From positions 18,636-82,635 of the forward strand of contig JAKEFM010000284.1 in the NCBI GenBank assembly GCA_022616055.1: a stretch of DNA of 64,000 nt, in the 5' to 3' direction. Source of the stretch: Planctomycetota bacterium (GTDB lineage: Bacteria; Planctomycetota; UBA1135; JAKEFM01). The stretch's first letter is position 1; each line of letters begins with the position of its first letter. Shown here piece after piece: positions 1 through 64,000 of this stretch. The position numbers and the translations under genes were made by a program. Under the pieces are notes generated by a model. It made no database searches and was not told the DNA's origin. It worked only from the letters and a program-made list of their open reading frames with translations.

Positions 1-364
1 CTGGAAGGGGGAGGCCCACTTCCTCGGAGTCGCGGCGATGGCCATGCGGCGCGTGCTCGTCGACCACGCGCGCGCCAAGAAGGCCGAGAAGCGGGGCGGC
101 GGGCGGGAGCGGGTCGAGCTCGACGCCGAGCTCCCGCTCGACCTCGGCGAGGAGATCGACCTCGTCGCCCTCGACCGGGCGCTCGAGGAGCTCGCCGCGC
201 GCTCCGAGCGCCAGGTCCGCGTGGTCGAGCTGCGCTTCTTCGGAGGGCTCGACATGAAGAAGGTCGCCGAGACGCTCGGCATCGCCCTGCGGACGGCGGA
301 GGAGGACTGGCGCGTCGCGCGCGCCTGGCTCTCCTGGCGGCTGCGCCGCGAGGTCGAGGGATGA
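1..364 (+). CDS. ECF-type RNA polymerase sigma factor, C-terminal part (5' end lies outside the window)
   Basis: The frame is open from base 2 with no start in the window. Translation WKGEAHFLGVAAMAMRRVLVDHARAKKAEKRGGG...VVELRFFGGLDMKKVAETLGIALRTAEEDWRVARAWL is the linker plus sigma-70 region 4 HTH of an ECF sigma. The TGA overlaps the kinase ATG (ATGA at 361-364). Confidence 0.85.
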   Translation, partial: WKGEAHFLGVAAMAMRRVLVDHARAKKAEKRGGGRERVELDAELPLDLGEEIDLVALDRALEELAARSERQVRVVELRFFGGLDMKKVAETLGIALRTAEEDWRVARAWLSWRLRREVEG

Positions 365-3300
365 GGGATCCCCTCTACGACCGGGCGAGCGAGCTCTTCC
401 TCGCCGTCTGCGACCTCGCTCCGGCCGAACGGGAGGAGCGCCTCCAGCGCGCGTGCGTCGGGGACGCGGCGCTCCTCGCCCTGGTGCGCTCCCTGATCGG
501 GGGGGACGCGCGACCCCTGGTCCGCCTCGACGCCCCGGCCCTCGGTCCGGGCCTGGTCGATCCCTCCTCGTGGGAGAGGAGCCTGCCCGAGCGCGTGGCC
601 GGATACCGCGTCCTCTCCCGGATCGGGGAGGGGGGGATGGGCGTCGTCTTCCTCGCGGAGCAGGAGAAGCCCCGCCGACGGGTGGCCTTGAAGTGCATTC
701 GCACCCCCTTCGCCTCGGACGAGTTCCTGAAACGCTTCGAGCGCGAGGCGGAGATCCTCGGGTGGCTCAACCACCCGGGCATCGCGCAGGTCTTCGAGGC
801 GGGCACGGCCCGGGAGAACGGCCGGCCCTTCCCCTTCATCGCCATGGAGCTCGTCGACGGGAGGCCCTTGACGGAGTTCGCGGAGGCGGCCGGTCTCGGC
901 GTCCCGGCGCGCCTCGAGCTCCTCGCGGAGGTCTGCGACGCGGTCCACCACGCCCACGAGAAGGGGGTCATTCACCGCGACCTCAAGCCGCGCAACATCC
1001 TCGTGACGCCCGAGGGACGGCCGAAGGTCCTCGACTTCGGCGTGGCCCGCGCCGTCGAACCGGAGAAGGGGGAGGGCGCGTGGCGAACCCTCTCGGGCGA
1101 GCTGATCGGCACGCTTCCGACGATGAGCCCCGAGCAGCTCTCCCGCGATCCCTCGCAGGTCGACACGCGCAGCGACGTCTACGCCCTCGGGGTGGTCGCC
1201 TTCGAGCTCCTTGCCGGGCGCCTCCCGCACGACGTGACGGGCCTGCCGATGGACGAAGTCGTCCTCGCGATCGCGCGGGAGCCCGCCCCGCGGCTCCGCT
1301 CGATCCGCCCCGATCTCTCCGGCGACCTCGAGACGATCGTCGCCAAGGCGCTCGAGAAGGAGAGGAGCCGGCGTTACGCCTCGGCCGACGAGCTGGCGAA
1401 GGACCTGCGGCGCGTCCTGCGCCACGAGCCGATCGCGGCGCGGCCCCCGACCCTGCTCTACCACCTCGGGAAGTTCGCGCGCCGCAACAAGGCGCTCGTC
1501 GCGGGAGCGGCCCTCGGGGTCGCCGCCCTCCTCGCGGGCGCGATCGTCTCCCTCGGCCAGGCCGCTCGCGCGCGGGCCGCGGAGCGGACCTCCGAGGCGC
1601 GCGCGGCGCTCGCCCGGCGCCAGGGCTACCGCGCCTCGATCGCCGCCGCGCAGGGCGCGCTCGAGGCCCACGAGCCGCGCGAGGCGCGCCGCTACCTCGA
1701 GGAGGCCCCCGAGGAGGAGCGGCGCTGGGAGTGGCGTCACCTCTGGGCGCTCCTCGACGGCGGGCTCGGGCTCGTCCCCCCAGAGGAGGGCACCCTCGCC
1801 GCCGCGTTCGCCGCGGATCCCGAGGCGGTGCTGACGCTCTCGCGCGAGGGGGAGCTGGTCCGCCGGAACCCCGGACTCGGCGAGGTGATCGAGCGGCGCC
1901 CGCTCGGCGCGGGACCCCTTCTCTTCGGCGACTTCAGCGCCGACGGCCGCACGGTCGCCGCGCTCTTCGGGGCGGGCGGGAGCCGGGCGGCGGCATGGGA
2001 GACGCGGACGGGGGAGCGGACGTCGAGCGAGATCGAGCTCGGCCCCTCCTCGTGGCTCGCCGTCTCGGACGACGGCACGCGCCTCCTCGTCCAGGACAGC
2101 CTCAAGCCGCACGGCACGCTCCGGGTGCTCGCGCTCCCGGGCGGTGAGGAGGTGGCCTCCGCGCGATTCGTCGTCCACGCCGCCCATCTCGGGCCGGGCC
2201 GGTTCGTCTTCGGCGACTCCTACTCGAACAACTACGTCCGGGAGGAGTCCGGCGCCCGCATCTATCTCCCCACGGGGATCTTCCGCCAGACGACCTCCAT
2301 CGCGTCGTTCGAGGGGAACGCGACGATCCTCCTCGGCCTGAGCAACGGCAACATCCTGGAGATGGACCCGCTCGCCCGCGCGCCGGTGCGTGTCCTTGGG
2401 GGACACCGCGCCTCCGTCTCCTCGATCGACCCCGGGGCCGATCGCCTCGTCTCGGCGAGCGAGGACGGGACGCTCCGCGTCTGGCGGAAGGGGGAGGCGA
2501 GTCCGCGCTCGACGCTCTGCGGGAGCGAGGGGCGTCCGCTCCGCTCGGCCGCGCTCTCGCCCGACGCGCGCCGGGCGCTCGCGGTCACCGACGACGGGTC
2601 GGTCCGTCTCTGGGACCTCGAGCGGGAGGAGGGGGCCCAGCGCCTCACCCTCCACACGAGTTACGTCTACGACGTCGAGTTCTCGCCCGACGGCGCGCGC
2701 CTCGCCTCCTGCTCCTGGGACGGATCGCTCCGGGTGTGGGACGCCGAGGACGGCGAGCCCCTCGCCGTCCTCGAGGCCGGCCACCCCCTCCTCGACCTCG
2801 CCTGGTCCCCCGACGGCGCGACCCTCGCGGCGGGTTGCAAGGTCTCCGGCATGCACCGCTGGAACGCCGACACGGGCGAGGCGCTCCCCGAGGTCAGGAT
2901 CCCCGTCGAAATGTGGGTGAGCAGCGTCGCCTTCTCCCCCGACGGGCGACGGCTCGCCGCGGGGCTGCGCATCTTCTCGCGCTCGTACCGGGACGGCCTC
3001 GTCCTCGACGCGCGGACCGGCGAGGTCCTCGCCGACCTCGAGGTGGGGCCGGCCGAGTTCGACGCCGACGTCGCCTTCGACCCCGACGGCAGGCTCCTCC
3101 TCTCGGCCTCGCCCGCTCTCGTCGCCTTCGACCTCGAGTGGAAGGAGGCGCGGCGCACGTCGCCGCTCCCTTCGCAGCCCAACGCGCTCGCCGTGCGGCG
3201 GGACGGCGGGCTGCTCGCCACCGGTCACCGGGACTCCCGGATCCGCCTCTGGGACCCCCGCACGCTCGAATGCCTCCGCGAGATCGAGGGGCACAGGGGG

Positions 3301-3726
3301 AACGTCTACGGTCTCGCCTTCTCCCCCGACGGCACGCGCCTCGCCTCGGGAGCGGACGACGGGACGCTGCGCCTGTGGGACGTCGAGACCGGCGAACCCC
3401 TCGCCAAGTTCGAGGGGCACGGCGACTACGTCCATGCGGTCGCCTTCTCCCCCGACGGCCGGCAGGTCGCCACCGCGTCGGGCGACGGGACGATCCGCAT
3501 CTGGGACACCGTTCCGGAGCGCCTGCGCCGGCGCGCCGGACGAGAAGGCGCCCGGCTGCGGGAGCAGATGCGCCCGCGCGTCGATGCCCTCCTCGCCGAG
3601 CTCGGCGACCCCGCCGCGGTCGCCGCGCGCCTGCGCGGGGACCCTTCCCTGGATCCTTCGGCGCGCGAGGAGGCGCTGCGGGTCGTGCTCGCCACGGCCG
3701 CGGGGAGGCGCGGCACCGCCCGTTGA
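361..3726 (+). CDS. Membrane-spanning Ser/Thr protein kinase with C-terminal WD40 beta-propeller repeats
   Basis: 1121 aa. Hanks kinase motifs are present: GEGGMGVV, VALK, HRDLKPRNIL, DFG, SPEQ. There is one TM helix (ALVAGAALGVAALLAGAIVSL). WD40 signatures are repeated, e.g. GHRGNVYGLAFSPDGTRLASGADDGTLRLWD and GHGDYVHAVAFSPDGRQVATASGDGTIRIWD. Confidence 0.93.
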   Translation: MRDPLYDRASELFLAVCDLAPAEREERLQRACVGDAALLALVRSLIGGDARPLVRLDAPALGPGLVDPSSWERSLPERVAGYRVLSRIGEGGMGVVFLAEQEKPRRRVALKCIRTPFASDEFLKRFEREAEILGWLNHPGIAQVFEAGTARENGRPFPFIAMELVDGRPLTEFAEAAGLGVPARLELLAEVCDAVHHAHEKGVIHRDLKPRNILVTPEGRPKVLDFGVARAVEPEKGEGAWRTLSGELIGTLPTMSPEQLSRDPSQVDTRSDVYALGVVAFELLAGRLPHDVTGLPMDEVVLAIAREPAPRLRSIRPDLSGDLETIVAKALEKERSRRYASADELAKDLRRVLRHEPIAARPPTLLYHLGKFARRNKALVAGAALGVAALLAGAIVSLGQAARARAAERTSEARAALARRQGYRASIAAAQGALEAHEPREARRYLEEAPEEERRWEWRHLWALLDGGLGLVPPEEGTLAAAFAADPEAVLTLSREGELVRRNPGLGEVIERRPLGAGPLLFGDFSADGRTVAALFGAGGSRAAAWETRTGERTSSEIELGPSSWLAVSDDGTRLLVQDSLKPHGTLRVLALPGGEEVASARFVVHAAHLGPGRFVFGDSYSNNYVREESGARIYLPTGIFRQTTSIASFEGNATILLGLSNGNILEMDPLARAPVRVLGGHRASVSSIDPGADRLVSASEDGTLRVWRKGEASPRSTLCGSEGRPLRSAALSPDARRALAVTDDGSVRLWDLEREEGAQRLTLHTSYVYDVEFSPDGARLASCSWDGSLRVWDAEDGEPLAVLEAGHPLLDLAWSPDGATLAAGCKVSGMHRWNADTGEALPEVRIPVEMWVSSVAFSPDGRRLAAGLRIFSRSYRDGLVLDARTGEVLADLEVGPAEFDADVAFDPDGRLLLSASPALVAFDLEWKEARRTSPLPSQPNALAVRRDGGLLATGHRDSRIRLWDPRTLECLREIEGHRGNVYGLAFSPDGTRLASGADDGTLRLWDVETGEPLAKFEGHGDYVHAVAFSPDGRQVATASGDGTIRIWDTVPERLRRRAGREGARLREQMRPRVDALLAELGDPAAVAARLRGDPSLDPSAREEALRVVLATAAGRRGTAR

Positions 3727-3985
3727 CCCTATCCCCGGCGATGGAACCAGGCGGCCGCGCGGGCGAGGCGGTGGGCGTTCCCGAGCGCGACGGCAGCGAC
3801 GCGCATCCGGCGCGGTGTGTCGCGCCTCTGGGCGAGCCATCCGGAGGCCAGCGCGAGCGGCAGGCCGCGGAGGACGGAGGACGAGGAAGGGGCTCAGCGC
3901 TCCGCCACGTCGGGAGGGCACGGGATCCGAGAGATGCGGAACGACCCCCGTTCCCGGGATGGCAGTGGGGAGGGAGACGGATCCC

Positions 3986-6900
3986 TCACCTCGTCGTCGG
4001 AGGCTTGTAGACGGGGGGCTTCCGCGGCGGGCTCTTCTTGAGGGCGTCCATCGCGAGCGACACCGCCTTCTCGAGCTGCGGGTCCTTCCCCGCGATCATC
4101 TCCTTCGGCCACTCGACGACCTCGACGTCGGGGTGGACGCCGACGTTCTCGACGGCCCAGTTCCCCTCGGTGTCCATGATCCCGAAGGAGGCCGCCGTCA
4201 CGCTCCCCCCGTCCATGAGAGGGGGATAGCCCGAGATGCCGACGAGGCCGCCCCAGGTCCGGGTCCCGACGAGGGGGCCGATCTCCATCTTCTGGAAGAG
4301 GTAGGGCATCGCGTCGCCGCCCGAGCCCGCCATCTCGTTCACGACCATCACCTTCGGCCCCTCGATCGTCCCGAAGGGGGAGCGGCCGAGCCACTCCTCC
4401 CGGTTCATCCAGTAGCAGAGGACTTTCCGGTCGAGGACCGAGACGACGTAGTCGGCGAGCTGCCCGCCGTGGTTGAAGCGCTCGTCGAGGACGACCCCCT
4501 CCTTCCCGAGCTGGCTGTAGAAGTCGCGGTCGAAGGAGACCCTCCCCTGGAATCCGGTGTCGGGCATGTACACGTAGGCGAGGCGGCCCCCGGAGAGATC
4601 CTCGACGCGCATGCGGTTCGCCTCGACCCACGCCCGCTTGCGGAGGGACTGGTCGTCCGCAACCGGGACGACGGTCGCCGTCCGCGGGTTCGAGCCGTCC
4701 GGTTGCTCCGAGAGGGTGAGCTCCGTCTGGCGGTCCGCCGTGTGGACGAACGCCCGCTCGAGGTTCTCGGCCCCGGTCAGGGGGACGCCGTTGACGGCGA
4801 TCAGGTAGTCCCCGACCCGGGCGTCGACGCCGGGCTCGGTCAGCGGGGCGCGGAGCCCCGGGTTCCAGTTCTGCCCCGCGTAGATCCGGGCGATGCGGTG
4901 GCGGCCGTTCTCGACGGCGAAGTCGGCGCCGAGAAGACCGACGGGCGCCTCCCTCGGCACCTCGGGCATCTCCCCCCCGCCGACGTACTCGTGACCGCAG
5001 CACAGTTCCCCGATCATCTCCGCCACGAGGACGTTCAAGTCGGAGCGGTGGCGGACATGCGGGAGGAAGGCGCTCCAGCGGTCCCACATCTTCGGCCACT
5101 CGATGCCGTGCATGTTGCGGTCGTAGAAGTAGTCGCGCTCGATCCGCCACGCCTCGCGCAGGATCTGCGGCCACTCCCGCTCGGGGTCGACGCGGACCTT
5201 GACCGCGTCGACGGCGAGCGCCTTCTTCTCCTTCGCCTCGAGGTCCGCGAGGGACCACCCCTCCTTGGTGCGGAGGAGGAGGCTCTTGCCGTCCGCCGAG
5301 ATCTCGTAGTCCGCGACCCCCTTCGCGACCTCCTTCGCCTTGCGCTTCTTGAACTCGAAGGCCTTGAGGACCGTCCCGATCCGGGGCCCGTCCCCCTCCT
5401 CCTCCGGCGCTTCCGCCTCGACGAGGAAGTAGAGCGCCTTCTCCCCGCACTGGAGGGAGCCGTAGTCCCCCTCGGGGAGCGGGAGGGCGAGGACCCGCTG
5501 GTCGAGGCCCTCGGCGTCGAGGGCGGTCTTCGGGGGCTCCTTCTTCTTCGGCCGCGTCTCGGGGCCCGGCTCCTTCTCCTGTCCCTCCTCCTTCCCCTTC
5601 TCCTCGCCTTTCCCCTTCTCCTCCTCCTTCGCCCCCTTCTCCTCGTCCTCCTCCGCGTCGCCCACCCCCTCGTCGCTCCTCGGCGCGACCGGGCTCTTCT
5701 CCCCCTTCCGCAGCACGCAGACGTAGAGGTTGCCCCGGCCGTAGCGCGCGGCGGAGGCGCTCATGTCGAGGCCGAAGCGGTTCGGCCCGCTCGCGGTCGA
5801 GGCCCGGAAGAAGAGGAACTTCCCGTCCCGCGAGAAGCAGGGGCCGTCGGCCGAGCCGAAGGCGTCCGTGACGCGCAGGACCTTCCCCGTCGCGACCTCG
5901 AAGAGGGCGACGCGGTCGTAGGTCGTCGAGGGGTCGCGCTGCTCGAAGGCGATCCACGCCGAGTCCCCCGACCAGACGCCTGCCGGCCGCACGACGCCGA
6001 GGGAGCCGGCGCTGCGCCAGACGTCGGTCAGGGCGCCCGTCTCGAGCGTCACGAAGGCGAGGCGGTTCGTCTTGTCGTTGAAGAGGATCCTCTTCCCGTC
6101 GGGGCTCCACTTCGGGTCGTGGAAGAAGGCGCCTCCCCCGAGGTCGAAGGCCTTCGCCTCCTCCTTCCCGAGGTGGTCGCGCACGAGGAGGCGGTACTCC
6201 CCCGAGGCGTCCGAGAACCAGGCGACCTTCGTCCCGTCGGGCGACCAGACCGGGTCGCGGTCGTGGGCGGCCGGAGAGTTCGTGAGGTTCCGCGCGTCGC
6301 CGTGCTCCCTCGGCACCGTCACGACCTCCCCCCGGGTCTCGAAGACGGCGCGCTTCCCGTTCGGCGCGACGGAGGCCTTCCGGACGGACCCCTTCGCGTC
6401 CTGCCAGCGCGGGCGCCCCTCGAGCCCGTCGCTCGGGCAGAGGATCGAGAGGCGGGTCGACTGGTTCTTCCTCGGGTCGAGGAGGTGGATCGCCCCTCCC
6501 CGCTCGAAGGCGATCGCTCCTCCCCCCGCCGACATGTTCCGCACGCCGAAGTCGCGGAAATCCGTCACCCGCGTCGCCTCCTTCCCCCCAGGCTTGAATC
6601 TCCAGACGTTCATGACGCCGTCGCGGTCGGAGGCGAAGAAGACCTCCCCGTCGACGAAGCAGGGGAAGGTGTCGGTCGCGACGACGTGCGGGACCTGCTC
6701 GACCTCCTTCGTCGCGCGGTCGAAGATCCAGATCGGCGTCGTCCGGCCGCCCCGGTAGCGCTTCCAGGTCCGGAACGCGTCGGGGACCGGGGTGTAGACG
6801 ATCTTCCCCTCCCCGCCGAACGTCGCCCGGAAGGCCCTCGGGATCTCGAGGAGCTCCTCCGGCCCGCCGTCCACGGAGACGAGATAGAGCCGCGCCACCT

Positions 6901-7354
6901 CGGCGCCGCCGAGCCTCGGGCTGGCGAAGAGGACGCGCTTGCCGTCGGGGTGCCAGCCCACCACGCGATCGCCCATCGGGTGCCAGGTGAGGCGTTTCGG
7001 CGTCCCTCCCGTCGTCGGCAGCACGTAGACGTCTGCGTTCCCCTCGTACTGGCCGGTGAACGCGACGAGCCGTCCGTCGGGCGAGAAGCGCGGGCTCGAC
7101 TCGAGCCCGGCGTGGCTCGTGAGCCTCCGGGCGGTCCCGCCCGCGCGGGAGGCGATCCACACGTCGTTCGCGTAGACGAAGGCGACCTCGGCCGCCGAGA
7201 CGGTCGGGTCCTGGAGGAGGAGCGTCTCGCCCGCGGCGGCCGCGGGGGTCGGGACGGGCGCCTGGACCTGGACCGCCGTCGCCGGCCGGGCGCAGGCGGT
7301 GAGGGCCAGGATGGCGAGAGGGAGGGAACGGACGGCGTGGTGGCGGGGCGACAT
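3986..7354 (-). CDS. Exported tricorn-protease-like S41 peptidase (beta-propellers + PDZ-like + S41 core)
   Basis: 1122 aa with a signal peptide (LPLAILALTACARPATA). Propeller segments repeat (SPRFSPDGRLVAFTG, DPVWSPDGTKVAWFSD, DPKWSPDGKRILFND). The C-terminal S41-like core reads GGQLADYVVSVL...VVNEMAGSGGDAMPYLFQ. It carries an E/K-rich low-complexity insert. Confidence 0.85.
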   Translation of the reverse strand: MSPRHHAVRSLPLAILALTACARPATAVQVQAPVPTPAAAAGETLLLQDPTVSAAEVAFVYANDVWIASRAGGTARRLTSHAGLESSPRFSPDGRLVAFTGQYEGNADVYVLPTTGGTPKRLTWHPMGDRVVGWHPDGKRVLFASPRLGGAEVARLYLVSVDGGPEELLEIPRAFRATFGGEGKIVYTPVPDAFRTWKRYRGGRTTPIWIFDRATKEVEQVPHVVATDTFPCFVDGEVFFASDRDGVMNVWRFKPGGKEATRVTDFRDFGVRNMSAGGGAIAFERGGAIHLLDPRKNQSTRLSILCPSDGLEGRPRWQDAKGSVRKASVAPNGKRAVFETRGEVVTVPREHGDARNLTNSPAAHDRDPVWSPDGTKVAWFSDASGEYRLLVRDHLGKEEAKAFDLGGGAFFHDPKWSPDGKRILFNDKTNRLAFVTLETGALTDVWRSAGSLGVVRPAGVWSGDSAWIAFEQRDPSTTYDRVALFEVATGKVLRVTDAFGSADGPCFSRDGKFLFFRASTASGPNRFGLDMSASAARYGRGNLYVCVLRKGEKSPVAPRSDEGVGDAEEDEEKGAKEEEKGKGEEKGKEEGQEKEPGPETRPKKKEPPKTALDAEGLDQRVLALPLPEGDYGSLQCGEKALYFLVEAEAPEEEGDGPRIGTVLKAFEFKKRKAKEVAKGVADYEISADGKSLLLRTKEGWSLADLEAKEKKALAVDAVKVRVDPEREWPQILREAWRIERDYFYDRNMHGIEWPKMWDRWSAFLPHVRHRSDLNVLVAEMIGELCCGHEYVGGGEMPEVPREAPVGLLGADFAVENGRHRIARIYAGQNWNPGLRAPLTEPGVDARVGDYLIAVNGVPLTGAENLERAFVHTADRQTELTLSEQPDGSNPRTATVVPVADDQSLRKRAWVEANRMRVEDLSGGRLAYVYMPDTGFQGRVSFDRDFYSQLGKEGVVLDERFNHGGQLADYVVSVLDRKVLCYWMNREEWLGRSPFGTIEGPKVMVVNEMAGSGGDAMPYLFQKMEIGPLVGTRTWGGLVGISGYPPLMDGGSVTAASFGIMDTEGNWAVENVGVHPDVEVVEWPKEMIAGKDPQLEKAVSLAMDALKKSPPRKPPVYKPPTTR

Positions 7355-7430
7355 GCGGTCGGACTCCGGAGCGAGGAGCGCGCCGGGGACTCTATCGCGA
7401 TCGCGCGGCCTGCAGAGGGCCAGGCTCCGG

Positions 7431-7457
7431 GGAACCCGATGTCACGGCGAAGGGGTC
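7431..7457 (+). promoter_or_regulatory. Candidate ECF-type promoter (GGAACC-N18-GTC) upstream of sigma-fusion gene 1
   Basis: GGAACC lies at 7431-7436 and GTC at 7455-7457, about 22 nt before ATG 7479. The spacing is one nt longer than in the better match at 51803-51828, and the -10 reads GGTC rather than CGTC. Confidence 0.3.
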
Positions 7458-7478
7458 CGCGGGATATTCCAAGCGACC

Positions 7479-10439
7479 ATGGCCCCGGATCCCCTCCCCG
7501 CCCGGCCGGAGATCCTCCTCGCCAATGCCGACTGGGTGCGGGCGCTCGCCCGGAGCCTCGCGAGCGACTCCGCGGAGGCCGACGACCTGGAGCAGGAGAC
7601 CTGGCTCGCGGCCCTCGACCACCCGGCCCCCACGGGCGGACGGCTCCGACCCTGGCTCGTCCGGGTGCTGCGCAACCTCGTGCGGAAGAGGCGTCGAACC
7701 GACCTCCGCCGGAAAGCGAGGGAGGAGGCCTCCGCCGGACCCTCCCCTCCCGGCGATCCCGCGGCGCTCGTCGAGCGGATCTCGATTCAGCAAGACGTCG
7801 TCCGGACGGTGGTCGCCCTCGACGAGCCCTATCGGTCCACGCTCCTCCTCCGGTACTTCGAGGGGCTCGAGATCGGCGAGATCGCACGCCGCCAGAGGAT
7901 CCCCCACGCCACGGTCCGGCAGCGACTGAAGAGGGGGCGGGAGCGCCTCCGCGAACGGCTCCTCCCTCGCTATGGAGGTGATCGGGAGGCCTGGTCGGCC
8001 GCGATGCTGCGCCTCGCGGAAACGCTCCGACCGCACCCGGCGCCGCTCCCACCCGGGGTCCCGGTGCTCGCCGCCGCCGGGAAGAAGGTGGCGGTCGGGA
8101 TCGCCGCGACCCTCCTCGTCGGCGTCGTCGGCTGGAGGGCAGGGATCTTCCCCGTCGGGCCGCCCGCAAACCCGATCCCCCCGACACCCGTGGCGGAGGC
8201 CACGCCCTTCCCAGGGAACGAGCGGGAGACCGGGAGGTCGGCGGACGAGTCGAGGTCTCCGGGTGCCGTGCGACGTGCTGCGGTCGCGGCTTCGCCCGCG
8301 ACCGACGGAGGATCGGGAGACGCGACCGCGTCCGGCCGTCTCGTCGTCCGGGCGCGCTGGAGGGAGGACGGCAGGGCGGCGGAGGGAGTCGTGGCGGTGG
8401 TCGGGAGGCCGGGTTCGACGGACTCGTGGACGGCCTGCGCGGAGACCGACGATCGAGGTGAGGTCCACTTCGTGCGCCTCCTCGCCGGTCGGTTCCGGGC
8501 TGCCCTCTGGGGGGGCGAGGAGGAGGAGGTGCTCGTGGCCGGAGGGGAGGAGGTCCGCGTGGAGTTGTCGGTCCCGCGCGGATTCGCGGTCGTGGGACGC
8601 GTCGTCGACCAAGGAGAGAGAGGCGTCCCCTCGGCCGATCTCTGGCTCTCGGCTCCCGAGAATTCCCGGCTCGGACTCGTCGTCTGCAAGACGGACGAGT
8701 CGGGAGGGTTCCGCCTCCCGTTCGTGACGGTGGACCAGTTCATCGGGGCGCGTGCCGCCGGGAAGCCCCCTTCCTACCTGCAGTCCGTCCGCGGCCGACC
8801 GGGGGACGAGGTCCGGATCCGGATCGTCCTCGAAGATTCCACGGCCCGGCTCGCGGGGAGCGTCTTCGACGGCTCCGGGGCTCCCGTCGCGGGTGCGTCC
8901 GTCGCCGTCACCGACCCGGACCGGAACTCGACCGTCCTGCTCTTCGACGGTCGAGGGACCCGCAATCCGCCGCCGCAGTGGAAGGTGACGGACGGAAGCG
9001 GAGCGTTCCGGTTCGACTCCCTCGCGCCGAGGCGCCTGCTCCTGGTCGTCTGGGCGCGGGGATTCGGCCTGTTCCGCAGGGTGATGGAGGCGCCCTCCAC
9101 GGACGAGGAGGAGGTCCGCGTGACGCTCGAGCCGGAGGCGCGGGTGTCGGGTCGCGTGACGGACGACCGCGGCCGCCCTGTCGCTCGCGCGAGGGTGGAG
9201 CGGATCGGGCCCGAGTCCATCTCTCGGTCGAGCGTGACCTCGGACGAAGACGGACGGTTCGAGCTCGCCGACCTCCCCGCCGAGGAGGCGACCTTCACGG
9301 CCCGCCACGATCGCCTCGGATTCGCCCTCGTCCGGCTGCGGCCGGAGGCGGGTCGGACGAAGGAGTGGAACCCGGTCCTGGCGAAGGAGGGGGGGCTCTC
9401 CGGCGACCTCGCCGACGCGTCGGGCCGTCCGCTCGGGGGCTGGTCGATCACCGTCCGGGACCCCTCGGAGCGCGATGCGCGAGAGACGGTTGTCCAGACC
9501 CGCTCGGACGGGTCGTTCTCCGTCCCGCTCCCGCCGGAGGGGCGACTCGAGATCCAGGCCTGCGCGCCCGGGGCCTGGACGGAGTTCCCGGCGCTCGTGC
9601 GACGCGACGTCGATCCCGACGCCGGCCCGATCCACCTCGTCCTCGCCGAACCGGATCGCACGTTCGGCCGGATCCTCGGGGCCGTCGCCGACCCCGAGGG
9701 GAAGCCGTCGGACGACGCGCTCGTGAGCGTCGACTCTCCCGGCTCGGCCCTGTGGCGGGGGTTCGTCCCCGAGGCCGGGACCGGCCGATTCGAGATCGAA
9801 CGGGTTCCTCCGGGACCCTGCCTCGTGGAAGTGCGCCCCCGCGAGTTCCCCTGGGTGTCCCTCGGTTCGCTCGAGGTCCGGGCGGGCGAGGTCGTCGACG
9901 TCGGGGCGGTCCGCCTCCGGCGGGGAGGAACGCTGAGCGGCGAGATCACTGGCGCCGCGGAGGCGTCGCTCGCGACCCTCGAGATCGAGCTCGCCGCCGA
10001 GGAATGGAAGGCTGCGAGGCCCGTCAGCCGGACCGGCAAGCGATTCTGGACGGGAAGCCTCGCCCCGGGCCGCTATCGACTCTCGGTCCGAGGAGACGGC
10101 CTCTGGAGCGAGGGGGCCGAGTGCGAGGTCGAGGAGGGGCTCGCGAAGCGAGTCGAGATCGCGGTCGAGCGCGCGGGTCTCCGGCGGGCGCTCTTCGAGC
10201 TCCCGCCCGACGCGACCCGGCCCGGTTGGCTCTGGTGCGAGGTCTACCGGGACGAGGAGCCGATCTGGGTCTGGGGCATGGAACCTTCGCCCTGGCGCGC
10301 GCCGGAGGCCCGGATCTCCGTCCCCCCCGGCGTGTATCGCCTCCATGCGGGGACGGACACCGGCCTCTCCTACGAGGGGCCGCTCGAGATGGGGGCCGCC
10401 GGCGAGGAGGGACCCTCGCTCTCCGTCCCTCTGCGCTAG
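7479..10439 (+). CDS. ECF sigma factor fused to a TM helix and a ~700 aa extracytoplasmic CarboxypepD_reg-like repeat array (copy 1)
   Basis: 986 aa from ATG 7479; the track start at 7299 adds an R-rich, non-protein-like leader. Sigma region 2 reads DDLEQETWLAALDH...WLVRVLRNLVRKRRR. Region 4 reads LDEPYRSTLLLRYFEGLEIGEIARRQRIPHATVRQRLKRGRERL. The TM helix is KKVAVGIAATLLVGVVGW. At least five G-x-V-x-D-x-x-G-x-P motifs follow (GRVVDQGERGVPSADLWL, GSVFDGSGAPVAGASVAV, GRVTDDRGRPVARARVER, GDLADASGRPLGGWSITV, GAVADPEGKPSDDALVSV). Confidence 0.8.
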   Translation: MAPDPLPARPEILLANADWVRALARSLASDSAEADDLEQETWLAALDHPAPTGGRLRPWLVRVLRNLVRKRRRTDLRRKAREEASAGPSPPGDPAALVERISIQQDVVRTVVALDEPYRSTLLLRYFEGLEIGEIARRQRIPHATVRQRLKRGRERLRERLLPRYGGDREAWSAAMLRLAETLRPHPAPLPPGVPVLAAAGKKVAVGIAATLLVGVVGWRAGIFPVGPPANPIPPTPVAEATPFPGNERETGRSADESRSPGAVRRAAVAASPATDGGSGDATASGRLVVRARWREDGRAAEGVVAVVGRPGSTDSWTACAETDDRGEVHFVRLLAGRFRAALWGGEEEEVLVAGGEEVRVELSVPRGFAVVGRVVDQGERGVPSADLWLSAPENSRLGLVVCKTDESGGFRLPFVTVDQFIGARAAGKPPSYLQSVRGRPGDEVRIRIVLEDSTARLAGSVFDGSGAPVAGASVAVTDPDRNSTVLLFDGRGTRNPPPQWKVTDGSGAFRFDSLAPRRLLLVVWARGFGLFRRVMEAPSTDEEEVRVTLEPEARVSGRVTDDRGRPVARARVERIGPESISRSSVTSDEDGRFELADLPAEEATFTARHDRLGFALVRLRPEAGRTKEWNPVLAKEGGLSGDLADASGRPLGGWSITVRDPSERDARETVVQTRSDGSFSVPLPPEGRLEIQACAPGAWTEFPALVRRDVDPDAGPIHLVLAEPDRTFGRILGAVADPEGKPSDDALVSVDSPGSALWRGFVPEAGTGRFEIERVPPGPCLVEVRPREFPWVSLGSLEVRAGEVVDVGAVRLRRGGTLSGEITGAAEASLATLEIELAAEEWKAARPVSRTGKRFWTGSLAPGRYRLSVRGDGLWSEGAECEVEEGLAKRVEIAVERAGLRRALFELPPDATRPGWLWCEVYRDEEPIWVWGMEPSPWRAPEARISVPPGVYRLHAGTDTGLSYEGPLEMGAAGEEGPSLSVPLR

Positions 10440-10786
10440 ATCCCGACGCGAAGCTCGAGACCGTTGCTCGCCGTGACGAGGAACGGGGCGGCCGGATCGA
10501 GGAGGGCGGCCTGGAGGTAGAGGCTCGCGTTCGCGAGCACGGCCAGGATGGGAATCGGAATCGGGATGTCGACCGTCCCGGCGCCCGCCACGCCCGGAGC
10601 GCCGAGCTTCGTGAACGGGAGGAACGAGAGGAGCCCAGAGACGTAGCTCGTCATCCCGGGGACGGGAGTATCCGGGAAGGCGGCCTCGGCCGTCCCCACG
10701 GCGAGGAGGGCCGGTGCGCCGCCGAGCCCGCGCCGCAGCCGGACCGCGGCGGTCGTCGAGCCGGGACGGAGCGGCCCGGTCGCGCC
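10436..10786 (-). pseudogene. Orphan fragment encoding only the shared exoprotein C-terminal module (no passenger domain, no signal peptide)
   Basis: The minus-strand translation ...GLGGAPALLAVGTAEAAFPDTPVPGMTSYVSGLLSFLPFTKLGAPGVAGAGTVDIPIPIPILAVLANASLYLQAALLDPAAPFLVTASNGLELRVGI* aligns with the C-termini of the genes ending at 12855, 15011, 30086, 44764 and 49144. The upstream part of ORF 10436..10981 is R/S/P-rich and overlaps the start of the next gene. Confidence 0.45.
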
Positions 10787-10968
10787 TCGGACCGGCCCCG
10801 ACTCTACTGCCGAGGGGGACCGGGCGGAACCCGTCCCGGATCGAGGAGGAAGGGGGCACGCTTGACGGCTCCGAACCTCGACGGATAGCGTCAGCCGTGA
10901 ACGCGGATCCAAGAGAAGACCGGTTCGGGGGGAGGGCCCGCGTGAGTCCCGTTGTGTGAGGTGACGAC

Positions 10969-12855
10969 ATGATCCGGACACTCCTCGCGTCGACCCTCCT
11001 CCTCGCCCCTCTCGCCTCCGTCGCGACCGCCCAGTCGACGGCGTGCGTGGCCGGGGCGCCGGTCAGCTCCTACTGGGTCTGCCCCTACGCGTCCGGGTTC
11101 ACCTCGATCCTCGGCGATCCCGCGACCCAGTCGGTCGGATTCGGCTCCTGCTCGGACAATTCCCAGACGAACCCGAACGGGATCTCGATCCCCTTCGCCT
11201 TCTCCTACTTCGGATCGGCGACGAACTCCGTCCGGCCGAACACGAACGGCTCGATGAAGATCGGGTCGGGGGGAGGGGGAGACACGCCCGCGAACCAGGT
11301 CCTCCCCTCCACCGCGTCGCCCAACGGGATGGTGGCGCCCTTCTGGGACGACCTGAAGACGGGGCCGGTGGGCGATCCCTCCGCCATCTCCTACCTCGCG
11401 ACGCCCGCCTCCCTGATCGTCGAGTGGAACAACATGAAGTTCTCCGCGGCCGGCGCGTCGGGAGGCTCGCCGGGCCGGAACGGGAGCGTCACCTTCCAGG
11501 CCGCGCTCTTCCCGAACGGCGTGATCGAGTTCCGCTACGGGCCCTACACGCCCCCCGACACGACCACCTGCCCGCCGTACCCCGCGGACTCCTGCGGCTC
11601 CTCCTCGGCGTTCCCGCAGTCGGGGCCGACCGCGACGATCGGCCTCGAGAACACGGGCGGGACGGTCGGGGTCGACGGGACGGGGCTCGGAGGGGCGAAT
11701 CCCGCCCCCCCCCGCCACAACCTCCGCTTCACCCCCGCGACGGTGACCCCGGTCCCGGTCACCTACACGGTCACCTCGAACGGGACCCCCCCCTTCGCGT
11801 CGATCCAGGGCCTCCCGGGGACCATCCCGATGCTCCCGAGCCCGGGGTTCAACGACCCCGCGACCTGCCCGTCCTGCCCGGACAACTCGGGGTGGTTGCG
11901 CCAGCCGACGGCCGGGCCCGGCTCCGCGGCGAGCGGACCCGGGTCGATCCCCTGGCCCTTCACCCTCTTCGGGAGGGTCGCCCGCCACTTCAACCTCAAC
12001 GCGAACGGCATCCTCGTCCTCGGCGACCCGCTCGGCGGGGATCTCTCGTCGAACGCCTCCCCCTCGAGCAGCGCCGCCCCCAACTTCTACATCGCCCCGT
12101 TCTGGGACGACCTCGAGGCGACGGGGAGCTCCTTCGTGGGGGTGCGCCTCGGGAGCGTCCCGCCGTTCCGGACCCTGACGTTCGAGTGGAACGGCCTGGG
12201 GCTCTTCGACGGGACCTCGGGGGACTGCTCCGCGAGCGCCGACAGCGTCCGGATGCAGGTCGTCCTCCTCGAGGCCTCGGACAACATCGAGATCCGGTAC
12301 GACCCCACGAGCGTCCTCGGCGCGGGCTTCTCCGCCACCGCCGCGGTCGAGTCCGCCAGCGGTGCGTCCTCCGTGTCCACTCTCCCCGACTCGTCGAACG
12401 CCGCCCTCCCTCCGAGCAACGTCCTCCTCGACCCCTGCGACTGCGGAGCGGTCCGCTACCTCGGGCTCGGCTGCCCGGGGACGGGGGGCTTCGTCCCGAG
12501 GATCGGGACGACGGGCGTGGCGCCCGTCCTCGGCGCGGCGAACTTCGGCGTGACGATCACGGACGCGCTCGGGGGAGCGCCCGCGACCTTCGTCGTCGGG
12601 CTGGGTCCGCTCGGGCCGGGCGGACTCGTCGTCGTCCCGCCCTGCACGATGTGGGGCTTCGGGCTCCTGACGGCGGGGGGGGGACTGACGACCCCCGGGC
12701 CGCCCGGGTCGGGGACCCGCTGCGTCCTCGCGCCGATCCCGGCTGACCCCTCCCTGTCCTGCGGTACGCTCTCCCTCCAGGCCTCGGTCGTCGACCTCGG
12801 CGCCGCGAGCGGCCTCGTCGCGTTCACCGAGACGCTCCTCGTGACGATTCTCTAG
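10969..12855 (+). CDS. Secreted protein with two NIDO-like modules and the shared C-terminal module
   Basis: 628 aa. Signal peptide MIRTLLASTLLLAPLASVATAQS, with RBS GAGGTGA 5 nt upstream. The module is duplicated: FAFSYFG...VRPNTNG...APFWDDL...VEWNN...FQAALFPNGVIEFRY is followed by a second copy FTLFG...LNANG...APFWDDL...FEWNG...MQVVLLEASDNIEIRY. The C-terminus is ...PIPADPSLSCGTLSLQASVVD...TETLLVTIL. Confidence 0.85.
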   Translation: MIRTLLASTLLLAPLASVATAQSTACVAGAPVSSYWVCPYASGFTSILGDPATQSVGFGSCSDNSQTNPNGISIPFAFSYFGSATNSVRPNTNGSMKIGSGGGGDTPANQVLPSTASPNGMVAPFWDDLKTGPVGDPSAISYLATPASLIVEWNNMKFSAAGASGGSPGRNGSVTFQAALFPNGVIEFRYGPYTPPDTTTCPPYPADSCGSSSAFPQSGPTATIGLENTGGTVGVDGTGLGGANPAPPRHNLRFTPATVTPVPVTYTVTSNGTPPFASIQGLPGTIPMLPSPGFNDPATCPSCPDNSGWLRQPTAGPGSAASGPGSIPWPFTLFGRVARHFNLNANGILVLGDPLGGDLSSNASPSSSAAPNFYIAPFWDDLEATGSSFVGVRLGSVPPFRTLTFEWNGLGLFDGTSGDCSASADSVRMQVVLLEASDNIEIRYDPTSVLGAGFSATAAVESASGASSVSTLPDSSNAALPPSNVLLDPCDCGAVRYLGLGCPGTGGFVPRIGTTGVAPVLGAANFGVTITDALGGAPATFVVGLGPLGPGGLVVVPPCTMWGFGLLTAGGGLTTPGPPGSGTRCVLAPIPADPSLSCGTLSLQASVVDLGAASGLVAFTETLLVTIL

Positions 12856-12860
12856 CCCCT

Positions 12861-12921
12861 CGAAGGGGGGCCCGAGCGATACCGGAGCGCCGATCCGGGG
12901 TTTCTCGGAGGCCCCCCTTCG
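12861..12921 (+). other. Long intergenic stem-loop between two co-oriented exoprotein genes
   Basis: CGAAGGGGGGCC (12861-12872) pairs with GGCCCCCCTTCG (12910-12921). It extends through CCGAG/CTCGG, and there is a smaller competing hairpin CCCCT-cga-AGGGG right after the stop codon. Confidence 0.5.
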
Positions 12922-12944
12922 TCTCCAGCCCGGGAGGATCCGGC

Positions 12945-15011
12945 ATGCGACCCGCCACGATCCTGACGCTCCTCCTCGCCGCGCGGGCCTCCGCCCAGGG
13001 CTCCCCGACCGGCCTCGCCGCGACGGTCCAGTCCGGCCAGACCTTCCTCACCTGGAACGAGGTCGCCGGCGCGGGGGTGAAGTACCGCGTCTACCGCTCG
13101 ACCTCCCCGATCGCCTCCGCCGCGAGCCTCCCCTCCGCGGTCCTCCTCGGCGAGGTCGGCGACGCGACGAGCGAGAACGTCCGGGCGACGGGGCTCACCG
13201 GCGCGACGACCTTCTTCCGGATCACCGACCTCGGCCCCCCGCTCGCCGCCTCCCAGGGGCTCTTCGTCCACACGCAGACGGTCGCCGAGGACGCCTTCTA
13301 CGCGCTGACCTCCGTCGCCGGCGGCGTCGAGAACACCTCGATCGCGACCGGCGCGAACTCCCTCGCGGCGCCGGCGGTCGAGGTCCCGGCGATCCCGCGC
13401 CCCGTCCTCCAGGTCCTGCAGGGGGACCTGCGGGACTACGTCCACTGGGTCTCCGCCCACGACTCCCCCTTCGCCCCGGCGATGTGGAACGCGCCGAGCC
13501 GGGCCTTCAACCTCCGGGTCCGCTTCGATCCCTCGGCGAGCCCGCTCCCGCGCCCCGTCCTCCTCGTGATGCACGCCCGGGGAGGGAACTACGCGGCGAC
13601 GGGGATCCCCGACCTCTCCCATCCCGAGGCGGTGATCCTCTCCCCCGACGACTGGATCGGGGCCGCGCCGATGAACACGTTCTGGTACGGGATGAACGCG
13701 GGGTTCCCGGCGATCGGCTCGTTCCCCGGCTTCCTGAACGTCGACACCACCGTCCGCCGCGTGATGGCGGAACTGGACTTCGTCCAGGCCGAGTTCCCGA
13801 CCGACCCGGCCCGGGTCCACGCGCGCGGCGCCTCGATGGGCGGGATCGGGGCGGTCTTCCTCGCCTACCGTCACCCGGACCGGTTCGCGGCGGCCCACGC
13901 CGTGATCCCGAAGTTCGACTTCGGCTGCGCCGCGAACGGTTGCTGGATCGAGCCCCAGGCGGGGAACCAGCTGTGGGGCACCGTAGCCCAGAACCTCCCG
14001 ACGACCGACGGCATCGGCGTCTACGACCGGCTCGACCTCGGCTTCCTCGCGGGGATGGACCCCGGAACCGACCTCCCCCCGATCTTCGCGTTCAACGGCC
14101 GCAACGACGTCGTCGTCGGCTGGCCCGAGAAGCCCCCCACCTACGCGGCGATCCAGGCCGCCCGCCAGCCCGCGGAGTTCTACTGGGACGACGGGACGCA
14201 CGGCGCGCCGAATCCCGTCGGGGCGGGGCCCTGGGCGCAGGTGATCGGCCAGCGCAGGAACCTCCTCTGGAGCCTCCGGATCGACCAGGCGGTCCCCGCG
14301 TTCTCGAACCTGTCGGTCGACGACGACCCGGGCGACGGCGATCCCGACGTCGGCGACCTCGTCGGGACGATCAACGGGTACGCGACCTGGGACCTCGCCA
14401 CGATCGAGGACGAGGCGGACCATCACGCCCTCGTCGCGTCCCTCCGGACCGGGCCCGGACCGGACGCCTCCCCCTCCCCGTCCGCGACGGCGGACTGGAC
14501 TCCGCGCCGGCTCCAGGCCTTCCCCCGGGCGCCGGGGATGCACGCGAGGTTCTCGAACGAGCAGCAGCCCGCGGGCCTCCTGATCGACGACCGCGTCGTC
14601 ACGGCGGACGGCGACGGCGTGTTCACGGTCGGGGCCGCGACCCTGACGACGGCGGGGAACCTCCTCCGTCTGGAGACGATCGACCTCTCGTCGCTTCCCG
14701 CGCTCCTCGCGACCGGGGTCGTGCGCCCGGGCGGGTTCCTCCACCTGAACGTCTTCGGCGCCCCCGCCGAGCCCTCCTTCCTCTTCCTCGGGGTCCTCCC
14801 CGCCTCCTTCACGGTCCCCGGCATCTCCGGGACCGTCGGGATCGGCGATCCGACGCTCCTCGTGGGCGCGCCGATCGGCGTGGACGGGAAGCTCGTCGTC
14901 GCGATCCCCCTCGATCCGTCCCTCTCCTGCTTCATCGGGGCGACGGTGAGGTTCCAGGCGCTCGTGTCCCTCGCGCTCACGGGGACCGAGGTCGTGACGC
15001 TCCTCCCCTGA
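12945..15011 (+). CDS. Secreted alpha/beta-hydrolase (esterase-like) with an FN3-like N-terminus and the shared C-terminal module
   Basis: 688 aa. Signal peptide MRPATILTLLLAARASAQG. The nucleophile elbow GASMGG sits in HARGASMGGIGAVFLAYRHPDRF. The C-terminus ...VVAIPLDPSLSCFIGATVRFQALVSLALTGTEVVTLLP matches the shared module. Confidence 0.8.
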   Translation: MRPATILTLLLAARASAQGSPTGLAATVQSGQTFLTWNEVAGAGVKYRVYRSTSPIASAASLPSAVLLGEVGDATSENVRATGLTGATTFFRITDLGPPLAASQGLFVHTQTVAEDAFYALTSVAGGVENTSIATGANSLAAPAVEVPAIPRPVLQVLQGDLRDYVHWVSAHDSPFAPAMWNAPSRAFNLRVRFDPSASPLPRPVLLVMHARGGNYAATGIPDLSHPEAVILSPDDWIGAAPMNTFWYGMNAGFPAIGSFPGFLNVDTTVRRVMAELDFVQAEFPTDPARVHARGASMGGIGAVFLAYRHPDRFAAAHAVIPKFDFGCAANGCWIEPQAGNQLWGTVAQNLPTTDGIGVYDRLDLGFLAGMDPGTDLPPIFAFNGRNDVVVGWPEKPPTYAAIQAARQPAEFYWDDGTHGAPNPVGAGPWAQVIGQRRNLLWSLRIDQAVPAFSNLSVDDDPGDGDPDVGDLVGTINGYATWDLATIEDEADHHALVASLRTGPGPDASPSPSATADWTPRRLQAFPRAPGMHARFSNEQQPAGLLIDDRVVTADGDGVFTVGAATLTTAGNLLRLETIDLSSLPALLATGVVRPGGFLHLNVFGAPAEPSFLFLGVLPASFTVPGISGTVGIGDPTLLVGAPIGVDGKLVVAIPLDPSLSCFIGATVRFQALVSLALTGTEVVTLLP

Positions 15012-15070
15012 AGCCCCTCGGCGCCCGCCGGGGGAGGCACCCCGAGGCGCGGGGCCCGTCCTGCCCCGGA

Positions 15071-15099
15071 TTGAGATTCGGGGGAGCCCTTCGCATAAT
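15071..15099 (+). promoter_or_regulatory. Sigma-70-like promoter for hsp20 (TTGAGA-N17-CATAAT)
   Basis: TTGAGA at 15071-15076, an exactly 17-nt spacer, then CATAAT at 15094-15099. This AT-rich hexamer pair is unusual in the surrounding GC-rich sequence. It predicts a leader of about 110 nt before ATG 15220. Confidence 0.55.
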
Positions 15100-15219
15100 C
15101 GGGCCGCACGATACGAGGAGCGGCGGGATCGACGCCGGCCTTGCCCCTCCTCAGCGCGACGGGCGCGCGAGCGGGCACGCCGGTCGCGGAGGTGGATCCC
15201 GCCAGGAAGGACTCGCGTC

Positions 15220-15669
15220 ATGAGTCTCATGCGTTGGGACCCGTCCCGGGAACTGGAGGAAGTGAGCGAGCGGCTGAACCGGCTGTTCGGACGCCCGATC
15301 GCCACGCGGGAGACCGGCAAGGAGGCGCTCGCGACCCCCGACTGGACTCCCGTCCTCGACATCGTCGAGACTCCCGAGGAGTACGTGATCCAAGTGGAGG
15401 TGCCCGGGATCTCGAAGGAGAACGTCAAGGTCAACGTCGTGGAGGGGATCCTCCGGATCGAGGGGGAGCGCCGCCTGGAGAAGGAGGAGAAGGGGAAGAA
15501 GTTCCACCGTCTCGAGCGCTCCTACGGCACCTTCCTGCGGACCTTCGGCCTGCCCGAATACGTCGACGAGACCCAGGTTCGGGCGGAGTTCAAGGAGGGG
15601 ATCCTGACGGTCCGCCTCCCGAAGACGCAGAAGGCGAAGCCGAAGACGGTCGAGATCAAGGTGACCTAG
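15220..15669 (+). CDS. Hsp20/alpha-crystallin family small heat-shock protein
   Basis: 149 aa. The alpha-crystallin domain reads DIVETPEEYVIQVEVPGISKENVKVNVVEGILRIEGERR...FHRLERSYGTFLRTFGLPEYVDETQVRAEFKEGILTVRLPK. RBS AGGAAGGA lies upstream. Confidence 0.95.
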   Translation: MSLMRWDPSRELEEVSERLNRLFGRPIATRETGKEALATPDWTPVLDIVETPEEYVIQVEVPGISKENVKVNVVEGILRIEGERRLEKEEKGKKFHRLERSYGTFLRTFGLPEYVDETQVRAEFKEGILTVRLPKTQKAKPKTVEIKVT

Positions 15670-15704
15670 CGCCGGCCCGGATGCCGCCAGCCCGGTCGAC
15701 GGGT

Positions 15705-17147
15705 CTAGCGGGGGAGCGGCGCGACCGTGCCGGGGACGCCCTCGAAGATCGTGAGCGTCCCCGATTCCTCGTCCGCGGTGACGACGAGATTTCGCGAGGG
15801 GATCGCCACGACTCCCTCCGGCGAGTCCCCGGTCGGGAGGATCTGGCGGAGCGCCGGCGCCCCAGGCCGGTCGATGTCGAAGACCGCCATGAACGATCCC
15901 CGCTCGGCGAGGACGAACAGGTAGTCGCGGTCCCCGAAGGCGGCCGCCGCGACCCCCTCGACCTCGATCCCCCGCTTGCCGGATCTCCCCTCGGGGTAGC
16001 GGCCGAGGAGCGAGGCCGTCTTCTCGAGCAGGCCGCGGTCCTCCCAGAGGAGCGCCCCCTCCCTCGACCAGGCGCTGCACCCGCGCGCGCCCGTGAGGTC
16101 GAGCTCCCCCTCGTCGGCCGCGTAGATCGCGGTCCCGTCGGGGCTGAACGCGACGGCGTCGGGCATCCGCGCGCCGGCCGGCACGGGCTTGCCCGCCGCG
16201 TCCGTCGGGCCGGGATGCTTCCCGGCGACCACGTCGGCGGGGTAGGCCTCCGTGAAGGAGGTCTTCTCGTCCTCGGTCAGGTCCGCCGGTCGATCGCCGG
16301 CGGTCCCGACGGAGAAGACGGAGAGGATCCGGGGGGAGGCGGGCGTCGCGAGGTCGAGGAGGGCGATCCCGTTGTTCTCCTGGAGGGAGACGGCCGCCGT
16401 CTCGCCGTGGATCGCCACGAACTCCGGCTGCGGGTCCCCCGGGAAGAGGAGGCCGGCCTTCGCCAGGAGAGGCTCGGGGAGGGGGACGTCCTTCACCGCG
16501 GAGGCCTCCGGTCTCGCCGTGTCGAGGAGGACGACCTGGACGAGGCCCGGCGCGCTCGCGTCCATCGGGTGTCCCGGCCGCGTCTCCCGCGTGACGCGCC
16601 CCTCCTCGACGACCACCGGCTCGTTCTCGATCGCGACGACGGCGAGGAGCGTACCGGCGATCCGGGCCAGCTTGACGGAGTCGGGGTGGTGCCCGATCTC
16701 GACCGAGCCGGCGAGGGCGGGCGTGGCGGGCTCTCCCAGGTCGATGAGGAGGAGCCGCCCCGGCTCGGGCTTGCTCGGCCGGGATCCCGGCTCGGGCGGG
16801 CCGGTCCAGACCGTCGCGACGGCCCAGGTCCCGAGGATGGAGACGCTCGTCGGCTCCCCGGACACCGGGATGGACGCGAGGAGGGAAGGGGCCGAGGGAT
16901 CGGAGATGTCGACGATCCCGATGCGCTTTCGCGCCCCCTTCGAGTCGGTGTAGGCGAGGATCCTGCCGTCGGGCGAGGCCGCCACGATCTCCGCCTTGCC
17001 CGGGACGGCGAAGCCCTTCACGAGGCGGAAGGCGAGGCCCTCGTCTCCTCGGAGCCCGGTCGAGGCCGCGAGGCCGGCGGCGGCGAGGAGCCCGAGCGCC
17101 GAGGCGAGACCGAACCGGCGGCGCCAGGCGGGATCGGGTCCGTTCAA
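15705..17147 (-). CDS. Exported beta-propeller protein (choice-of-anchor-I / LVIVD-like; tentative)
   Basis: 480 aa from a TTG start. Signal peptide RRRFGLASALGLLAAAGLAAS. Strand-turn segments of the following type recur: EIVAASPDGRILAYTD, IGIVDISDPSAPSLL, GIALLDLATPASPRIL, MAVFDIDRPGAPAL. The family name rests on recollection only. Confidence 0.6.
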   Translation of the reverse strand: MNGPDPAWRRRFGLASALGLLAAAGLAASTGLRGDEGLAFRLVKGFAVPGKAEIVAASPDGRILAYTDSKGARKRIGIVDISDPSAPSLLASIPVSGEPTSVSILGTWAVATVWTGPPEPGSRPSKPEPGRLLLIDLGEPATPALAGSVEIGHHPDSVKLARIAGTLLAVVAIENEPVVVEEGRVTRETRPGHPMDASAPGLVQVVLLDTARPEASAVKDVPLPEPLLAKAGLLFPGDPQPEFVAIHGETAAVSLQENNGIALLDLATPASPRILSVFSVGTAGDRPADLTEDEKTSFTEAYPADVVAGKHPGPTDAAGKPVPAGARMPDAVAFSPDGTAIYAADEGELDLTGARGCSAWSREGALLWEDRGLLEKTASLLGRYPEGRSGKRGIEVEGVAAAAFGDRDYLFVLAERGSFMAVFDIDRPGAPALRQILPTGDSPEGVVAIPSRNLVVTADEESGTLTIFEGVPGTVAPLPR

Positions 17148-17253
17148 GTCGATGGGTCAGGCGGCGGCCTTCTCCCCCGAGACCGGGCCTCCCGGAACGA
17201 GAATACCACCCCTGTCCGGGGATCCGGATCGCGCGGAGGGAGACCGCGTCGCT

Positions 17254-20200
17254 CTACTTGAACGACTTCGCCTTCCCGTCGATCGTCTTCAGGAACTGGA
17301 CGAGGTCGGCGCGCATCAGCGGGTCGGCGACGAAGTGGTGCTGGACCCCGCCGTTGACATCCTGCGAGCCGTCGAGCACCTGCTCGAGCGTCTGGGCGAG
17401 GCCGCTGTAGAAGTAGGGCGCCGTCTCGTGGACGCTCAGCAGCGAGGGGATGTTGAACCCGTTCGCGCCGAGCGGGGCGACCGCCGCCCCGATGTCCGCC
17501 AGATTGCTGCGGATCTCGTTCACGCGGCCCCCGCCCGTGGTGAAGGTCCCGACGTTGATCAGGACGTTCGCCCCCTGCTTCGCCGTCTGGCGCAGCTCCG
17601 CGCCCACGACGCGCTCCTCGCCGAATCCCAGGCCGGTGTCCGTCGAGGGAGGCGCGCCGTAGTCGACCGTCGATTGCGTCCACTTCTTTCCGCTGTGGCA
17701 GCTCGCGCAGCTGAATCCCGTCTCGACGAGGTCGAGCTGCTTGAAGAGGAGGCGACCCCGCTTCGCCGCGAGATCCTTCTTGGAGACGGGGGCGACGCTC
17801 GGGCGGACGCCCTGGGCGATGAACGTGGCGATCGAGTCCTGGCGGGCGTCCCTGCCGCCGCTGCGCGCCGGCAGGAAGTTCGTCACGCCGGGGGGATTCG
17901 ACAGCGCGAGCCCGCGGCGGGCGCCCGACAGGTTCCCCCTCGAGACCCACACCCCGCTCGGCGTCCCCGGCGGACCGGGCGGGTCCGGAAGCTGGGGGTT
18001 CGCCCCGACGGTGTACTCGAGGACCGACGTCTGGTCCTCCCCGAGCTCGTCGACCCCTCCGACCACGAAGATCTGGTTCGTGCTCAGGGACCCCGCGATC
18101 CCGAACCGCGCGCGCGGGGAGGGGAGGGAGGTGTGCGGGGGAGGGACCACGGCCACGGCCTGCGCCGTGTACTCCTCCACCGTCGGCAGGACGGTGCCTG
18201 CGCCGTCCTCGCCTCCGATCACGAAGATCCGGGAGGAGACGCCGCGGAGAGCGGCGGCCGCGCCGAGGTTGCGCCGCAGCGTCAGCCCCGCCGGATTGAA
18301 CGCGGTCCAGGTTCCCGCCCCGGCCGGGTCGGCTTGGAAGCGCTGCACGGGGTTCGCGTTGGCGACCGAGGGGGCCCCCTCGGAGCCCGTGTTCCCGCAG
18401 ACGACGTGGATCAGCTGGAGCGGCTCCGCCGCATTGATTCCGCCGGCGGCGGCGATCCCGAACTGCGCGACCGCCGTGGGCAGTGCCGCGACCGTGCGCC
18501 AGACGTCGGTCGCGGGGTCGTACTCCTCGACGAGGGTCGTCGGCGAGGTCGTGGGCGCCGTGCTCACGTAGCCGCCGATCGCGTAGATCCGGGGGCCGAG
18601 AGGCGTCTCCACGGCCGCGGCTCCCAGGGAGTGCCGCGGCGTGAAGCCCGTGTACCCCTTCGTCGTCAGGGTGTTCGTGCGCGGATTGAACTCGAGGACC
18701 GCGTCGGTGACGGGGACGAGGGTGCCGTCCCCCGCCCCGCTCCGGCCGCCGAGGATGAACACCCGGTCGTCGGCGAGCGTGGCGACCGCGAAGTCCCGGC
18801 GCCCGGCGGCGAGGGCCGGCAGCGCGGCGCCGGCGGCGAGGTCGTTCGTCGTCCCGACGGCTCCCGTCACCTGCTGGAACTGCTCGAGAAGGGCCGAGTC
18901 CGTGGGCGTCGCGCCGCTCGTCCCGCCGATCGCGAGGAAGAGCCGGTCGTCGTCGATCAGCCCGCGGCCGCCGAAGACCCCGCGCGTGTTCAGCTCGAAG
19001 TCCTGGTTCTCGTCGCGCACCCCGCTCCAGTTGAGGATCCGCTGGTCGTGCGGCGCCTTCTTGTTGAACATCCCGTCGAGCGGGATCGTCTGCCGCGGGC
19101 CGGCGTCGAACATCCAGGTGACGTTGTCGGAGCGGCCGTTGGGGTGGCAGACGATGCATCCCCCCCAGGCGTCCGCCGACATCCGGCCGTCCGGCCCGCG
19201 GCCGCTGTAGAAGAGCTCCGCCCCCTGGTGGGCGGTCTCCTGCGGACTCCCCGCCGGCGGGAGGGGGGAGGAGAGCGCCGTCCAGGTGATCGCGGGGGCC
19301 GCCGGGTTCGAGATGTCGACCGCCGTCACGGACCGGCTGATGAAGTTGAACACGAACGCCCGCGTCCCCGACTCGTTGATCGCGACGCCGCGGGGCGCCT
19401 TCCCCGGGATCTCCGCGCCGCCCGGGTTCTCGAGGTCGACGCGCACCACTCCGTTCGGGTCTCCGTCGGACTCGGGCGCGCCGATCGTCGGGATCCCCCC
19501 CGCATCGACCGTGAGGCGGACGAGGAGGTTCGCGTGCTGGACGGCGATCCAGGCGTCGGATCCGTCCGGCCGCCAGGCGATCGCGACGGGGTTCGTGAGG
19601 AAGAAGCGCGGGGCGGGGGTGAAGTTGATCCCCTGGTTCAGGTTGAGGGGCGCCGTCTGGCGGACGAGCGGGTCGGTCTGGGCCGCCGTCACCTCGAGCC
19701 GGGTCGTCGTGTCGAAGACGGAGACGAGCCCCTGCGCCATCGTGTTGAAGCGGAGCGGACCGTTCGGCGAGGCCCCCGTGCTCACGACGTAGGCGAACCC
19801 TCCGGGGCGGATCGAGAGCGAGGCGAGCTGGTTCGGAAAGCAGCCCGTCGAGGTCGGAAAGGTCTGGGGGTTCGTCGAGGCCACCGCCGGGGTCGTCCCG
19901 CTGCCGGGCGCCAGCCGGCCGTTGGCGTTGAACCCCGTCACGGCCTGGGGGGCGAGCGCGACGGGATTCGGGGCCACCAGAGGCGTGTACGACGTCGCGC
20001 CGAAGGCGACGACGCGTCCCTCCCGCTGGTCGTCCTGCCCCTCCTCGACGCTCGACTTGCCCGGGGCGAGCCCGGCGAAGAAGAGGGGGACGAAGACGGT
20101 CTCGTCCGTGTCGTCCCCGTCCCCGTCGTCCGTGACGGCGATCGCCCGGGGGGAGGAGCCGAAGGGGGAGAGGTCGACCGTCGCGACGACGAGCGGCTTC

Positions 20201-20643
20201 AGGAGGGTCGCGTCGATCACGGAGACGGTGTTCGACGAGGCGTTCGCGACGTAGAGCCGCGTCCCGTTCGGCGACATCGCGGCCGCGGTCGGCTCGACCC
20301 CCACGCGGATCTTCCCCTTCTTCTTCAGGGTCGCGAGGTCGACGATCACGACCGTGCCGTCGAGGGCGTTCGTGACGAACGCCCGCGCGTCGCCCGGCTG
20401 CACGACGACGCTGCTCGGCTCGTTCCCGACCTTGATCTCGGCGAGCTTGACGGGCAGCGGCCCCGATGTGTCGAAGACGCTCACCGTCCTCGACTCGGGG
20501 TTGACGCACAGGAGGCGCTGCTCGTCGTGGGTGAGCGCGATCGGGCTCGACTGGAGGTGGCCACGCGCGAGAGCCGGCCCGACGACCCCGAGGAAAGCGG
20601 CGACGACGAGTCCAGGAAAACGAGGCGACCTCGATTGCGACAT
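17254..20643 (-). CDS. Large exported multidomain protein: YVTN-type beta-propeller + Kelch-like repeats + two c-type haem sites
   Basis: 1129 aa from ATG 20643, which has a GGGAG RBS inside ATGGGAGCCGCCATG. Signal peptide FPGLVVAAFLGVVGPALA. YVTN-like repeats: AFVTNALDGTVVIVDL, LYVANASSNTVSVIDA. Two CxxCH motifs: GGCIVCHPNG and FSCASCHSGKKW. Confidence 0.8.
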   Translation of the reverse strand: MSQSRSPRFPGLVVAAFLGVVGPALARGHLQSSPIALTHDEQRLLCVNPESRTVSVFDTSGPLPVKLAEIKVGNEPSSVVVQPGDARAFVTNALDGTVVIVDLATLKKKGKIRVGVEPTAAAMSPNGTRLYVANASSNTVSVIDATLLKPLVVATVDLSPFGSSPRAIAVTDDGDGDDTDETVFVPLFFAGLAPGKSSVEEGQDDQREGRVVAFGATSYTPLVAPNPVALAPQAVTGFNANGRLAPGSGTTPAVASTNPQTFPTSTGCFPNQLASLSIRPGGFAYVVSTGASPNGPLRFNTMAQGLVSVFDTTTRLEVTAAQTDPLVRQTAPLNLNQGINFTPAPRFFLTNPVAIAWRPDGSDAWIAVQHANLLVRLTVDAGGIPTIGAPESDGDPNGVVRVDLENPGGAEIPGKAPRGVAINESGTRAFVFNFISRSVTAVDISNPAAPAITWTALSSPLPPAGSPQETAHQGAELFYSGRGPDGRMSADAWGGCIVCHPNGRSDNVTWMFDAGPRQTIPLDGMFNKKAPHDQRILNWSGVRDENQDFELNTRGVFGGRGLIDDDRLFLAIGGTSGATPTDSALLEQFQQVTGAVGTTNDLAAGAALPALAAGRRDFAVATLADDRVFILGGRSGAGDGTLVPVTDAVLEFNPRTNTLTTKGYTGFTPRHSLGAAAVETPLGPRIYAIGGYVSTAPTTSPTTLVEEYDPATDVWRTVAALPTAVAQFGIAAAGGINAAEPLQLIHVVCGNTGSEGAPSVANANPVQRFQADPAGAGTWTAFNPAGLTLRRNLGAAAALRGVSSRIFVIGGEDGAGTVLPTVEEYTAQAVAVVPPPHTSLPSPRARFGIAGSLSTNQIFVVGGVDELGEDQTSVLEYTVGANPQLPDPPGPPGTPSGVWVSRGNLSGARRGLALSNPPGVTNFLPARSGGRDARQDSIATFIAQGVRPSVAPVSKKDLAAKRGRLLFKQLDLVETGFSCASCHSGKKWTQSTVDYGAPPSTDTGLGFGEERVVGAELRQTAKQGANVLINVGTFTTGGGRVNEIRSNLADIGAAVAPLGANGFNIPSLLSVHETAPYFYSGLAQTLEQVLDGSQDVNGGVQHHFVADPLMRADLVQFLKTIDGKAKSFK

Positions 20644-21173
20644 GGCGGCTCCCATTCTCGAATCGGCCGTTCGACACCCCCGGCCCGGAGGGGGAACGGA
20701 AGCGTACGGACCAGCGCGCTCCCGGGTCAAGGAACCCGAGCCGAACGAAGCGGCAGAGGGGGAGCGCGCCGGTCCCCCGTCGGCGCGCCTCCGGGGCGGG
20801 CCCGGAGAGTGGAAGCGCCGGAGCCCGCGCAACCTCCCGGGTCGCGCCGCCGGGACCTCCCCGACCCGGATCCACCCGCGGGTCCCTGGCGGGGGGGGGC
20901 CGCAGGGCCGCCCCCCGCCCGGCGTCCGGCCCTCCCTTCGAAGTCTGAAAACGACACTCGTCCGGCTTCTATCCAGGATTCGACCCAATTCTAGGACTGT
21001 GCAAGCCTAGATCCTGGTTCTTGGGGGTTGACAGGGTCCCCGCAGGATTCGATCCTCCCCGGCGCAAGCCCCGGCGCGGGCGGGACGCCGCCGGGACGAC
21101 GACCGCAACGGGAGGGACCTGAACGGCGCTGCGGCGGAAAAACCCTCCCGCGAAGAAGGAAGGAGTCCGTTCG

Positions 21174-22409
21174 ATGCGAAACAAGATGGGATTCGGTTTC
21201 TGGGTGGCCGCGGCTCTCCTGGGCGCCCCCCCCGCGGCGCTGGCGGACGGAGACTGCGTCGTCTCCGTGGACGACGGCGTGCTGATCGTCGAGGGGGACG
21301 AGGCGGACAACAACGTCTCCGTGATCGAGATCGCGCCGGGGGTCTGGGAGGTCGTCGGCAACGACGGCACCACCGTCAACGGCCTCGCCTCCGACACCTT
21401 CTCCGACGAGATCGAGGACATCCTCGTCGACCTGGGGGACGGGGACGACCTCTCCGACTACTCCGGGGAGATCCCCGGCGACCTGACGGTCCTCGGCGGG
21501 GCGGGGCGCAACGAGTTCCTCCTCTTCGCCTCCACCGTCGGCGGCGACGTCCTCGTCGAGAACGAGGGCTCGGGCGAGACCGACTTCCAGGAGGGGACCC
21601 TGATCGAGGGGGACCTGACGATCGTCAACGGCGAGGGTTTCGACGAGTCCAAGATCAGCGCCACCGAGATCGGCGGCGACGTCTCCATCGACAACGACGA
21701 CGGCGACCCGCTGACGGGCGCCTCGAGCGTGACCGACCTCGAGGAGGGCACCTTCGTCGGGGGCGACTTCGTCGTGGAGAACGGCGAGGGCTTCGACGCC
21801 CTCGACATCGGCGAGGCCGAGGTCGCGGGGGACCTCGTCATCTCGAACAAGGACGGCAACGAGCTGACCGGCGAGGGGAGCTCCACGGACGTCGAGGCCG
21901 TGATCGGCGGCGACCTGAAGGTCGACAACAAGACCGGGAGCGACGAGGTCGAGGTCGAGGAATCCGAGGTCGGCGGCGACGTCACGATCAAGAACCAGTC
22001 CGGCGACTCCGCCGTGCAGGTCCAGGACGCCGTCCTCGGCGGATCGCTCCTCGTCGACAACAAGGTGGGATTCGACGAGATCGAGCTCTCCGGGACCGAG
22101 GTGGACGGCGACGTCACCCTCAAGACCTACAACGGAGGGAGCGAGATCGTGCTCGGAGCCGAGGTCTCGATCGGGGGCGACCTCCTCGTCGACACCCGCA
22201 ACGGCTCCGACGCCATCACCCTGGAGGGCCTCCTCGTCGAGGGGGCCACCGCGATCCTCACGGGGCCGGCGGCCGACGTGCTCACGGTGATCGCCTCGGC
22301 CTTCGAGGAGGCCCTCACCGTCGACGGCGGTTCCGGCGCCGACACGTTCGCCGACGGGGGCGGCAACGGGTTCGCCGGCGGGATCCAGCTCACGAGCATC
22401 GGGCTCTAG
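21174..22409 (+). CDS. Secreted, extremely acidic repeat protein (solenoid-like 22/28-aa alternating repeats), paralog 1
   Basis: 411 aa. RBS GAAGGAAGGAG. Signal peptide FGFWVAAALLGAPPAALA. Repeats are of the type GDLTIVNGEGFDESKISATEIG / GDVSIDNDDGDPLTGASSVTDLEEGTFVG. D and E greatly outnumber K and R. The C-terminus has an RTX-like GGSGADTFADGGGNGF. Confidence 0.8.
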   Translation: MRNKMGFGFWVAAALLGAPPAALADGDCVVSVDDGVLIVEGDEADNNVSVIEIAPGVWEVVGNDGTTVNGLASDTFSDEIEDILVDLGDGDDLSDYSGEIPGDLTVLGGAGRNEFLLFASTVGGDVLVENEGSGETDFQEGTLIEGDLTIVNGEGFDESKISATEIGGDVSIDNDDGDPLTGASSVTDLEEGTFVGGDFVVENGEGFDALDIGEAEVAGDLVISNKDGNELTGEGSSTDVEAVIGGDLKVDNKTGSDEVEVEESEVGGDVTIKNQSGDSAVQVQDAVLGGSLLVDNKVGFDEIELSGTEVDGDVTLKTYNGGSEIVLGAEVSIGGDLLVDTRNGSDAITLEGLLVEGATAILTGPAADVLTVIASAFEEALTVDGGSGADTFADGGGNGFAGGIQLTSIGL

Positions 22410-22458
22410 TCGTCCCCTCCCCCGCCTTCCGGGCGGGGACGCGCCGGACGCAGACAAC

Positions 22459-22496
22459 GAGAGCGGCGGAGCCGGGCTCCGCCGCTCTCTCTTTCT
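22459..22496. terminator. Bidirectional intrinsic terminator between the convergent acidic-repeat genes
   Basis: A perfect 15-bp inverted repeat, GAGAGCGGCGGAGCC (22459-22473) / GGCTCCGCCGCTCTC (22475-22489), is followed by TCTTTCTTCGT on the plus strand. A second 7-bp GC hairpin (CCCCGCC/GGCGGGG) lies at 22420-22438. Confidence 0.7.
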
Positions 22497-22519
22497 TCGT
22501 ACCGGTCGGCGCGGCCGGC

Positions 22520-24082
22520 CTACGGGAAGCTCTCGAAGACGACGGACCCGACGAACGCGTTCCCGCCGAGGTCGGTGAAGAGGTCGATCCCGGATCCCCC
22601 CTCGGCCCGGAAACTGTTGAAGGCCGAGTTGAGGATCGTGAGGAGGTCGTCCCCGGACCCCGTCCGGATCGTCGTCTTGGCCGCCACCTCGAGGACGTCG
22701 AGCGTGACCGTGTCGATGCCGCCGCTCACCTCGTAGATGAGGGTGCTGCCGATCGAGACCCCGGCGAGCCCCGAGGAGGACTCCGTCAGGAAGTCGCTCC
22801 CGCCGGAGCCGAGCCGGATGTCGGCGAATCCGGCGATCGTCGTGTCGTCGAGGTTCACGGCGTCGAAGCCGGTGGACGCCTGGATCTTCAGGCTCCCCAT
22901 GGAGGCGTTCTCGATGTCGAGGCCGCTGCCGCCGCCGTCGACCCGGATGAAGACGCTCCCGACGATCGTCGAGCCCTCCTCGACGTCGACCTCGTCGAAG
23001 CCGGTCTCGGAGCGGACGGCGAGGCTCCCCAGGACGAGGGTGCCGTCGTCCACGCCGACCGAGCTCCCCTCGCCGAGCGCGTTGCCGGCGTAGTTGCGGA
23101 TGTCGACGCTGCCGAGGATCTCGGCCCCCTTGAGGCCCACCTCGTCGAAGCCGTCGCGGTTCTTGACGGTCAGGTTGCCGCCGAAGAACCCCGGCCCGAA
23201 GGAGGAGTCGCTCCCGAGGCCCGCCGCGTCGCCGTCGTTGTTCTCGACGAGGACGTTGTCCTTGCACACGGAGTCCTCGATCTCGACCTCGTCGAACCCG
23301 TCCTTGTTGATGATCCACACGAGGCCGCCTAGCTCCGCCTCGATGTCGGTCGAGCTGCCGAGGCCCGAGAGCTCGTCGCCGTCGCGGTTGTTGATGAAGA
23401 GGGTCCCGTCGACCGAGAAGTCCCCGATGTCGAGGGCGTCGAAGCCGACGCCGTTCTCCACGAGGAGGTCGCCGCCGATGACGCTGTCGTTCTCGCCGTC
23501 CGTGACGCTGGAGGCGCCCGTGAGCGCGTCGCCGTCGCCGTTGTCGATCAGGACGGTCCCCGCGACCTCCGCGGCGTCGAGCTTGAACTCGTCGAAGCCG
23601 TCGCCGTTGACGACGGTCAGGTTCCCCGCGATGAAGCTCCCCTCGAAGTCGGTTTCGCCGGAGCCGGCGTTCTCGACGAGGACGTCGCCGCCGACGTTGG
23701 AGTCGATGAGGAGGAACTCGTTGCGGTCGGCCCCGCCGAACACGGTGAGGCTCCCCGGGATCTCGCCGGAGACCGTCGTGAGGTCCGCGCCGGCGCCCAG
23801 GTCGACGACGATGTTCGTGACCCCGCCGGAGAGGGTGTCCGAGGCGAGGCCGTTGATCAGCGTGGTGAGGTCGCCGCTGACGACCCACGTGCCCGAGCCG
23901 GGCGGGGTCTCCGTGACGAAGATCGCGTTCGCGTCGGCGTCTCCTGTGACCAGGAGGACGCCGCCGGAGACGGACGCCGTGCACGAGCCGGCGGCGAGGC
24001 CGAGGCTCGGCGTCCCGAGAAGCGCCGAGGCGACGACGACGGCACGGGCAGCTCCGGAGAAGAGACGGTGGAACGGACTCAA
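22520..24082 (-). CDS. Secreted, extremely acidic repeat protein, paralog 2
   Basis: 520 aa from TTG 24082, chosen for the RBS GGAGGAGGAG 8 nt upstream; the track start at 24319 is R/G-rich. Signal peptide LFSGAARAVVVASALLGTPSLGLAA. The N-terminal module matches paralog 1 (C-x-x-SV-x-x-GVL-x-V-x-GD ... NGLASDT ... RNEFLL...VGGDVLVEN-GSGETDF), as do the repeats. Confidence 0.75.
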   Translation of the reverse strand: MSPFHRLFSGAARAVVVASALLGTPSLGLAAGSCTASVSGGVLLVTGDADANAIFVTETPPGSGTWVVSGDLTTLINGLASDTLSGGVTNIVVDLGAGADLTTVSGEIPGSLTVFGGADRNEFLLIDSNVGGDVLVENAGSGETDFEGSFIAGNLTVVNGDGFDEFKLDAAEVAGTVLIDNGDGDALTGASSVTDGENDSVIGGDLLVENGVGFDALDIGDFSVDGTLFINNRDGDELSGLGSSTDIEAELGGLVWIINKDGFDEVEIEDSVCKDNVLVENNDGDAAGLGSDSSFGPGFFGGNLTVKNRDGFDEVGLKGAEILGSVDIRNYAGNALGEGSSVGVDDGTLVLGSLAVRSETGFDEVDVEEGSTIVGSVFIRVDGGGSGLDIENASMGSLKIQASTGFDAVNLDDTTIAGFADIRLGSGGSDFLTESSSGLAGVSIGSTLIYEVSGGIDTVTLDVLEVAAKTTIRTGSGDDLLTILNSAFNSFRAEGGSGIDLFTDLGGNAFVGSVVFESFP

Positions 24083-24086
24083 GGCA

Positions 24087-24122
24087 ATCGCTCCTCCTCC
24101 CCGTGCCCTACACAGGAGCGAT
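24087..24122 (-). promoter_or_regulatory. 5'-UTR hairpin overlapping the Shine-Dalgarno of acidic-repeat gene 2
   Basis: A 9-bp inverted repeat, ATCGCTCCT (24087-24095) / AGGAGCGAT (24114-24122). In the minus-strand mRNA the 3' arm AGGAGCGAT is part of GGAGGAGGAGCGAT, which sits immediately 5' of TTG 24082. Confidence 0.4.
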
Positions 24123-24528
24123 ATCCTAGCGAGGCCCTCCGGGATTGGGAAGAGGGCTAGGAATGGGCGATCCTTCCGGCTCGGGGCCGGGGCGTCCGCC
24201 TCCCCCTCCAGGCCGCGAGCCCCGCCCTTTCCTCCGCGGCTCGACCGAGAACCCGCTCGACCCCCTCCGGCCGGGCGTGCACCCCTCCCCGCGAGACGCG
24301 CTCCCTCGCCGGCCGGCACGGATCCGTCAGAAGGTGGGGATCGCCGCGCCGACTCCCCTCCCCCCCCCGGAACGGAGATGATCCCCGCGGGAGGCCACCC
24401 TGCAGGACGCCGCGGACCTCGTTCTCCAGTTCGGCAGCCGGTCGGGGAGCTGGGTCACCCTGGGGCTCTTCGGGCTGGTCTGCGGCGCCCTCGGAGGCGT
24501 CGCGGCCCGGGAGTGCCGGCGGCGCGGC

Positions 24529-24867
24529 TTGCGGCGCAGGGCTGCGATGCTCGTCGGTCTCCCCCTCTTCCTCGGCCCCCTCGGCCTCGTCTACGGCTCG
24601 TCCCTCGGCGGGTTCTACGAGGCGCACGCCTCGGGGCCGCACCTGGTGCTCCGATACCTGTCCCCCCTCCGCACCGAGCGTCTCGCCTGGTCGGATCTCA
24701 CGCGGATCGAAGCGCACCCCGCCTTCCGCGGTCGGTGGCGTCTCCACCTCAGCCTCGCCTCGGGGGGCGAGCTCGAGAGCGCGACGGCGAATGTCGAGGC
24801 GGTCGAGACGGCGGCGCGGCTCCTGCAGGCGCGCCTGGGTGCGGCAGCCCGCGGCGAGGCGCGTTGA
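24529..24867 (+). CDS. Small membrane protein, possibly with a bacterial PH-like (bPH) domain; the true start is probably further upstream
   Basis: 112 aa from TTG 24529. The TM segment is MLVGLPLFLGPLGLVYG, followed by HLVLRYLSPLRTERLAWSDLTRIEAHPAFRGRWRLHLSLASGGELE. The same frame is open back to 24382 and encodes a second TM helix (WVTLGLFGLVCGALGGVAA), but it has no ATG, GTG or TTG. This implies a CTG start or a 1-nt indel relative to ATG 24377. Confidence 0.45.
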   Translation: MRRRAAMLVGLPLFLGPLGLVYGSSLGGFYEAHASGPHLVLRYLSPLRTERLAWSDLTRIEAHPAFRGRWRLHLSLASGGELESATANVEAVETAARLLQARLGAAARGEAR

Positions 24868-24940
24868 TCGGGGGCCGGAGGGCCCCTCGGGCCGCTCGCC
24901 CGAGGACCGACGGATCGGGGCGCCCCGACGCTCGGGCTTC

Positions 24941-25687
24941 ATGACCCACTCCCTGGTGCTCGCCCTCGCGTACGCGAGCGTGTGCGCCCTCTGGTGGGGA
25001 GTGCATCGCCTCGTCCCGCTCTGGCGGGATCCGGAGCGCCCCCGGTTCCCGCATCCCTGGAAGGAGGTCGCCATCGCGCTGCTCGCGGTCGTGGGAGTGG
25101 TGCTCCTCGGACAGCTCTGGGTCCGCGGGATCCGTTTCCCTGCGCGGGGCGCGTGGATTCCCCTGGTCGAGTCGTTGAACCAATTCCTCATCTTCTCGCC
25201 GATCCTGGCGGTGCCGTGCCTGCGGCGGCAGGGCTGGGCGAGCGCGTGGGTCCAGCGCCCCGCGCTGGGGGCACGACTCGCCCTGGGGCTCGGGTTGGCG
25301 ATCCTCGCGGTCTCGCTCTACTCGGCGCTGGAGCGCGGCGCACCGGATTGGGGGGAGACGATGCGGGGCGTCTTCACGCCGGCCCGGGCGCACCTGGCCG
25401 TTCAGGTCCTCCTCGAGGACCTGGCGATCGCGATCCTCTTCGTCCGAGTGTCCGCCGCGACGGGCCCGCGCGTGGCGATCTTGGCCGTGGCCGCGCTCTT
25501 TGCCGCCGCTCACATCCCCTCCATGCTCGCCCGCGGCGCCACGATCCAGGAGGTCGCGGGCCTGCTTCGCGATCTTGGGCTCGGCGTGCTGGTCCTGGGC
25601 ACGGCGTGGCGAAGCGCGGACGTCGCCTGGGTGTGGCCGGTCCACTACTCCCTCGACATGACGCAGTTCCTGAGCCGCCCGAACTGA
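24941..25687 (+). CDS. CPBP-family-like (CAAX/Abi) intramembrane protease, divergent
   Basis: 248 aa and polytopic. Motif 2 is F-x-x-x-H (LFAAAHIP) and motif 3 is H-x-x-x-D (VHYSLDM). Motif 1 is degenerate (LLEDLAIAILFVR instead of EExxxR). Confidence 0.55.
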   Translation: MTHSLVLALAYASVCALWWGVHRLVPLWRDPERPRFPHPWKEVAIALLAVVGVVLLGQLWVRGIRFPARGAWIPLVESLNQFLIFSPILAVPCLRRQGWASAWVQRPALGARLALGLGLAILAVSLYSALERGAPDWGETMRGVFTPARAHLAVQVLLEDLAIAILFVRVSAATGPRVAILAVAALFAAAHIPSMLARGATIQEVAGLLRDLGLGVLVLGTAWRSADVAWVWPVHYSLDMTQFLSRPN

Positions 25688-25753
25688 CGACGGCCCGGAC
25701 CCGACCCGCTCCCCGACCCGCCCGCCGGCGGCGGGACGGAGGGGCGCCCCCGC

Positions 25754-27151
25754 TCAGGCGGGCCTCTCCTTCCTCTTCGCCGCTCGCCTCGTCTCCTCGA
25801 GGCCCCCCGCCACCGAGTCCGTGCCCTTCGCGACCCGGTCGTTCCACGACTCGGATCCCGGCGGGCCCGGCGCCTCCTCCATCGAGATGCACCCCTCGAC
25901 CGGGCAGACGAGCGCGCAGAGGTTGCAGCCGACGCATTCCTCGAGGTGGACGAAGGGGACGTAGCGGTCGGGGAAGGAGCCCGGAGCGCGGACTGGCACC
26001 TTCGGGACCTCCTTCGGGACGACCGTGTGGCCGGCGGCGCGGGACTGCGCCTCGGTGCGACCGGGGAGGTGGATGCACTGGTGCGCGCCGTCCATGCAGG
26101 CGACGTAGCAGAGCTGGCAGCCGATGCACTTGCCGGGGTCGATCACCGCCTTGAGGCGGTAGTTGAGGTCGAGCTCGCCCCACTCGCGGAAGGCCGGGAC
26201 GGCGGCGCCGCGGAGGTCGTTCACCGACTTCAGACCTCTGGCGTCGAGGTAGTCCGAGAGCCCCTCGACCATGTCCTCGACGATCCGGAAGCCGTAGTGC
26301 ATGACGGCGGTGCAGACCTGGACGCTCGCCGCGCCGAGGGCGATGAACTCGGCCGCGTCGCGCCAGTTCGAGATGCCGCCGATGCCGGAGATCGGGAGGC
26401 GGGCCGTCGCCGGGTGGCGGGCGAGGCGGCCGATCATGTGGAGGGCGATCGGCTTCACGGCCGGCCCGCAGTAGCCGCCGTTCGTCGAGAAGGACCCGAC
26501 GCGCGGGAGCGGGACGAGGCGGTCGAGGTCGACCCCCATCAGGGACTGGAGGGTGTTGATCAGGGAGAGGCCGCGGGCGCCGCCGCGCAGGGCCGCCTCG
26601 GCGGGCTCCGTGATGTCCCCGACGTTCGGCGTGAGCTTGACGAGGACGGGGGTGCGCGCGAACTCGACGGCCCAGCGCGTGATCTCCTCGAGGACCTTCG
26701 GCTCCTGCCCGACGGCCGAGCCCATCCCCCGCTCGCACATCCCGTGGGGGCAGCCGAAGTTCAGCTCCAGGCCGTCGGCGCCGGCGTCCTCGGAACGGCG
26801 GATGACCTCCTTCCACTCCTCCTTCGTCTCGACCATCAGGGAGACGACGAGGGCGTTCCTGGGCCAGCGCTTCTTCACCTCCGCGATCTCCCGGAGGTTC
26901 TCCTCGATCGGGCGGTCGGTGATCAGCTCGATGTTGTTGAAGCCGATCATCCGCCGGTCCCCGTAGTCGATCGACCCGAAGCGGCTGTTCACGTTCACGA
27001 TCGGGTTCCCGATCGTCTTCCAGACCGCTCCCCCCCATCCCGCGTCGAACGCGCGGAGGACCTGGGCGGCGCTGTTCGCGGGGGGGCCCGAGGCGAGCCA
27101 GAAGGGGTTCGGGCTCCTGATCCCCGCGAAGTCGATCGAGAGATCCGCCAT
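25754..27151 (-). CDS. preA: NAD-dependent dihydropyrimidine dehydrogenase subunit PreA (DHOD-like TIM barrel + 2x 4Fe-4S)
   Basis: 465 aa from ATG 27151 (MADLSIDFAGIRSPNPFWLASGPP...). It contains NFGCPHGM and LTPNVGDI, and C-terminal ferredoxin motifs CIGCQLCYVAC and CVGCNLCALVCP. The 971-aa track ORF runs through because no upstream in-frame stop exists. Confidence 0.9.
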   Translation of the reverse strand: MADLSIDFAGIRSPNPFWLASGPPANSAAQVLRAFDAGWGGAVWKTIGNPIVNVNSRFGSIDYGDRRMIGFNNIELITDRPIEENLREIAEVKKRWPRNALVVSLMVETKEEWKEVIRRSEDAGADGLELNFGCPHGMCERGMGSAVGQEPKVLEEITRWAVEFARTPVLVKLTPNVGDITEPAEAALRGGARGLSLINTLQSLMGVDLDRLVPLPRVGSFSTNGGYCGPAVKPIALHMIGRLARHPATARLPISGIGGISNWRDAAEFIALGAASVQVCTAVMHYGFRIVEDMVEGLSDYLDARGLKSVNDLRGAAVPAFREWGELDLNYRLKAVIDPGKCIGCQLCYVACMDGAHQCIHLPGRTEAQSRAAGHTVVPKEVPKVPVRAPGSFPDRYVPFVHLEECVGCNLCALVCPVEGCISMEEAPGPPGSESWNDRVAKGTDSVAGGLEETRRAAKRKERPA

Positions 27152-27219
27152 CGTCGGGCGCCCGGTTCCGGCGCCGAGGGCGCGGAGCATAGCACGGCCC
27201 TCGGGAGGCCCGGATCCGG

Positions 27220-29484
27220 TCATCCACGGAAGGCCCGGCGGAGGGTCCCGAGGAAGCGCTCGATCTCGGCCTGAACCCCGGCGGACTGGCTCACGATCAT
27301 CAGGCGGTCCCAGTGCCCGATGCGCGCCTCCGGATAGTTCTGCCAGCTGGCCGGGGCCACCGAGCTCCGCAGGAGGTTGTCGAGGGCCTCGGCCGCCTCG
27401 TCCGGATCCTCGTCGACGTCGGCCTTCAAGAGATCCTCGATGTCGTAGAAGCGGAGCTCCATCGAGGGTCTCGGGCCGAGCGCCACGGCGTCCTCGCGGA
27501 CCGAGAGCGTGAGGTTCGAGAGGGTCGCCACCCACTCGACCGCCCGGGAGAGGGGCACGCGCTCCAGGTGGAGCGTGATCGGAAGGTCGGGGTCCGCATC
27601 CCGGTCGAGGAGGAGGGGGAGGCCGCACTCCGAGCGCAGCCAGGCGCAGGCGCCCTTCAGGGGGGCGGAGTCGAGATGGACGGAGACCTCTCGCCCGAGG
27701 GCCTGCTCGAGGGCCGCGGTCACCGGGGAAGGATCCGGCTCGCCGCCGCGGCCCCGGTTCCGGAGCTGGGTGAGGAACCGCGCGAGCTCGCGGTGGACCG
27801 CCTCGGTCTGGTTCACGAGGAGCAGTCCCTTCCAGTGCGCCACCCCCACCGACTCCCTCTCCCACGATTCCGGCACGACGACGCTCCGGATGAGGTCGAC
27901 CAGACGGTCGGGTCGATCGTCCTCCCCGCCGGAGACGAGCGGGCGGATGTCGTAGACCCGCTGCTCGTAGCGGGAAGGAACCGCCCCGCGCGGGGCGACG
28001 AAGACGGCCCCCTGGACGAGGCCCCACTCGAGTTCCGTCGCCTCGCAGAAGCGATCGAGCGCCCTCTCGAGCGTCACGTCCGCGGCTTCGAGGTCGAGGG
28101 CCTCCCCGGCGCGCTCCGCGAGGGTGTCCGGGTGGACGACGAGATCCACCTTCCCCTCCGCCCGCAGCCCGTCGAGGACGGCCCGGAAGGACGTGTCGGC
28201 GAAGCGGAGCGTCACCCGCGTCGCCAGTTTCCTCCGCAGATCCTCCTCCCACGACGGCGCCGAGCCGCGGCGCTCGACGTGGATCGGCTCGACCGCGGCC
28301 GGATCCTGCGCGGCGCCCGACCCTTTCTCGGCCGGCGGGGAGAGGGGCTGGGCGCCGGTGAAGGCGACGAGCACGATCCCGCCGCCCAGGGCGAAAGCCG
28401 ACGCCCGGCCGCGGCGGGAACCCGACTCGTGGTTCGCGATCATCGAAATCCTCCGTTTCATCTCCCGGTGCCCTTCGAGGATGGGGAGCAGGGCGGAGCG
28501 GCGCCCCCCGGCGGAGCAGCACTCGATCAGCTTGATCAGCGTCCGTCCGTAGACCCGCTGGAGCTCGGACCCCGCCGGCTGGAGGGCGGTCCAGTCCCGC
28601 GCCGACTCCCGCTCCGCGCGGATCCGGCGGGTGGAGAACCAGACCGCCGGGTTGAACCAGTGCACGCACTCGAGGAGGGCGAGCAGGGCGTTCAGCGGGC
28701 CGTCCCTCGCGCGGAGGTGCGCCAGCTCGTGGCGGAACACGCAGGCCAGCTCCTCGGCGGAGAATCGCCCCTCCAGATGCGGCGGGAGGAGCAGGCGAGG
28801 CCGCAGCAGACCGACGAGCGCGGGCGCCCGGACCGCGTCGGTCGCGAGGATCCGCGGGGGCCGCTTCACCCCGAGGGAGCGCGCGCTCGAGGCGAGCGCG
28901 TCGAGGACCGCGGGGTCCTCGACGGCGCGAGCCCCGCGCAGCGCCCGCGCGAAGCGGAACTCGAGGACGAGGATCCGGAGGGCGAGGACCGCGGCGACCG
29001 ACAGCCAGAGGAGGAGCGCCCAGCTCGCCCGGTCCCTCGACGGAGATCCCGGGCCGGCCGGTCCGGCCTCGAGCGTCGGGGCCGCGATCGGGGCGAGGAC
29101 GGCGGACTCGGTCCCGACGGCCGGCTTCGGAGCCTTCGGCGGCGGGACCTTGGGCTCCCTCCCCCGCTCGGGTCGCGGGGCCTCGTCCGCCCGCGCGACC
29201 TCCGCCGCCGGGCCAACCGGCGGAGCGGCGGAGCGCGGTCCGAGGGGAGCCGGGGCGGACGGGGCGGGCGCCAGGTTGAAGATGCTCCAGGGAGCCTCGG
29301 GCAAGGCCGGCACCAGCAGCCGCCCGACCACCAGGAGCCAGAGGGCGTAGCGCGCGTGCGGCGTCAGGAAGCGGCCCCCGAGACTGAGCGCCGCGAGGAT
29401 CAGGGCGGCGAGGACGGCCACCTGCCAGGTCGTCCGCCAGAGCCAGTCGAGGACCCCGGGCGCCAGCGAGTCGGCCGCGTTCAT
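27220..29484 (-). CDS. BlaR1-like M56 peptidase signal transducer with a non-PBP extracytoplasmic domain
   Basis: 754 aa with several TM helices. The zinc motif is HELAHLRARD. After the last TM helix (ASAFALGGGIVLVAFTG) come paired modules (RVYDIRPLV...VVPESWE...LLVNQTEAVHRELARFLTQLR and LRFYDIEDLL...VAPASWQ...MIVSQSAGVQAEIERFLGTLR), not a penicillin-binding fold. ATG 29484 overlaps the upstream stop (ATGA). Confidence 0.85.
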   Translation of the reverse strand: MNAADSLAPGVLDWLWRTTWQVAVLAALILAALSLGGRFLTPHARYALWLLVVGRLLVPALPEAPWSIFNLAPAPSAPAPLGPRSAAPPVGPAAEVARADEAPRPERGREPKVPPPKAPKPAVGTESAVLAPIAAPTLEAGPAGPGSPSRDRASWALLLWLSVAAVLALRILVLEFRFARALRGARAVEDPAVLDALASSARSLGVKRPPRILATDAVRAPALVGLLRPRLLLPPHLEGRFSAEELACVFRHELAHLRARDGPLNALLALLECVHWFNPAVWFSTRRIRAERESARDWTALQPAGSELQRVYGRTLIKLIECCSAGGRRSALLPILEGHREMKRRISMIANHESGSRRGRASAFALGGGIVLVAFTGAQPLSPPAEKGSGAAQDPAAVEPIHVERRGSAPSWEEDLRRKLATRVTLRFADTSFRAVLDGLRAEGKVDLVVHPDTLAERAGEALDLEAADVTLERALDRFCEATELEWGLVQGAVFVAPRGAVPSRYEQRVYDIRPLVSGGEDDRPDRLVDLIRSVVVPESWERESVGVAHWKGLLLVNQTEAVHRELARFLTQLRNRGRGGEPDPSPVTAALEQALGREVSVHLDSAPLKGACAWLRSECGLPLLLDRDADPDLPITLHLERVPLSRAVEWVATLSNLTLSVREDAVALGPRPSMELRFYDIEDLLKADVDEDPDEAAEALDNLLRSSVAPASWQNYPEARIGHWDRLMIVSQSAGVQAEIERFLGTLRRAFRG

Positions 29485-29861
29485 CCCCGCGGCTCCTTCT
29501 CCTCGAGGATCCGCCGCAGCTCCTCGATCTCCCCGCGGGTGAGGCGGCTTCGCTTCACGAAGTGGAGGAGGAGAGGGCTCGCCGACCCGTCGAAGACCCG
29601 CGCAACGAAGGATCGGCCCTCCGCGGCGACGCACGCCTCGCGGGAGACCGCCGGCTCGTAGAGGTAGCGCTTCCCGTCGGACTCGGTCGAGAGGACCCCC
29701 TTCTTGACGAGCCGCGCGAGGAGCGTCTTCACCGTCCGATCCGTCCAGGCGGCCTGCGGGCCGAGGGCCTGGGCGACCTGGCTTGCGGTCCGCGGGTGCT
29801 CCTCCCAGAGGACCCGCATCACCTTCCACTCGGCCTCCGAGATGCGCGGGGGCGCCTTCAT
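29481..29861 (-). CDS. BlaI/MecI/CopY family transcriptional repressor
   Basis: 126 aa. The winged-helix N-terminus reads ISEAEWKVMRVLWEEHPRTASQVAQAL...WTDRTVKTLLARLVKKGVL...DGKRYLYEP. It is translationally coupled to the M56 gene. Confidence 0.92.
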   Translation of the reverse strand: MKAPPRISEAEWKVMRVLWEEHPRTASQVAQALGPQAAWTDRTVKTLLARLVKKGVLSTESDGKRYLYEPAVSREACVAAEGRSFVARVFDGSASPLLLHFVKRSRLTRGEIEELRRILEEKEPRG

Positions 29862-29892
29862 CGAGAGCCTTCCTAGTCGCCGGGAACGGGAT

Positions 29893-29926
29893 GACTACAG
29901 CCGTAGTCTTGATTACAGCCGTAGTC
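29893..29926 (-). promoter_or_regulatory. Two tandem dyad operators upstream of the BlaI-like gene
   Basis: GACTACAGCCGTAGTC (29893-29908; a perfect GACTAC-N4-GTAGTC dyad) and GATTACAGCCGTAGTC (29911-29926) lie 32-65 nt upstream of the start codon. The TACA...GTA core is reminiscent of BlaI/MecI operators. Confidence 0.65.
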
Positions 29927-30085
29927 AATGGCCCCGCAGGGTGTTCGGGAGCCCGTGCCCGCCTCGCGACCCGGGAGGCGCTCCGGCGAACCCCTCCGAT
30001 GGCGAGGGGCGCGAGGCGGCTCCGCGAACGCCCCGCGTCGACGGTCGACGAACCCGCACACTGGCGGAGGCCCCCCCGCGGCGTC

Positions 30086-31801
30086 CTAGGGGAGGATCTG
30101 GACGGTCAGCCGCTGCGTCAGCGCTCCCATCGCGGGCGCCGGGCCGGGCGTCGCGACGAGCCACTGGAAGCGCGGGAGAGCGCCGATGAGGAGCGGGTTC
30201 GAAGGGACGGGAACGGTGACGAGGGCGATCCCGGAGGCGCCCGCCGGCAGCGGGATCAGGAAGTCGGGAAAGACGAGGAGGGTGCAGGCGGGGAACCCGA
30301 CGCCGCCGAGGGGGATCGAGAGGGAGGAGATCCCGGCGATCAGGAGGGTCGGCGCGAAGGGCTCGGCAGAGGAGAGCACGACGCCGAAGCCGGCGTTCCC
30401 GATCGACGGCGAGCCCGACGTCGAGAGGTACGGCAGGAACGGGGCGGCGCCCAGGCATCCGACCCCCGTCACGGTGGTGCCGGAAGGGAGGGGGGCGCCG
30501 GAGACGAGCTTCGCGCGGCCCGCGCCGGCGAGGGGAGTCGGATCGCCGACGAGGAGATCGGGGACGCCGTCGGAGTTGGAGTCCCCCACCCCCGCGAGGG
30601 CGGAGCCGAACTGGTCGGAGGAGCTCGACCCGTTGAACGCGAGGAGCGCGGCGCCGCTCGCTCCCGAGAACACCCTCACCTGGCCCGGGAGGAACCCGAC
30701 GACCTCGGGCGCGCCCACGGCGAAGTCCGGCACGAGGTCCCCGTTCACGTCCCCCACCCCGGCCACGGACGTGCCGAAGGCGCCCGCGCCGATCGTCCCG
30801 CTCACGGACAGGAGCGAGGTCGCGCTCGCCGGGGAGACGACCCTGGCGTAACCGGGACCGGTCGGGCCCGGGATGCCGAATTCCGGCGCCCCGACGAGCA
30901 GATCGGGGACGCCGTCGGCGTTCACGTCCCCCGCGCGATCGACGGAACGGCCCAGGTAGTCGTTGTTGGATTGCCCGGCGATCGTCAGGAGGACGGCGCC
31001 CGTGGCCCCGGAGAAGAGCCTCGCGTACCCGAAACCCGGCGTCGGGAAGACCCCGTCCTGCGGCGCGCCGACGAGGACGTCGGCGACGAGGTCGCCGTCC
31101 ACGTCCTCCACTCCGGCGAGCGAGGCTCCGAGCTGGTCGTTCGCCGCGGAGCCCGAGAACACCTGGAGAGTCGACGCGCTCGCTCCCGAGAAGATCGTCG
31201 CGCGGCCGGCCGAAGCGAGCCCGCCCGGCGACGCCGCGGGGGCCCCGACGACGATGTCGGCCGATCCATCCCCGTTGAGGTCCCCCGGCCCGGCGACGGC
31301 CCTTCCAAAACCCTCGCCGGCGGCGGACGCCACCAGGGTGAGGAGGAGGGTCCCCCCCGCTCCCGAGAAGACCTGGGCGTATCCCCCGGCCGTCGGCGAG
31401 GTGGCGGACAGCGGCGCCCCGACGATCACGTCGGGCGCGCCGTCCCCGTCCACGTCCCCCGCTCCCGCGACGGACCAGCCGAAGCGGTCCCCGGGGTTCG
31501 AGCCGGTGAGCGTGAAGAGGAGGACCCCGTCGACGGCCGAGATCGCGCGCGCGTAGCCGGGCGCGCTCGGGAGGGTGCCTCCCTGCGGCGCCCCGACGAT
31601 CAGGTCCGGGACGGCATCCCCGTTCAGGTCTCCCGCCCTCGCGACGGAGAACCCGAGGCCGTCGCCCGGGCTCGTGCCGCTGAAGGTCCGGAGCACCGTC
31701 GCCTGGCCCCAAGCGGGCGCGGCGAGCGCGAGCAGCGAGGTCGGGGCGAGAGGAAGCGCTCGGAGGAAGGGCTCGACGCGCGAGGCGGGCCGAAGAACCA
31801 T
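30086..31801 (-). CDS. Secreted seven-repeat FG-GAP (integrin-alpha-like) beta-propeller protein with the shared C-terminal module
   Basis: 571 aa. Signal peptide LPLAPTSLLALAAPAWG. There are seven FG-GAP/Ca-binding repeats (AGDLNGDAVPDLIVGAP, AGDVDGDGAPDVIVGAP, PGDLNGDGSADIVVGAP, VEDVDGDLVADVLVGAP, AGDVNADGVPDLLVGAP, VGDVNGDLVPDFAVGAP, VGDSNSDGVPDLLVGDP). The C-terminus is ...VPVPSNPLLIGALPRFQWLV...LTVQILP. Confidence 0.88.
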   Translation of the reverse strand: MVLRPASRVEPFLRALPLAPTSLLALAAPAWGQATVLRTFSGTSPGDGLGFSVARAGDLNGDAVPDLIVGAPQGGTLPSAPGYARAISAVDGVLLFTLTGSNPGDRFGWSVAGAGDVDGDGAPDVIVGAPLSATSPTAGGYAQVFSGAGGTLLLTLVASAAGEGFGRAVAGPGDLNGDGSADIVVGAPAASPGGLASAGRATIFSGASASTLQVFSGSAANDQLGASLAGVEDVDGDLVADVLVGAPQDGVFPTPGFGYARLFSGATGAVLLTIAGQSNNDYLGRSVDRAGDVNADGVPDLLVGAPEFGIPGPTGPGYARVVSPASATSLLSVSGTIGAGAFGTSVAGVGDVNGDLVPDFAVGAPEVVGFLPGQVRVFSGASGAALLAFNGSSSSDQFGSALAGVGDSNSDGVPDLLVGDPTPLAGAGRAKLVSGAPLPSGTTVTGVGCLGAAPFLPYLSTSGSPSIGNAGFGVVLSSAEPFAPTLLIAGISSLSIPLGGVGFPACTLLVFPDFLIPLPAGASGIALVTVPVPSNPLLIGALPRFQWLVATPGPAPAMGALTQRLTVQILP

Positions 31802-32091
31802 CGGAGCCTCCTGGCTTGCACGCCCTCGAGGAGCGCCGCCATCCTACCGCTCCGACGGGGAACCCAGACTCGCGGGCCGGATCGGGATCCGTCCGCCGCG
31901 GACCTCGGGGATAGGCGGGCTACGAGCGAGAGGTCACGCAACCTCTCGACCGCCCGATCCGGTCGTCGCGTGCAGAGCCTCGGCGTCGAGCCCCGCAGCC
32001 GCCGTGCGGTGGTCTTCCCGCGGAGCACGCGGACGTGCGGCGCGCGATTCGGCCCATCGGCTCGACCGACCGGCCCGGGCCGCGCGCAGGG

Positions 32092-32445
32092 TCATCTCAC
32101 GTAGGCCTTCGGCTGCGACCGCTTCTCGGTGGCCTTCCCTCGGAGGATCCGGATGTCGAGCCGCCCGTCCTCGACGCCGTCGAGGGAGTCGAGCGCCGCC
32201 ATCTCCGTCCTCAGGTCGTCCTTCGTGACCACGCCCTTGCGGTCGAGCCTCTCGAGGACGGCGCCGAGCAGGAGGGCGAGGAACCCCGCGTCCTTCTCCA
32301 GCTCGGCGACGCGCTTCGCGAGCCCGGCCGTCTCCCGGACTTGGCGAGCCCCCCGGCGGCCCTGGAGCATCACGAGCCGCTGCATCTGGTCGCCCTGCGT
32401 CGGGGTCTGAAGCAGCGAAGGGAAGTAGAACCCGAAGAGTCCCAT
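32092..32445 (-). CDS. Hypothetical small protein
   Basis: 117 aa from ATG 32445 (MGLFGFYFPSLLQTPTQGDQMQRLVMLQG...). The composition is protein-like and I recognise no family. Confidence 0.5.
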   Translation of the reverse strand: MGLFGFYFPSLLQTPTQGDQMQRLVMLQGRRGARQVRETAGLAKRVAELEKDAGFLALLLGAVLERLDRKGVVTKDDLRTEMAALDSLDGVEDGRLDIRILRGKATEKRSQPKAYVR

Positions 32446-32570
32446 CGGATCGCTCCTGCCTGGGGTCGCGCCGCCGTTCCATGTCCCGGAGGGCGCGACC
32501 CGACGACGGCCCCTTATCGGCTCGCCGCCTCCCGCGACTGGCGAGCGCGCCGCGGGGCGTCCCGACCCGC

Positions 32571-33929
32571 CTACAGCGCCCGGAGGAACGCGACGAGGTC
32601 CTTCTTCTCCGGCGCCCTCAGCTTCACGCCGAGGACGAGGTTGAAGAACTCGACCGCGTCGTCGAGGGTCGGCAGGCGGTCGTCGTGGAGGTAGGGAGGG
32701 GAGTCCTTGATGCCCCGCAGGGGGAAGGTCTTGATCGGGCCGTCGGCCGAGGACTTGCGCCCGTTGATCATCACCTCGTCGTGGAAGCGCTCCACGCGGA
32801 GGTTGTGCATCAGGTTGTCGGTGTAGTAGGGGGCGGGGTGGCACTCGCCGCACCTCGCCTTGCCGAAGAAGAGGGCCTCCCCGCGCAGCTCCCCCTCGCT
32901 CGCCTTCGCCTTGTCGAGCCGGCCGAACACGTCGAGCTTGGGCGCGGGCGGGAAGTCGAAGAGGTCCTGGACCTCCGCCATGAAGTGGACCTGGCTCCCC
33001 CGCTCGAGGATGTTCACCCCCTTGCGCTGGGCCTGGACGGGGTCGCCGTCGAAGTAGGCGGCCCGCTGCTCGAACTCCGTGAAGTCCTCGACGCTCTTCA
33101 TCGCGCGCTGGGAGCCGAACAGGCGCTGGATGTTCACCCCCCGGAGGGAGGGGGTGCCGATGCGGTGGCGGTGCTCGTTCGGGCGGATGTCGCCGACGGT
33201 GTGCGTGGCGGCGTTCGTGTGGCCGTTGGCGTGGCAGTCGAGGCAGGCGACCCCCTGGTGGGCGGCGAGGGCGCGGCGGTCCTCGGTGGCATTGAACTGC
33301 GCCTGCGGGAAGGGAGTGAGGAGGAGGCGCAGTCCCTCGAGCTGCTTCGGGTTGAGGGCGTCCTTGAAGAGGCTCTCGAAGTTGGCGAGCGTGACGAGCT
33401 GCCCCTTCGAGACGTCCCCCAGGTCCGGCCGCGTCGTGAGGTAGATCGGCGCGGGGAACTCGGGGAGAAGGTGCTGCGGCAGGTCGTAATCGAGGTCGAA
33501 GCGCGTGAGGTCGCGGCCGGTCTGCCGCTTGATCTCGTCGATCTGCGGCTGCGGGAAGATCATCCCCCCCGCCTCGTGGTGCGGATGCGGCAGCGGGTAA
33601 AAGCCGGCCGGCCAGAGCTTGTCGCGCTTGATCTCCTCGGGCGACAGCGCGGCGAGCTGCTCCCACGTCGCGCCCTTCGGCAGCCTCGCCCGGACGCCGT
33701 CCTGCACCGGCTTCCCCTTCGACATCGTGACGCCGGCGGCGGGTCGATCCGCGAGGTCGTAGCGCTCGGCGAGGAGCGTCTGCTGCCGCTTCGCGAACGT
33801 CGGCTTCTCCTGCTGGAGCCGCGTGACGAGGGCGGCGAAGTCCTCGGAGGCTGCGGAGACCAGGAGCGTGCTTCCGGCGAGGAGCGCAGCGCCCTTCACG
33901 GACCAGGAGCGGCAGAGGCGGATTCTCAT
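32571..33929 (-). CDS. Di-haem cytochrome c peroxidase / MauG family protein
   Basis: 452 aa from ATG 33929, with RBS GGAGGA. Signal peptide VKGAALLAGSTLLVSAAS. Two CxxCH sites: CLDCHANGH and CGECHPAPYY. Confidence 0.85.
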   Translation of the reverse strand: MRIRLCRSWSVKGAALLAGSTLLVSAASEDFAALVTRLQQEKPTFAKRQQTLLAERYDLADRPAAGVTMSKGKPVQDGVRARLPKGATWEQLAALSPEEIKRDKLWPAGFYPLPHPHHEAGGMIFPQPQIDEIKRQTGRDLTRFDLDYDLPQHLLPEFPAPIYLTTRPDLGDVSKGQLVTLANFESLFKDALNPKQLEGLRLLLTPFPQAQFNATEDRRALAAHQGVACLDCHANGHTNAATHTVGDIRPNEHRHRIGTPSLRGVNIQRLFGSQRAMKSVEDFTEFEQRAAYFDGDPVQAQRKGVNILERGSQVHFMAEVQDLFDFPPAPKLDVFGRLDKAKASEGELRGEALFFGKARCGECHPAPYYTDNLMHNLRVERFHDEVMINGRKSSADGPIKTFPLRGIKDSPPYLHDDRLPTLDDAVEFFNLVLGVKLRAPEKKDLVAFLRAL

Positions 33930-34037
33930 CGGGATCCTCCGGCGGGGTCGGTGCTTCGCATCGGGATCGGGGGACGGCTCGGGCGTCGCCCGGATCATCC
34001 GGAATCGACGGCCCCCGTCCAAGTTCCCGCCGCCCGG

Positions 34038-35384
34038 TCAACCGCTCGGTCGGGGGGAGCCTGTCCCCAGGAACGCGAGCATGTCGCGGACGGCCACCTT
34101 CGCCTCCGCGACGGCGTTGACGACCTCCTTCCCCCCGTTCACGCAGTCCCCGCCGCTCCAGACCCTCGGGTTCCCCGTCCGGTGCGTGGCCGGATCGACG
34201 ACGATCCTCCCCTTCGCGTCGACCTCGACGCCCGGGAACGACTTCGCGATTGCGGTCGCCCGGGACTGGCCGATGGCGACGGCGATCAGGTCGGTGGGGA
34301 TGCGCTCGTCGGTCCCCGGGATCGGGTTCCCCTCCTTCGCGGTGGTGACGCGGAGCGAGCGGACCCGGCCGTCGGGCGCGCGGAGGATCGCCATCGGGAC
34401 GCGGTTCTCGAGGAGGACGACCCCGTCGCGGCGGGCGTGGTCCATCTCGTGGCCGTACCCCTTCATCTCCGCCTCGGACCTCCGGTAGACCATCGCGACG
34501 AGGGGGACGCCGAGGAGGCGCAGCTCGTGCGCGGCGTCGATCGCCGTGTTCCCCCCGCCGACGACGAGCGCCTGCGCGACGCCGTCGAGGCGGAACCCCG
34601 CCTGCCCCTTGATCCGGGCGATCAGCTCGACGGCGCCGACGACCCCCGGCCCCTCCTCGCCGGGGATCCCGAGGGTCGAGTCGGCCCCGAGGCCGAGGCC
34701 GAGGAAGACGCCGTCGTACTCGGCGAGGAGCCGCTCCGGGGAGACGGCCCCGGGGCCCTCGCCGACCGCCGTCCCGGTGCGGACCTCGACGCCGAAGGAC
34801 TTGACCCACTCGATCTCGAAGAGGGCGTCGTCGGCGTGGAACTTGTACGGCGCGATCCCGAGGGAGTTGAGGCCGCCGGGGATCGACCGCCTCTCGAGGA
34901 TCGTCGCCGCGTGCCCCTCGAGGGCGAGGAGGGCCGCGGCGGAGAGGGAGGCGGGCCCGGCGCCGACGAGGGCGACCTTCCTCCCCGTCGCCGGCTTGCG
35001 CGAGAAGAGCGGGACGCCGTCCCGGAGGATCGACTCCGTCGCGAAGCGCTGGAGCCTCCCGATCTGGATCGGCGGGCGCTCCCAGGCGTTGTAGACGCAC
35101 GCCCCCGCGCAGAGGACCTCGACCGGGCAGACCCGGGCGCAGGAGTAGCCGAGGATGTTCGCGGAGAGGATCGTGCGGGCGGCCCCCTTGTGGTTTCCCG
35201 TCGCGATCTTCCGGATGAACGAGGGGATGTCGATCGCGGTCGGGCATCCCTGGATGCAGGGCGCGTCGACGCAGTAGAGGCAGCGGTTCGCCTCGGCGAT
35301 CGCCTCCCCCTGCGTGTAGAGGGGCTTGTAGTCCTCGAAGCGCTCCTCGAGCCGGTCGGGCGAGAGCGGAGAGCGATCGGCCAA
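34038..35384 (-). CDS. preT: NAD-dependent dihydropyrimidine dehydrogenase subunit PreT (GltD-like)
   Basis: 448 aa from TTG 35384, 2 nt after the upstream TAG. The Fe-S region is CLYCVDAPCIQGCP...CARVCP. Dinucleotide folds are VALVGAGPASLSAA and ALVVGGGNTAIDAA. WSGGDCVNG lies near the C-terminus. Confidence 0.88.
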   Translation of the reverse strand: MADRSPLSPDRLEERFEDYKPLYTQGEAIAEANRCLYCVDAPCIQGCPTAIDIPSFIRKIATGNHKGAARTILSANILGYSCARVCPVEVLCAGACVYNAWERPPIQIGRLQRFATESILRDGVPLFSRKPATGRKVALVGAGPASLSAAALLALEGHAATILERRSIPGGLNSLGIAPYKFHADDALFEIEWVKSFGVEVRTGTAVGEGPGAVSPERLLAEYDGVFLGLGLGADSTLGIPGEEGPGVVGAVELIARIKGQAGFRLDGVAQALVVGGGNTAIDAAHELRLLGVPLVAMVYRRSEAEMKGYGHEMDHARRDGVVLLENRVPMAILRAPDGRVRSLRVTTAKEGNPIPGTDERIPTDLIAVAIGQSRATAIAKSFPGVEVDAKGRIVVDPATHRTGNPRVWSGGDCVNGGKEVVNAVAEAKVAVRDMLAFLGTGSPRPSG

Positions 35385-35386
35385 CG

Positions 35387-36679
35387 CTACGCCCCCATCG
35401 CCGCGAGCGACTCCCCGAGGATCCTCACCCCCTCGTCGATCTCCGAGGCCTGGATCGTGAGGGGCGGGGAGATCCGGACGGCGTTCCCGTAGAGGCCCCC
35501 CTTCCCGATCAGGAGCCCCCGCTTCTTCGTCTCCTCGAACAGGCGAAGCACCGCCTTCGGGTTCGGCGTGCGGTCCTTCTTCGTCTCGTCGGCGACCAGC
35601 TCGATCGCCTGCATCAGGCCCATCCCGCGGACCTCGCCGATCGTGCGGGGGTGCTTCCTCTGGAGTTCCTCCAGCCCCTGGCGTAGCCGCTCCCCCTGGC
35701 GCGCCGCGTTCGCCGGGAGGTCGTGCTCCCGGATGTATCCGATCGTCGCGTTCGCCGCCGTGCAGGAGATCGGATTGCCGCCGAAGGTCGAGAGGGTGAG
35801 CCCCTTCAGCGCGTCGGCGACCGCGGGGGTCGCGATCGTCGCGCCGATCGGGAGGCCGTTCGCGATCCCCTTCGCCATCGTCATGACGTCGGGCTCGACG
35901 CCGTAGTTCTCGATCCCCCACATCCTCCCCGTCCGCCCGAAGCCGGTCTGGACCTCGTCCGAGATGAAGACGCCGCCGAAGCGGCGGACGATCTCCGCGG
36001 CGATCTCGAAGTACTCCTTCGGCGGGGTGATGAACCCCCCGACCCCGAGGATCGGCTCGGCCAGCATCCCGGCGACGCGGCCTGTCGTCGTCGTCTGGAT
36101 CAGCTCCTCGATGTCCTTCGCGCAGGCGACGCCGCAGGAGGGGTACTCGAGCTTGAGCGGGCAGCGGTAGCAGTAGGGCGCGGGGGCGTGCTTGATCGCC
36201 CCCACCTGCGTCGGGAGGTTGCGCCACGGGGCGTGGGCCGTCAGGGCCTGGGCGAGGAGGGAGCGCCCCGAGTAGCCGTGGCGCAGCGCGACCAGCTCGG
36301 CGTTCCCGGTCGCGACCTGGGCGAGCATCACCGCCGTCTCGTCCGCCTCGGTCCCCGAGGCGGTGAAGAAGCACTTCGAGAGCTTGCCGGGCGTGATCGA
36401 GGCGAGGGTCTCCGCGAGCGTGACGATCGGGATCGTCGGGTAGACCGTCGAGACGTGGCCGAGGCGGCCCATCTGCGCGATCACCGCCCCGTTCACCTCC
36501 GGATTCCCATGCCCGACCGAGATCGAGAGGATCCCGCCGAAGAAGTCGAGGTAGCTCTTTCCGTCGAGGTCCTTCAGCCTCACCCCCTTCCCCTCGGCGA
36601 GGACGACCGGCTCCTCGTAGTAGTTGAAAGTCCCGAAGAGGAACTCCTTGTGCTTCGCGCGGACGGTTCGGCTGTCCAT
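35387..36679 (-). CDS. Class-III (omega) aminotransferase, probable beta-alanine/aminobutyrate transaminase
   Basis: 430 aa from ATG 36679; a GTG at 36742 is an alternative start. Recognisable segments are SISVGHGNPEV, FISDEVQTGFGRTGRMWG and DVMTMAKGIANGLPIG (the PLP lysine). Confidence 0.88.
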   Translation of the reverse strand: MDSRTVRAKHKEFLFGTFNYYEEPVVLAEGKGVRLKDLDGKSYLDFFGGILSISVGHGNPEVNGAVIAQMGRLGHVSTVYPTIPIVTLAETLASITPGKLSKCFFTASGTEADETAVMLAQVATGNAELVALRHGYSGRSLLAQALTAHAPWRNLPTQVGAIKHAPAPYCYRCPLKLEYPSCGVACAKDIEELIQTTTTGRVAGMLAEPILGVGGFITPPKEYFEIAAEIVRRFGGVFISDEVQTGFGRTGRMWGIENYGVEPDVMTMAKGIANGLPIGATIATPAVADALKGLTLSTFGGNPISCTAANATIGYIREHDLPANAARQGERLRQGLEELQRKHPRTIGEVRGMGLMQAIELVADETKKDRTPNPKAVLRLFEETKKRGLLIGKGGLYGNAVRISPPLTIQASEIDEGVRILGESLAAMGA

Positions 36680-36796
36680 GGTCGGGGGGACCTCGGCGAG
36701 GGGGGGAGAGCGTAGCGCCTGCGGCTCGGCGCGGGGAGGCACGGATCCCGCCCGACCCGACTACACTCCCCGCTCCAACCTCGTAAGGAGAAGCCG

Positions 36797-37519
36797 ATGC
36801 CCCGCACGTCCTCGATCCGCACCGGAGCCGCCGGGTTCGCCGGAGGTCTCGCCCTCGCCGCCGTCGTCGCCTTCGGCCTCGGCGCGCGCGGCTCGTCCCA
36901 GCACGGGGCCGCCGGCGAGAAGAACTTCGCCCCCGTCGAGAAGATCCACCTCTACCTCTGCGCCTTTCACGTCGCGAAGGAGAACCCCTCCTTCCAGGTC
37001 GAGGCCCACCACTACTGCTCCCCGGTCTCCGAGGAGGTCCACCAGTGCGTCGTCTTCGACTCCAAGGAGGCGGGGGCGAAGCTCCTCGGCGTCGAGTACA
37101 TCGTGACCGAGAAGGTCTACCGCTCGCTCCCCGAGGGGGAGAAGAAGTTCTGGCACCCCCACGCCTACGAGATCCTCTCGGGACAGCTCGTCGCCCCGAA
37201 CCTCCCGAAGGAGGGGGACGAGGTCTTCCCGGGCCTGATCACGACCTGGGGGAAGACCTTCCATACCTGGCGCGACCCCTCGACCGCGGTCCCCATCGGC
37301 GAGCCGCTCCTCATGTGGTCGGCGAACGGCGACGGGCAGATCGCGCAGAAGCTCGTCGACAAGCGCGACGCCCAGTTCGGGATCTCGAGCGCGGCGATCC
37401 GCGAGCGGCGCAAGCCCTGGGGCTACGAGGTCCCGCAGATCCCGCCGCCGAAGTCCCTCGCCGACGTCGGCCGCCAGTGGACGGCGACCGGGCCCGACGA
37501 GCCGACGAAGAAGAAGTAG
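36797..37519 (+). CDS. DUF1264 (OBAP-like) family protein with an N-terminal signal/anchor
   Basis: 240 aa with an N-terminal hydrophobic segment GFAGGLALAAVVAFGLGA. Motifs AHHYC, HQCVVFDS, LLGVEYIVTEK, KFWHPHAYEI and FHTW. The family is assigned from memory of these motifs. Confidence 0.7.
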   Translation: MPRTSSIRTGAAGFAGGLALAAVVAFGLGARGSSQHGAAGEKNFAPVEKIHLYLCAFHVAKENPSFQVEAHHYCSPVSEEVHQCVVFDSKEAGAKLLGVEYIVTEKVYRSLPEGEKKFWHPHAYEILSGQLVAPNLPKEGDEVFPGLITTWGKTFHTWRDPSTAVPIGEPLLMWSANGDGQIAQKLVDKRDAQFGISSAAIRERRKPWGYEVPQIPPPKSLADVGRQWTATGPDEPTKKK

Positions 37520-37527
37520 CGGGCCGG

Positions 37528-38826
37528 TCAGCGGCCGGGATCGAGTTGGACGACGGCGGGCTTCGCCTTCGCGAACCGCCCCGCGACGACCGTCTGGAAG
37601 CCCTCAAGGTCGAGCGCCTCCAGGGAGGCGGCGAGCGCTCCCAGATCGCCGAGAGGGAGGGCGAACCGCATCCGCTGAAGCTCCATGTTCCCGAGCGCAG
37701 TCGATCGGGGCACGTTCGGCGGGAGCGGCGGCAGCCGCCGCTCCTTCATGAGCGCGAGGATGCCGTCGCGGGCGGAGCGGAATCCCTCCTTCGTGACCCC
37801 TCCGTCTCGCGCCAGTCCGGCGACGCGCTCGGGGACGAAGGAGAGGAGGGTCCCCCTCGCCTCGTCGTTCTCGACGACCTCCGTCAGTTGGACCAGGAGG
37901 AGCCCCTCCACGTCCCCGTGGACGAGGGCTGCGCGGACGACCGCCTGCACGTCGTGGTCGAAAGCGATGCGCGCGGAGAGGATGCGGTAGGCGACGAGGA
38001 AGGCCGCGAACTCGGGGTCCCCGGGCGCCGGAGCCGGCCACGCGAAGAGGAGGTGGCTCGTCGCGCCGTCCCAGGTCCCCCGCCCGGACCGCGGCGCGCC
38101 CCGCTTCGCCGGTGGAGCCTCCGGCTTCGGAACCTTCCCGAAGGCCTCCTCGACGACGGGGCGCACGACCGCGGGGTCGAAACCGCCCGCGACGACCAGC
38201 ATCGCGCGATCGGGCCGGAACGTCCGCTCGTGGAAGGCGCGGACGTCCTCCACGGTGTAGGCCCCGGTCCTCGCCCGGAACGGGACCTCGCTTTTCCCGT
38301 GGAAGGCGATCTGCGCGAGCGCCATCAGGGCGAACTTGGAGGTGATTCCTTTCCGCTGGGACTCGAGGTTCTCCAGCTCGCCGAGAGCGCGGGGGATCTC
38401 CCGCTTCAGGACCTCCGGATCGAAGTTCCTCCCCGCGAGCCGCGCGGCCTGCACCCGGACCGCGAGGAGGACCTCGGCGGTCTCCACTCGAAGGTCGAAG
38501 TACATGAAGTCGGCGAGGGTCTCCCCGTTCGCCCTCCCCGACCCGTACCAGCGCGCGATCGCCGCCGACTCCTCCGAGCCCGGCGGGGCGTTGAACACCG
38601 CCATGTGCTCGACGACGTGGGCGAGATGAGGGGAGCCGGCCGGCTCCTCGAGCGAGCCGGCGCGCACGGCGAGGAGGAGGATGGCCTCGGCTTCCCCCGC
38701 GACCGGGACGAGCCTCACCCGCAAGCCGTTCGGTAGGGTGAACTCCACGGGCTCCCGCGCGGCGGAGGAGAAGGCGCCGAGAGAAGCGAGGATCGGGAGG
38801 AGGAGGGTTTGCCTGGGGACTCGCAC
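37528..38826 (-). CDS. M16 (pitrilysin/insulinase) family zinc peptidase, exported
   Basis: 432 aa from GTG 38826 (M-RVPRQTLLLPILASLGAFSSAA signal). The inverted zinc motif HxxEH sits in SPHLAHVVEHMAV. Confidence 0.8.
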   Translation of the reverse strand: MRVPRQTLLLPILASLGAFSSAAREPVEFTLPNGLRVRLVPVAGEAEAILLLAVRAGSLEEPAGSPHLAHVVEHMAVFNAPPGSEESAAIARWYGSGRANGETLADFMYFDLRVETAEVLLAVRVQAARLAGRNFDPEVLKREIPRALGELENLESQRKGITSKFALMALAQIAFHGKSEVPFRARTGAYTVEDVRAFHERTFRPDRAMLVVAGGFDPAVVRPVVEEAFGKVPKPEAPPAKRGAPRSGRGTWDGATSHLLFAWPAPAPGDPEFAAFLVAYRILSARIAFDHDVQAVVRAALVHGDVEGLLLVQLTEVVENDEARGTLLSFVPERVAGLARDGGVTKEGFRSARDGILALMKERRLPPLPPNVPRSTALGNMELQRMRFALPLGDLGALAASLEALDLEGFQTVVAGRFAKAKPAVVQLDPGR

Positions 38827-38867
38827 CCGCGCGGTTCGACGGGGGAACGACCTTCGAGGGCGCGAAC

Positions 38868-40244
38868 CTATCGCGTCGCGCGCCGGAGGTACTGCCCCCG
38901 GCCGGGCTTGCCGACGAACTTCCCCTTCTCCACGACCACCTCGCCCCGGGAGAGCACCGTATCGCTCACCCCCCTCACGCGGCGGCCCTCGTAGGGGTTG
39001 TAGTCGACCTTCATGTGGTGGGTCTTCGCCGACAGGACCGCCTCCGCCTTGGGGTCGAAGACGACGAGGTCGGCGTCCGAGCCCGGCGCGATCGTCCCCT
39101 TCCGCGGGAAGAGGCCGAAGATCTTCGCCGGCGCGGTCGAGGCGAGCTCGACCCAGCGGTGGAGCGAGATCCGGCCCGCGACGACGCCGCCGTCGTGGAG
39201 GAGGCTCATCCTCGTCTCGATCCCGGGGGCGCCGTTCGGGATCTTCCGGAAGTCCCCCTTCCCGAGCTCCTTCTGCTCCTTCATGCAGAAGGGGCAGTGA
39301 TCGGTCGAGACGACCTGGAGGTCGTTCAGGCGCAGCCCCCGCCAGAGGCTCTCCTGCTTCTCCTTCGCCCGGAGCGGCGGGCTCATCACGTACTTCGCCC
39401 CGTCGAAGCCGGGCTCCTCGTAGTTCTCGTACGAGAGGAAGAGGTACTGCGGGCAGGTCTCGGCGAAGGCGGGGATCCCGCGGTGTCTCGCGGCCGCGAC
39501 TTCCTCGAGCGCCTCGGCCGCCGAGAGGTGGACGATGTAGACGGGCACCCCCGCCACCTCGGCGAGCGCGATGGCGCGGTTCGTCGCCTCGGCCTCGAGC
39601 CGCGCCGGCCGAGTGATCGCGTGGTACTTGGGCGCCGTGTTTCCCTGCGCGAAGGCCTGCTCGGCGATCACGTCGATCACCGGGCCGTTCTCGGCGTGCA
39701 TGCAGATCGTCGCCCCCAGCTCCCCGGAGCGCTGCAGGATCCGGAAGATCGAGGCGTCGTCCAGGTAGAGGACGCCAGGGTAGGCCATGAAGAGCTTGAA
39801 GGAGGTCACCCCCTCCTTGACCAGCTCCCCCATCTCCTTGCGGAGGGCCTCCGTCGACTCCCGCATGACCATGTGGAACCCGTAGTCGATCGCGGCCTTC
39901 CCCTCCGCCTTCCCCATCCAGGTCTCCCACGCCTGGCGCAGCGTGCCGCCGCGATCCTGGACCGCGAAGTCGACGATCGTCGTCGTCCCGCCGAACGCGG
40001 CCGCGATCGTCCCGCTCTGGAAGTCGTCGGCCGACGTCGTCCCGCCGAAGGGCATGTCGAGGTGCGTGTGGACGTCGACCCCGCCGGGGATCACGTACTT
40101 CCCCGAGGCGTCGATCGACTTGTCGACCTGGATCCAGGAGAGGTCGGTCCCGACCTGGGCGATCCTCTCCCCGTCGATCAGCACGTCGCCTCTGTAGTGG
40201 TCGACCGCCGTGACGACCGTTCCGCCTCGAATCAAGGTCTTCAT
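38868..40244 (-). CDS. Dihydropyrimidinase (D-hydantoinase)
   Basis: 458 aa: MKTLIRGGTVVTAVD...DVLIDGERIAQVG...IPGGVDVHTHLDMPFGGTTSADDF...FKLFMAYPG...HAENG. This is the cyclic amidohydrolase signature. Confidence 0.92.
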   Translation of the reverse strand: MKTLIRGGTVVTAVDHYRGDVLIDGERIAQVGTDLSWIQVDKSIDASGKYVIPGGVDVHTHLDMPFGGTTSADDFQSGTIAAAFGGTTTIVDFAVQDRGGTLRQAWETWMGKAEGKAAIDYGFHMVMRESTEALRKEMGELVKEGVTSFKLFMAYPGVLYLDDASIFRILQRSGELGATICMHAENGPVIDVIAEQAFAQGNTAPKYHAITRPARLEAEATNRAIALAEVAGVPVYIVHLSAAEALEEVAAARHRGIPAFAETCPQYLFLSYENYEEPGFDGAKYVMSPPLRAKEKQESLWRGLRLNDLQVVSTDHCPFCMKEQKELGKGDFRKIPNGAPGIETRMSLLHDGGVVAGRISLHRWVELASTAPAKIFGLFPRKGTIAPGSDADLVVFDPKAEAVLSAKTHHMKVDYNPYEGRRVRGVSDTVLSRGEVVVEKGKFVGKPGRGQYLRRATR

Positions 40245-40287
40245 CGCTCCACCCTTTCCTTCCTTCCGAGGTGACCAGCGGCCGCTT

Positions 40288-41160
40288 TCACGGGAGCAGG
40301 TGCGAGAGCTCCTGGTACGTCTCGGGGCGCCGGTCGCGGAAGAACTGCCAGGTCCGGCGGACCTCCTCGATCATGTCGAGGTCCATCGACGCGACGACGA
40401 GCTCGTCCCTGTCCTCGGACCCCTCGGCGAGGACCTTCCCGCGCGGGTCGCAGAAGTACGAGGTCCCGTAGAACTTGCCGATGTTCCAGGGGGCTTCGAC
40501 CCCGACGCGGTTGATCGCGCCGACGAAGAAGCCGTTCGCGACGGCGTGAGCGGGTTGCTCCAGCTTCCAGAGGTACTGGGAGAGCCCGGCGACGGTGGCC
40601 GAGGGGTTGAAGACGATCTCCGCGCCGTGGAGGCCGAGCAGGCGGGCCCCCTCCGGGAAGTGTCGGTCGTAGCAGATGTAGACGCCGATCGCGGCGAAGC
40701 GCGTCTTGAAGACCGGGTAGCCGAGGTTCCCCGGCTTGAAGAAGTACTTCTCCCAGAAGCCCGCGGTGTGCGGGATGTGGGTCTTCCGGTACTTCCCGAG
40801 GTAGCCGCCGTCGGCGTCGAGGACGGCGGCCGTGTTGTAGTAGACCCCCGCCATCTCCCGCTCGTAGAGCGGGACGACGATCGCCATCTTGTGCTTCGCG
40901 GCGAGCTTCGAGAGCCGCGCGACGGTCGGCCCGGGGACCTCCTCGGCGAGGTCGCACCACCGGGAGTCCTGGCTCGGGCAGAAGTAGGGGCCGTTGAAGA
41001 CCTCCTGGAGGCAGAGGATCTGCACCCCCTTCTTCCCCGCCTCCTCGATGAAGGGGAGGTGCTTCTCGAACATCGCCTCGCGCACCTTCGCGATCGGCGC
41101 GGCGGGATCGTTCACCGCGTTGCTGCACTGGATCAGTCCTCCGAGGACGGTGCGGGGCAT
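40288..41160 (-). CDS. Beta-ureidopropionase / N-carbamoyl-beta-alanine amidohydrolase (nitrilase superfamily)
   Basis: 290 aa. The CN-hydrolase catalytic residues occur in context: LCLQEVF (Glu), KYRKTHIP (Lys), IGVYICYDRHFPE (Cys). Confidence 0.88.
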   Translation of the reverse strand: MPRTVLGGLIQCSNAVNDPAAPIAKVREAMFEKHLPFIEEAGKKGVQILCLQEVFNGPYFCPSQDSRWCDLAEEVPGPTVARLSKLAAKHKMAIVVPLYEREMAGVYYNTAAVLDADGGYLGKYRKTHIPHTAGFWEKYFFKPGNLGYPVFKTRFAAIGVYICYDRHFPEGARLLGLHGAEIVFNPSATVAGLSQYLWKLEQPAHAVANGFFVGAINRVGVEAPWNIGKFYGTSYFCDPRGKVLAEGSEDRDELVVASMDLDMIEEVRRTWQFFRDRRPETYQELSHLLP

Positions 41161-41223
41161 CTAGCTCGAACCTCCTTCCTCGATCGTCCGGCTCAAGGGA
41201 GCTCCTTGGTCAGGTCCGCGGGC

Positions 41224-41517
41224 CTACGGGACACGGATCAGTTCCTTCTCGATCACCTCCCAGTTCCGGGCCTTGATGGCTCTCCGGGAGACGAGATCCG
41301 TCCGCACTCCCAGCAGATCCTCGATCTCCTCGGCGAGGTCGACGAATCGGAGACCGATCGACGGATCGACGTCGACGATCACGTCCACGTCGCTGTCCTC
41401 GCGCTGCTCTCCCCGCGCGTACGACCCGAAGAGGGCGAGTCGCCGGACGCCGAACCGCCTGGCCAGCTCCGGCTTGGCTTGCGCGAGGAGCCGGAGGATC
41501 TCCTGCGTCGCCTTCAC
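41224..41517 (-). CDS. Minimal nucleotidyltransferase (MNT-type antitoxin-like), no adjacent HepT/HEPN partner
   Basis: The NTase motif is RRLALFGSYARGEQREDSDVDVIVDVD. I prefer the GTG 41517 start (97 aa, the typical MNT size); TTG 41568 is the alternative. Confidence 0.75.
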   Translation of the reverse strand: MKATQEILRLLAQAKPELARRFGVRRLALFGSYARGEQREDSDVDVIVDVDPSIGLRFVDLAEEIEDLLGVRTDLVSRRAIKARNWEVIEKELIRVP

Positions 41518-42007
41518 TGGGAGTCGGAGTGCTCCACCTGGTCGCTCGACCGGATCCCTCGCCTCCAAACGCCGCGGGGCACCCCGGTCGAGCCTCCGCC
41601 CCGGAGCCCGCGGGCTGCGCGAGCTGCGTCCTCCCCGGGGTCAGCCAAGGAGCGATCGCTCGCGAGGAACGCGAAGGGGCGGCTCGGGAGATCCATGGTC
41701 GGACGAGGGGTCCGGTCTCGAGCCGGGATTATGCCGGAGACGGCCGGATTCCGGGGGGCCGGCGGTTTCGCGCGGATTCCCTCGAGGCCATGGAGCGAGC
41801 GCCGCGGCCGCAGCGCCAGGACACCCCGCCTCGCCGGAGCGTGCGGATCCGCGCGGCTCCTTCGACGGCATGGGCGTTGCCCCAGCTCCTTCGCTGGTCC
41901 CGCGCGGCGTTTCCGCGAAACCTCCCGCGCTCCGCCGGCCCCCGGGCGGATCGACGCGGGTCCCCTCGCGCGCGTCCGCTCCTTCCACCGAGGTCGGAGA
42001 TTCGCCC

Positions 42008-44764
42008 ATGAAGAAGACATTTTTCGCCTCCGCGGCGCTCTCGATCGCGTGTGGCGTCGCCTCCGCTCAGGCCCCCGTCCTCTCGCCCCTCCAGTTCCTC
42101 CCCGGCGACGGGACGATCGGGCCGGCCGCGGGAGAGCAGCGTGCCCCCACGCTCGTCCCCGGCGGGACCGGGTTCCTCGCCGTCTGGGAGGACGCGCGGA
42201 CGGACCTCGTGCCGAACTACCTCGCCGACCAGGGTGGCTTCGACGTCTACGCGTCGCGGCTCGACGCCCTCGGGACCCCGATCGACCTCCTCCCGATCGT
42301 CGTCTCCGAGGCGTTCGGCGACCAGGAGCGCCCGCGCGCCGCGTGGAACGGCCAGGACTGGCTCGTCGTCTGGACGAACCAGGAACCGATCGGCTCCTTC
42401 TACGGGCCCGCGATCCGCGCCGCGCGCATCTCCGCGGCGGGAGTGTTCCTCGACGCCACCTCGATCCTCCTCCCCGTCCCCGCGAACATCGGGGAAGACC
42501 TCCTCTTCGGCGTCGCGAGCGACGGAAGCAACTGGCTGGTCGTCTGGAAGGACTTCGTCGGACCCACCGCCGTGATCCGGGGCTCCCGGATCTCCCCGCT
42601 CGGGACGCTGCTCGACACGACCCCGGTGACGCTCGCCACCGTCCCGAGCCAGGCCTACCACGGCGAGGTCGTCTTCGGTCACGGCGCCTACCTCGTCGTC
42701 TGGAACCACTGGACGGGGTCGGGGAACGACGACGTCTTCGGTCGGCGCTTCACCCCGGCCCTCGCGCCGCTCGGGGGGATGTTCCCGATCGCGGCCGACG
42801 ACGACTACGACGTGTGGCCCTCGGTCGCCGTCGGCCCCGCCGGGTTCTTCGTCGCCTGGGAGAACTACAACTCCTGCTGCGTCGGAGGCGGCGGAAAGGT
42901 CTTCGGCGCCCGCCTCAGCCCGACCGGACAGGTCCTCGATCCGGCGGGGATCCTGATCTCGGCGACGACCGACTTCACCACCGGGCGCACCCCCTCCGCC
43001 TGCGCCGACGGCTCGCAGTGGTACGTCACCTGGACCTACGAGTCCGGGACCGCGTTCCAGCAGCTGCACGCCGCGCGCGTGTCGGGAGCGGGAGCGGTCC
43101 TCGATCCGGGGGGCTTCCTCGTCCAGCCGACGGGCTCCGCGCAAACCGAGTCGGCGGTCGGCGCGGCCCCCGGAGGCGGAGCGGTCGTCGCATGGACCGA
43201 CGACCTCGCCGGAGGGGTCGATCCGTACGACGTCTTTTCGGCGCCGCTGACCTCGGGCGGAGGGGCGGGGACCGCGAACAGCGTGACGCTCGGCGCGCCG
43301 GCCCAGGTCCGCCCGCGCCTGGCGTGGACGGGGAGCGACTACCTCGCCGTCTTCGTGAGCCGCGTCTCGGGGAGCAACCGGATCCTCGGCCAGCGCCTCG
43401 ACGCCTCGGGGAACGCGATCGACGCGGTCCCCTTCGAGATCGCGGGGCCGAGCGCGGCGCTCCGCTCCCCCGCGGTCGCCTGGGACGGGAGCGAGCACAT
43501 CGTCGTCTGGAGCGAGGGCTCGGTCGTCCTCGGGCGGCGCCTCGACGCGGCGGGGACGCCCCTCGATCTCGCCCCCTTCTCGATCATGCCCGGGGCCGCT
43601 CCCGACGTCTCCGCGCTCGGCGGGGACTTCCTCGTCGTCGCCACGCACGCGCCGTCGAACCCGCAGTTCCGCTTCACCTTCGCGGCGCGGGTGCGAGGCT
43701 TCGACGGGCTCGTGCTGGATCCGACGCCCCTCCAGCTCGGCCAGTACTTCGCCGTCGCCCCGAAGGTCGCGGCCTTCGGGACGCAGTGGATCGCCGTCTG
43801 GGAGAGACACTTCTCCCACGACGATCCGCACGCGAACGTCCACGCGGCATTCGTGACCGCGGCGGGGACGAGCCCCGGGGAGTTCGCGATGACCGGCGGA
43901 TCGGTCTTCCACAACGCCGCGGCGGTCGCGTCGGACGGGGCGAGCGCCCTCGTCGCGTGGGCCGACAACACCCCGAGCATCCAGAGCGCGAACCTCTCCG
44001 CCCGCCGCGTCCTCCCGAACGGGTCGATGCTCCCGATCCTCACCCTCAACGCCGCCGCGAATGTGCAGGCCTACCCCGCCCTCGCGTGGGACGGCGGCGA
44101 GTTCGTCGCGGCGTTCGAGGACCACCGGAACGCGGCCCTCTTCTTCGATCTCCGCGGCGACCTCTACGGCGCGAGGCTCGATGCGGCGGGGACGGTCCTC
44201 GATCCGGCGGGCTTCGCCGTCGCCTCCGGGGCGCCGCCCCAGATGAACCCCGCCGTCGCGGGCGGGCCGACCGGGAGCGCGGCCCTCGCCGGGGCTCAGT
44301 TCGGCTCCGGCTCGCCGTACGCCTCCTACCGCGTGGGGCTCAGGATCCTCGACCCGCCGAGCCCGTGCGCCGGCTCGTTCGTCGCCTACGGGTCCGGACT
44401 CCTCGGCACGGGAGGATTCGTCCCGGCTCTGGCCGGGACCGGATGCCCGACGATCGGCTCCACGATCGGTTGGACGGTGGCGAACGGGCGAGGCGCCGCG
44501 CCGGGCCTCCTCGCCTACGGGGCCTCTCCGGCCTCGATCCCGTTCTTCGGGGGGACGGCGCTCGTGACTCCGCTCCTCTTCGTCCCCTTCACGCTTGGCG
44601 GGACTCCCGGGGAGGCCGGGGCGGGCTCGACCTCCTTCGCGATCGCGATCCCGAACAACCCCGCCTTCGCCGGGACCGTCCACTACACCCAGGGGGTCGT
44701 CCTCGATCCGCTCGCGCCCCAGGGTCTCGCCTTCACCGCGGGCCTCGAGACGCACGTCGAATGA
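42008..44764 (+). CDS. Secreted protein built from ~14 copies of a ~55-aa W-x-D/aromatic repeat, with the shared C-terminal module
   Basis: 918 aa from ATG 42008. Signal peptide MKKTFFASAALSIACGVASAQA. Repeats of the form ...P-x-(V/A)AW(D/N)G-x-x-(W/Y)L(V/A)VW...(Y/F)GAR(L/I)...G-x-x-LD-x-x-G-(F/I)... occur, e.g. RPRAAWNGQDWLVVWTNQ, SPAVAWDGSEHIVVWSEG, YPALAWDGGEFVAAFEDH...LYGARLDAAGTVLDPAGFAV. The C-terminus is ...AIAIPNNPAFAGTVHYTQGVVLDP...GLETHVE. Confidence 0.85.
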   Translation: MKKTFFASAALSIACGVASAQAPVLSPLQFLPGDGTIGPAAGEQRAPTLVPGGTGFLAVWEDARTDLVPNYLADQGGFDVYASRLDALGTPIDLLPIVVSEAFGDQERPRAAWNGQDWLVVWTNQEPIGSFYGPAIRAARISAAGVFLDATSILLPVPANIGEDLLFGVASDGSNWLVVWKDFVGPTAVIRGSRISPLGTLLDTTPVTLATVPSQAYHGEVVFGHGAYLVVWNHWTGSGNDDVFGRRFTPALAPLGGMFPIAADDDYDVWPSVAVGPAGFFVAWENYNSCCVGGGGKVFGARLSPTGQVLDPAGILISATTDFTTGRTPSACADGSQWYVTWTYESGTAFQQLHAARVSGAGAVLDPGGFLVQPTGSAQTESAVGAAPGGGAVVAWTDDLAGGVDPYDVFSAPLTSGGGAGTANSVTLGAPAQVRPRLAWTGSDYLAVFVSRVSGSNRILGQRLDASGNAIDAVPFEIAGPSAALRSPAVAWDGSEHIVVWSEGSVVLGRRLDAAGTPLDLAPFSIMPGAAPDVSALGGDFLVVATHAPSNPQFRFTFAARVRGFDGLVLDPTPLQLGQYFAVAPKVAAFGTQWIAVWERHFSHDDPHANVHAAFVTAAGTSPGEFAMTGGSVFHNAAAVASDGASALVAWADNTPSIQSANLSARRVLPNGSMLPILTLNAAANVQAYPALAWDGGEFVAAFEDHRNAALFFDLRGDLYGARLDAAGTVLDPAGFAVASGAPPQMNPAVAGGPTGSAALAGAQFGSGSPYASYRVGLRILDPPSPCAGSFVAYGSGLLGTGGFVPALAGTGCPTIGSTIGWTVANGRGAAPGLLAYGASPASIPFFGGTALVTPLLFVPFTLGGTPGEAGAGSTSFAIAIPNNPAFAGTVHYTQGVVLDPLAPQGLAFTAGLETHVE

Positions 44765-44805
44765 CGGCCGCCTAGGACCACCTCCCCGGCATCGCTCACC
44801 GCGCG

Positions 44806-44835
44806 GCTCGATCCGTCCGGCGGGACGGCTCGAGC
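44806..44835. terminator. Hairpin between convergent genes (candidate bidirectional terminator)
   Basis: GCTCGATCCGTCC (44806-44818) / GGACGGCTCGAGC (44823-44835) form a 13-bp stem with one mismatch and a GGCG loop. No clear U-tract follows. Confidence 0.45.
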
Positions 44836-44842
44836 CGCACCT

Positions 44843-45217
44843 CTACTTCCGGACGGGCGCGCAGAGTTCGAGGTCGTGGCCGTCGGGATCGGCGAAGTAG
44901 AGCGAGACGGCCGGCATCCACTCGTGGAAGACCGGGCCCTGCACCGCGACGCCTCGCTCGCGGAGCGCCGCGGCGGCCGCCTCGACGTCCTTCTCCGCGA
45001 CGGCGAAGGCGAAGTGCTGGGTCGGCCAGTTCCCCGCGTCCTCCTGGAGCACGACCATCCCCGCCTCGCCCCCGACGCGCAGGAAGAGCCACTTCCTCTT
45101 CTCGTCGCGGATCCCCTCCTCGAAGCCGAGGATCTCCCGGTAGAACGGCTCCGCGCGGGCGAGGCTCTTAACGCGGATGGCGACCTCGAAGAGGCCCCGG
45201 ATCGGGAGCGCCGCCAT
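44843..45217 (-). CDS. VOC/glyoxalase-family protein
   Basis: 124 aa: FEVAIRVKSLARAEPFYREILGFEE...HFAFAV...LYFADPDGHDLEL. Its ATG overlaps the mmsA stop (ATGA at 45217). Confidence 0.85.
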   Translation of the reverse strand: MAALPIRGLFEVAIRVKSLARAEPFYREILGFEEGIRDEKRKWLFLRVGGEAGMVVLQEDAGNWPTQHFAFAVAEKDVEAAAAALRERGVAVQGPVFHEWMPAVSLYFADPDGHDLELCAPVRK

Positions 45218-46671
45218 CAGAACCACCTCGTGATGACGACCTTCCGCTCCGTGAAGAAGTCGATCGCGGCGTCGCCGTGGGCCTTCAAGTCCCCGAAGAA
45301 GGAGCCCTTCGCGCCGCCGAAGGGGAAGAAGGCCATCGGCGCGGCGATGCCGACGTTGACGCCGATCATCCCGGGGTGCGCGCGCTGGCGGTACTCCCGG
45401 GCGTGCTTCCCGCTCGAGGTGTAGATCGAGGAGGCGTTGCCGTACTCGCTCGCGTTGACGAGGCCGATCGCGTCTTCCAGGCCCTCCGCGCGCATCAGGC
45501 AGACGACGGGGCCGAAGATCTCGTCCTTCGCCACGGACATCTGCGGCCGGACGTCCTCGAAGATCGTCGGCCCGACCCAGTTCCCTCCGGGGAGGTCGGG
45601 GACCGAAGACTTGCGGCCGTCGAGGAGGAGGCGCGCCCCCTCCTTCACGCCGGCCTCGACGTAGGAGAGGACGCGGTCCTTCGCCCGGGGCGAGATGACG
45701 GGGCCCATCGTCACGCCCGCCTCCGCCCCGTTCCCGAGCCGGATCGCCTTCGCCGCGGCGAGGAGACCGTCCCGGACTTTCCCGTACGCCTCCCCCACCC
45801 CGACGACGATCGAGCCGGCGAGGCAGCGCTGCCCGGCGCAGCCGAAGATCGAGTCGCAGACGTTCTGGACCGCCTTCGGCATGTCGGCGTCGGGCATGAC
45901 GACGATGAAGTTCTTCGCACCCCCCAGCGCCTGGACGCGCTTGCCGTTCTCCGCGCAGGTCCGGTAGACGTGCCGGGCGACGGCGGAGGAGCCGACGAAG
46001 GAGACGCCGCGGACTCCCGGGTTGGCGCAGAAGGCGTCGACGACGTCCTTCGCCCCGTTCACGAGGTTCACGACGCCGGGGGGAAGCCCGGCCTCGGCGA
46101 GCAGCTCGAAGACCCGCCGCTGCGAGAGGGGGACCTGCTCCGAGGGCTTGAGGACGAAGGTGTTCCCGCAGGCGACCGCGTAGGGGAGGAACCAGAGCGG
46201 CACCATCGGGGGGAAGTTGAAGGGGGTGATCGCGGCGAAGACGCCGAGGGGCTGGCGCGTCGCCTCGCAGTCGATCCCGCGCGCGACGTCCTCGAGGCTC
46301 TTCCCCATCATCAGCGTCGGGATCCCGCAGGCGTGCTCGACGTTTTCGATCCCGCGGCCGACGTCGCTCCTCGACTCGGCGAGCGTCTTTCCGTTCTCGG
46401 ACGTGCAGATGCGCCCGATCTCCTCCCGGTGCGCGTCGAGGAGACCCTTGAACTTGAAGAGGTACCGCGCGCGCTCGACGGGGGGCGTCTCGCGCCAGGC
46501 GGGGAAGGCCTTCGCGGCGGCGCCGACCGCGTCGTCGACGTCCCCGGCAGTCGAGAGGGGGACCCGGGCGAGGATCTCCCCCGTCGCCGGGTTCTTCACG
46601 TCGAGGAGGGTCGTCCCGCGGGAGGGGACCCACGACCCGCCAATGTAGTTCGAGAGCGTGGGGACGGTCAT
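45217..46671 (-). CDS. mmsA: CoA-acylating methylmalonate/malonate-semialdehyde dehydrogenase
   Basis: 484 aa from ATG 46671, with a GGAG RBS 9 nt upstream. It begins MTVPTLSNYIGGSWV... The diagnostic segment is ITPFNFPPMVPLWFLPYAVACGNTFVLKPSEQVP, and the catalytic Cys is in FGCAGQRCLA. Confidence 0.9.
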   Translation of the reverse strand: MTVPTLSNYIGGSWVPSRGTTLLDVKNPATGEILARVPLSTAGDVDDAVGAAAKAFPAWRETPPVERARYLFKFKGLLDAHREEIGRICTSENGKTLAESRSDVGRGIENVEHACGIPTLMMGKSLEDVARGIDCEATRQPLGVFAAITPFNFPPMVPLWFLPYAVACGNTFVLKPSEQVPLSQRRVFELLAEAGLPPGVVNLVNGAKDVVDAFCANPGVRGVSFVGSSAVARHVYRTCAENGKRVQALGGAKNFIVVMPDADMPKAVQNVCDSIFGCAGQRCLAGSIVVGVGEAYGKVRDGLLAAAKAIRLGNGAEAGVTMGPVISPRAKDRVLSYVEAGVKEGARLLLDGRKSSVPDLPGGNWVGPTIFEDVRPQMSVAKDEIFGPVVCLMRAEGLEDAIGLVNASEYGNASSIYTSSGKHAREYRQRAHPGMIGVNVGIAAPMAFFPFGGAKGSFFGDLKAHGDAAIDFFTERKVVITRWF

Positions 46672-46754
46672 CGCGGCGGTCTCCGGGGGAAGAGGGCCTC
46701 CTCCGTAGCCTAGCACCGAGCCGGGTCGCGAGATCCTCCCGCGTCCCAGGGTGG

Positions 46755-46780
46755 GCAACCGGGGACCCGCCGCGCGCGTT
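46755..46780 (+). promoter_or_regulatory. Candidate ECF-type promoter (GCAACC-N16-CGTT) upstream of the hypothetical exported protein
   Basis: GCAACC at 46755-46760, a 16-nt spacer, then CGTTAT at 46777-46782. GGAGG RBS at 46794-46798 and ATG at 46805. Confidence 0.3.
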
Positions 46781-46804
46781 ATCGTACGGGTCCGGAGGCG
46801 CGCC

Positions 46805-48361
46805 ATGTGTCCGAACCCGCGTCCGTTCCTCCTCGCCGCGGCTTTCTCCTTCCTCTCCGCCTCGTCCACGCCGTCTCCCGCGCTCCCCTCCGAGGGACGG
46901 CTCTCGACGGGGAGGGTCACTCTCCTCTCCCGCGCGAGGCACGACGACTACGCGAAGGCGACGTTCAGCTTCGAGCAGGCCACCCGGAACGAGCACGGAA
47001 GGGACGGCCGATGGAAGGACCCGGAGCTCCAGTTCGGGAGCGGCGGAGACTTCTTCGACGTCCACCTGGTCACGGACGACCGGAGCGTCGTCGTCGACCT
47101 GGGGGAGCGCCCGCTCGAGGATCCGGGACCGCTCCCGACGTTTCCGGCGTGGAAGGCCCACGTGACGACGCGCGCTCCCGCCGTCGCCGGCCACCTCTAC
47201 GCGGTCCACACGAAGGACACCGACTCCGACCACGCGAGCCTGTTCCGGGTGACGGAGCTCCTCCCCGGGGAGCGCTGCACGCTCGAGTGGGTCTGCTGGG
47301 TACCCGCCCCGCGGGTGGAGCGTCCCGGCCTCGACCTGCTTCCGGGGATCCGCGACCGTCTCTCGGTCGTGCTCGACGACGCGATCCGCCTCGACCGTCG
47401 CGCGGAGGAGGAGCGCGTCGGCCGACTGGGAGAGAGCCCGGAGGTGGTTCTCCAGGTCCGCACAGGGGCGCAAGGGGGGAACCGGAGCCGCCTGCGCCTC
47501 GACGGGTCGACCGAGCGGCTACCGGACGAGATGAATCCGAGGGAGCTGGACTTCTCGCAGCCCCCGGAGAAGGGCTCCGCGCCGACCTGGTTCGCGAAGG
47601 TCGGCCTGGTGCCCGCGGACCGCGTCCTCGTCGTCGAATCGGTGGAGATCTGCGCGGCCGCGCCCGGCGACGGCAACGGCCTCGGCGAGGCCGCCGTGAG
47701 CCTGCCCTGCGGCGAGATCTTCCGGCTCCAAGACCAGGAGGGCCCGGTCCGCCTCCGGCTCGAGGGCTTGGCCCTGGTGCGCAAGGGCGAGGAGGACCGC
47801 GTCGCCGTCGAGCTCGCCAACTCGAGCGCCATCAACGCGCGGATCCACGGGCGGCTCGTCTCCCCGGAGGAGGCGACGCGCCTGGAGCCGCTCCCCTTCC
47901 TCACGTCCCCTACCTCGGGCGGGGAACCCCGCGCGGTCCTCCAGATCCGGGCCGGGGCCGGCGGCGGGAACCCCAATCGCCTGACTCTCCTCGGGAAGGC
48001 CACCCCGTACCTCGACCGGATCTCCTACGAGCCGCTCTCCTTCGAGAAGCCCGTCTCGATGCACGAGAGGTCCGTCGGCTACACGAGCGGGCTACGGATC
48101 CCCCCCGGCAAGGTCTTCGTCCTCACGAGCGCCTCCTGGACGGGCACGGCGGCGGGGGACTCCAACGGCCACGGCGAGTTCCTCCTGAAGGTCGGCGGCA
48201 CCGTCCTCGCTCACGTGCGGGACTCGAAGGAGCCGGTCCAGGGAGCCTGGTCGGGCCGGATCGAGATCCGCCGCGGGGAGGAGGGGAGAGTGTTCCTCGA
48301 GGTCGCCAACTCGAGCAGCGGGGACGTCCTGCTCGAAGGGGGGTTCGAGGGGGCGAGGTAG
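46805..48361 (+). CDS. Hypothetical exported protein with an internal tandem duplication
   Basis: 518 aa from ATG 46805. Signal-like N-terminus MCPNPRPFLLAAAFSFLSASS. The two halves share VVLQVRTGAQGGNRSRLRLDG / AVLQIRAGAGGGNPNRLTLLG, APGDGNGLGEA / AAGDSNGHGEF and RVAVELANSSA / RVFLEVANSSS. I recognise no family. Confidence 0.7.
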   Translation: MCPNPRPFLLAAAFSFLSASSTPSPALPSEGRLSTGRVTLLSRARHDDYAKATFSFEQATRNEHGRDGRWKDPELQFGSGGDFFDVHLVTDDRSVVVDLGERPLEDPGPLPTFPAWKAHVTTRAPAVAGHLYAVHTKDTDSDHASLFRVTELLPGERCTLEWVCWVPAPRVERPGLDLLPGIRDRLSVVLDDAIRLDRRAEEERVGRLGESPEVVLQVRTGAQGGNRSRLRLDGSTERLPDEMNPRELDFSQPPEKGSAPTWFAKVGLVPADRVLVVESVEICAAAPGDGNGLGEAAVSLPCGEIFRLQDQEGPVRLRLEGLALVRKGEEDRVAVELANSSAINARIHGRLVSPEEATRLEPLPFLTSPTSGGEPRAVLQIRAGAGGGNPNRLTLLGKATPYLDRISYEPLSFEKPVSMHERSVGYTSGLRIPPGKVFVLTSASWTGTAAGDSNGHGEFLLKVGGTVLAHVRDSKEPVQGAWSGRIEIRRGEEGRVFLEVANSSSGDVLLEGGFEGAR

Positions 48362-48603
48362 AGGCCGTGCTTCCGGGGTCTTCCCGCCGCGGCGGTGCCC
48401 CGCTCCCCGCCAGGGTCGAAGGGGCGCGCCCAGGCTCCGGCATATAGGCCCCTCCGCACGGGCGAGTCGATCCCGACCGGCGCGACGGCGATCCGCGCCG
48501 CGCGCCGGTTCCTCGAAGGCCGCGGATCCGTCCCGCCGGTTCGGCGTGGACGGGACGCGCGCCGGTCCGAAGAATCCGTGGGCCCGTTCGGCGGAGCGCC
48601 AGC

Positions 48604-49032
48604 TTGGATCCCGTCGCCCTCGTCCTGGTCTTCGTCGTCCTCGCGGTCCTCATCCGCGTCGCTGCGGGGAGCTTCGACAAGGAGCGGATCGAGAGGTACG
48701 TCGAGGAGCGCGGCGGACGGGTGATCAGCATCTCCTGGGCGCCCGTCGGCAAGGGGTGGTTCGGCGAGCGGAACGACCGTCTCTACGAGGTGGTCTACTA
48801 CGATCGAAAGGGAGACCAGCGCTTCGCGACCTGCAAGACGAGCCTCTTCTCCGGGGTCTACTGGACGGACGATCGCGTTTCCCACCATCGCCCCGAGGAG
48901 CTCGGCGGGCCACCGGGAGGTGCGGCCGACGACGAGGCGCGGCAACTGCGCGAGGAGAACTCGAAGCTGCGGGAGGAGCTGCGGCGGATCCGCCGCGAGC
49001 ACGACGAGAAGCTGCCCCCGCCGCAAGGGTGA
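48604..49032 (+). CDS. Hypothetical N-terminally anchored protein with a C-terminal coiled coil
   Basis: 142 aa from TTG 48604. The TM helix is VALVLVFVVLAVLIRVAAG, the globular part is YEVVYYDRKGDQRFATCKTSLFSGVYW, and the coiled coil is ARQLREENSKLREELRRIRREHDE. Confidence 0.6.
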   Translation: MDPVALVLVFVVLAVLIRVAAGSFDKERIERYVEERGGRVISISWAPVGKGWFGERNDRLYEVVYYDRKGDQRFATCKTSLFSGVYWTDDRVSHHRPEELGGPPGGAADDEARQLREENSKLREELRRIRREHDEKLPPPQG

Positions 49033-49067
49033 GGCCGCCACTTCCGTGTCGGCCCCGTTCCATCGGA

Positions 49068-49098
49068 GGCGGGCCGCCGGGACTGCCGGCCGCCCGCC
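49068..49098. terminator. GC-rich hairpin between convergent genes
   Basis: GGCGGGCCGCCGG (49068-49080) / CCGGCCGCCCGCC (49086-49098) form a 13-bp stem with one mismatch and a GACTG loop. Confidence 0.45.
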
Positions 49099-49143
49099 GC
49101 CGCCGAACGGCGACGGCCGCGACTCCCCGTTCGCGCCCGGAGA

Positions 49144-51765
49144 TCAGAGATTGGTCACGGTCGTGACCTCGAGATTCGTGAACCGGAGCGGCGGCCCGAC
49201 CACGGCCTGCCAGAAGAGCGACTGGCCGACGAGGGCGGGGTTCGCGGGGACCGGGAACGTGACGCTCGCGCGCCCCTGCAGGTCGAGGACGCCTCCCGCG
49301 ACGAAGAACAGAGTCGGGGGGAAGAGTCGGAGCGTGCCGAACGGAGGCAGGGGAATGCTCGCGTTCCCCGCCGACGCGGCGAGGAGCCACGTTCCGTTCG
49401 CGGGTCCGTCCACGTCCAGGCTCAGAGGCTTCCCCATCCGCGGGATCCCGCGCCAGGAGGATTGCCGGGCCAGGTTCGTGTAGAGGCGTTCCGGACCCCA
49501 TGCCCCGACGAAGGCGTCGAAGTCTCCGTCCCCATCGACGTCGCCGAGCGCGACCGCCTGGGGGGTGTCCATCAGGAACGGCAGCGCCGTCATCGGCGCG
49601 GGCAAGAAGGCGCCGGTCCCTCCGTTCAAGTGCAGGAGAAGCTCCCCGGCGGTGCCGTAACCCCCGATCGCCGCCAACGCATCGAGGTCGCCGTCCCCGT
49701 CGACGTCCCCGAGCGCGACCGCCGCCGTCGGATCGACATTGGCTGAGAGGTTGGTCGTCGTGAAGACTCCCGTGCCCGCGTTGAGGAGGAGCCGATCCTG
49801 CCCGTCCTTCCCGACAACCGCGTCGAGGTCGCCGTCCCCGTCGACATCTCCGAGCGCGAGGGCGCTCGTGGATCCGGGAAGGGCGGGCAGGCTACCCGCG
49901 GTGACGTCCGCGAAGGAGCCGGTGCCGCTGTTCAGGAGCAAGCGGTCCGCTCCCGCCACATAGCTCCCCACGAGCGCATCGAGGTCGCCGTCCCCGTCCA
50001 GGTCTCCGAGAGCGACGGCCCGCGTGTCGCCGAGGACGCTGGGCAGGTTCCCCAACGTGGCATCCGTGAACTGTCCTCCGCCGGTGTTCCGAAGGAGGCG
50101 ATTCTGGATGCCCGGGCATCCGGCGCATTGCGACCCTTTCCCCACGAACCCGTCCAAGTCGCCGTCTCCGTCCAGGTCTCCGAGAGCGACCGCCCTCGTC
50201 GGCTCGAGCTCGGACGCGAACGGGAGGTTCGAGGCCGTGACGTCCGTGAAGACCCCGTTCCCCGCGTTGGAATACAGCTCGGTCAGGTCCGAGTAGAGGG
50301 GATTGCCCGTGTTGGCCCTTCCGAGGAGGACGTCCAGGTCCCCGTCGCCGTCCACGTCGCCGAGCGCGATCGAGAGGGTCTGGCCGTTCAGTCCCGGGAG
50401 GTTCGTCGCGGTGACGTCCGCGAACAATCCCCCGTCGCCGCGGAGGTAGAGACGGTCCTGCCCCGAGTTTCCCGCGAAGGCGTCGAGGTCTCCGTCCCCG
50501 TCGAGGTCGCCGAGGGCGACCGTCCACGTCTGGCCCTGGCGGAACCCGACGATCGTCGACGTGACGTCTGTGAAGGTCCCGTTGCCGTTGTTCAGGAGGA
50601 GGCGGTCTTCGCCCCGCGCCGGCGCGGCCGGGAAGAACAGGAACGAGGATTCGACGGCGTTCCCGATGAACGCGTCGAGGTCCCCGTCGCCGTCGACGTC
50701 TCCGAGAGCGACCACCGCCGTACGGTCGAGCAGGACGGGAAGGTTCGTCGTCGTGGCGTCGGTGAAGACCCCCGTCCCGCCGTTCAGGAAGAGCCGGCTC
50801 TGCCCGCTGGGCGGCGTGTTGGGACCGCCGGAATCCGCCACGAGCGCGTCGAGGTCGCCGTCCCCGTCCACGTCCCCGAGGGCAATGGATGTCGTGAGGG
50901 TCGGCGCGGCGGGGAGATTCGTCGCCGTCACGTCGGCGAAGACCCCCGTCCCGGCGTTGAGGTACAGGCGGGTCTGCCCGGGAGGACCCGTCGCAGGGCC
51001 GGACACTCCTAAGAACGCGTCGAGGTCGCCGTCCCCGTCCACATCCCCGAGGGCGACCACCGAGCTGCCGCCAGGAGGCAGGTTGATCCCCGTGACGTTC
51101 GTGAAGACCCCCGTCCCGCCGTTGAGGTAGAGAAGGGTCTGGCTCCCACCCCCGATGAACGCGTCGAGGTCGCCGTCCCCGTCCACGTCCCCGAGGGCGA
51201 CCGCCGAGCCGCCGGCAGGAGGGACGTTGATCGCCGTCGCGTCCGTGAAGACCCCCGTCCCGCCGTTGAGGTAGAGCCGGTTCTGGCCCCCGCTCCCAAC
51301 GAACGCGTCGAGGTCGCCGTCCCCATCGACGTCCCCGAGGGCCACGGCATACGAATAGTCGCCCTGGACGGGGAGGTTGGTCGCGGTCGCGTTCAGGAAG
51401 ACTCCTCCCCCTCCATTCAGGAAGAGCTGGTCCTGGCCCGAGTTCGCGACGAATGCGTCGAGGTCGCCGTCCCCGTCCACGTCCCCGAGGGCGACCGCTC
51501 CCGAACCGCTCTGCCAGACCGAGACGACGAGCGGCGAGAGGTCCGTGAAGACTCCCGCGCCGTCGTTCAGGCAGATGCGGGGCGGATCAGGGGCGGTCGC
51601 TCGGAACTGGTCGAGGTCGCCGTCCCCGTCGAGGTCCCCGAACGCGACGGCCGTCGACAGGTCCCTGTCGGGCGGGAGCATCTGGTGCGTGAGACCGAAC
51701 CGCTGGGCCCAGACGGGGGCTGCCGACCCGAGAAGCGCGGACGCGAAAAAGACGCGACGCCGCAT
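49144..51765 (-). CDS. Secreted 14-repeat VCBS/FG-GAP-like protein with the shared C-terminal module
   Basis: 873 aa. RBS AAGGAGG. Signal peptide MRRRVFFASALLGSAAPVWA. There are 14 copies of (V/A)ALGD(V/L)DGDGDLDAF...LYLNGGTGVFTDVT. The C-terminus is ...VTFPVPANPALVGQSLFWQAVVGPPLRFTNLEVTTVTNL. Confidence 0.9.
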   Translation of the reverse strand: MRRRVFFASALLGSAAPVWAQRFGLTHQMLPPDRDLSTAVAFGDLDGDGDLDQFRATAPDPPRICLNDGAGVFTDLSPLVVSVWQSGSGAVALGDVDGDGDLDAFVANSGQDQLFLNGGGGVFLNATATNLPVQGDYSYAVALGDVDGDGDLDAFVGSGGQNRLYLNGGTGVFTDATAINVPPAGGSAVALGDVDGDGDLDAFIGGGSQTLLYLNGGTGVFTNVTGINLPPGGSSVVALGDVDGDGDLDAFLGVSGPATGPPGQTRLYLNAGTGVFADVTATNLPAAPTLTTSIALGDVDGDGDLDALVADSGGPNTPPSGQSRLFLNGGTGVFTDATTTNLPVLLDRTAVVALGDVDGDGDLDAFIGNAVESSFLFFPAAPARGEDRLLLNNGNGTFTDVTSTIVGFRQGQTWTVALGDLDGDGDLDAFAGNSGQDRLYLRGDGGLFADVTATNLPGLNGQTLSIALGDVDGDGDLDVLLGRANTGNPLYSDLTELYSNAGNGVFTDVTASNLPFASELEPTRAVALGDLDGDGDLDGFVGKGSQCAGCPGIQNRLLRNTGGGQFTDATLGNLPSVLGDTRAVALGDLDGDGDLDALVGSYVAGADRLLLNSGTGSFADVTAGSLPALPGSTSALALGDVDGDGDLDAVVGKDGQDRLLLNAGTGVFTTTNLSANVDPTAAVALGDVDGDGDLDALAAIGGYGTAGELLLHLNGGTGAFLPAPMTALPFLMDTPQAVALGDVDGDGDFDAFVGAWGPERLYTNLARQSSWRGIPRMGKPLSLDVDGPANGTWLLAASAGNASIPLPPFGTLRLFPPTLFFVAGGVLDLQGRASVTFPVPANPALVGQSLFWQAVVGPPLRFTNLEVTTVTNL
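49520..51640 (-). repeat. Tandem coding repeats (about 150-190 nt units) inside the VCBS gene
   Basis: A nucleotide-level near-identical core, GCGTCGAGGTCGCCGTCCCCGTC(C/G)ACGTC(C/T)CCGAG(G/A)GCGAC, recurs about 14 times on the plus strand. It is the antisense of the ALGDVDGDGDLDA codons. Confidence 0.85.
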
Positions 51766-51802
51766 GGTCGACCTCCTTGCAGGGAATCCGCCAGAAGGGT
51801 CC

Positions 51803-51828
51803 GACGCCTCCGCGGGACGGAAGGTTCC
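51803..51828 (-). promoter_or_regulatory. ECF-type promoter GGAACC-N16-CGTC upstream of the VCBS exoprotein gene
   Basis: The minus strand reads cacgaGGGAACCttccgtcccgcggaggCGTCggaccc. The -35 GGAACC is at 51828-51823 and the -10 CGTC at 51806-51803, with an exactly 16-nt spacer. It lies about 37 nt upstream of ATG 51765, and the AAGGAGG RBS falls in between. Confidence 0.5.
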
Positions 51829-51955
51829 CTCGTGGTCCGGCGAGCGGGCGAGGCACGCACCCTCGTCGGGTCCTCCGGGAGAAGCGCGCGCATCCTACTC
51901 CTCGGAGGGCGGGCCAGACAGGCGCCCAGACCGGCGGGACGGAGTACCGGCGTCT

Positions 51956-54900
51956 TCAGCGGCGGATCGAGACCTCGACCCGCTCGCGCGGCTTCACGAC
52001 GACCGGGACGCGGCGCGAGAGATCCTCGCGCTGGTCGGCCGCGGGCGGGCCGTCCTTCCGGAGGTCTCGCTGCACGCAGGCCTCGTAGGAGCCCGGCAGG
52101 ACGTCCGGGAAGAGAACGCGGTCCTCCGGAATCCGGTCGCGGAAGAGGATCGCCTCGCGCCGCGGGAGATCTCCCTCCTTCGGGATCAGGACGACGCGCG
52201 AGGTCTCATCGTCCCCGAGGTCGAACGAAGGGTCGAGGCTCACCTCGACACTCCCATGCACGGGCACGACGATTCTCGCTTCGGGAATCCGAGGAGAGTG
52301 AGCCACGTCGTAGGTCCGCCCGCCGACGCGGGCTTGGATCACGACGTCGTCGGCCGGGAGGCCGGACAGCTCGTAGCGGCCCTCGTCGAGTGGCCTCACC
52401 CCGATCACCAGCCCACCGAGGATCCTCACTTGCGCGGACGTCGGTCTTCCTTCCTCGTCCTCGACGCTGACGACGACCTGGTGGCCGCGAGTCAGCCGGA
52501 ACTCGAGCGGGGTGCCGTCCTCCGGAATCCGGAGGTCCTCGAACGCCCTCGCGACGAATCCGACGCTGGAGATCGTCACGCGGGCTCTGTCCGCGTAGAG
52601 CTTCTCCATCCGGAAGGACCCCGTCGCGTCCGTCTGAACCCCGGCGCCGAACGGGCGGATCTCGACCCTCACCTGAGCACCGGCGAGGGGCCGGCCCTCT
52701 TCGTCGAGCACCCTCCCGCGGAAGTCCCTCGGTCGCGTCCGGATCACCGCTTCCACCACCCGCGTCTCGAACTCGCCGAGGGGAGGGAGCTCCCTCTCCT
52801 CCACGACGAAGCCGCACCAGTCGAGGACCCGGAGCGTCAGCGGAAGCGAAGGTCGGAGGGAACAGAGGCGCGCACGGCCGGCTCCGTCGGGAGAGAAGGT
52901 CCTCGTCCCTCCTCGGGCGTCGACGCTTTGACTCTGGGACCGGCTCGCGCCCGCCGCCACGTGCGCCTTGGCGGGATTCCAACCCCCCCCGCCCGCGAAG
53001 AAGGGCTCCCGGGAGAACAGGGCGACGTCGAGCTCCGGCGGGACGCCTCCCTCAGGGGTGCGGAGGAGGACCTCGAGCATGTTCGAAGACGGGAGGGTGA
53101 CCACGAGGGGCGCGTTCATTGCCGCCGGAACGGGGACCTCCACGGCCGCGTAGCCGAGGGCCCCGACGACGATCCGCGACACGTCGAAGCTCGCGCCGCG
53201 AAGGAGGCCCCGGCCTTCCGCGTCGGTCGGCACGCTCTTTCTTTCCTCGTCGTCGTCCGGGAGAGCCACGGCGTTCTCGACGGGCCGACCCGACGGGTCG
53301 CGCACGACGAAGTGGAGGTCGCGGGTCGTCGCGAGCTCCACGTCGCCGAGGTCCCATCCCGGAGGAAGCTCCGCCCGCTCGAAGGGGATCGATCGGTGGC
53401 CGCGGCCATCCTTCCCGGAGACCGTCACGATCCCCCGACGAAAACCCTGGTAGATGCCGGAGATCGGGACGCGGAAGCGCCCCTTCTCGTCGGCGGTGCC
53501 GCCGACCAGGGCTTCCATCCTGAGGGTGTCCTTCTCGCCGACGATCGTCAGGGATGCCTGCACGACGGGGTTCGGCACGGGTTCCCTTCCCCCCGGCTCG
53601 ACGACGCGGCCGACGAGCGCTGGAACTCGCACGAGTTCGATCCTCAGGCCCTCGACGGGCGCGCGGAAACCGAGGGTTTGTCCTCCACCCGACGCGGTCT
53701 CGTAGCCGAACGGCAGATCGAGGCTTCCGCTCCAGTCCTCCGGCAGACCGGCGAAGCGGAAGGCCCCGCTCTCGTCCGTCCCCTGCGTGAGCCCCGCCGG
53801 CCCGCCCGGATCGTGACCGAGGCTGGCCCAGGCCGAATCGGGGATCCCTTCCACACGCAGGAGCGCGCGTTCCGAAGAGAGCGAGAGCCCGAGCGCCTCC
53901 TCCGGCGCGCGGCCGTCGACGAGGATCCACCCGGAGACCGCGGCACCCTCGTCCAGGACGACCTCCCGGCGACCCGGCGAGAGCACGATTCCCTCCAGAT
54001 GAGGCGCCGTCGCCGGCGCGATCGCGAGGAGCGTCGCGGCCTCTCCGTTGCCGGGGACGGCGATCTCGCCTCGCTCGTTCGCCGCCCCGGCGAAGAGGAT
54101 CTTCTCGCCGGCGAAGACCGCCGCCTTCGCCCCCGGGACAGCGCGCCGGTGGGAGTCCACGAGGGTGAGGACGGCGTGGGCCCTGGGCGCGAATTCGGTC
54201 CTCCGGGTCGCGCCGTCCGCGGGATCCGCGACGGGGGACTGCGAGACCGTTTTTCCGGTGGATCCAGGGACGGTGGAGTCGAGGCCCGGCGCGGTCGAGA
54301 CGAGACCGGTCCCCGGCGAAGACCCGAGCCAGAGGTACCCGGATCCCCCCGCGGCGAGGAGGACCCCGACGAGGGCAACTTTCTTGGTCATCGCAGTGAC
54401 TCCGATAGAAACGGCCGCCGTACCCATGGAACCCGACAGCCCGGCGACCGTCGCCGGGAACGCGCCCTCAGCATGTCGGAGGACCTGCGCGCGGATCGCG
54501 GCGAGCCCGCGCGAGGGCGCGAGACAGAGGACGGAGCCGACCGCGAAGCTCGGGGGGAGCGCTTTCCGGAGGAGCTTCAGCCCACGGTGGATCCGCACGT
54601 GGGCCGCGTTGAGCGAGATCCCGAGCGCCGAGGCGATCTCGCTCGGGCTCCTCCCCTCGACGAGGTACTCCCGGATCGCGCCGGAGTAGGTGGCGGGGAG
54701 CTCCTCCACGGTCTTCCCGAGCCTTTCCCGGAGCTCGCGCTCGGAGGCCTCCGCCAGCGGGTCGGGCGCCGCCCGCTCGGGCACCCGGGCGGGATCGGGC
54801 ACCCTCTCGGCGCGACGCCGCGCCTCCATCGCGCGGTGCGCGAGGATGCCGATCATCCAGGGGAGGAACCGGCGCTCGGGGTCGTACTGCGCGCGCTTCT

Positions 54901-55081
54901 CGATCGCCGCGAGGAAGGTCGCCTGGAGCGCGTCCTCCGCCTCGGCCTCGTCGCCGCAGAGGTGTCGCGCGATCCCGAGGAGCTCGGGCGCCGCGAGGTC
55001 GAACACCTTCCCGAGCGCCGAGACGTCCCCGCGCTCCTGGAATCGCCTGTAGAGCCGATCGAGCTTCCGGTCCTTCGTCAC
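51956..55081 (-). CDS. ECF sigma factor fused to a TM helix and a ~750 aa CarboxypepD_reg-like repeat array (copy 2)
   Basis: 1041 aa from GTG 55081; the track start at 55471 adds an R/P/G-rich leader. Sigma region 2 reads EAEDALQATFLAAIEKRAQYDPERRFLPWMIGILAHRAMEARRR. Region 4 reads LPATYSGAIREYLVEGRSPSEIASALGISLNAAHVRIHRGLKLLRKAL. The TM helix is KKVALVGVLLAAGGSGYLWLG. The repeats include GRVVEPGGREPVPNPVV, FVVRDPSGRPVENAVAL, GRVLDEEGRPLAGAQVRV and VSVEDEEGRPTSAQVRI. Confidence 0.8.
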   Translation of the reverse strand: MTKDRKLDRLYRRFQERGDVSALGKVFDLAAPELLGIARHLCGDEAEAEDALQATFLAAIEKRAQYDPERRFLPWMIGILAHRAMEARRRAERVPDPARVPERAAPDPLAEASERELRERLGKTVEELPATYSGAIREYLVEGRSPSEIASALGISLNAAHVRIHRGLKLLRKALPPSFAVGSVLCLAPSRGLAAIRAQVLRHAEGAFPATVAGLSGSMGTAAVSIGVTAMTKKVALVGVLLAAGGSGYLWLGSSPGTGLVSTAPGLDSTVPGSTGKTVSQSPVADPADGATRRTEFAPRAHAVLTLVDSHRRAVPGAKAAVFAGEKILFAGAANERGEIAVPGNGEAATLLAIAPATAPHLEGIVLSPGRREVVLDEGAAVSGWILVDGRAPEEALGLSLSSERALLRVEGIPDSAWASLGHDPGGPAGLTQGTDESGAFRFAGLPEDWSGSLDLPFGYETASGGGQTLGFRAPVEGLRIELVRVPALVGRVVEPGGREPVPNPVVQASLTIVGEKDTLRMEALVGGTADEKGRFRVPISGIYQGFRRGIVTVSGKDGRGHRSIPFERAELPPGWDLGDVELATTRDLHFVVRDPSGRPVENAVALPDDDEERKSVPTDAEGRGLLRGASFDVSRIVVGALGYAAVEVPVPAAMNAPLVVTLPSSNMLEVLLRTPEGGVPPELDVALFSREPFFAGGGGWNPAKAHVAAGASRSQSQSVDARGGTRTFSPDGAGRARLCSLRPSLPLTLRVLDWCGFVVEERELPPLGEFETRVVEAVIRTRPRDFRGRVLDEEGRPLAGAQVRVEIRPFGAGVQTDATGSFRMEKLYADRARVTISSVGFVARAFEDLRIPEDGTPLEFRLTRGHQVVVSVEDEEGRPTSAQVRILGGLVIGVRPLDEGRYELSGLPADDVVIQARVGGRTYDVAHSPRIPEARIVVPVHGSVEVSLDPSFDLGDDETSRVVLIPKEGDLPRREAILFRDRIPEDRVLFPDVLPGSYEACVQRDLRKDGPPAADQREDLSRRVPVVVKPRERVEVSIRR

Positions 55082-55302
55082 GCCTCTACTGGACGGAAGG
55101 GACGGCAACCTTACACGGGATCCTCCCGGGGGAGCCCCTCCGCGAACCGTCTCCCCCTCCCGGGGAGGGCGCCTCGCCCTTCTTCCAGGCGCCGGCCGAC
55201 GGGACCGTACGCGAGCCGCGAGGGGAAGAAGTCCCACTCCGTGTAACCCTCCGGCGTCCTTAGGGGAGGGAGAGCCCGGTCGCCGGGTGGGACCCGGTCG
55301 GA

Positions 55303-55656
55303 GTGAAGTCGAAGGCGAGGGAGAATCTGGAGGCTGCGCGACGGCTTTTCGCGCTCGGGCTGCTGAACGCGGCCGCGAGCCGCCTCTACTACGCGGTTTT
55401 CCAGGCCGCCGTGCACGCGCTCCTCCGCCGCAGCGGATCGCCGGCCGATGCGCGACGAGGGGCACGGGCATGGAGCCATGGGAGAGTCGAAGGCCTGGTC
55501 GGAGGGATCCGGGGGCAACCCGAGGATCAGGTCCTGTTCCAGGAACTCAGGGCGCTACGGGAGTGTGCGGATTACGATCGCGAGTCCGTGACCAAGCGGG
55601 AGATCGACCGATGTTGGCCCGACGCGGAGCGGTTCGTACGGCGGGTGACGTCGTGA
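55303..55656 (+). CDS. HEPN domain protein
   Basis: 117 aa from GTG 55303: KSKARENLEAARRLFALGLLNAAASRLYYAVFQAAVHALL...ELRALRECADYD...DAERFVRRV. This matches the HEPN pattern (an A-x-x-x-Y-Y-A helix plus R-x-x-A-D-Y). Confidence 0.75.
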   Translation: MKSKARENLEAARRLFALGLLNAAASRLYYAVFQAAVHALLRRSGSPADARRGARAWSHGRVEGLVGGIRGQPEDQVLFQELRALRECADYDRESVTKREIDRCWPDAERFVRRVTS

Positions 55657-56021
55657 GGGACGTGCGATTCAAGGCGTTGAGGCTGGCGATCGAGACCCGG
55701 TGGCCCGGCAGTCGCGTGGTCTGGGAACCTTACGTCTCGCCGGACGACCCCGCTATCCGGGGATGGGTCCACATCCTCCACGTCCCCGACCGCGAGGTCT
55801 TCGAGGCAGGACACCTGGCCGTGCGGCTCGCGTGCGACCTGTTCCCCGGACCGTCCCGGTTCTTCGTCCGCGCCGTGCTGCCCGAGCACGAGGCGTCCAT
55901 GCTTCGCCGCCTGCGGCTGCGACCGGGTAGCGCGAGGGACGGACGCAGGCGCCGCGGATCCTCGGCGCGGGCGCCCTCGTCGGCGCGCCGGCGGTCCGTG
56001 CGGGCCCGAGCCCGGGCCTGA
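55653..56021 (+). CDS. Hypothetical protein, translationally coupled to the HEPN gene
   Basis: GTG 55653 overlaps the HEPN TGA (GTGA). The first ~90 aa are protein-like (VRDVRFKALRLAIETRWPGSRVVWEPYVSPDDPAIRGWVHILHVPDREVFEAGHLAVRLACDLFPG...). The R-rich tail may be read-through of a GC-rich spacer. No NTase GS-x10-D-x-D motif is present. Confidence 0.4.
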   Translation: MRDVRFKALRLAIETRWPGSRVVWEPYVSPDDPAIRGWVHILHVPDREVFEAGHLAVRLACDLFPGPSRFFVRAVLPEHEASMLRRLRLRPGSARDGRRRRGSSARAPSSARRRSVRARARA

Positions 56022-56208
56022 CGGGAGTTCGCCTCCCGCTCCCCGACATCCGACCGGCGCCCGCCTCCGTAACGAGGGGTTGGAGCCGCAGGGTGGATCC
56101 TGCGGTGGCGCCCGACCCTCCGGCGCCGCCATCTCCCACCACTCTTCGGGCTCCCCGTGCATTCCGCGGCCGCCCGCTGCGACCTCGTTCCGAAGGAGCA
56201 CCACTCCC

Positions 56209-57762
56209 GTGAACCAGACCCGACGCCTATTCGCCCGAGGCCTCGCCCTGACGCTCGCGCTCCCGCCGAGCGCGTTCGCGAGCAACCACCGAGAGGCCCC
56301 GATCACCGCCCTCGACCACAAGGCCGACATCACCGACATCTACGCGTTCGTGAGCTACGCCCCCGGCCAGGCGCGGGGGACGCCCCCCTCGAAGGTGACG
56401 CTGGTCATGGGGGTCGACCCGCTCCTTGAGCCGGGGAACGGTCCGACGCTCTTCCCGTTCGACCCGGCGATCCTCTACGAGATCAAGGTCGACAACGACC
56501 ACGACGCGCGGGCCGACGTCACGTTCCAGTTCCGGTTCGCGACGGAGGTCCAGCTCCCGAACGTCTTCACGTCGGTCGCCGGTTTCGGCCCGATCGGCGC
56601 CTTCCAGCCCGGCACGACGAACCTCGTCGTGCCGCCCCGGATCACCTCGTTCGACAACCCGGGCCTGAACCTCCGGCAGACCTACACGGTCCGCGTGGAG
56701 CGGTCGAGCGGTCCGGACCTCGACCTCGAGAACCCGAACGGCTCCCCGTTCTTCGCCGTCCCGGCGAACGCCGGTCCCCGGACGATGGACTACGAGGCCC
56801 TCTACGCGGCCGGGACCTACGCGCTGCCGAACGGGATCTCGGTCTTCGCCGGCACGACGGACGACGCGTTCTGGATCGACCTCGGCGCCACCTTCGACAC
56901 CGCGAACTTCCGGACCCTCGGCAGCGGGGTGCCGGGCGTCCTCACGGCGGCCGAGGACGCCTCGACCGTGAACCTCGCGAGCGACACCGTCTCCGGCTAC
57001 GGCGTGAACACGATCGCCGTCGAGGTCCCGATCGAGATGCTGACGAGCACGGGACAGATCGAGCCCGCGGATTCGCCGGAGGCGACCATCGGGGTGTGGT
57101 GCTCGACCTCGCGCCAGAAGACGACCGTGCGGCGCTCGCCCCTCCCCGCCCAGAACAAGGGGAAGTGGAGGCAGGTCCAGCGGATGGGGAACCCCCTGAT
57201 CAACGAGCTGCTGATCGGGATCGGCTCGAAGGACCGCTTCTCGATGGACCAGCCGGAGAACGACGCGCAGTTCGGCGCCTTCTTCCTCGATCCGCCGATC
57301 GTCGGAGTCGTCGAGGCGCTCTACGGCGGCGCCCTCTCGGTCCCGGCCGCGCCGCGCAACGATCTCCTCCCGCTGGTGCAGTACATGGCGCCGATCGCGG
57401 CGGCGGGGACCCCGGTCGGCCCGATCGCGGACGTCCTGCGGCTCAACACGGGAGTGCCCGCCACGCCGACCGCGTCGGCGAGCCGCCTCGGACTGATCGG
57501 CGGGGACCCCGCGGGATTCCCCAACGGCCGGCGGATCTTCGACGACGTGACGGACGTGACGCTCCGCGTCGCGATCGGCGGCGTCCTCGTGAGCCCGCCC
57601 TTCCCGGGCTTCACGCCGGGGATCAACGACCGGCTCGGCGACGGCGTCAACGTCGACGACCAGCCCTACCACGACCTCTTCCCCTACGTCGGTTCGTGCC
57701 CGAGCGGGCGCAACCGCCGCCACGTCGACCCGGGCGAGCCCGGCGGCGGCCCGATCGACTGA
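56209..57762 (+). CDS. DUF4331 family exported protein
   Basis: 517 aa from GTG 56209, with RBS GAAGGAG 9 nt upstream. Signal peptide RRLFARGLALTLALPPSAFA. The mature N-terminus SNHREAPITALDHKADITDIYAFVS is the hallmark of DUF4331. Confidence 0.8.
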   Translation: MNQTRRLFARGLALTLALPPSAFASNHREAPITALDHKADITDIYAFVSYAPGQARGTPPSKVTLVMGVDPLLEPGNGPTLFPFDPAILYEIKVDNDHDARADVTFQFRFATEVQLPNVFTSVAGFGPIGAFQPGTTNLVVPPRITSFDNPGLNLRQTYTVRVERSSGPDLDLENPNGSPFFAVPANAGPRTMDYEALYAAGTYALPNGISVFAGTTDDAFWIDLGATFDTANFRTLGSGVPGVLTAAEDASTVNLASDTVSGYGVNTIAVEVPIEMLTSTGQIEPADSPEATIGVWCSTSRQKTTVRRSPLPAQNKGKWRQVQRMGNPLINELLIGIGSKDRFSMDQPENDAQFGAFFLDPPIVGVVEALYGGALSVPAAPRNDLLPLVQYMAPIAAAGTPVGPIADVLRLNTGVPATPTASASRLGLIGGDPAGFPNGRRIFDDVTDVTLRVAIGGVLVSPPFPGFTPGINDRLGDGVNVDDQPYHDLFPYVGSCPSGRNRRHVDPGEPGGGPID

Positions 57763-57791
57763 GCGGCGCCGAAGACGAGAGGAACCCCACC

Positions 57792-59048
57792 ATGATCTCC
57801 CTCCTCCTCCTCCTCCCGAGCCTCGTCCAGGAGCCCGCGAAGACCTCGCCGGCGGAACGAGCGATCGCTCAGGCGAGGAAGGCGATCGAGAAGTCGCCGG
57901 CAAGGGCCGAGCCCTGGAACGCCCTCGCCTTCGCCTTCGCGCGCCGGGCGCGAGAGACGTCGGATCCGACCTTCTACGAGCAGGCCGAGGACGTCGTCGA
58001 CAAGTCCCTCGAGATCTCCCCCGACAACTTCGAGGGGAGGAAGGCCGAGGTCTGGGTCCTCCTTGGCAAGCACGAGTTCGGCCGGGCGCTCGCGGAGGCG
58101 AGGGTCCTGAATCGCAGGGCGCCCGACGACGTCCTCGTCTACGGGCTCCTCGCCGACGCCGCGGCCGAGCTCGGGAGGTACGACGAGGCGGAGAAGGCGG
58201 TCGACTGGATGCTCGACCTCCGGCCCGGGAACGTCCCCGCGCTCACGAGGGCCGCCTATCTCCGGGAGGTGTTCGGCGACGTCGACGGCGCCCTGGAAGG
58301 GATGAACCAGGCCTTCGAGCAGGTGAACCCGTCCGAGACCGAGGACCGGACCTGGATCCTGACCCACGTGGGTCACCTCCATCTCTCCGTCGGGAAGGTC
58401 GAGGAGGCCGAGGGGGCGCTGACGGCCGCCCTCGACCTCTTCCCCGGCTACCCCTACGCGCTCGCCCAGCTCGCCCGTGTCCGGACGGCGCAGGGAAGGC
58501 ACGCCGAGGCGGCGGACCTCCTGAAGCGACGCTGCGAGGCCGCCCCCCATCCCGAGAACCACTTCGACCTCGCCGTCGCCCTCGAGCGGGCCGGGAAGGG
58601 GGAGGAGGCCGCCGCCCTGTTCGCGAAGTTCGAGCGGCTCGCCCGCCGGGAGATGGAGGGGGCCGACAACTCCAACCGTGAGCTCGTCGCCTACTACCTC
58701 GACCACTCCCGCTCGAAGGTCTTCGGAAAGGAGGAGGCCCTCCGGATCGCCCGCCGCGAGGCGGGACACCGGCGGGACCTCCTCACCCTCGATTGCCTCG
58801 CCCGGGCTCTCTCGGCGAACGGCGAGGACGCGCAGGCGCGGAAGGAGATCGAGGCGGCCCTCGCCGTCGGGACCCGGGACGCGAGGATCCTCTTCCACGC
58901 GGGCTCGATCGCGGCGAGGCAGGGGGATCGCGAGGCGGCGGCGGGCTATCTCCGCACGTCGCTCGAGGCGAACCCCCTTTCCGAGGTCGCCGAGGCGGCG
59001 AGGAAGGCGCTCGAGACCCTCGAGCCTGCGAAGACCGCCGCGCGCTGA
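57792..59048 (+). CDS. Tetratricopeptide-repeat protein (exported)
   Basis: 418 aa. Signal-like N-terminus MISLLLLLPSLVQ. TPR-like helical hairpins recur (W-x-x-L-A-x-A-F..., YGLLADAAAELGRYDEAEKAVDWMLDLRPGN, ALAQLARVRTAQGRHAEAADLLKR). Confidence 0.8.
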   Translation: MISLLLLLPSLVQEPAKTSPAERAIAQARKAIEKSPARAEPWNALAFAFARRARETSDPTFYEQAEDVVDKSLEISPDNFEGRKAEVWVLLGKHEFGRALAEARVLNRRAPDDVLVYGLLADAAAELGRYDEAEKAVDWMLDLRPGNVPALTRAAYLREVFGDVDGALEGMNQAFEQVNPSETEDRTWILTHVGHLHLSVGKVEEAEGALTAALDLFPGYPYALAQLARVRTAQGRHAEAADLLKRRCEAAPHPENHFDLAVALERAGKGEEAAALFAKFERLARREMEGADNSNRELVAYYLDHSRSKVFGKEEALRIARREAGHRRDLLTLDCLARALSANGEDAQARKEIEAALAVGTRDARILFHAGSIAARQGDREAAAGYLRTSLEANPLSEVAEAARKALETLEPAKTAAR

Positions 59049-59109
59049 CCGCTCTTGGGGACGGGGGCCTCCGGACGCAAGATCGCCGTCCCGTCCGCGC
59101 GGAGGCCCC

Positions 59110-59910
59110 ATGACCCCACTCGTCCTCGCCCTCTCCCTCCTCCAACAGGAGAAGCCCGACGTCGTCTCCACCCGGTCGATGGACCGGATCAACTGGATGG
59201 AGTTCCGCGACGCCGTCCCCTCGAAGGTCCGGACGGTCCTCCTCCCGACCGGGACCCTCGAGCCCCACGGCGTGATCCCGAACGGCGCCGACAACCTCGC
59301 CCCTGCCGCCCTCGCCGAGGCCCTCGCCCGGAGGCTCAACGCCCTCGTCGCCCCGACGCTCCCCTACGGCGTCACGGGGAGCCTGGGCGCCTACCCGGGC
59401 GCCTTCAGCGTGAGCGAGGAGGCCTACCGGCCGTTCGTCCGGGAGGTCCTGGAGGGGCTCGCCCGCAACGGCTTCCGGAACCTCGTCGTCCTGAACGGGC
59501 ACGGCGGCCCGCAGACCGACATCCTGAACGCCGTCGCCGCCGACGTGGGCGCCGGGATGGGCGTCCGGACCCTCGTCGTCAACTGGTGGTCGACCTGCTC
59601 CGACGTGACGAAGGAGGTCTTCGGGGAGGACGGCGGGCACGCGGGGTGGAACGAGACCGCCTTCATCCAGGCGATCGCCCCGGACACGGTCCACCCCGAG
59701 CGGTACTCGGCCGACCTCGCCCTCCCCTACCCGCCGCCCCGGACCTGGTCCGCCTACCCCTTCCCCGCCACGATCGGCCTCTACCGCCCCGGGGAGGGGC
59801 TCCCCCGGTTCGATCCGGAGAAGGCCCGGACCTATTTCGAGCGCGTGCGGGACCACGTCGGAGCCCTCGTCGAGGACGTCATCCGGAGGTGGGACGCGGC
59901 GGGGGTTTGA
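59110..59910 (+). CDS. Creatininase/creatinine amidohydrolase family protein
   Basis: 266 aa with RBS GGAGG. Recognisable segments are VLLPTGTLEPHGVIPNGADN, LNGHGGP and GGHAGWNETA. Confidence 0.8.
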   Translation: MTPLVLALSLLQQEKPDVVSTRSMDRINWMEFRDAVPSKVRTVLLPTGTLEPHGVIPNGADNLAPAALAEALARRLNALVAPTLPYGVTGSLGAYPGAFSVSEEAYRPFVREVLEGLARNGFRNLVVLNGHGGPQTDILNAVAADVGAGMGVRTLVVNWWSTCSDVTKEVFGEDGGHAGWNETAFIQAIAPDTVHPERYSADLALPYPPPRTWSAYPFPATIGLYRPGEGLPRFDPEKARTYFERVRDHVGALVEDVIRRWDAAGV

Positions 59911-59948
59911 TCTTTCCGAAGGGAGTCGGCTACCTTCCTTCCCAAGGA

Positions 59949-60743
59949 ATGATCCTCCTCGCCCCCTGCCTCCTCGCCCTTCCCCTCGCGGAACGGGTGG
60001 AACTCCGGACCGACGACAAGTTCCTCGTCGTCGGGGACTACCAGGCCCCGAAAGGGGTCGCGAAGGGGACGCGCGTCCCCGCCGTCCTCCTCCTCCACGA
60101 CGCGATGGGGAGCCGGGCCGACGTCGCGGCGATCGCGGACGCGCTCGCGGCCGCGAAGATCGCCTCCCTCCGGATCGACCTGCGCGGCCACGGGGACAGT
60201 CGGACCTCCGAAGGGAGCGCGGAACCCCTCGACTTCAAGCAGGCGGAGTTCCGCGGGGAGAAGCCCTTCACCAAGATGCACCGAGAGGCGCGCGCCGCCG
60301 TCGAGCACTTCGAGGGTCGGGAGGAGGTGGATGCCGGGAACCTCGGGATCCTCGGCCTCGGCTCGGGAGGCTCGCTCGCGCTCCACTTCGCCGCAGGGGA
60401 GGAGAACGTCCGCGCGGCGGTCGCGGTCTGCCCGCCGGCACTCTCCGACCGGGGGTTCGACCTCGCGGAGGACCTGAAGAAGCTCGGCGCCCGCCCGATC
60501 CTCCTCGTCTGCGACAAGAAGGGGGAGCCGGTCGCCCTCGACCTCAAGAAGTTCGCCGCGCTCGCGGCCGGCGCGAAGCCGCTCGAGGTCCGCGTGACGA
60601 AGGAGGACGGAGCCGAGGCGGTCGCGCGCTTCCAGAGGCAGAGGAAGCAGAAGGGGATGGCGGCCGCCCTCCTCGAGGTGGAGAAGGGGCTCGACCGGGC
60701 GCTCGCGGCGTGGATCCGGGACCGGCTCGCCCCGGCGAAGTAG
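59949..60743 (+). CDS. Alpha/beta hydrolase (dienelactone-hydrolase-like), exported
   Basis: 264 aa. Signal peptide MILLAPCLLALPLA. Other segments are AVLLLHDAMGSRAD and DLRGHGDS. The nucleophile elbow G-x-S-x-G sits in ILGLGSGGSLAL. Confidence 0.75.
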   Translation: MILLAPCLLALPLAERVELRTDDKFLVVGDYQAPKGVAKGTRVPAVLLLHDAMGSRADVAAIADALAAAKIASLRIDLRGHGDSRTSEGSAEPLDFKQAEFRGEKPFTKMHREARAAVEHFEGREEVDAGNLGILGLGSGGSLALHFAAGEENVRAAVAVCPPALSDRGFDLAEDLKKLGARPILLVCDKKGEPVALDLKKFAALAAGAKPLEVRVTKEDGAEAVARFQRQRKQKGMAAALLEVEKGLDRALAAWIRDRLAPAK

Positions 60744-60755
60744 GCTAGGGGCGCC

Positions 60756-61223
60756 TCAGCGCGCGCCCGGCCGCTTCCCGCGCAGCTCCGCGACGAGGCC
60801 CCGGACGCACGTGGCGACCCGGTTGAACGTGTTCCGGAACGCCTCGGGCTCCAGGCCGAAGGGATCGGGGATGTCCTCCGAGGTGGCGTCGAAGGCGCCG
60901 AGGAGCGCGACCTTGCCAAGCGCCCCCGTCTCGTCGCGGAATCGCTTCAGTTCCTCGAGGTGGCGCTTCCCCATGCCGACGAGGAGGTCCGCCTCGCGCA
61001 CCACCGCCGCGTCGAGCGGCCTCGATCTGTATCCCGACAGCTCGACCCCAAACTCCCGGGCGACGATGACCCCGACGTCCGGCACCTTCTGGCCGGCCAT
61101 CGCCATCGTCCCCGCGGAGGAGGCCCTCGTGTCGAGGCTCGCCTTGGCCGCCTCGACGTTGAACAGGGCCTCCGCGAAGGGGGAGCGACAGAGGTTCCCC
61201 GTGCAGACGAAGAGGATCTTCAC
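60756..61223 (-). CDS. Low-molecular-weight protein-tyrosine phosphatase
   Basis: 155 aa from GTG 61223 (GTGA overlap with the nadK stop). The P-loop is VKILFVCTGNLCRSP (C-x5-R-S), and the downstream DPFG loop carries the general acid Asp. Confidence 0.88.
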   Translation of the reverse strand: MKILFVCTGNLCRSPFAEALFNVEAAKASLDTRASSAGTMAMAGQKVPDVGVIVAREFGVELSGYRSRPLDAAVVREADLLVGMGKRHLEELKRFRDETGALGKVALLGAFDATSEDIPDPFGLEPEAFRNTFNRVATCVRGLVAELRGKRPGAR

Positions 61224-62083
61224 CGCTTCCTCGCCAGGCGCGGCGGCTCGACGGGGACCTGGAGGTCGAAGGCCCCCTTCCACCCGAGGGTGTTCCGGAG
61301 CCGCGCGTAGTAGTCCCCTCCGACGGTCACGAGCCGGAACCGGGGCTTCGCGCGGGCGATCCCGATCCGGTCCTTCGCCCCGACCTCGACCCACTCCTGG
61401 CCGTCGGCGGCGAAGAGCGCCCCCTCGGCCGGCTCCCGGACCTGCAGCTCGACCGCCTCGTCTGCGGGGACGACGAGGGGCCGGTTGGTCAGGGTGTGGG
61501 GGCAGATCGGCGTCACGATGAAGGCGTCGAGGCCGGGGCCGACGATCGGCCCGCCCGCGGCGAGCCCGTAGCCGGTCGCCCCCGTCGGCGTCGCCACGAT
61601 GAGGCCGTCGCCGCGGTAGGCCGTGATCCCCTTCCCGCCGAGGAAGACCTCGATCGTCACCATCCCCGCGCGCGGGACCCTCTCGACGACGGCGTCGTTG
61701 AGCGCGAGGCCGCTCCACCGGACCTTCCCCCCCGCGCGGACCTCGAGGGAGAGCATCATCCTCTCCTCGACCTCGTGGCGCCCCTCGAGGACGCGCTCGA
61801 GGGCGTCCTTCACCTCCTCGGGCCGGACCGCGGCGAGGAAGCCGAGGCGCCCGAGGTTCACCCCGAGGGTCGGGACGGGATTCCCGGCGAGGCTCCGCGC
61901 CGCCCCGAGGATCGATCCGTCCCCGCCGAGGACGAGGAGGAGGTCGGCCTGGAGCCGGTCGAGCCCGGCGCCATCCATCTCGACGCCCACGACCTCGACG
62001 CGACGCCGCAGCCAGGGGAGGAGATCGTCGAGGACGGCGCGGACGGACCCCTTGCGGCGGTCGCCGAGGACGTGGACGCGCAT
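61220..62083 (-). CDS. nadK: NAD+ kinase
   Basis: 287 aa from ATG 62083 (ATGA overlap with the dxs stop). Motifs are LLLVLGGDGSILGAAR, LGVNLGRLGFL, RGDGLIVATPTGATGY and ICPHTL. Confidence 0.92.
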   Translation of the reverse strand: MRVHVLGDRRKGSVRAVLDDLLPWLRRRVEVVGVEMDGAGLDRLQADLLLVLGGDGSILGAARSLAGNPVPTLGVNLGRLGFLAAVRPEEVKDALERVLEGRHEVEERMMLSLEVRAGGKVRWSGLALNDAVVERVPRAGMVTIEVFLGGKGITAYRGDGLIVATPTGATGYGLAAGGPIVGPGLDAFIVTPICPHTLTNRPLVVPADEAVELQVREPAEGALFAADGQEWVEVGAKDRIGIARAKPRFRLVTVGGDYYARLRNTLGWKGAFDLQVPVEPPRLARKR

Positions 62084-64000
62084 CAGCCGAGCCGACGCGC
62101 GATCTCCTCGGCGACGGCGGCGGCGTCGAGGCCCGCTCCCCGGAGCTGATCTTCCCGCGAGGCGTGATCGATGAAGCGGTCGGGCACCGCGAAGCGGTGC
62201 AGGCGGGCGCGGGCTCCCGTCGCCTCCCCGAGCCGCTCGAGGACGGCCGAGCCGAACCCTCCCGCGTCGGCGTGGTCCTCGATCGTGAAGATCCACCGGT
62301 ACCGCGCGAAGGCGGCGTCGAGCGCCTCCCCGTCGAGGGGCTTGGCGAACCGGGCGTTCACGACCTCGAGGTCGATCCCCCGGCCGGCGAGGAGATCGGC
62401 CGCCTTCAAGGCGGTCCCGGCCATCGCCCCGAGGGAGAAGATCGCGGCGTGGCTCCCCGGGCGCAGCCGTTCGGCCTTCCCCAGTTCGATGGGAGAGCGG
62501 GGCGTGGGCCCGACCTCGGGGTCGGGGCACGACGCCCTCGGGTACCTAAGCGCCACGATGCGACCGGACTGCACGGCCCACCCGAGCATCATCCGTAGTT
62601 CCGTCTCGTCCCGGGGAGAAAGGAGGAGGATCCGGGGGTAGGTCCGCAGGAAAGCGATGTCGAACAAGCCGTTATGCGTGGGCCCGTCCTCCCCCACCAG
62701 CCCGGCCCGATCGAGGGCGAAGACGACCGGGGCCTCCGAGACGAGGACCTCCTGGAAGACCTGGTCGAGGCCTCTCTGGAGGAAGGTCGAGTAGATCGCC
62801 GCGACCGGGCGCATGCCCGCCCGCGCGAGGGCGGCGGAGAAGGCGACCGCGTGCTGCTCGGTGATCCCGGTGTCGAAGAACCGGTCGGGGAACTTCTCGG
62901 CGAAGGGGCGGAGCCCCGTGCCGTCGGGCATCGCCGCCGTGATCGCGACGACCTTCGGGTCCCGGGCGGCGACCTCGAGCATCGCGTCGCAGAAGGCCTG
63001 GGTGAACGACCTCTTCGGGCTCACCTTGACCGGGGCGACCTTCGTGGGGTCCTCCCCGACCGCCGGCTTGGGCTTCGGCGTCACCCCGTGCAGGCGCTGG
63101 GGGTCGGTCTCCGCGCCCTTCCCCCCCTTCCCCTTCTGCGTGAGGACGTGGAGGACGACGACCCCGTCGATCCGCTTCACGCGCTCGAGGACGTCGAGGA
63201 CCTTTAGCACGTCGTGCCCGTCGACCGGGCCGTAGTACTTGAGCCCGAGCGCCTCGAAGACGTGGCCCGGCACGATCACGTGGCGGGCGAGCTGGGCGAC
63301 GTCCTCCAGCGCCTGCTCGACCTTGTCGCCGAGCTTCCCCATCCGCTCGAGCCACTTGTCGAGCTCCTTCCGCGCCCCCGTGTAGAGGGGGCCCGTCCTC
63401 ACCCGCGTCAGGTACTCGGAGAGGGCGCCGACGGTCTTCGCGATCGACCACTCGTTGTCGTTCAGGACGACGAGGAGATCGCGCTTCTGGATCCCCGCGG
63501 CGTTGAGCGCCTCGAAGGCGACCCCGCAGCCCAGCGAAGCGTCGCCGATGACGGCGACGACGCGGCGGTCCTCGGCGAGGAGGTCGGCGCCGGCCTTCAG
63601 GCCGAGGGCGAGGGAGATCGAGGTCCCCGCGTGCCCCGTCGTGAAGAGGTCGTAGGGGGACTCCTGCGCGCACTGGAAGCCCGAGAGCCCCCCCTTCTGC
63701 CGGATCGTCCCGAATCGCCCGCGCCGCCCGGTGAGGAGCTTGTGGGGATAGGTCTGGTGGCCGACGTCCCAGACGAGGCGGTCCTTCCGGAAGTCGAAGG
63801 CGTGGTGGAGCGCCACCGTCAGCTCGACGACCCCGAGGTTCGAGCCGAGGTGGCCCCCGGTCTTCTCGAGGGTCTCGAAGATCGTCTGGCGGATCTCCGC
63901 CGCGAGCCGCGGCAGCGCCTCGCGCGGCAGCCGCCGGAGGTCCTCCGGCGAGTCGATCGTCGGGAGGATCGGCTCCGCGGGGATCGCGGCGCCGGCGGCG
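62083..64000 (-). CDS. dxs: 1-deoxy-D-xylulose-5-phosphate synthase (5' end at or beyond the window edge)
   Basis: The frame stays open to base 64000. Translation is ...PILPTIDSPEDLRRLPREALPRLAAEIRQTIFETLEKTGGHLGSNLGVVELTVALHHAFDFRKDRLVWDVGHQTYPHKLLTGR...TTGHAGTSISLALG...IGDASLGCGVAFEALN. Confidence 0.95.
   Translation of the reverse strand, partial: AAGAAIPAEPILPTIDSPEDLRRLPREALPRLAAEIRQTIFETLEKTGGHLGSNLGVVELTVALHHAFDFRKDRLVWDVGHQTYPHKLLTGRRGRFGTIRQKGGLSGFQCAQESPYDLFTTGHAGTSISLALGLKAGADLLAEDRRVVAVIGDASLGCGVAFEALNAAGIQKRDLLVVLNDNEWSIAKTVGALSEYLTRVRTGPLYTGARKELDKWLERMGKLGDKVEQALEDVAQLARHVIVPGHVFEALGLKYYGPVDGHDVLKVLDVLERVKRIDGVVVLHVLTQKGKGGKGAETDPQRLHGVTPKPKPAVGEDPTKVAPVKVSPKRSFTQAFCDAMLEVAARDPKVVAITAAMPDGTGLRPFAEKFPDRFFDTGITEQHAVAFSAALARAGMRPVAAIYSTFLQRGLDQVFQEVLVSEAPVVFALDRAGLVGEDGPTHNGLFDIAFLRTYPRILLLSPRDETELRMMLGWAVQSGRIVALRYPRASCPDPEVGPTPRSPIELGKAERLRPGSHAAIFSLGAMAGTALKAADLLAGRGIDLEVVNARFAKPLDGEALDAAFARYRWIFTIEDHADAGGFGSAVLERLGEATGARARLHRFAVPDRFIDHASREDQLRGAGLDAAAVAEEIARRLG

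What the first reader, a model, noticed from the sequence alone, without database searches (positions are those of the whole stretch)
51956..55081. Second, divergent paralog of the sigma-TM-CarboxypepD_reg fusion, 41 kb away
The order is the same: ECF region 2, region 4, a ~60-aa linker, KK-initiated TM helix (KKVALVGVLLAAGGSGYLWLG) and a repeat array. Sequence identity to copy 1 is low. Two diverged copies argue that the fusion is a maintained functional architecture and not an assembly artefact. Like copy 1, this gene is immediately followed in the same orientation by a gene for a large secreted repeat protein carrying the shared C-terminal module (49144-51765).
Basis: partly seen in the sequence, partly recalled or inferred. 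Interest (0 to 1): 0.7.

Follow-up and report, generated by a model that had tools for sequence, protein, structure and literature searches.

The report
Membrane-anchored ECF sigma factor, Ig-like ectodomain
This gene encodes a real, widespread but uncharacterised type of bacterial transcription switch: an ECF sigma factor joined by one membrane helix to a long chain of Ig-like domains outside the cell membrane. It is a variant of a known kind, and its supposed partnership with the neighbouring secreted-protein gene is not conserved.

Summary
ORF 51956-55081 (-) encodes a 1041-aa protein, identical to GenBank MCI0589289.1 from a Planctomycetota MAG. It has a complete ECF sigma domain, a 57-aa linker, one TM helix, a disordered stalk and about 8 beta-sandwich domains.

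The architecture is not an artefact. A profile of the sigma part plus its conserved motif (LP-x14-RGLAAVR) finds 2,117 50%-identity clusters at E<=1e-30. The best 150 match the whole profile and are mostly 800-1220 aa.

- Copy 1 belongs to a different sigma clade with a different linker. Its sigma domain resembles copy 2 no more than stand-alone ECFs from other phyla do.
- Chimeras (P0019, P0108) show that sigma and ectodomain modules reassort.
- The "fusion then exoprotein" gene order is absent from the closest syntenic relative and from about 18 other loci.

New findings:
- Against that relative, identity drops sharply at residue ~200 (dS 0.11 before, 0.62 after).
- Ectodomain dN/dS is 0.5-0.7, against 0.12 for the sigma domain.

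Most likely function: a one-protein sensor and sigma factor released by regulated proteolysis. This step is inferred, by analogy with IutY and SCO4117. I file it as a new variant of a known kind, of moderate interest.

The parts
51956..55081 (-). CDS of the sigma-TM-ectodomain protein (1041 aa, GTG start; GenBank MCI0589289.1)
54803..54991 (-). ECF sigma region 2 (residues 31-93)
   Evidence: Pfam PF04542, 46.4 bits. Invariant AED..Q.TF and PW in the family alignment. The PDB profile matches SigW, SigE and SigH.
54569..54727 (-). ECF sigma region 4 (residues 119-171)
   Evidence: Pfam PF08281, 35 bits
54461..54559 (-). Conserved cytoplasmic juxtamembrane extension (residues 175-207): invariant L175 P176, then R191 G192 L193 A A x R, forming an amphipathic helix at 193-207
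   Evidence: Invariant columns in A1. The motif is present in 50 of 58 relatives. AF2 predicts a helix with pLDDT 85-89. No PDB sigma or anti-sigma sequence aligns beyond residue ~180.
54470..54490 (-). Identity breakpoint against the syntenic relative L001 (residue ~200)
   Evidence: Nucleotide identity is 0.88-1.00 before the breakpoint and 0.47-0.8 after it. dS is 0.11 for residues 1-176 and 0.62 for the ectodomain (255-1041).
54323..54385 (-). Lys-Lys plus single transmembrane helix (residues 233-253)
   Evidence: Hydropathy; AF2 helix 231-246
54185..54322 (-). Ser/Thr/Pro/Gly-rich disordered stalk (residues 254-299)
   Evidence: pLDDT <50 over residues 245-298
51959..54184 (-). Ectodomain: about 8 tandem Ig-like / CarboxypepD_reg-type beta-sandwiches (residues 300-1041)
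   Evidence: AF2 predicts an all-beta region, mostly at pLDDT >85. Foldseek matches pilin, CnaB and macroglobulin-type Ig arrays. Pfam PF13620 matches residues 788-863. The family HMM finds units at 488-576, 587-664, 783-866 and 865-935.
49144..51765 (-). Downstream FG-GAP repeat exoprotein (873 aa). It is adjacent here but the adjacency is not conserved. The C-terminal module lies at 49150-49443.
51803..51828 (-). GGAAC-N17-CGTC, an ECF-promoter-like site 38 nt upstream of the FG-GAP start. This is a lead only.
   Evidence: The pattern is not enriched in the window (6 found, 6.6 expected). It is retained in L002.
7479..10439 (+). 'Copy 1' (986 aa, MCI0589259.1): same architecture, different sigma clade and linker motif, 7 or more contiguous CarboxypepD_reg units

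Best explanation
The gene encodes a one-protein envelope sensor and transcription factor. The N-terminal, cytoplasmic half is a complete ECF sigma factor (sigma2 plus sigma4). It is followed by a family-specific conserved juxtamembrane helix (LP-x14-RGLAAVRxxVL). One N-in/C-out transmembrane helix and a ~45-aa disordered stalk connect it to about eight Ig-like beta-sandwich domains in the periplasm.

Tethering to the membrane, possibly helped by the conserved helix, keeps the sigma domain from working freely. A periplasmic or surface cue acting on the ectodomain leads to cleavage outside the membrane. An RseP-type site-2 protease then cuts within the membrane, releasing the sigma domain to bind RNA polymerase.

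The sigma module is conserved. The sensor module (distal linker, TM helix and ectodomain) evolves fast and is exchanged between lineages and between sigma clades.

Shown: the domain order, its conservation, the selection pattern and the module reassortment. Inferred: the topology, the inactive tethered state, the proteolytic release and the nature of the signal.
For: Architecture.

Family-wide conservation. A single TM helix lies 216-270 residues in, and RGLAAVR is present in 50 of 58 relatives. Invariant columns are L175, P176, R191, G192 and L193. There are 2,117 50%-identity clusters at E<=1e-30, and the top 150 all cover profile positions 1-203.

A functional sigma domain. The profile aligns to solved SigW, SigE, SigH and SigL structures over both domains. 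dN/dS is 0.11-0.125.

A real, folded ectodomain still under some constraint. pLDDT is mostly >85 and dN/dS is 0.52 against L001.

No separate anti-sigma gene is adjacent in the window or in relatives. This matches the published rule that C-terminal extensions correlate with the lack of an anti-sigma factor (PMC7826278).

Precedent for release by proteolysis. IutY is a sigma/anti-sigma fusion cleaved by Prc and RseP. The ECF52 member SCO4117 has a TM helix plus an extracytoplasmic carbohydrate-binding domain (PMC8999054, PMC5411451).

The TM helix contains the helix-weakening run AAGGSG (read directly from the sequence).
Against: - No proteolysis, topology or regulon data exist for any member.
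- There is no recognisable anti-sigma domain between sigma4 and the TM helix. Pfam, NCBIfam and PDB matches all stop at ~176-180. It is therefore unclear how the tethered sigma domain would be kept inactive.
- The ectodomain has no identifiable ligand-binding or catalytic domain. Its high dN/dS (0.73 against the 89%-identical orthologue) could equally mean little constraint.
- TM hydrophobicity in this particular member is modest (Kyte-Doolittle 1.68).
- No site-1 or site-2 protease gene is linked to copy 2.
Confidence: 0.6

Rival explanations
1. The protein acts while it stays in the membrane, as ToxR and CadC do. The tethered sigma domain recruits RNA polymerase to nearby DNA, and the ectodomain modulates activity by oligomerisation or conformational change without any cleavage.
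For: There is no anti-sigma domain that would need to be destroyed. The invariant juxtamembrane helix could transmit a conformational signal. The cytoplasmic linker is long (57 aa).
Against: I found no precedent for a sigma factor working while membrane-inserted in the papers I read. All described sigma-TM fusions are thought to be released (PMC8999054). A disordered 45-aa stalk transmits conformational changes poorly.
Confidence: 0.15
2. The extension is largely a by-product of duplication and fortuitous insertion of a sigma gene into or next to a gene for a CarboxypepD_reg repeat protein, the scenario proposed for planctomycetal ECFs in PMC7671368. In that case it has little or no sensing role, and the sigma domain is controlled in some other way, for example by Ser/Thr kinases.
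For: Sigma and ectodomain have different histories. Ectodomain dN/dS is 0.5-0.7. Extensions on the same sigma clade vary: CarboxypepD_reg arrays in most members, HEAT repeats in P0010, P0012 and P0013. Ser/Thr kinase genes are frequent neighbours.
Against: The sigma-linker-TM-ectodomain order is kept in 2,117 clusters, with an invariant linker motif and TM helix. dN/dS is below 1 and the reading frame is intact across 13-41% amino-acid divergence. The domains fold with high confidence.
Confidence: 0.1
3. This is the first reader's idea: the fusion and the downstream exoprotein with the C-terminal module form a functional unit. Either the sigma factor drives the exoprotein gene, or the exoprotein is the ligand or partner of the ectodomain.
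For: Both fusions in this genome are followed on the same strand by a module-bearing gene. My rough estimate for this is p~0.01, given 5 such genes among ~36. A GGAAC-N17-CGTC site lies upstream of the FG-GAP gene and is kept in L002. FG-GAP genes are adjacent to family members in the window, L003 and L085.
Against: L001 has the same flanking genes at 83-96% identity but no exoprotein after the fusion. Neighbours differ in every other locus. The promoter-like pattern is not enriched (6 found, 6.6 expected). A 190-nt gap separates the two genes.
Confidence: 0.15
4. Copy 1 and copy 2 are true paralogs descended from one ancestral sigma-TM-CarboxypepD_reg gene, and have simply diverged a long way.
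For: They share the same overall architecture and the same KK-initiated TM helix. Copy-2-family sigma domains score slightly better on the copy-1 HMM (median 89 bits) than generic ECFs do (72 bits).
Against: In the reciprocal test there is no excess (82 against 89 bits). The linker motifs differ. An ECF57-like third clade carries the same ectodomain type. The chimeras P0019 and P0108 show that modules move independently.
Confidence: 0.2

Closest known systems
IutY of Pseudomonas putida (ECF243), a sigma/anti-sigma hybrid of cell-surface signalling (PMC5411451, PMC8999054)
   Same: N-terminal ECF sigma domain, one TM helix and a periplasmic C-terminal part in a single polypeptide. The sigma domain is freed by site-1 (Prc) and site-2 (RseP) proteolysis.
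   Different: IutY has a FecR-type anti-sigma domain before the TM helix and a FecR periplasmic domain that talks to a TonB-dependent receptor. Here there is no anti-sigma domain, the ectodomain is an Ig-like array, and no receptor gene is linked.
ECF52/ECF48/ECF53 of Actinobacteria, e.g. SCO4117 (PMC8999054)
   Same: A sigma domain fused through 1-2 TM helices to an extracytoplasmic Pro-rich region plus a carbohydrate-binding domain. Activation by proteolysis has been proposed.
   Different: Those proteins carry a zinc-finger (ZAS-like) anti-sigma element, come from a different phylum and have much shorter ectodomains.
Planctomycetal ECFs with long C-terminal extensions (ECF57, with WD40 repeats and about 5.3 copies per genome; duplicated clusters described in PMC7671368 and PMC7826278)
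   Same: Same phylum, very long extensions, several copies per genome, and different histories for the sigma domain and the extension.
   Different: The ECF57-like hits (P0059-P0071) are only distantly related to copy 2 (E 1e-12 to 1e-5) and have their own conserved cysteines. I found no description of the RGLAAVR clade or of CarboxypepD_reg ectodomains in the searchable literature.
Classical ECF sigma plus single-pass anti-sigma pairs (RseA-sigmaE, RsiW-sigmaW)
   Same: The logic is the same: the sigma factor is held at the membrane and released by regulated intramembrane proteolysis after an extracytoplasmic cue.
   Different: Those are two proteins with non-covalent sequestration by an anti-sigma domain. 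Here the tether is covalent.
Membrane-bound one-component regulators (ToxR, CadC)
   Same: Cytoplasmic DNA-targeting module, one TM helix and a periplasmic sensor in one protein.
   Different: Those are winged-helix activators that act while tethered, not sigma factors.

Membership tests
ECF (group 4) sigma-70 factors | Sigma region 2 and region 4 present, with no region 1.1 or region 3 | tested here: met
   PF04542 and PF08281 score above their cut-offs and there is no r3 hit. TIGR02937 scores 68.8 bits, above its 42.9 cut-off. The profile aligns to solved ECF structures over residues 15-174.
ECF (group 4) sigma-70 factors | Binds core RNA polymerase and directs transcription from ECF-type promoters | not testable with these tools
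   The only indirect evidence is purifying selection on the sigma part (dN/dS 0.11-0.125).
Sigma/anti-sigma hybrid ECFs released by proteolysis (IutY type, ECF52 type) | Sigma domain, TM helix and extracytoplasmic domain in one polypeptide | tested here: met
Sigma/anti-sigma hybrid ECFs released by proteolysis (IutY type, ECF52 type) | Recognisable anti-sigma domain (FecR, ASD or ZAS) between sigma4 and the TM helix | tested here: not met
   No Pfam, NCBIfam or PDB match in residues 176-232. That stretch is only 57 aa and carries a family-specific motif.
Sigma/anti-sigma hybrid ECFs released by proteolysis (IutY type, ECF52 type) | Stimulus-dependent site-1 and site-2 cleavage | not testable with these tools
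   No experimental data exist. No protease gene is linked to copy 2. A tricorn-like S41 protease gene lies next to copy 1 only.
ECF57 (planctomycetal, WD40 extension) | Close sigma-domain similarity and the two conserved cysteines | tested here: not met
   ECF57-like hits P0059-P0071 reach only E 1e-12 to 1e-5. Their VCRR and LC(Y/C)LEG cysteines are not conserved in the copy-2 family. Formal assignment needs the ECF Hub HMMs, which are not available here.
CarboxypepD_reg (PF13620) repeat proteins | Pfam match above the gathering score, with a transthyretin/Ig-like sandwich fold | tested here: met
   93.7 bits against a 32.3 cut-off; an all-beta model and Ig-array fold matches
Conserved two-gene unit 'fusion + exoprotein with C-terminal module' | The same gene order in related genomes | tested here: not met
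   It is present only in the 89%-identical L002. It is absent from syntenic L001 and from about 18 other loci.
Whole-gene paralogy of copy 1 and copy 2 | Sigma domains closer to each other than to unrelated ECFs, and collinear ectodomains | tested here: inconclusive
   Cross-HMM scores are 82 against 89 bits (no excess) in one direction and 89 against 72 bits (small excess) in the other. The ectodomains share only repeat-level HSPs. The linker motifs differ.

The most novel reading that the evidence does not exclude
The RGLAAVR clade would be a very large, undescribed class of self-contained membrane-inserted ECF sigma factors that need no anti-sigma domain. Their sensor halves (TM helix plus Ig-like array) would be exchanged as cassettes by recombination at the conserved juxtamembrane joint. 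That would let Planctomycetota quickly re-tune what each sigma factor senses, for example fast-changing surface cues such as phage, prey or polysaccharides. Neighbouring FG-GAP exoproteins would be facultative regulon members.
Probability: 0.2. Interest if true: 0.65.

Novelty: new variant of a known kind. Interest (0 to 1): 0.37.

Why it matters
ECF sigma factors are a major route of bacterial signal transduction, and Planctomycetota carry dozens per genome with mostly unknown regulation. This locus belongs to a family of more than 2,000 sequence clusters in which sensor, membrane anchor and sigma factor are one polypeptide with no recognisable anti-sigma domain. If release by proteolysis is confirmed, it would give a minimal one-component ECF switch. 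It would also explain how these bacteria regulate many orphan ECFs. The sharp sensor/sigma identity breakpoint offers a concrete, testable case of modular sensor exchange.

Tried and rejected
- **Longer ORF (ATG 55471) or TTG 55108 as the start: rejected.** The longer ORF overlaps the HEPN gene, homology to L001 begins 45 nt upstream of the GTG, and the TTG is not conserved.
- **Sequence search of the ectodomain against PDB:** no hit at E<=1.
- **Literature for sigma plus CarboxypepD_reg:** nothing relevant. The supplements of the ECF classification paper are not held, so no ECF group number could be assigned.
- **ECF-type promoter search:** GGAAC-N16-18-CGTC gives 6 hits against 6.6 expected. 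The sigma-70 and terminator scan found nothing useful. The exact shared 17-base motif at 55080-55100 and 51804-51824 was derived from those two sites themselves, so its significance is only my rough estimate. It is partly lost in L002.
- **Genome-collection scan:** the back-translated pattern was generic (AED..Q.TF). Most of the 80 loci were therefore ordinary ECFs, and I used them as controls.
- **First FG-GAP regular expression:** it missed the window's own gene and was rewritten.
- **Conserved protease, transporter or anti-sigma neighbour of the copy-2 family:** none found.
- **Not spent:** the third large protein search, which could have been used on the C-terminal module.
Full report
**1. 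What is there**

The window is 70-75% G+C. The minus-strand ORF 51956-55081 shows the codon-position GC pattern of real genes here (GC3 0.85). It translates to 1041 aa, identical in sequence and start to GenBank MCI0589289.1, annotated 'MAG: sigma-70 family RNA polymerase sigma factor [Planctomycetota bacterium]'.

The GTG 55081 start is sound:
- ENA and JGI orthologues are called from the same start.
- Nucleotide homology to the JGI locus L001 begins only ~45 nt upstream of it.
- The in-frame upstream extension to 55471 runs antisense through a HEPN gene at 55303-55656.

Domain evidence:
- Pfam gives Sigma70_r2 (residues 31-93), Sigma70_r4_2 (119-171) and CarboxypepD_reg, all above their cut-offs.
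- NCBIfam gives the generic ECF model TIGR02937 above its cut-off and no specific equivalog.
- A family profile aligns to solved SigW, SigE, SigH and SigL structures over residues 15-174 and to nothing beyond ~180.

**2. Anatomy beyond the sigma domain**

The one hydrophobic segment after the sigma domain is TKK-VALVGVLLAAGGSGYLWLG (residues 233-253, Kyte-Doolittle 1.68).

An AlphaFold2 model built on a 50-sequence alignment (mean pLDDT 82.4) gives these regions:

| Residues | Prediction |
|---|---|
| 1-175 | helical sigma domain |
| 193-207 | confident helix (pLDDT 85-89) |
| 231-246 | low-confidence TM helix |
| 245-298 | disordered Ser/Thr/Pro/Gly stalk |
| 300-1041 | all-beta, about eight sandwiches, mostly pLDDT >85 |

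Foldseek against the PDB matches tandem Ig-like arrays (pilins BcpA and PitA, the TIE protein, SdrD B repeats, macroglobulin MG domains). It matches M. tuberculosis SigE for the N-terminus.

Pfam recognises only two CarboxypepD_reg units in copy 2, and a family-trained HMM recognises four. Copy 1 has seven contiguous units. The 'repeat array' is therefore real, but much of it is visible only as fold. I saw no catalytic or known ligand-binding domain.

**3. The architecture is a family trait**

The first protein search returned 58 proteins with the same Pfam composition and length, mostly from Planctomycetota MAGs. In 50 of them the motif RGLAAVR lies at ~190. All have a single hydrophobic helix at 216-270, usually preceded by Lys/Arg.

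In an alignment of 23 N-terminal regions the invariant columns include the sigma signatures (AED..Q.TF, PW). They also include L175, P176, R191, G192 and L193, with A194, A195, R197 and A204 nearly invariant. The ~30-aa post-sigma4 extension is thus as conserved as the sigma core.

That profile, run against 1.84 billion cluster representatives, finds 2,117 proteins at E<=1e-30. The best 150 (all E<1e-68) cover positions 1-203 and are mostly 800-1220 aa.

On the same sigma clade some members carry HEAT repeats instead of CarboxypepD_reg arrays, among them the cultured Engelhardtia mirabilis protein P0012.

**4. Is copy 1 a paralog?**

Copy 1 (7479-10439 +, MCI0589259.1) has the same layout, and its own family is larger still: 321 or more hits, nearly all sigma plus CarboxypepD_reg. 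The evidence for whole-gene paralogy is weak:
- Pairwise similarity to copy 2 is limited to 31% over 118 aa of sigma and to single-repeat HSPs.
- Its post-sigma4 motif is different (..GGDREAWSAALL..), and only 1 of 120 copy-1 hits has RGLAAVR.
- On a copy-2 sigma HMM, copy-1-family sigmas score a median of 82 bits, stand-alone ECFs of ~135-240 aa (measured from the match to the stop codon) from other phyla score 89, and copy 2's own family scores 228.
- The reverse test shows only a small excess, 89 against 72 bits.

Modules also reassort:
- P0019 combines a copy-1-type sigma (45% identity, E 9e-32) with a copy-2-collinear ectodomain (32% over 685 aa, E 1e-49).
- P0108 is the reverse combination.
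- ECF57-like sigmas (P0063, P0065, P0071) also carry a TM helix plus CarboxypepD_reg arrays.

This matches the published conclusion that planctomycetal ECF cores and C-terminal extensions have separate histories (PMC7671368). 'Two copies of a maintained architecture' is right. 'Divergent paralog' is not shown.

**5. Synteny**

L001 carries the 64%-identical orthologue P0003 and shares the flanking genes:

| Flanking gene | Amino-acid identity |
|---|---|
| DUF4331 | 96% |
| Aldehyde dehydrogenase | 96% |
| CN hydrolase | 96% |
| 536-aa gene | 83% |

In L001 the fusion is followed directly by the 142-aa gene on the opposite strand. Upstream lie an internally deleted FG-GAP remnant (175 aa), a PMT_2 glycosyltransferase gene and a duplicated 74-aa fragment of the aldehyde dehydrogenase gene. 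L002 (89% orthologue) has FG-GAP genes on both sides. The locus is therefore a rearrangement hotspot.

The downstream neighbour differs every time, across 13 family loci from species-representative genomes and 6 further contigs. Examples are Band_7, HxlR, a Ser/Thr kinase, DUF502 plus Clp_N, and succinate dehydrogenase. About half lie on the opposite strand.

The C-terminal module ends five window proteins and one remnant ORF, so adjacency is less surprising than it looked. Two points keep a facultative link open:
- Both fusions in this genome show the adjacency (my rough estimate, p~0.01).
- FG-GAP genes abut family members in 3 of 14 independent loci.

A GGAAC-N17-CGTC site lies upstream of the FG-GAP gene, but that pattern is not enriched in the window.

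**6. Evolutionary pattern inside the gene**

Window against L001:
- Sigma domain: 97% identical, dS 0.11, dN/dS 0.125. This is similar to neighbouring genes, which have dS 0.12-0.26.
- From residue ~200, right after RGLAAIRAQVLRHA, nucleotide identity falls from ~0.95 to 0.47-0.8.
- In the ectodomain dS rises to 0.62, amino-acid identity is 59% and dN/dS is 0.52.

The divergent tract continues through the adjacent 142-aa gene (dS 0.52) and fades near 48340. A six-fold jump in dS points to import of a divergent allele by recombination, with one crossover in the conserved sigma/linker region, rather than to faster protein evolution alone.

Against the closer L002, dS is uniform (~0.1), yet the ectodomain has dN/dS 0.73 against 0.11 for the sigma domain. 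The ectodomain is therefore weakly constrained or diversifying, but its dN/dS is below 1, it is intact and it is well folded.

**7. Mechanism**

The best-supported reading is a covalent version of the sigma/anti-sigma logic. The sigma domain is held at the membrane and sensing happens outside. Release would be by site-1 and then site-2 proteolysis, as shown for IutY and proposed for ECF52/SCO4117 (PMC8999054, PMC5411451).

- **Shown here:** composition, conservation, the selection pattern, the absence of a separate or embedded anti-sigma domain, and the absence of conserved partners.
- **Inferred:** N-in/C-out topology (the Lys-Lys pair on the cytoplasmic side), inactivity while tethered, cleavage, and the signal.
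- **Unknown:** the role of the invariant amphipathic helix 193-207. It could be a minimal inhibitory element, a membrane-surface helix or a protease or degradation determinant.

**8. Verdict**

The gene is a member of a very large but uncharacterised clade of membrane-anchored ECF sigma factors. That makes it a new variant of a known kind (ECFs with TM-containing C-terminal extensions), not a new category. The new points are the conserved juxtamembrane motif, the size of the clade, the documented reassortment of sigma and sensor modules, and the sharp breakpoint. Interest is moderate (0.37).

Noticed in passing
window 10969-12855 (+), 12945-15011 (+), 30086-31801 (-), 41273-44764 (+), 49144-51765 (-); remnant ORF 10436-10981 (-); weaker hits L008:13164-15689 (-) and L012:4954-6147 (+): A ~100-aa C-terminal module ends five otherwise unrelated secreted proteins: FG-GAP proteins, an esterase, a NIDO-like protein and a protein with no Pfam match. 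Its pattern is ..IP.(D/N)P.L.G....Q.....(F/L)T......, and it has no Pfam or NCBIfam match. A 181-aa remnant lies antisense between copy 1 and its downstream gene. It looks like an undescribed sorting or anchoring domain of this Planctomycetota lineage.
   Followed up: partly
window 38-364 (+) and 361-3726 (+): A Sigma70_ECF-type sigma gene, truncated by the window edge, overlaps by 4 nt a Ser/Thr kinase gene with a TM segment and WD40 propellers. This is the classical planctomycetal ECF-kinase pair, and a third ECF regulatory style within 64 kb.
   Followed up: partly
window 3986-7354 (-): A tricorn-like periplasmic protease (PD40, Tricorn_C1, PDZ_Tricorn, Peptidase_S41) is transcribed divergently from copy 1. 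S41 proteases (Prc, CtpA) are site-1 enzymes for IutY-type factors. Two copy-1 relatives (L086, L087) do not have this neighbour.
   Followed up: partly
window 55303-55656 (+); L001:7194-9925: A lone HEPN gene sits directly upstream of copy 2. In L001 and L002 the same position holds an FG-GAP gene or remnant, a PMT_2 glycosyltransferase gene and a duplicated 74-aa fragment of the aldehyde dehydrogenase gene found 5 kb away. This marks an insertion and rearrangement hotspot.
   Followed up: partly
window 55080-55100 (-) and 51804-51824 (-): The 17 specified bases CCTTCCGTCC-N4-GAGGCGT occur exactly twice. One copy ends in the GTG start of copy 2. The other lies 38 nt upstream of the FG-GAP start, where it overlaps a GGAAC-N17-CGTC ECF-promoter-like site. 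Its meaning is unknown.
   Followed up: partly
window 48604-49032 (+) versus L001:13186-13614: The small 142-aa membrane protein gene next to the variable tract is also unusually divergent between otherwise near-identical loci: 65% amino-acid identity and dS 0.52, against 0.12-0.26 for its neighbours.
   Followed up: no
L013:4204-7902 (+): In another Planctomycetota MAG, a 1232-aa protein with a CarboxypepD_reg array lies immediately upstream of a family fusion on the same strand. It could be a tandem second fusion or a donor for ectodomain exchange.
   Followed up: no
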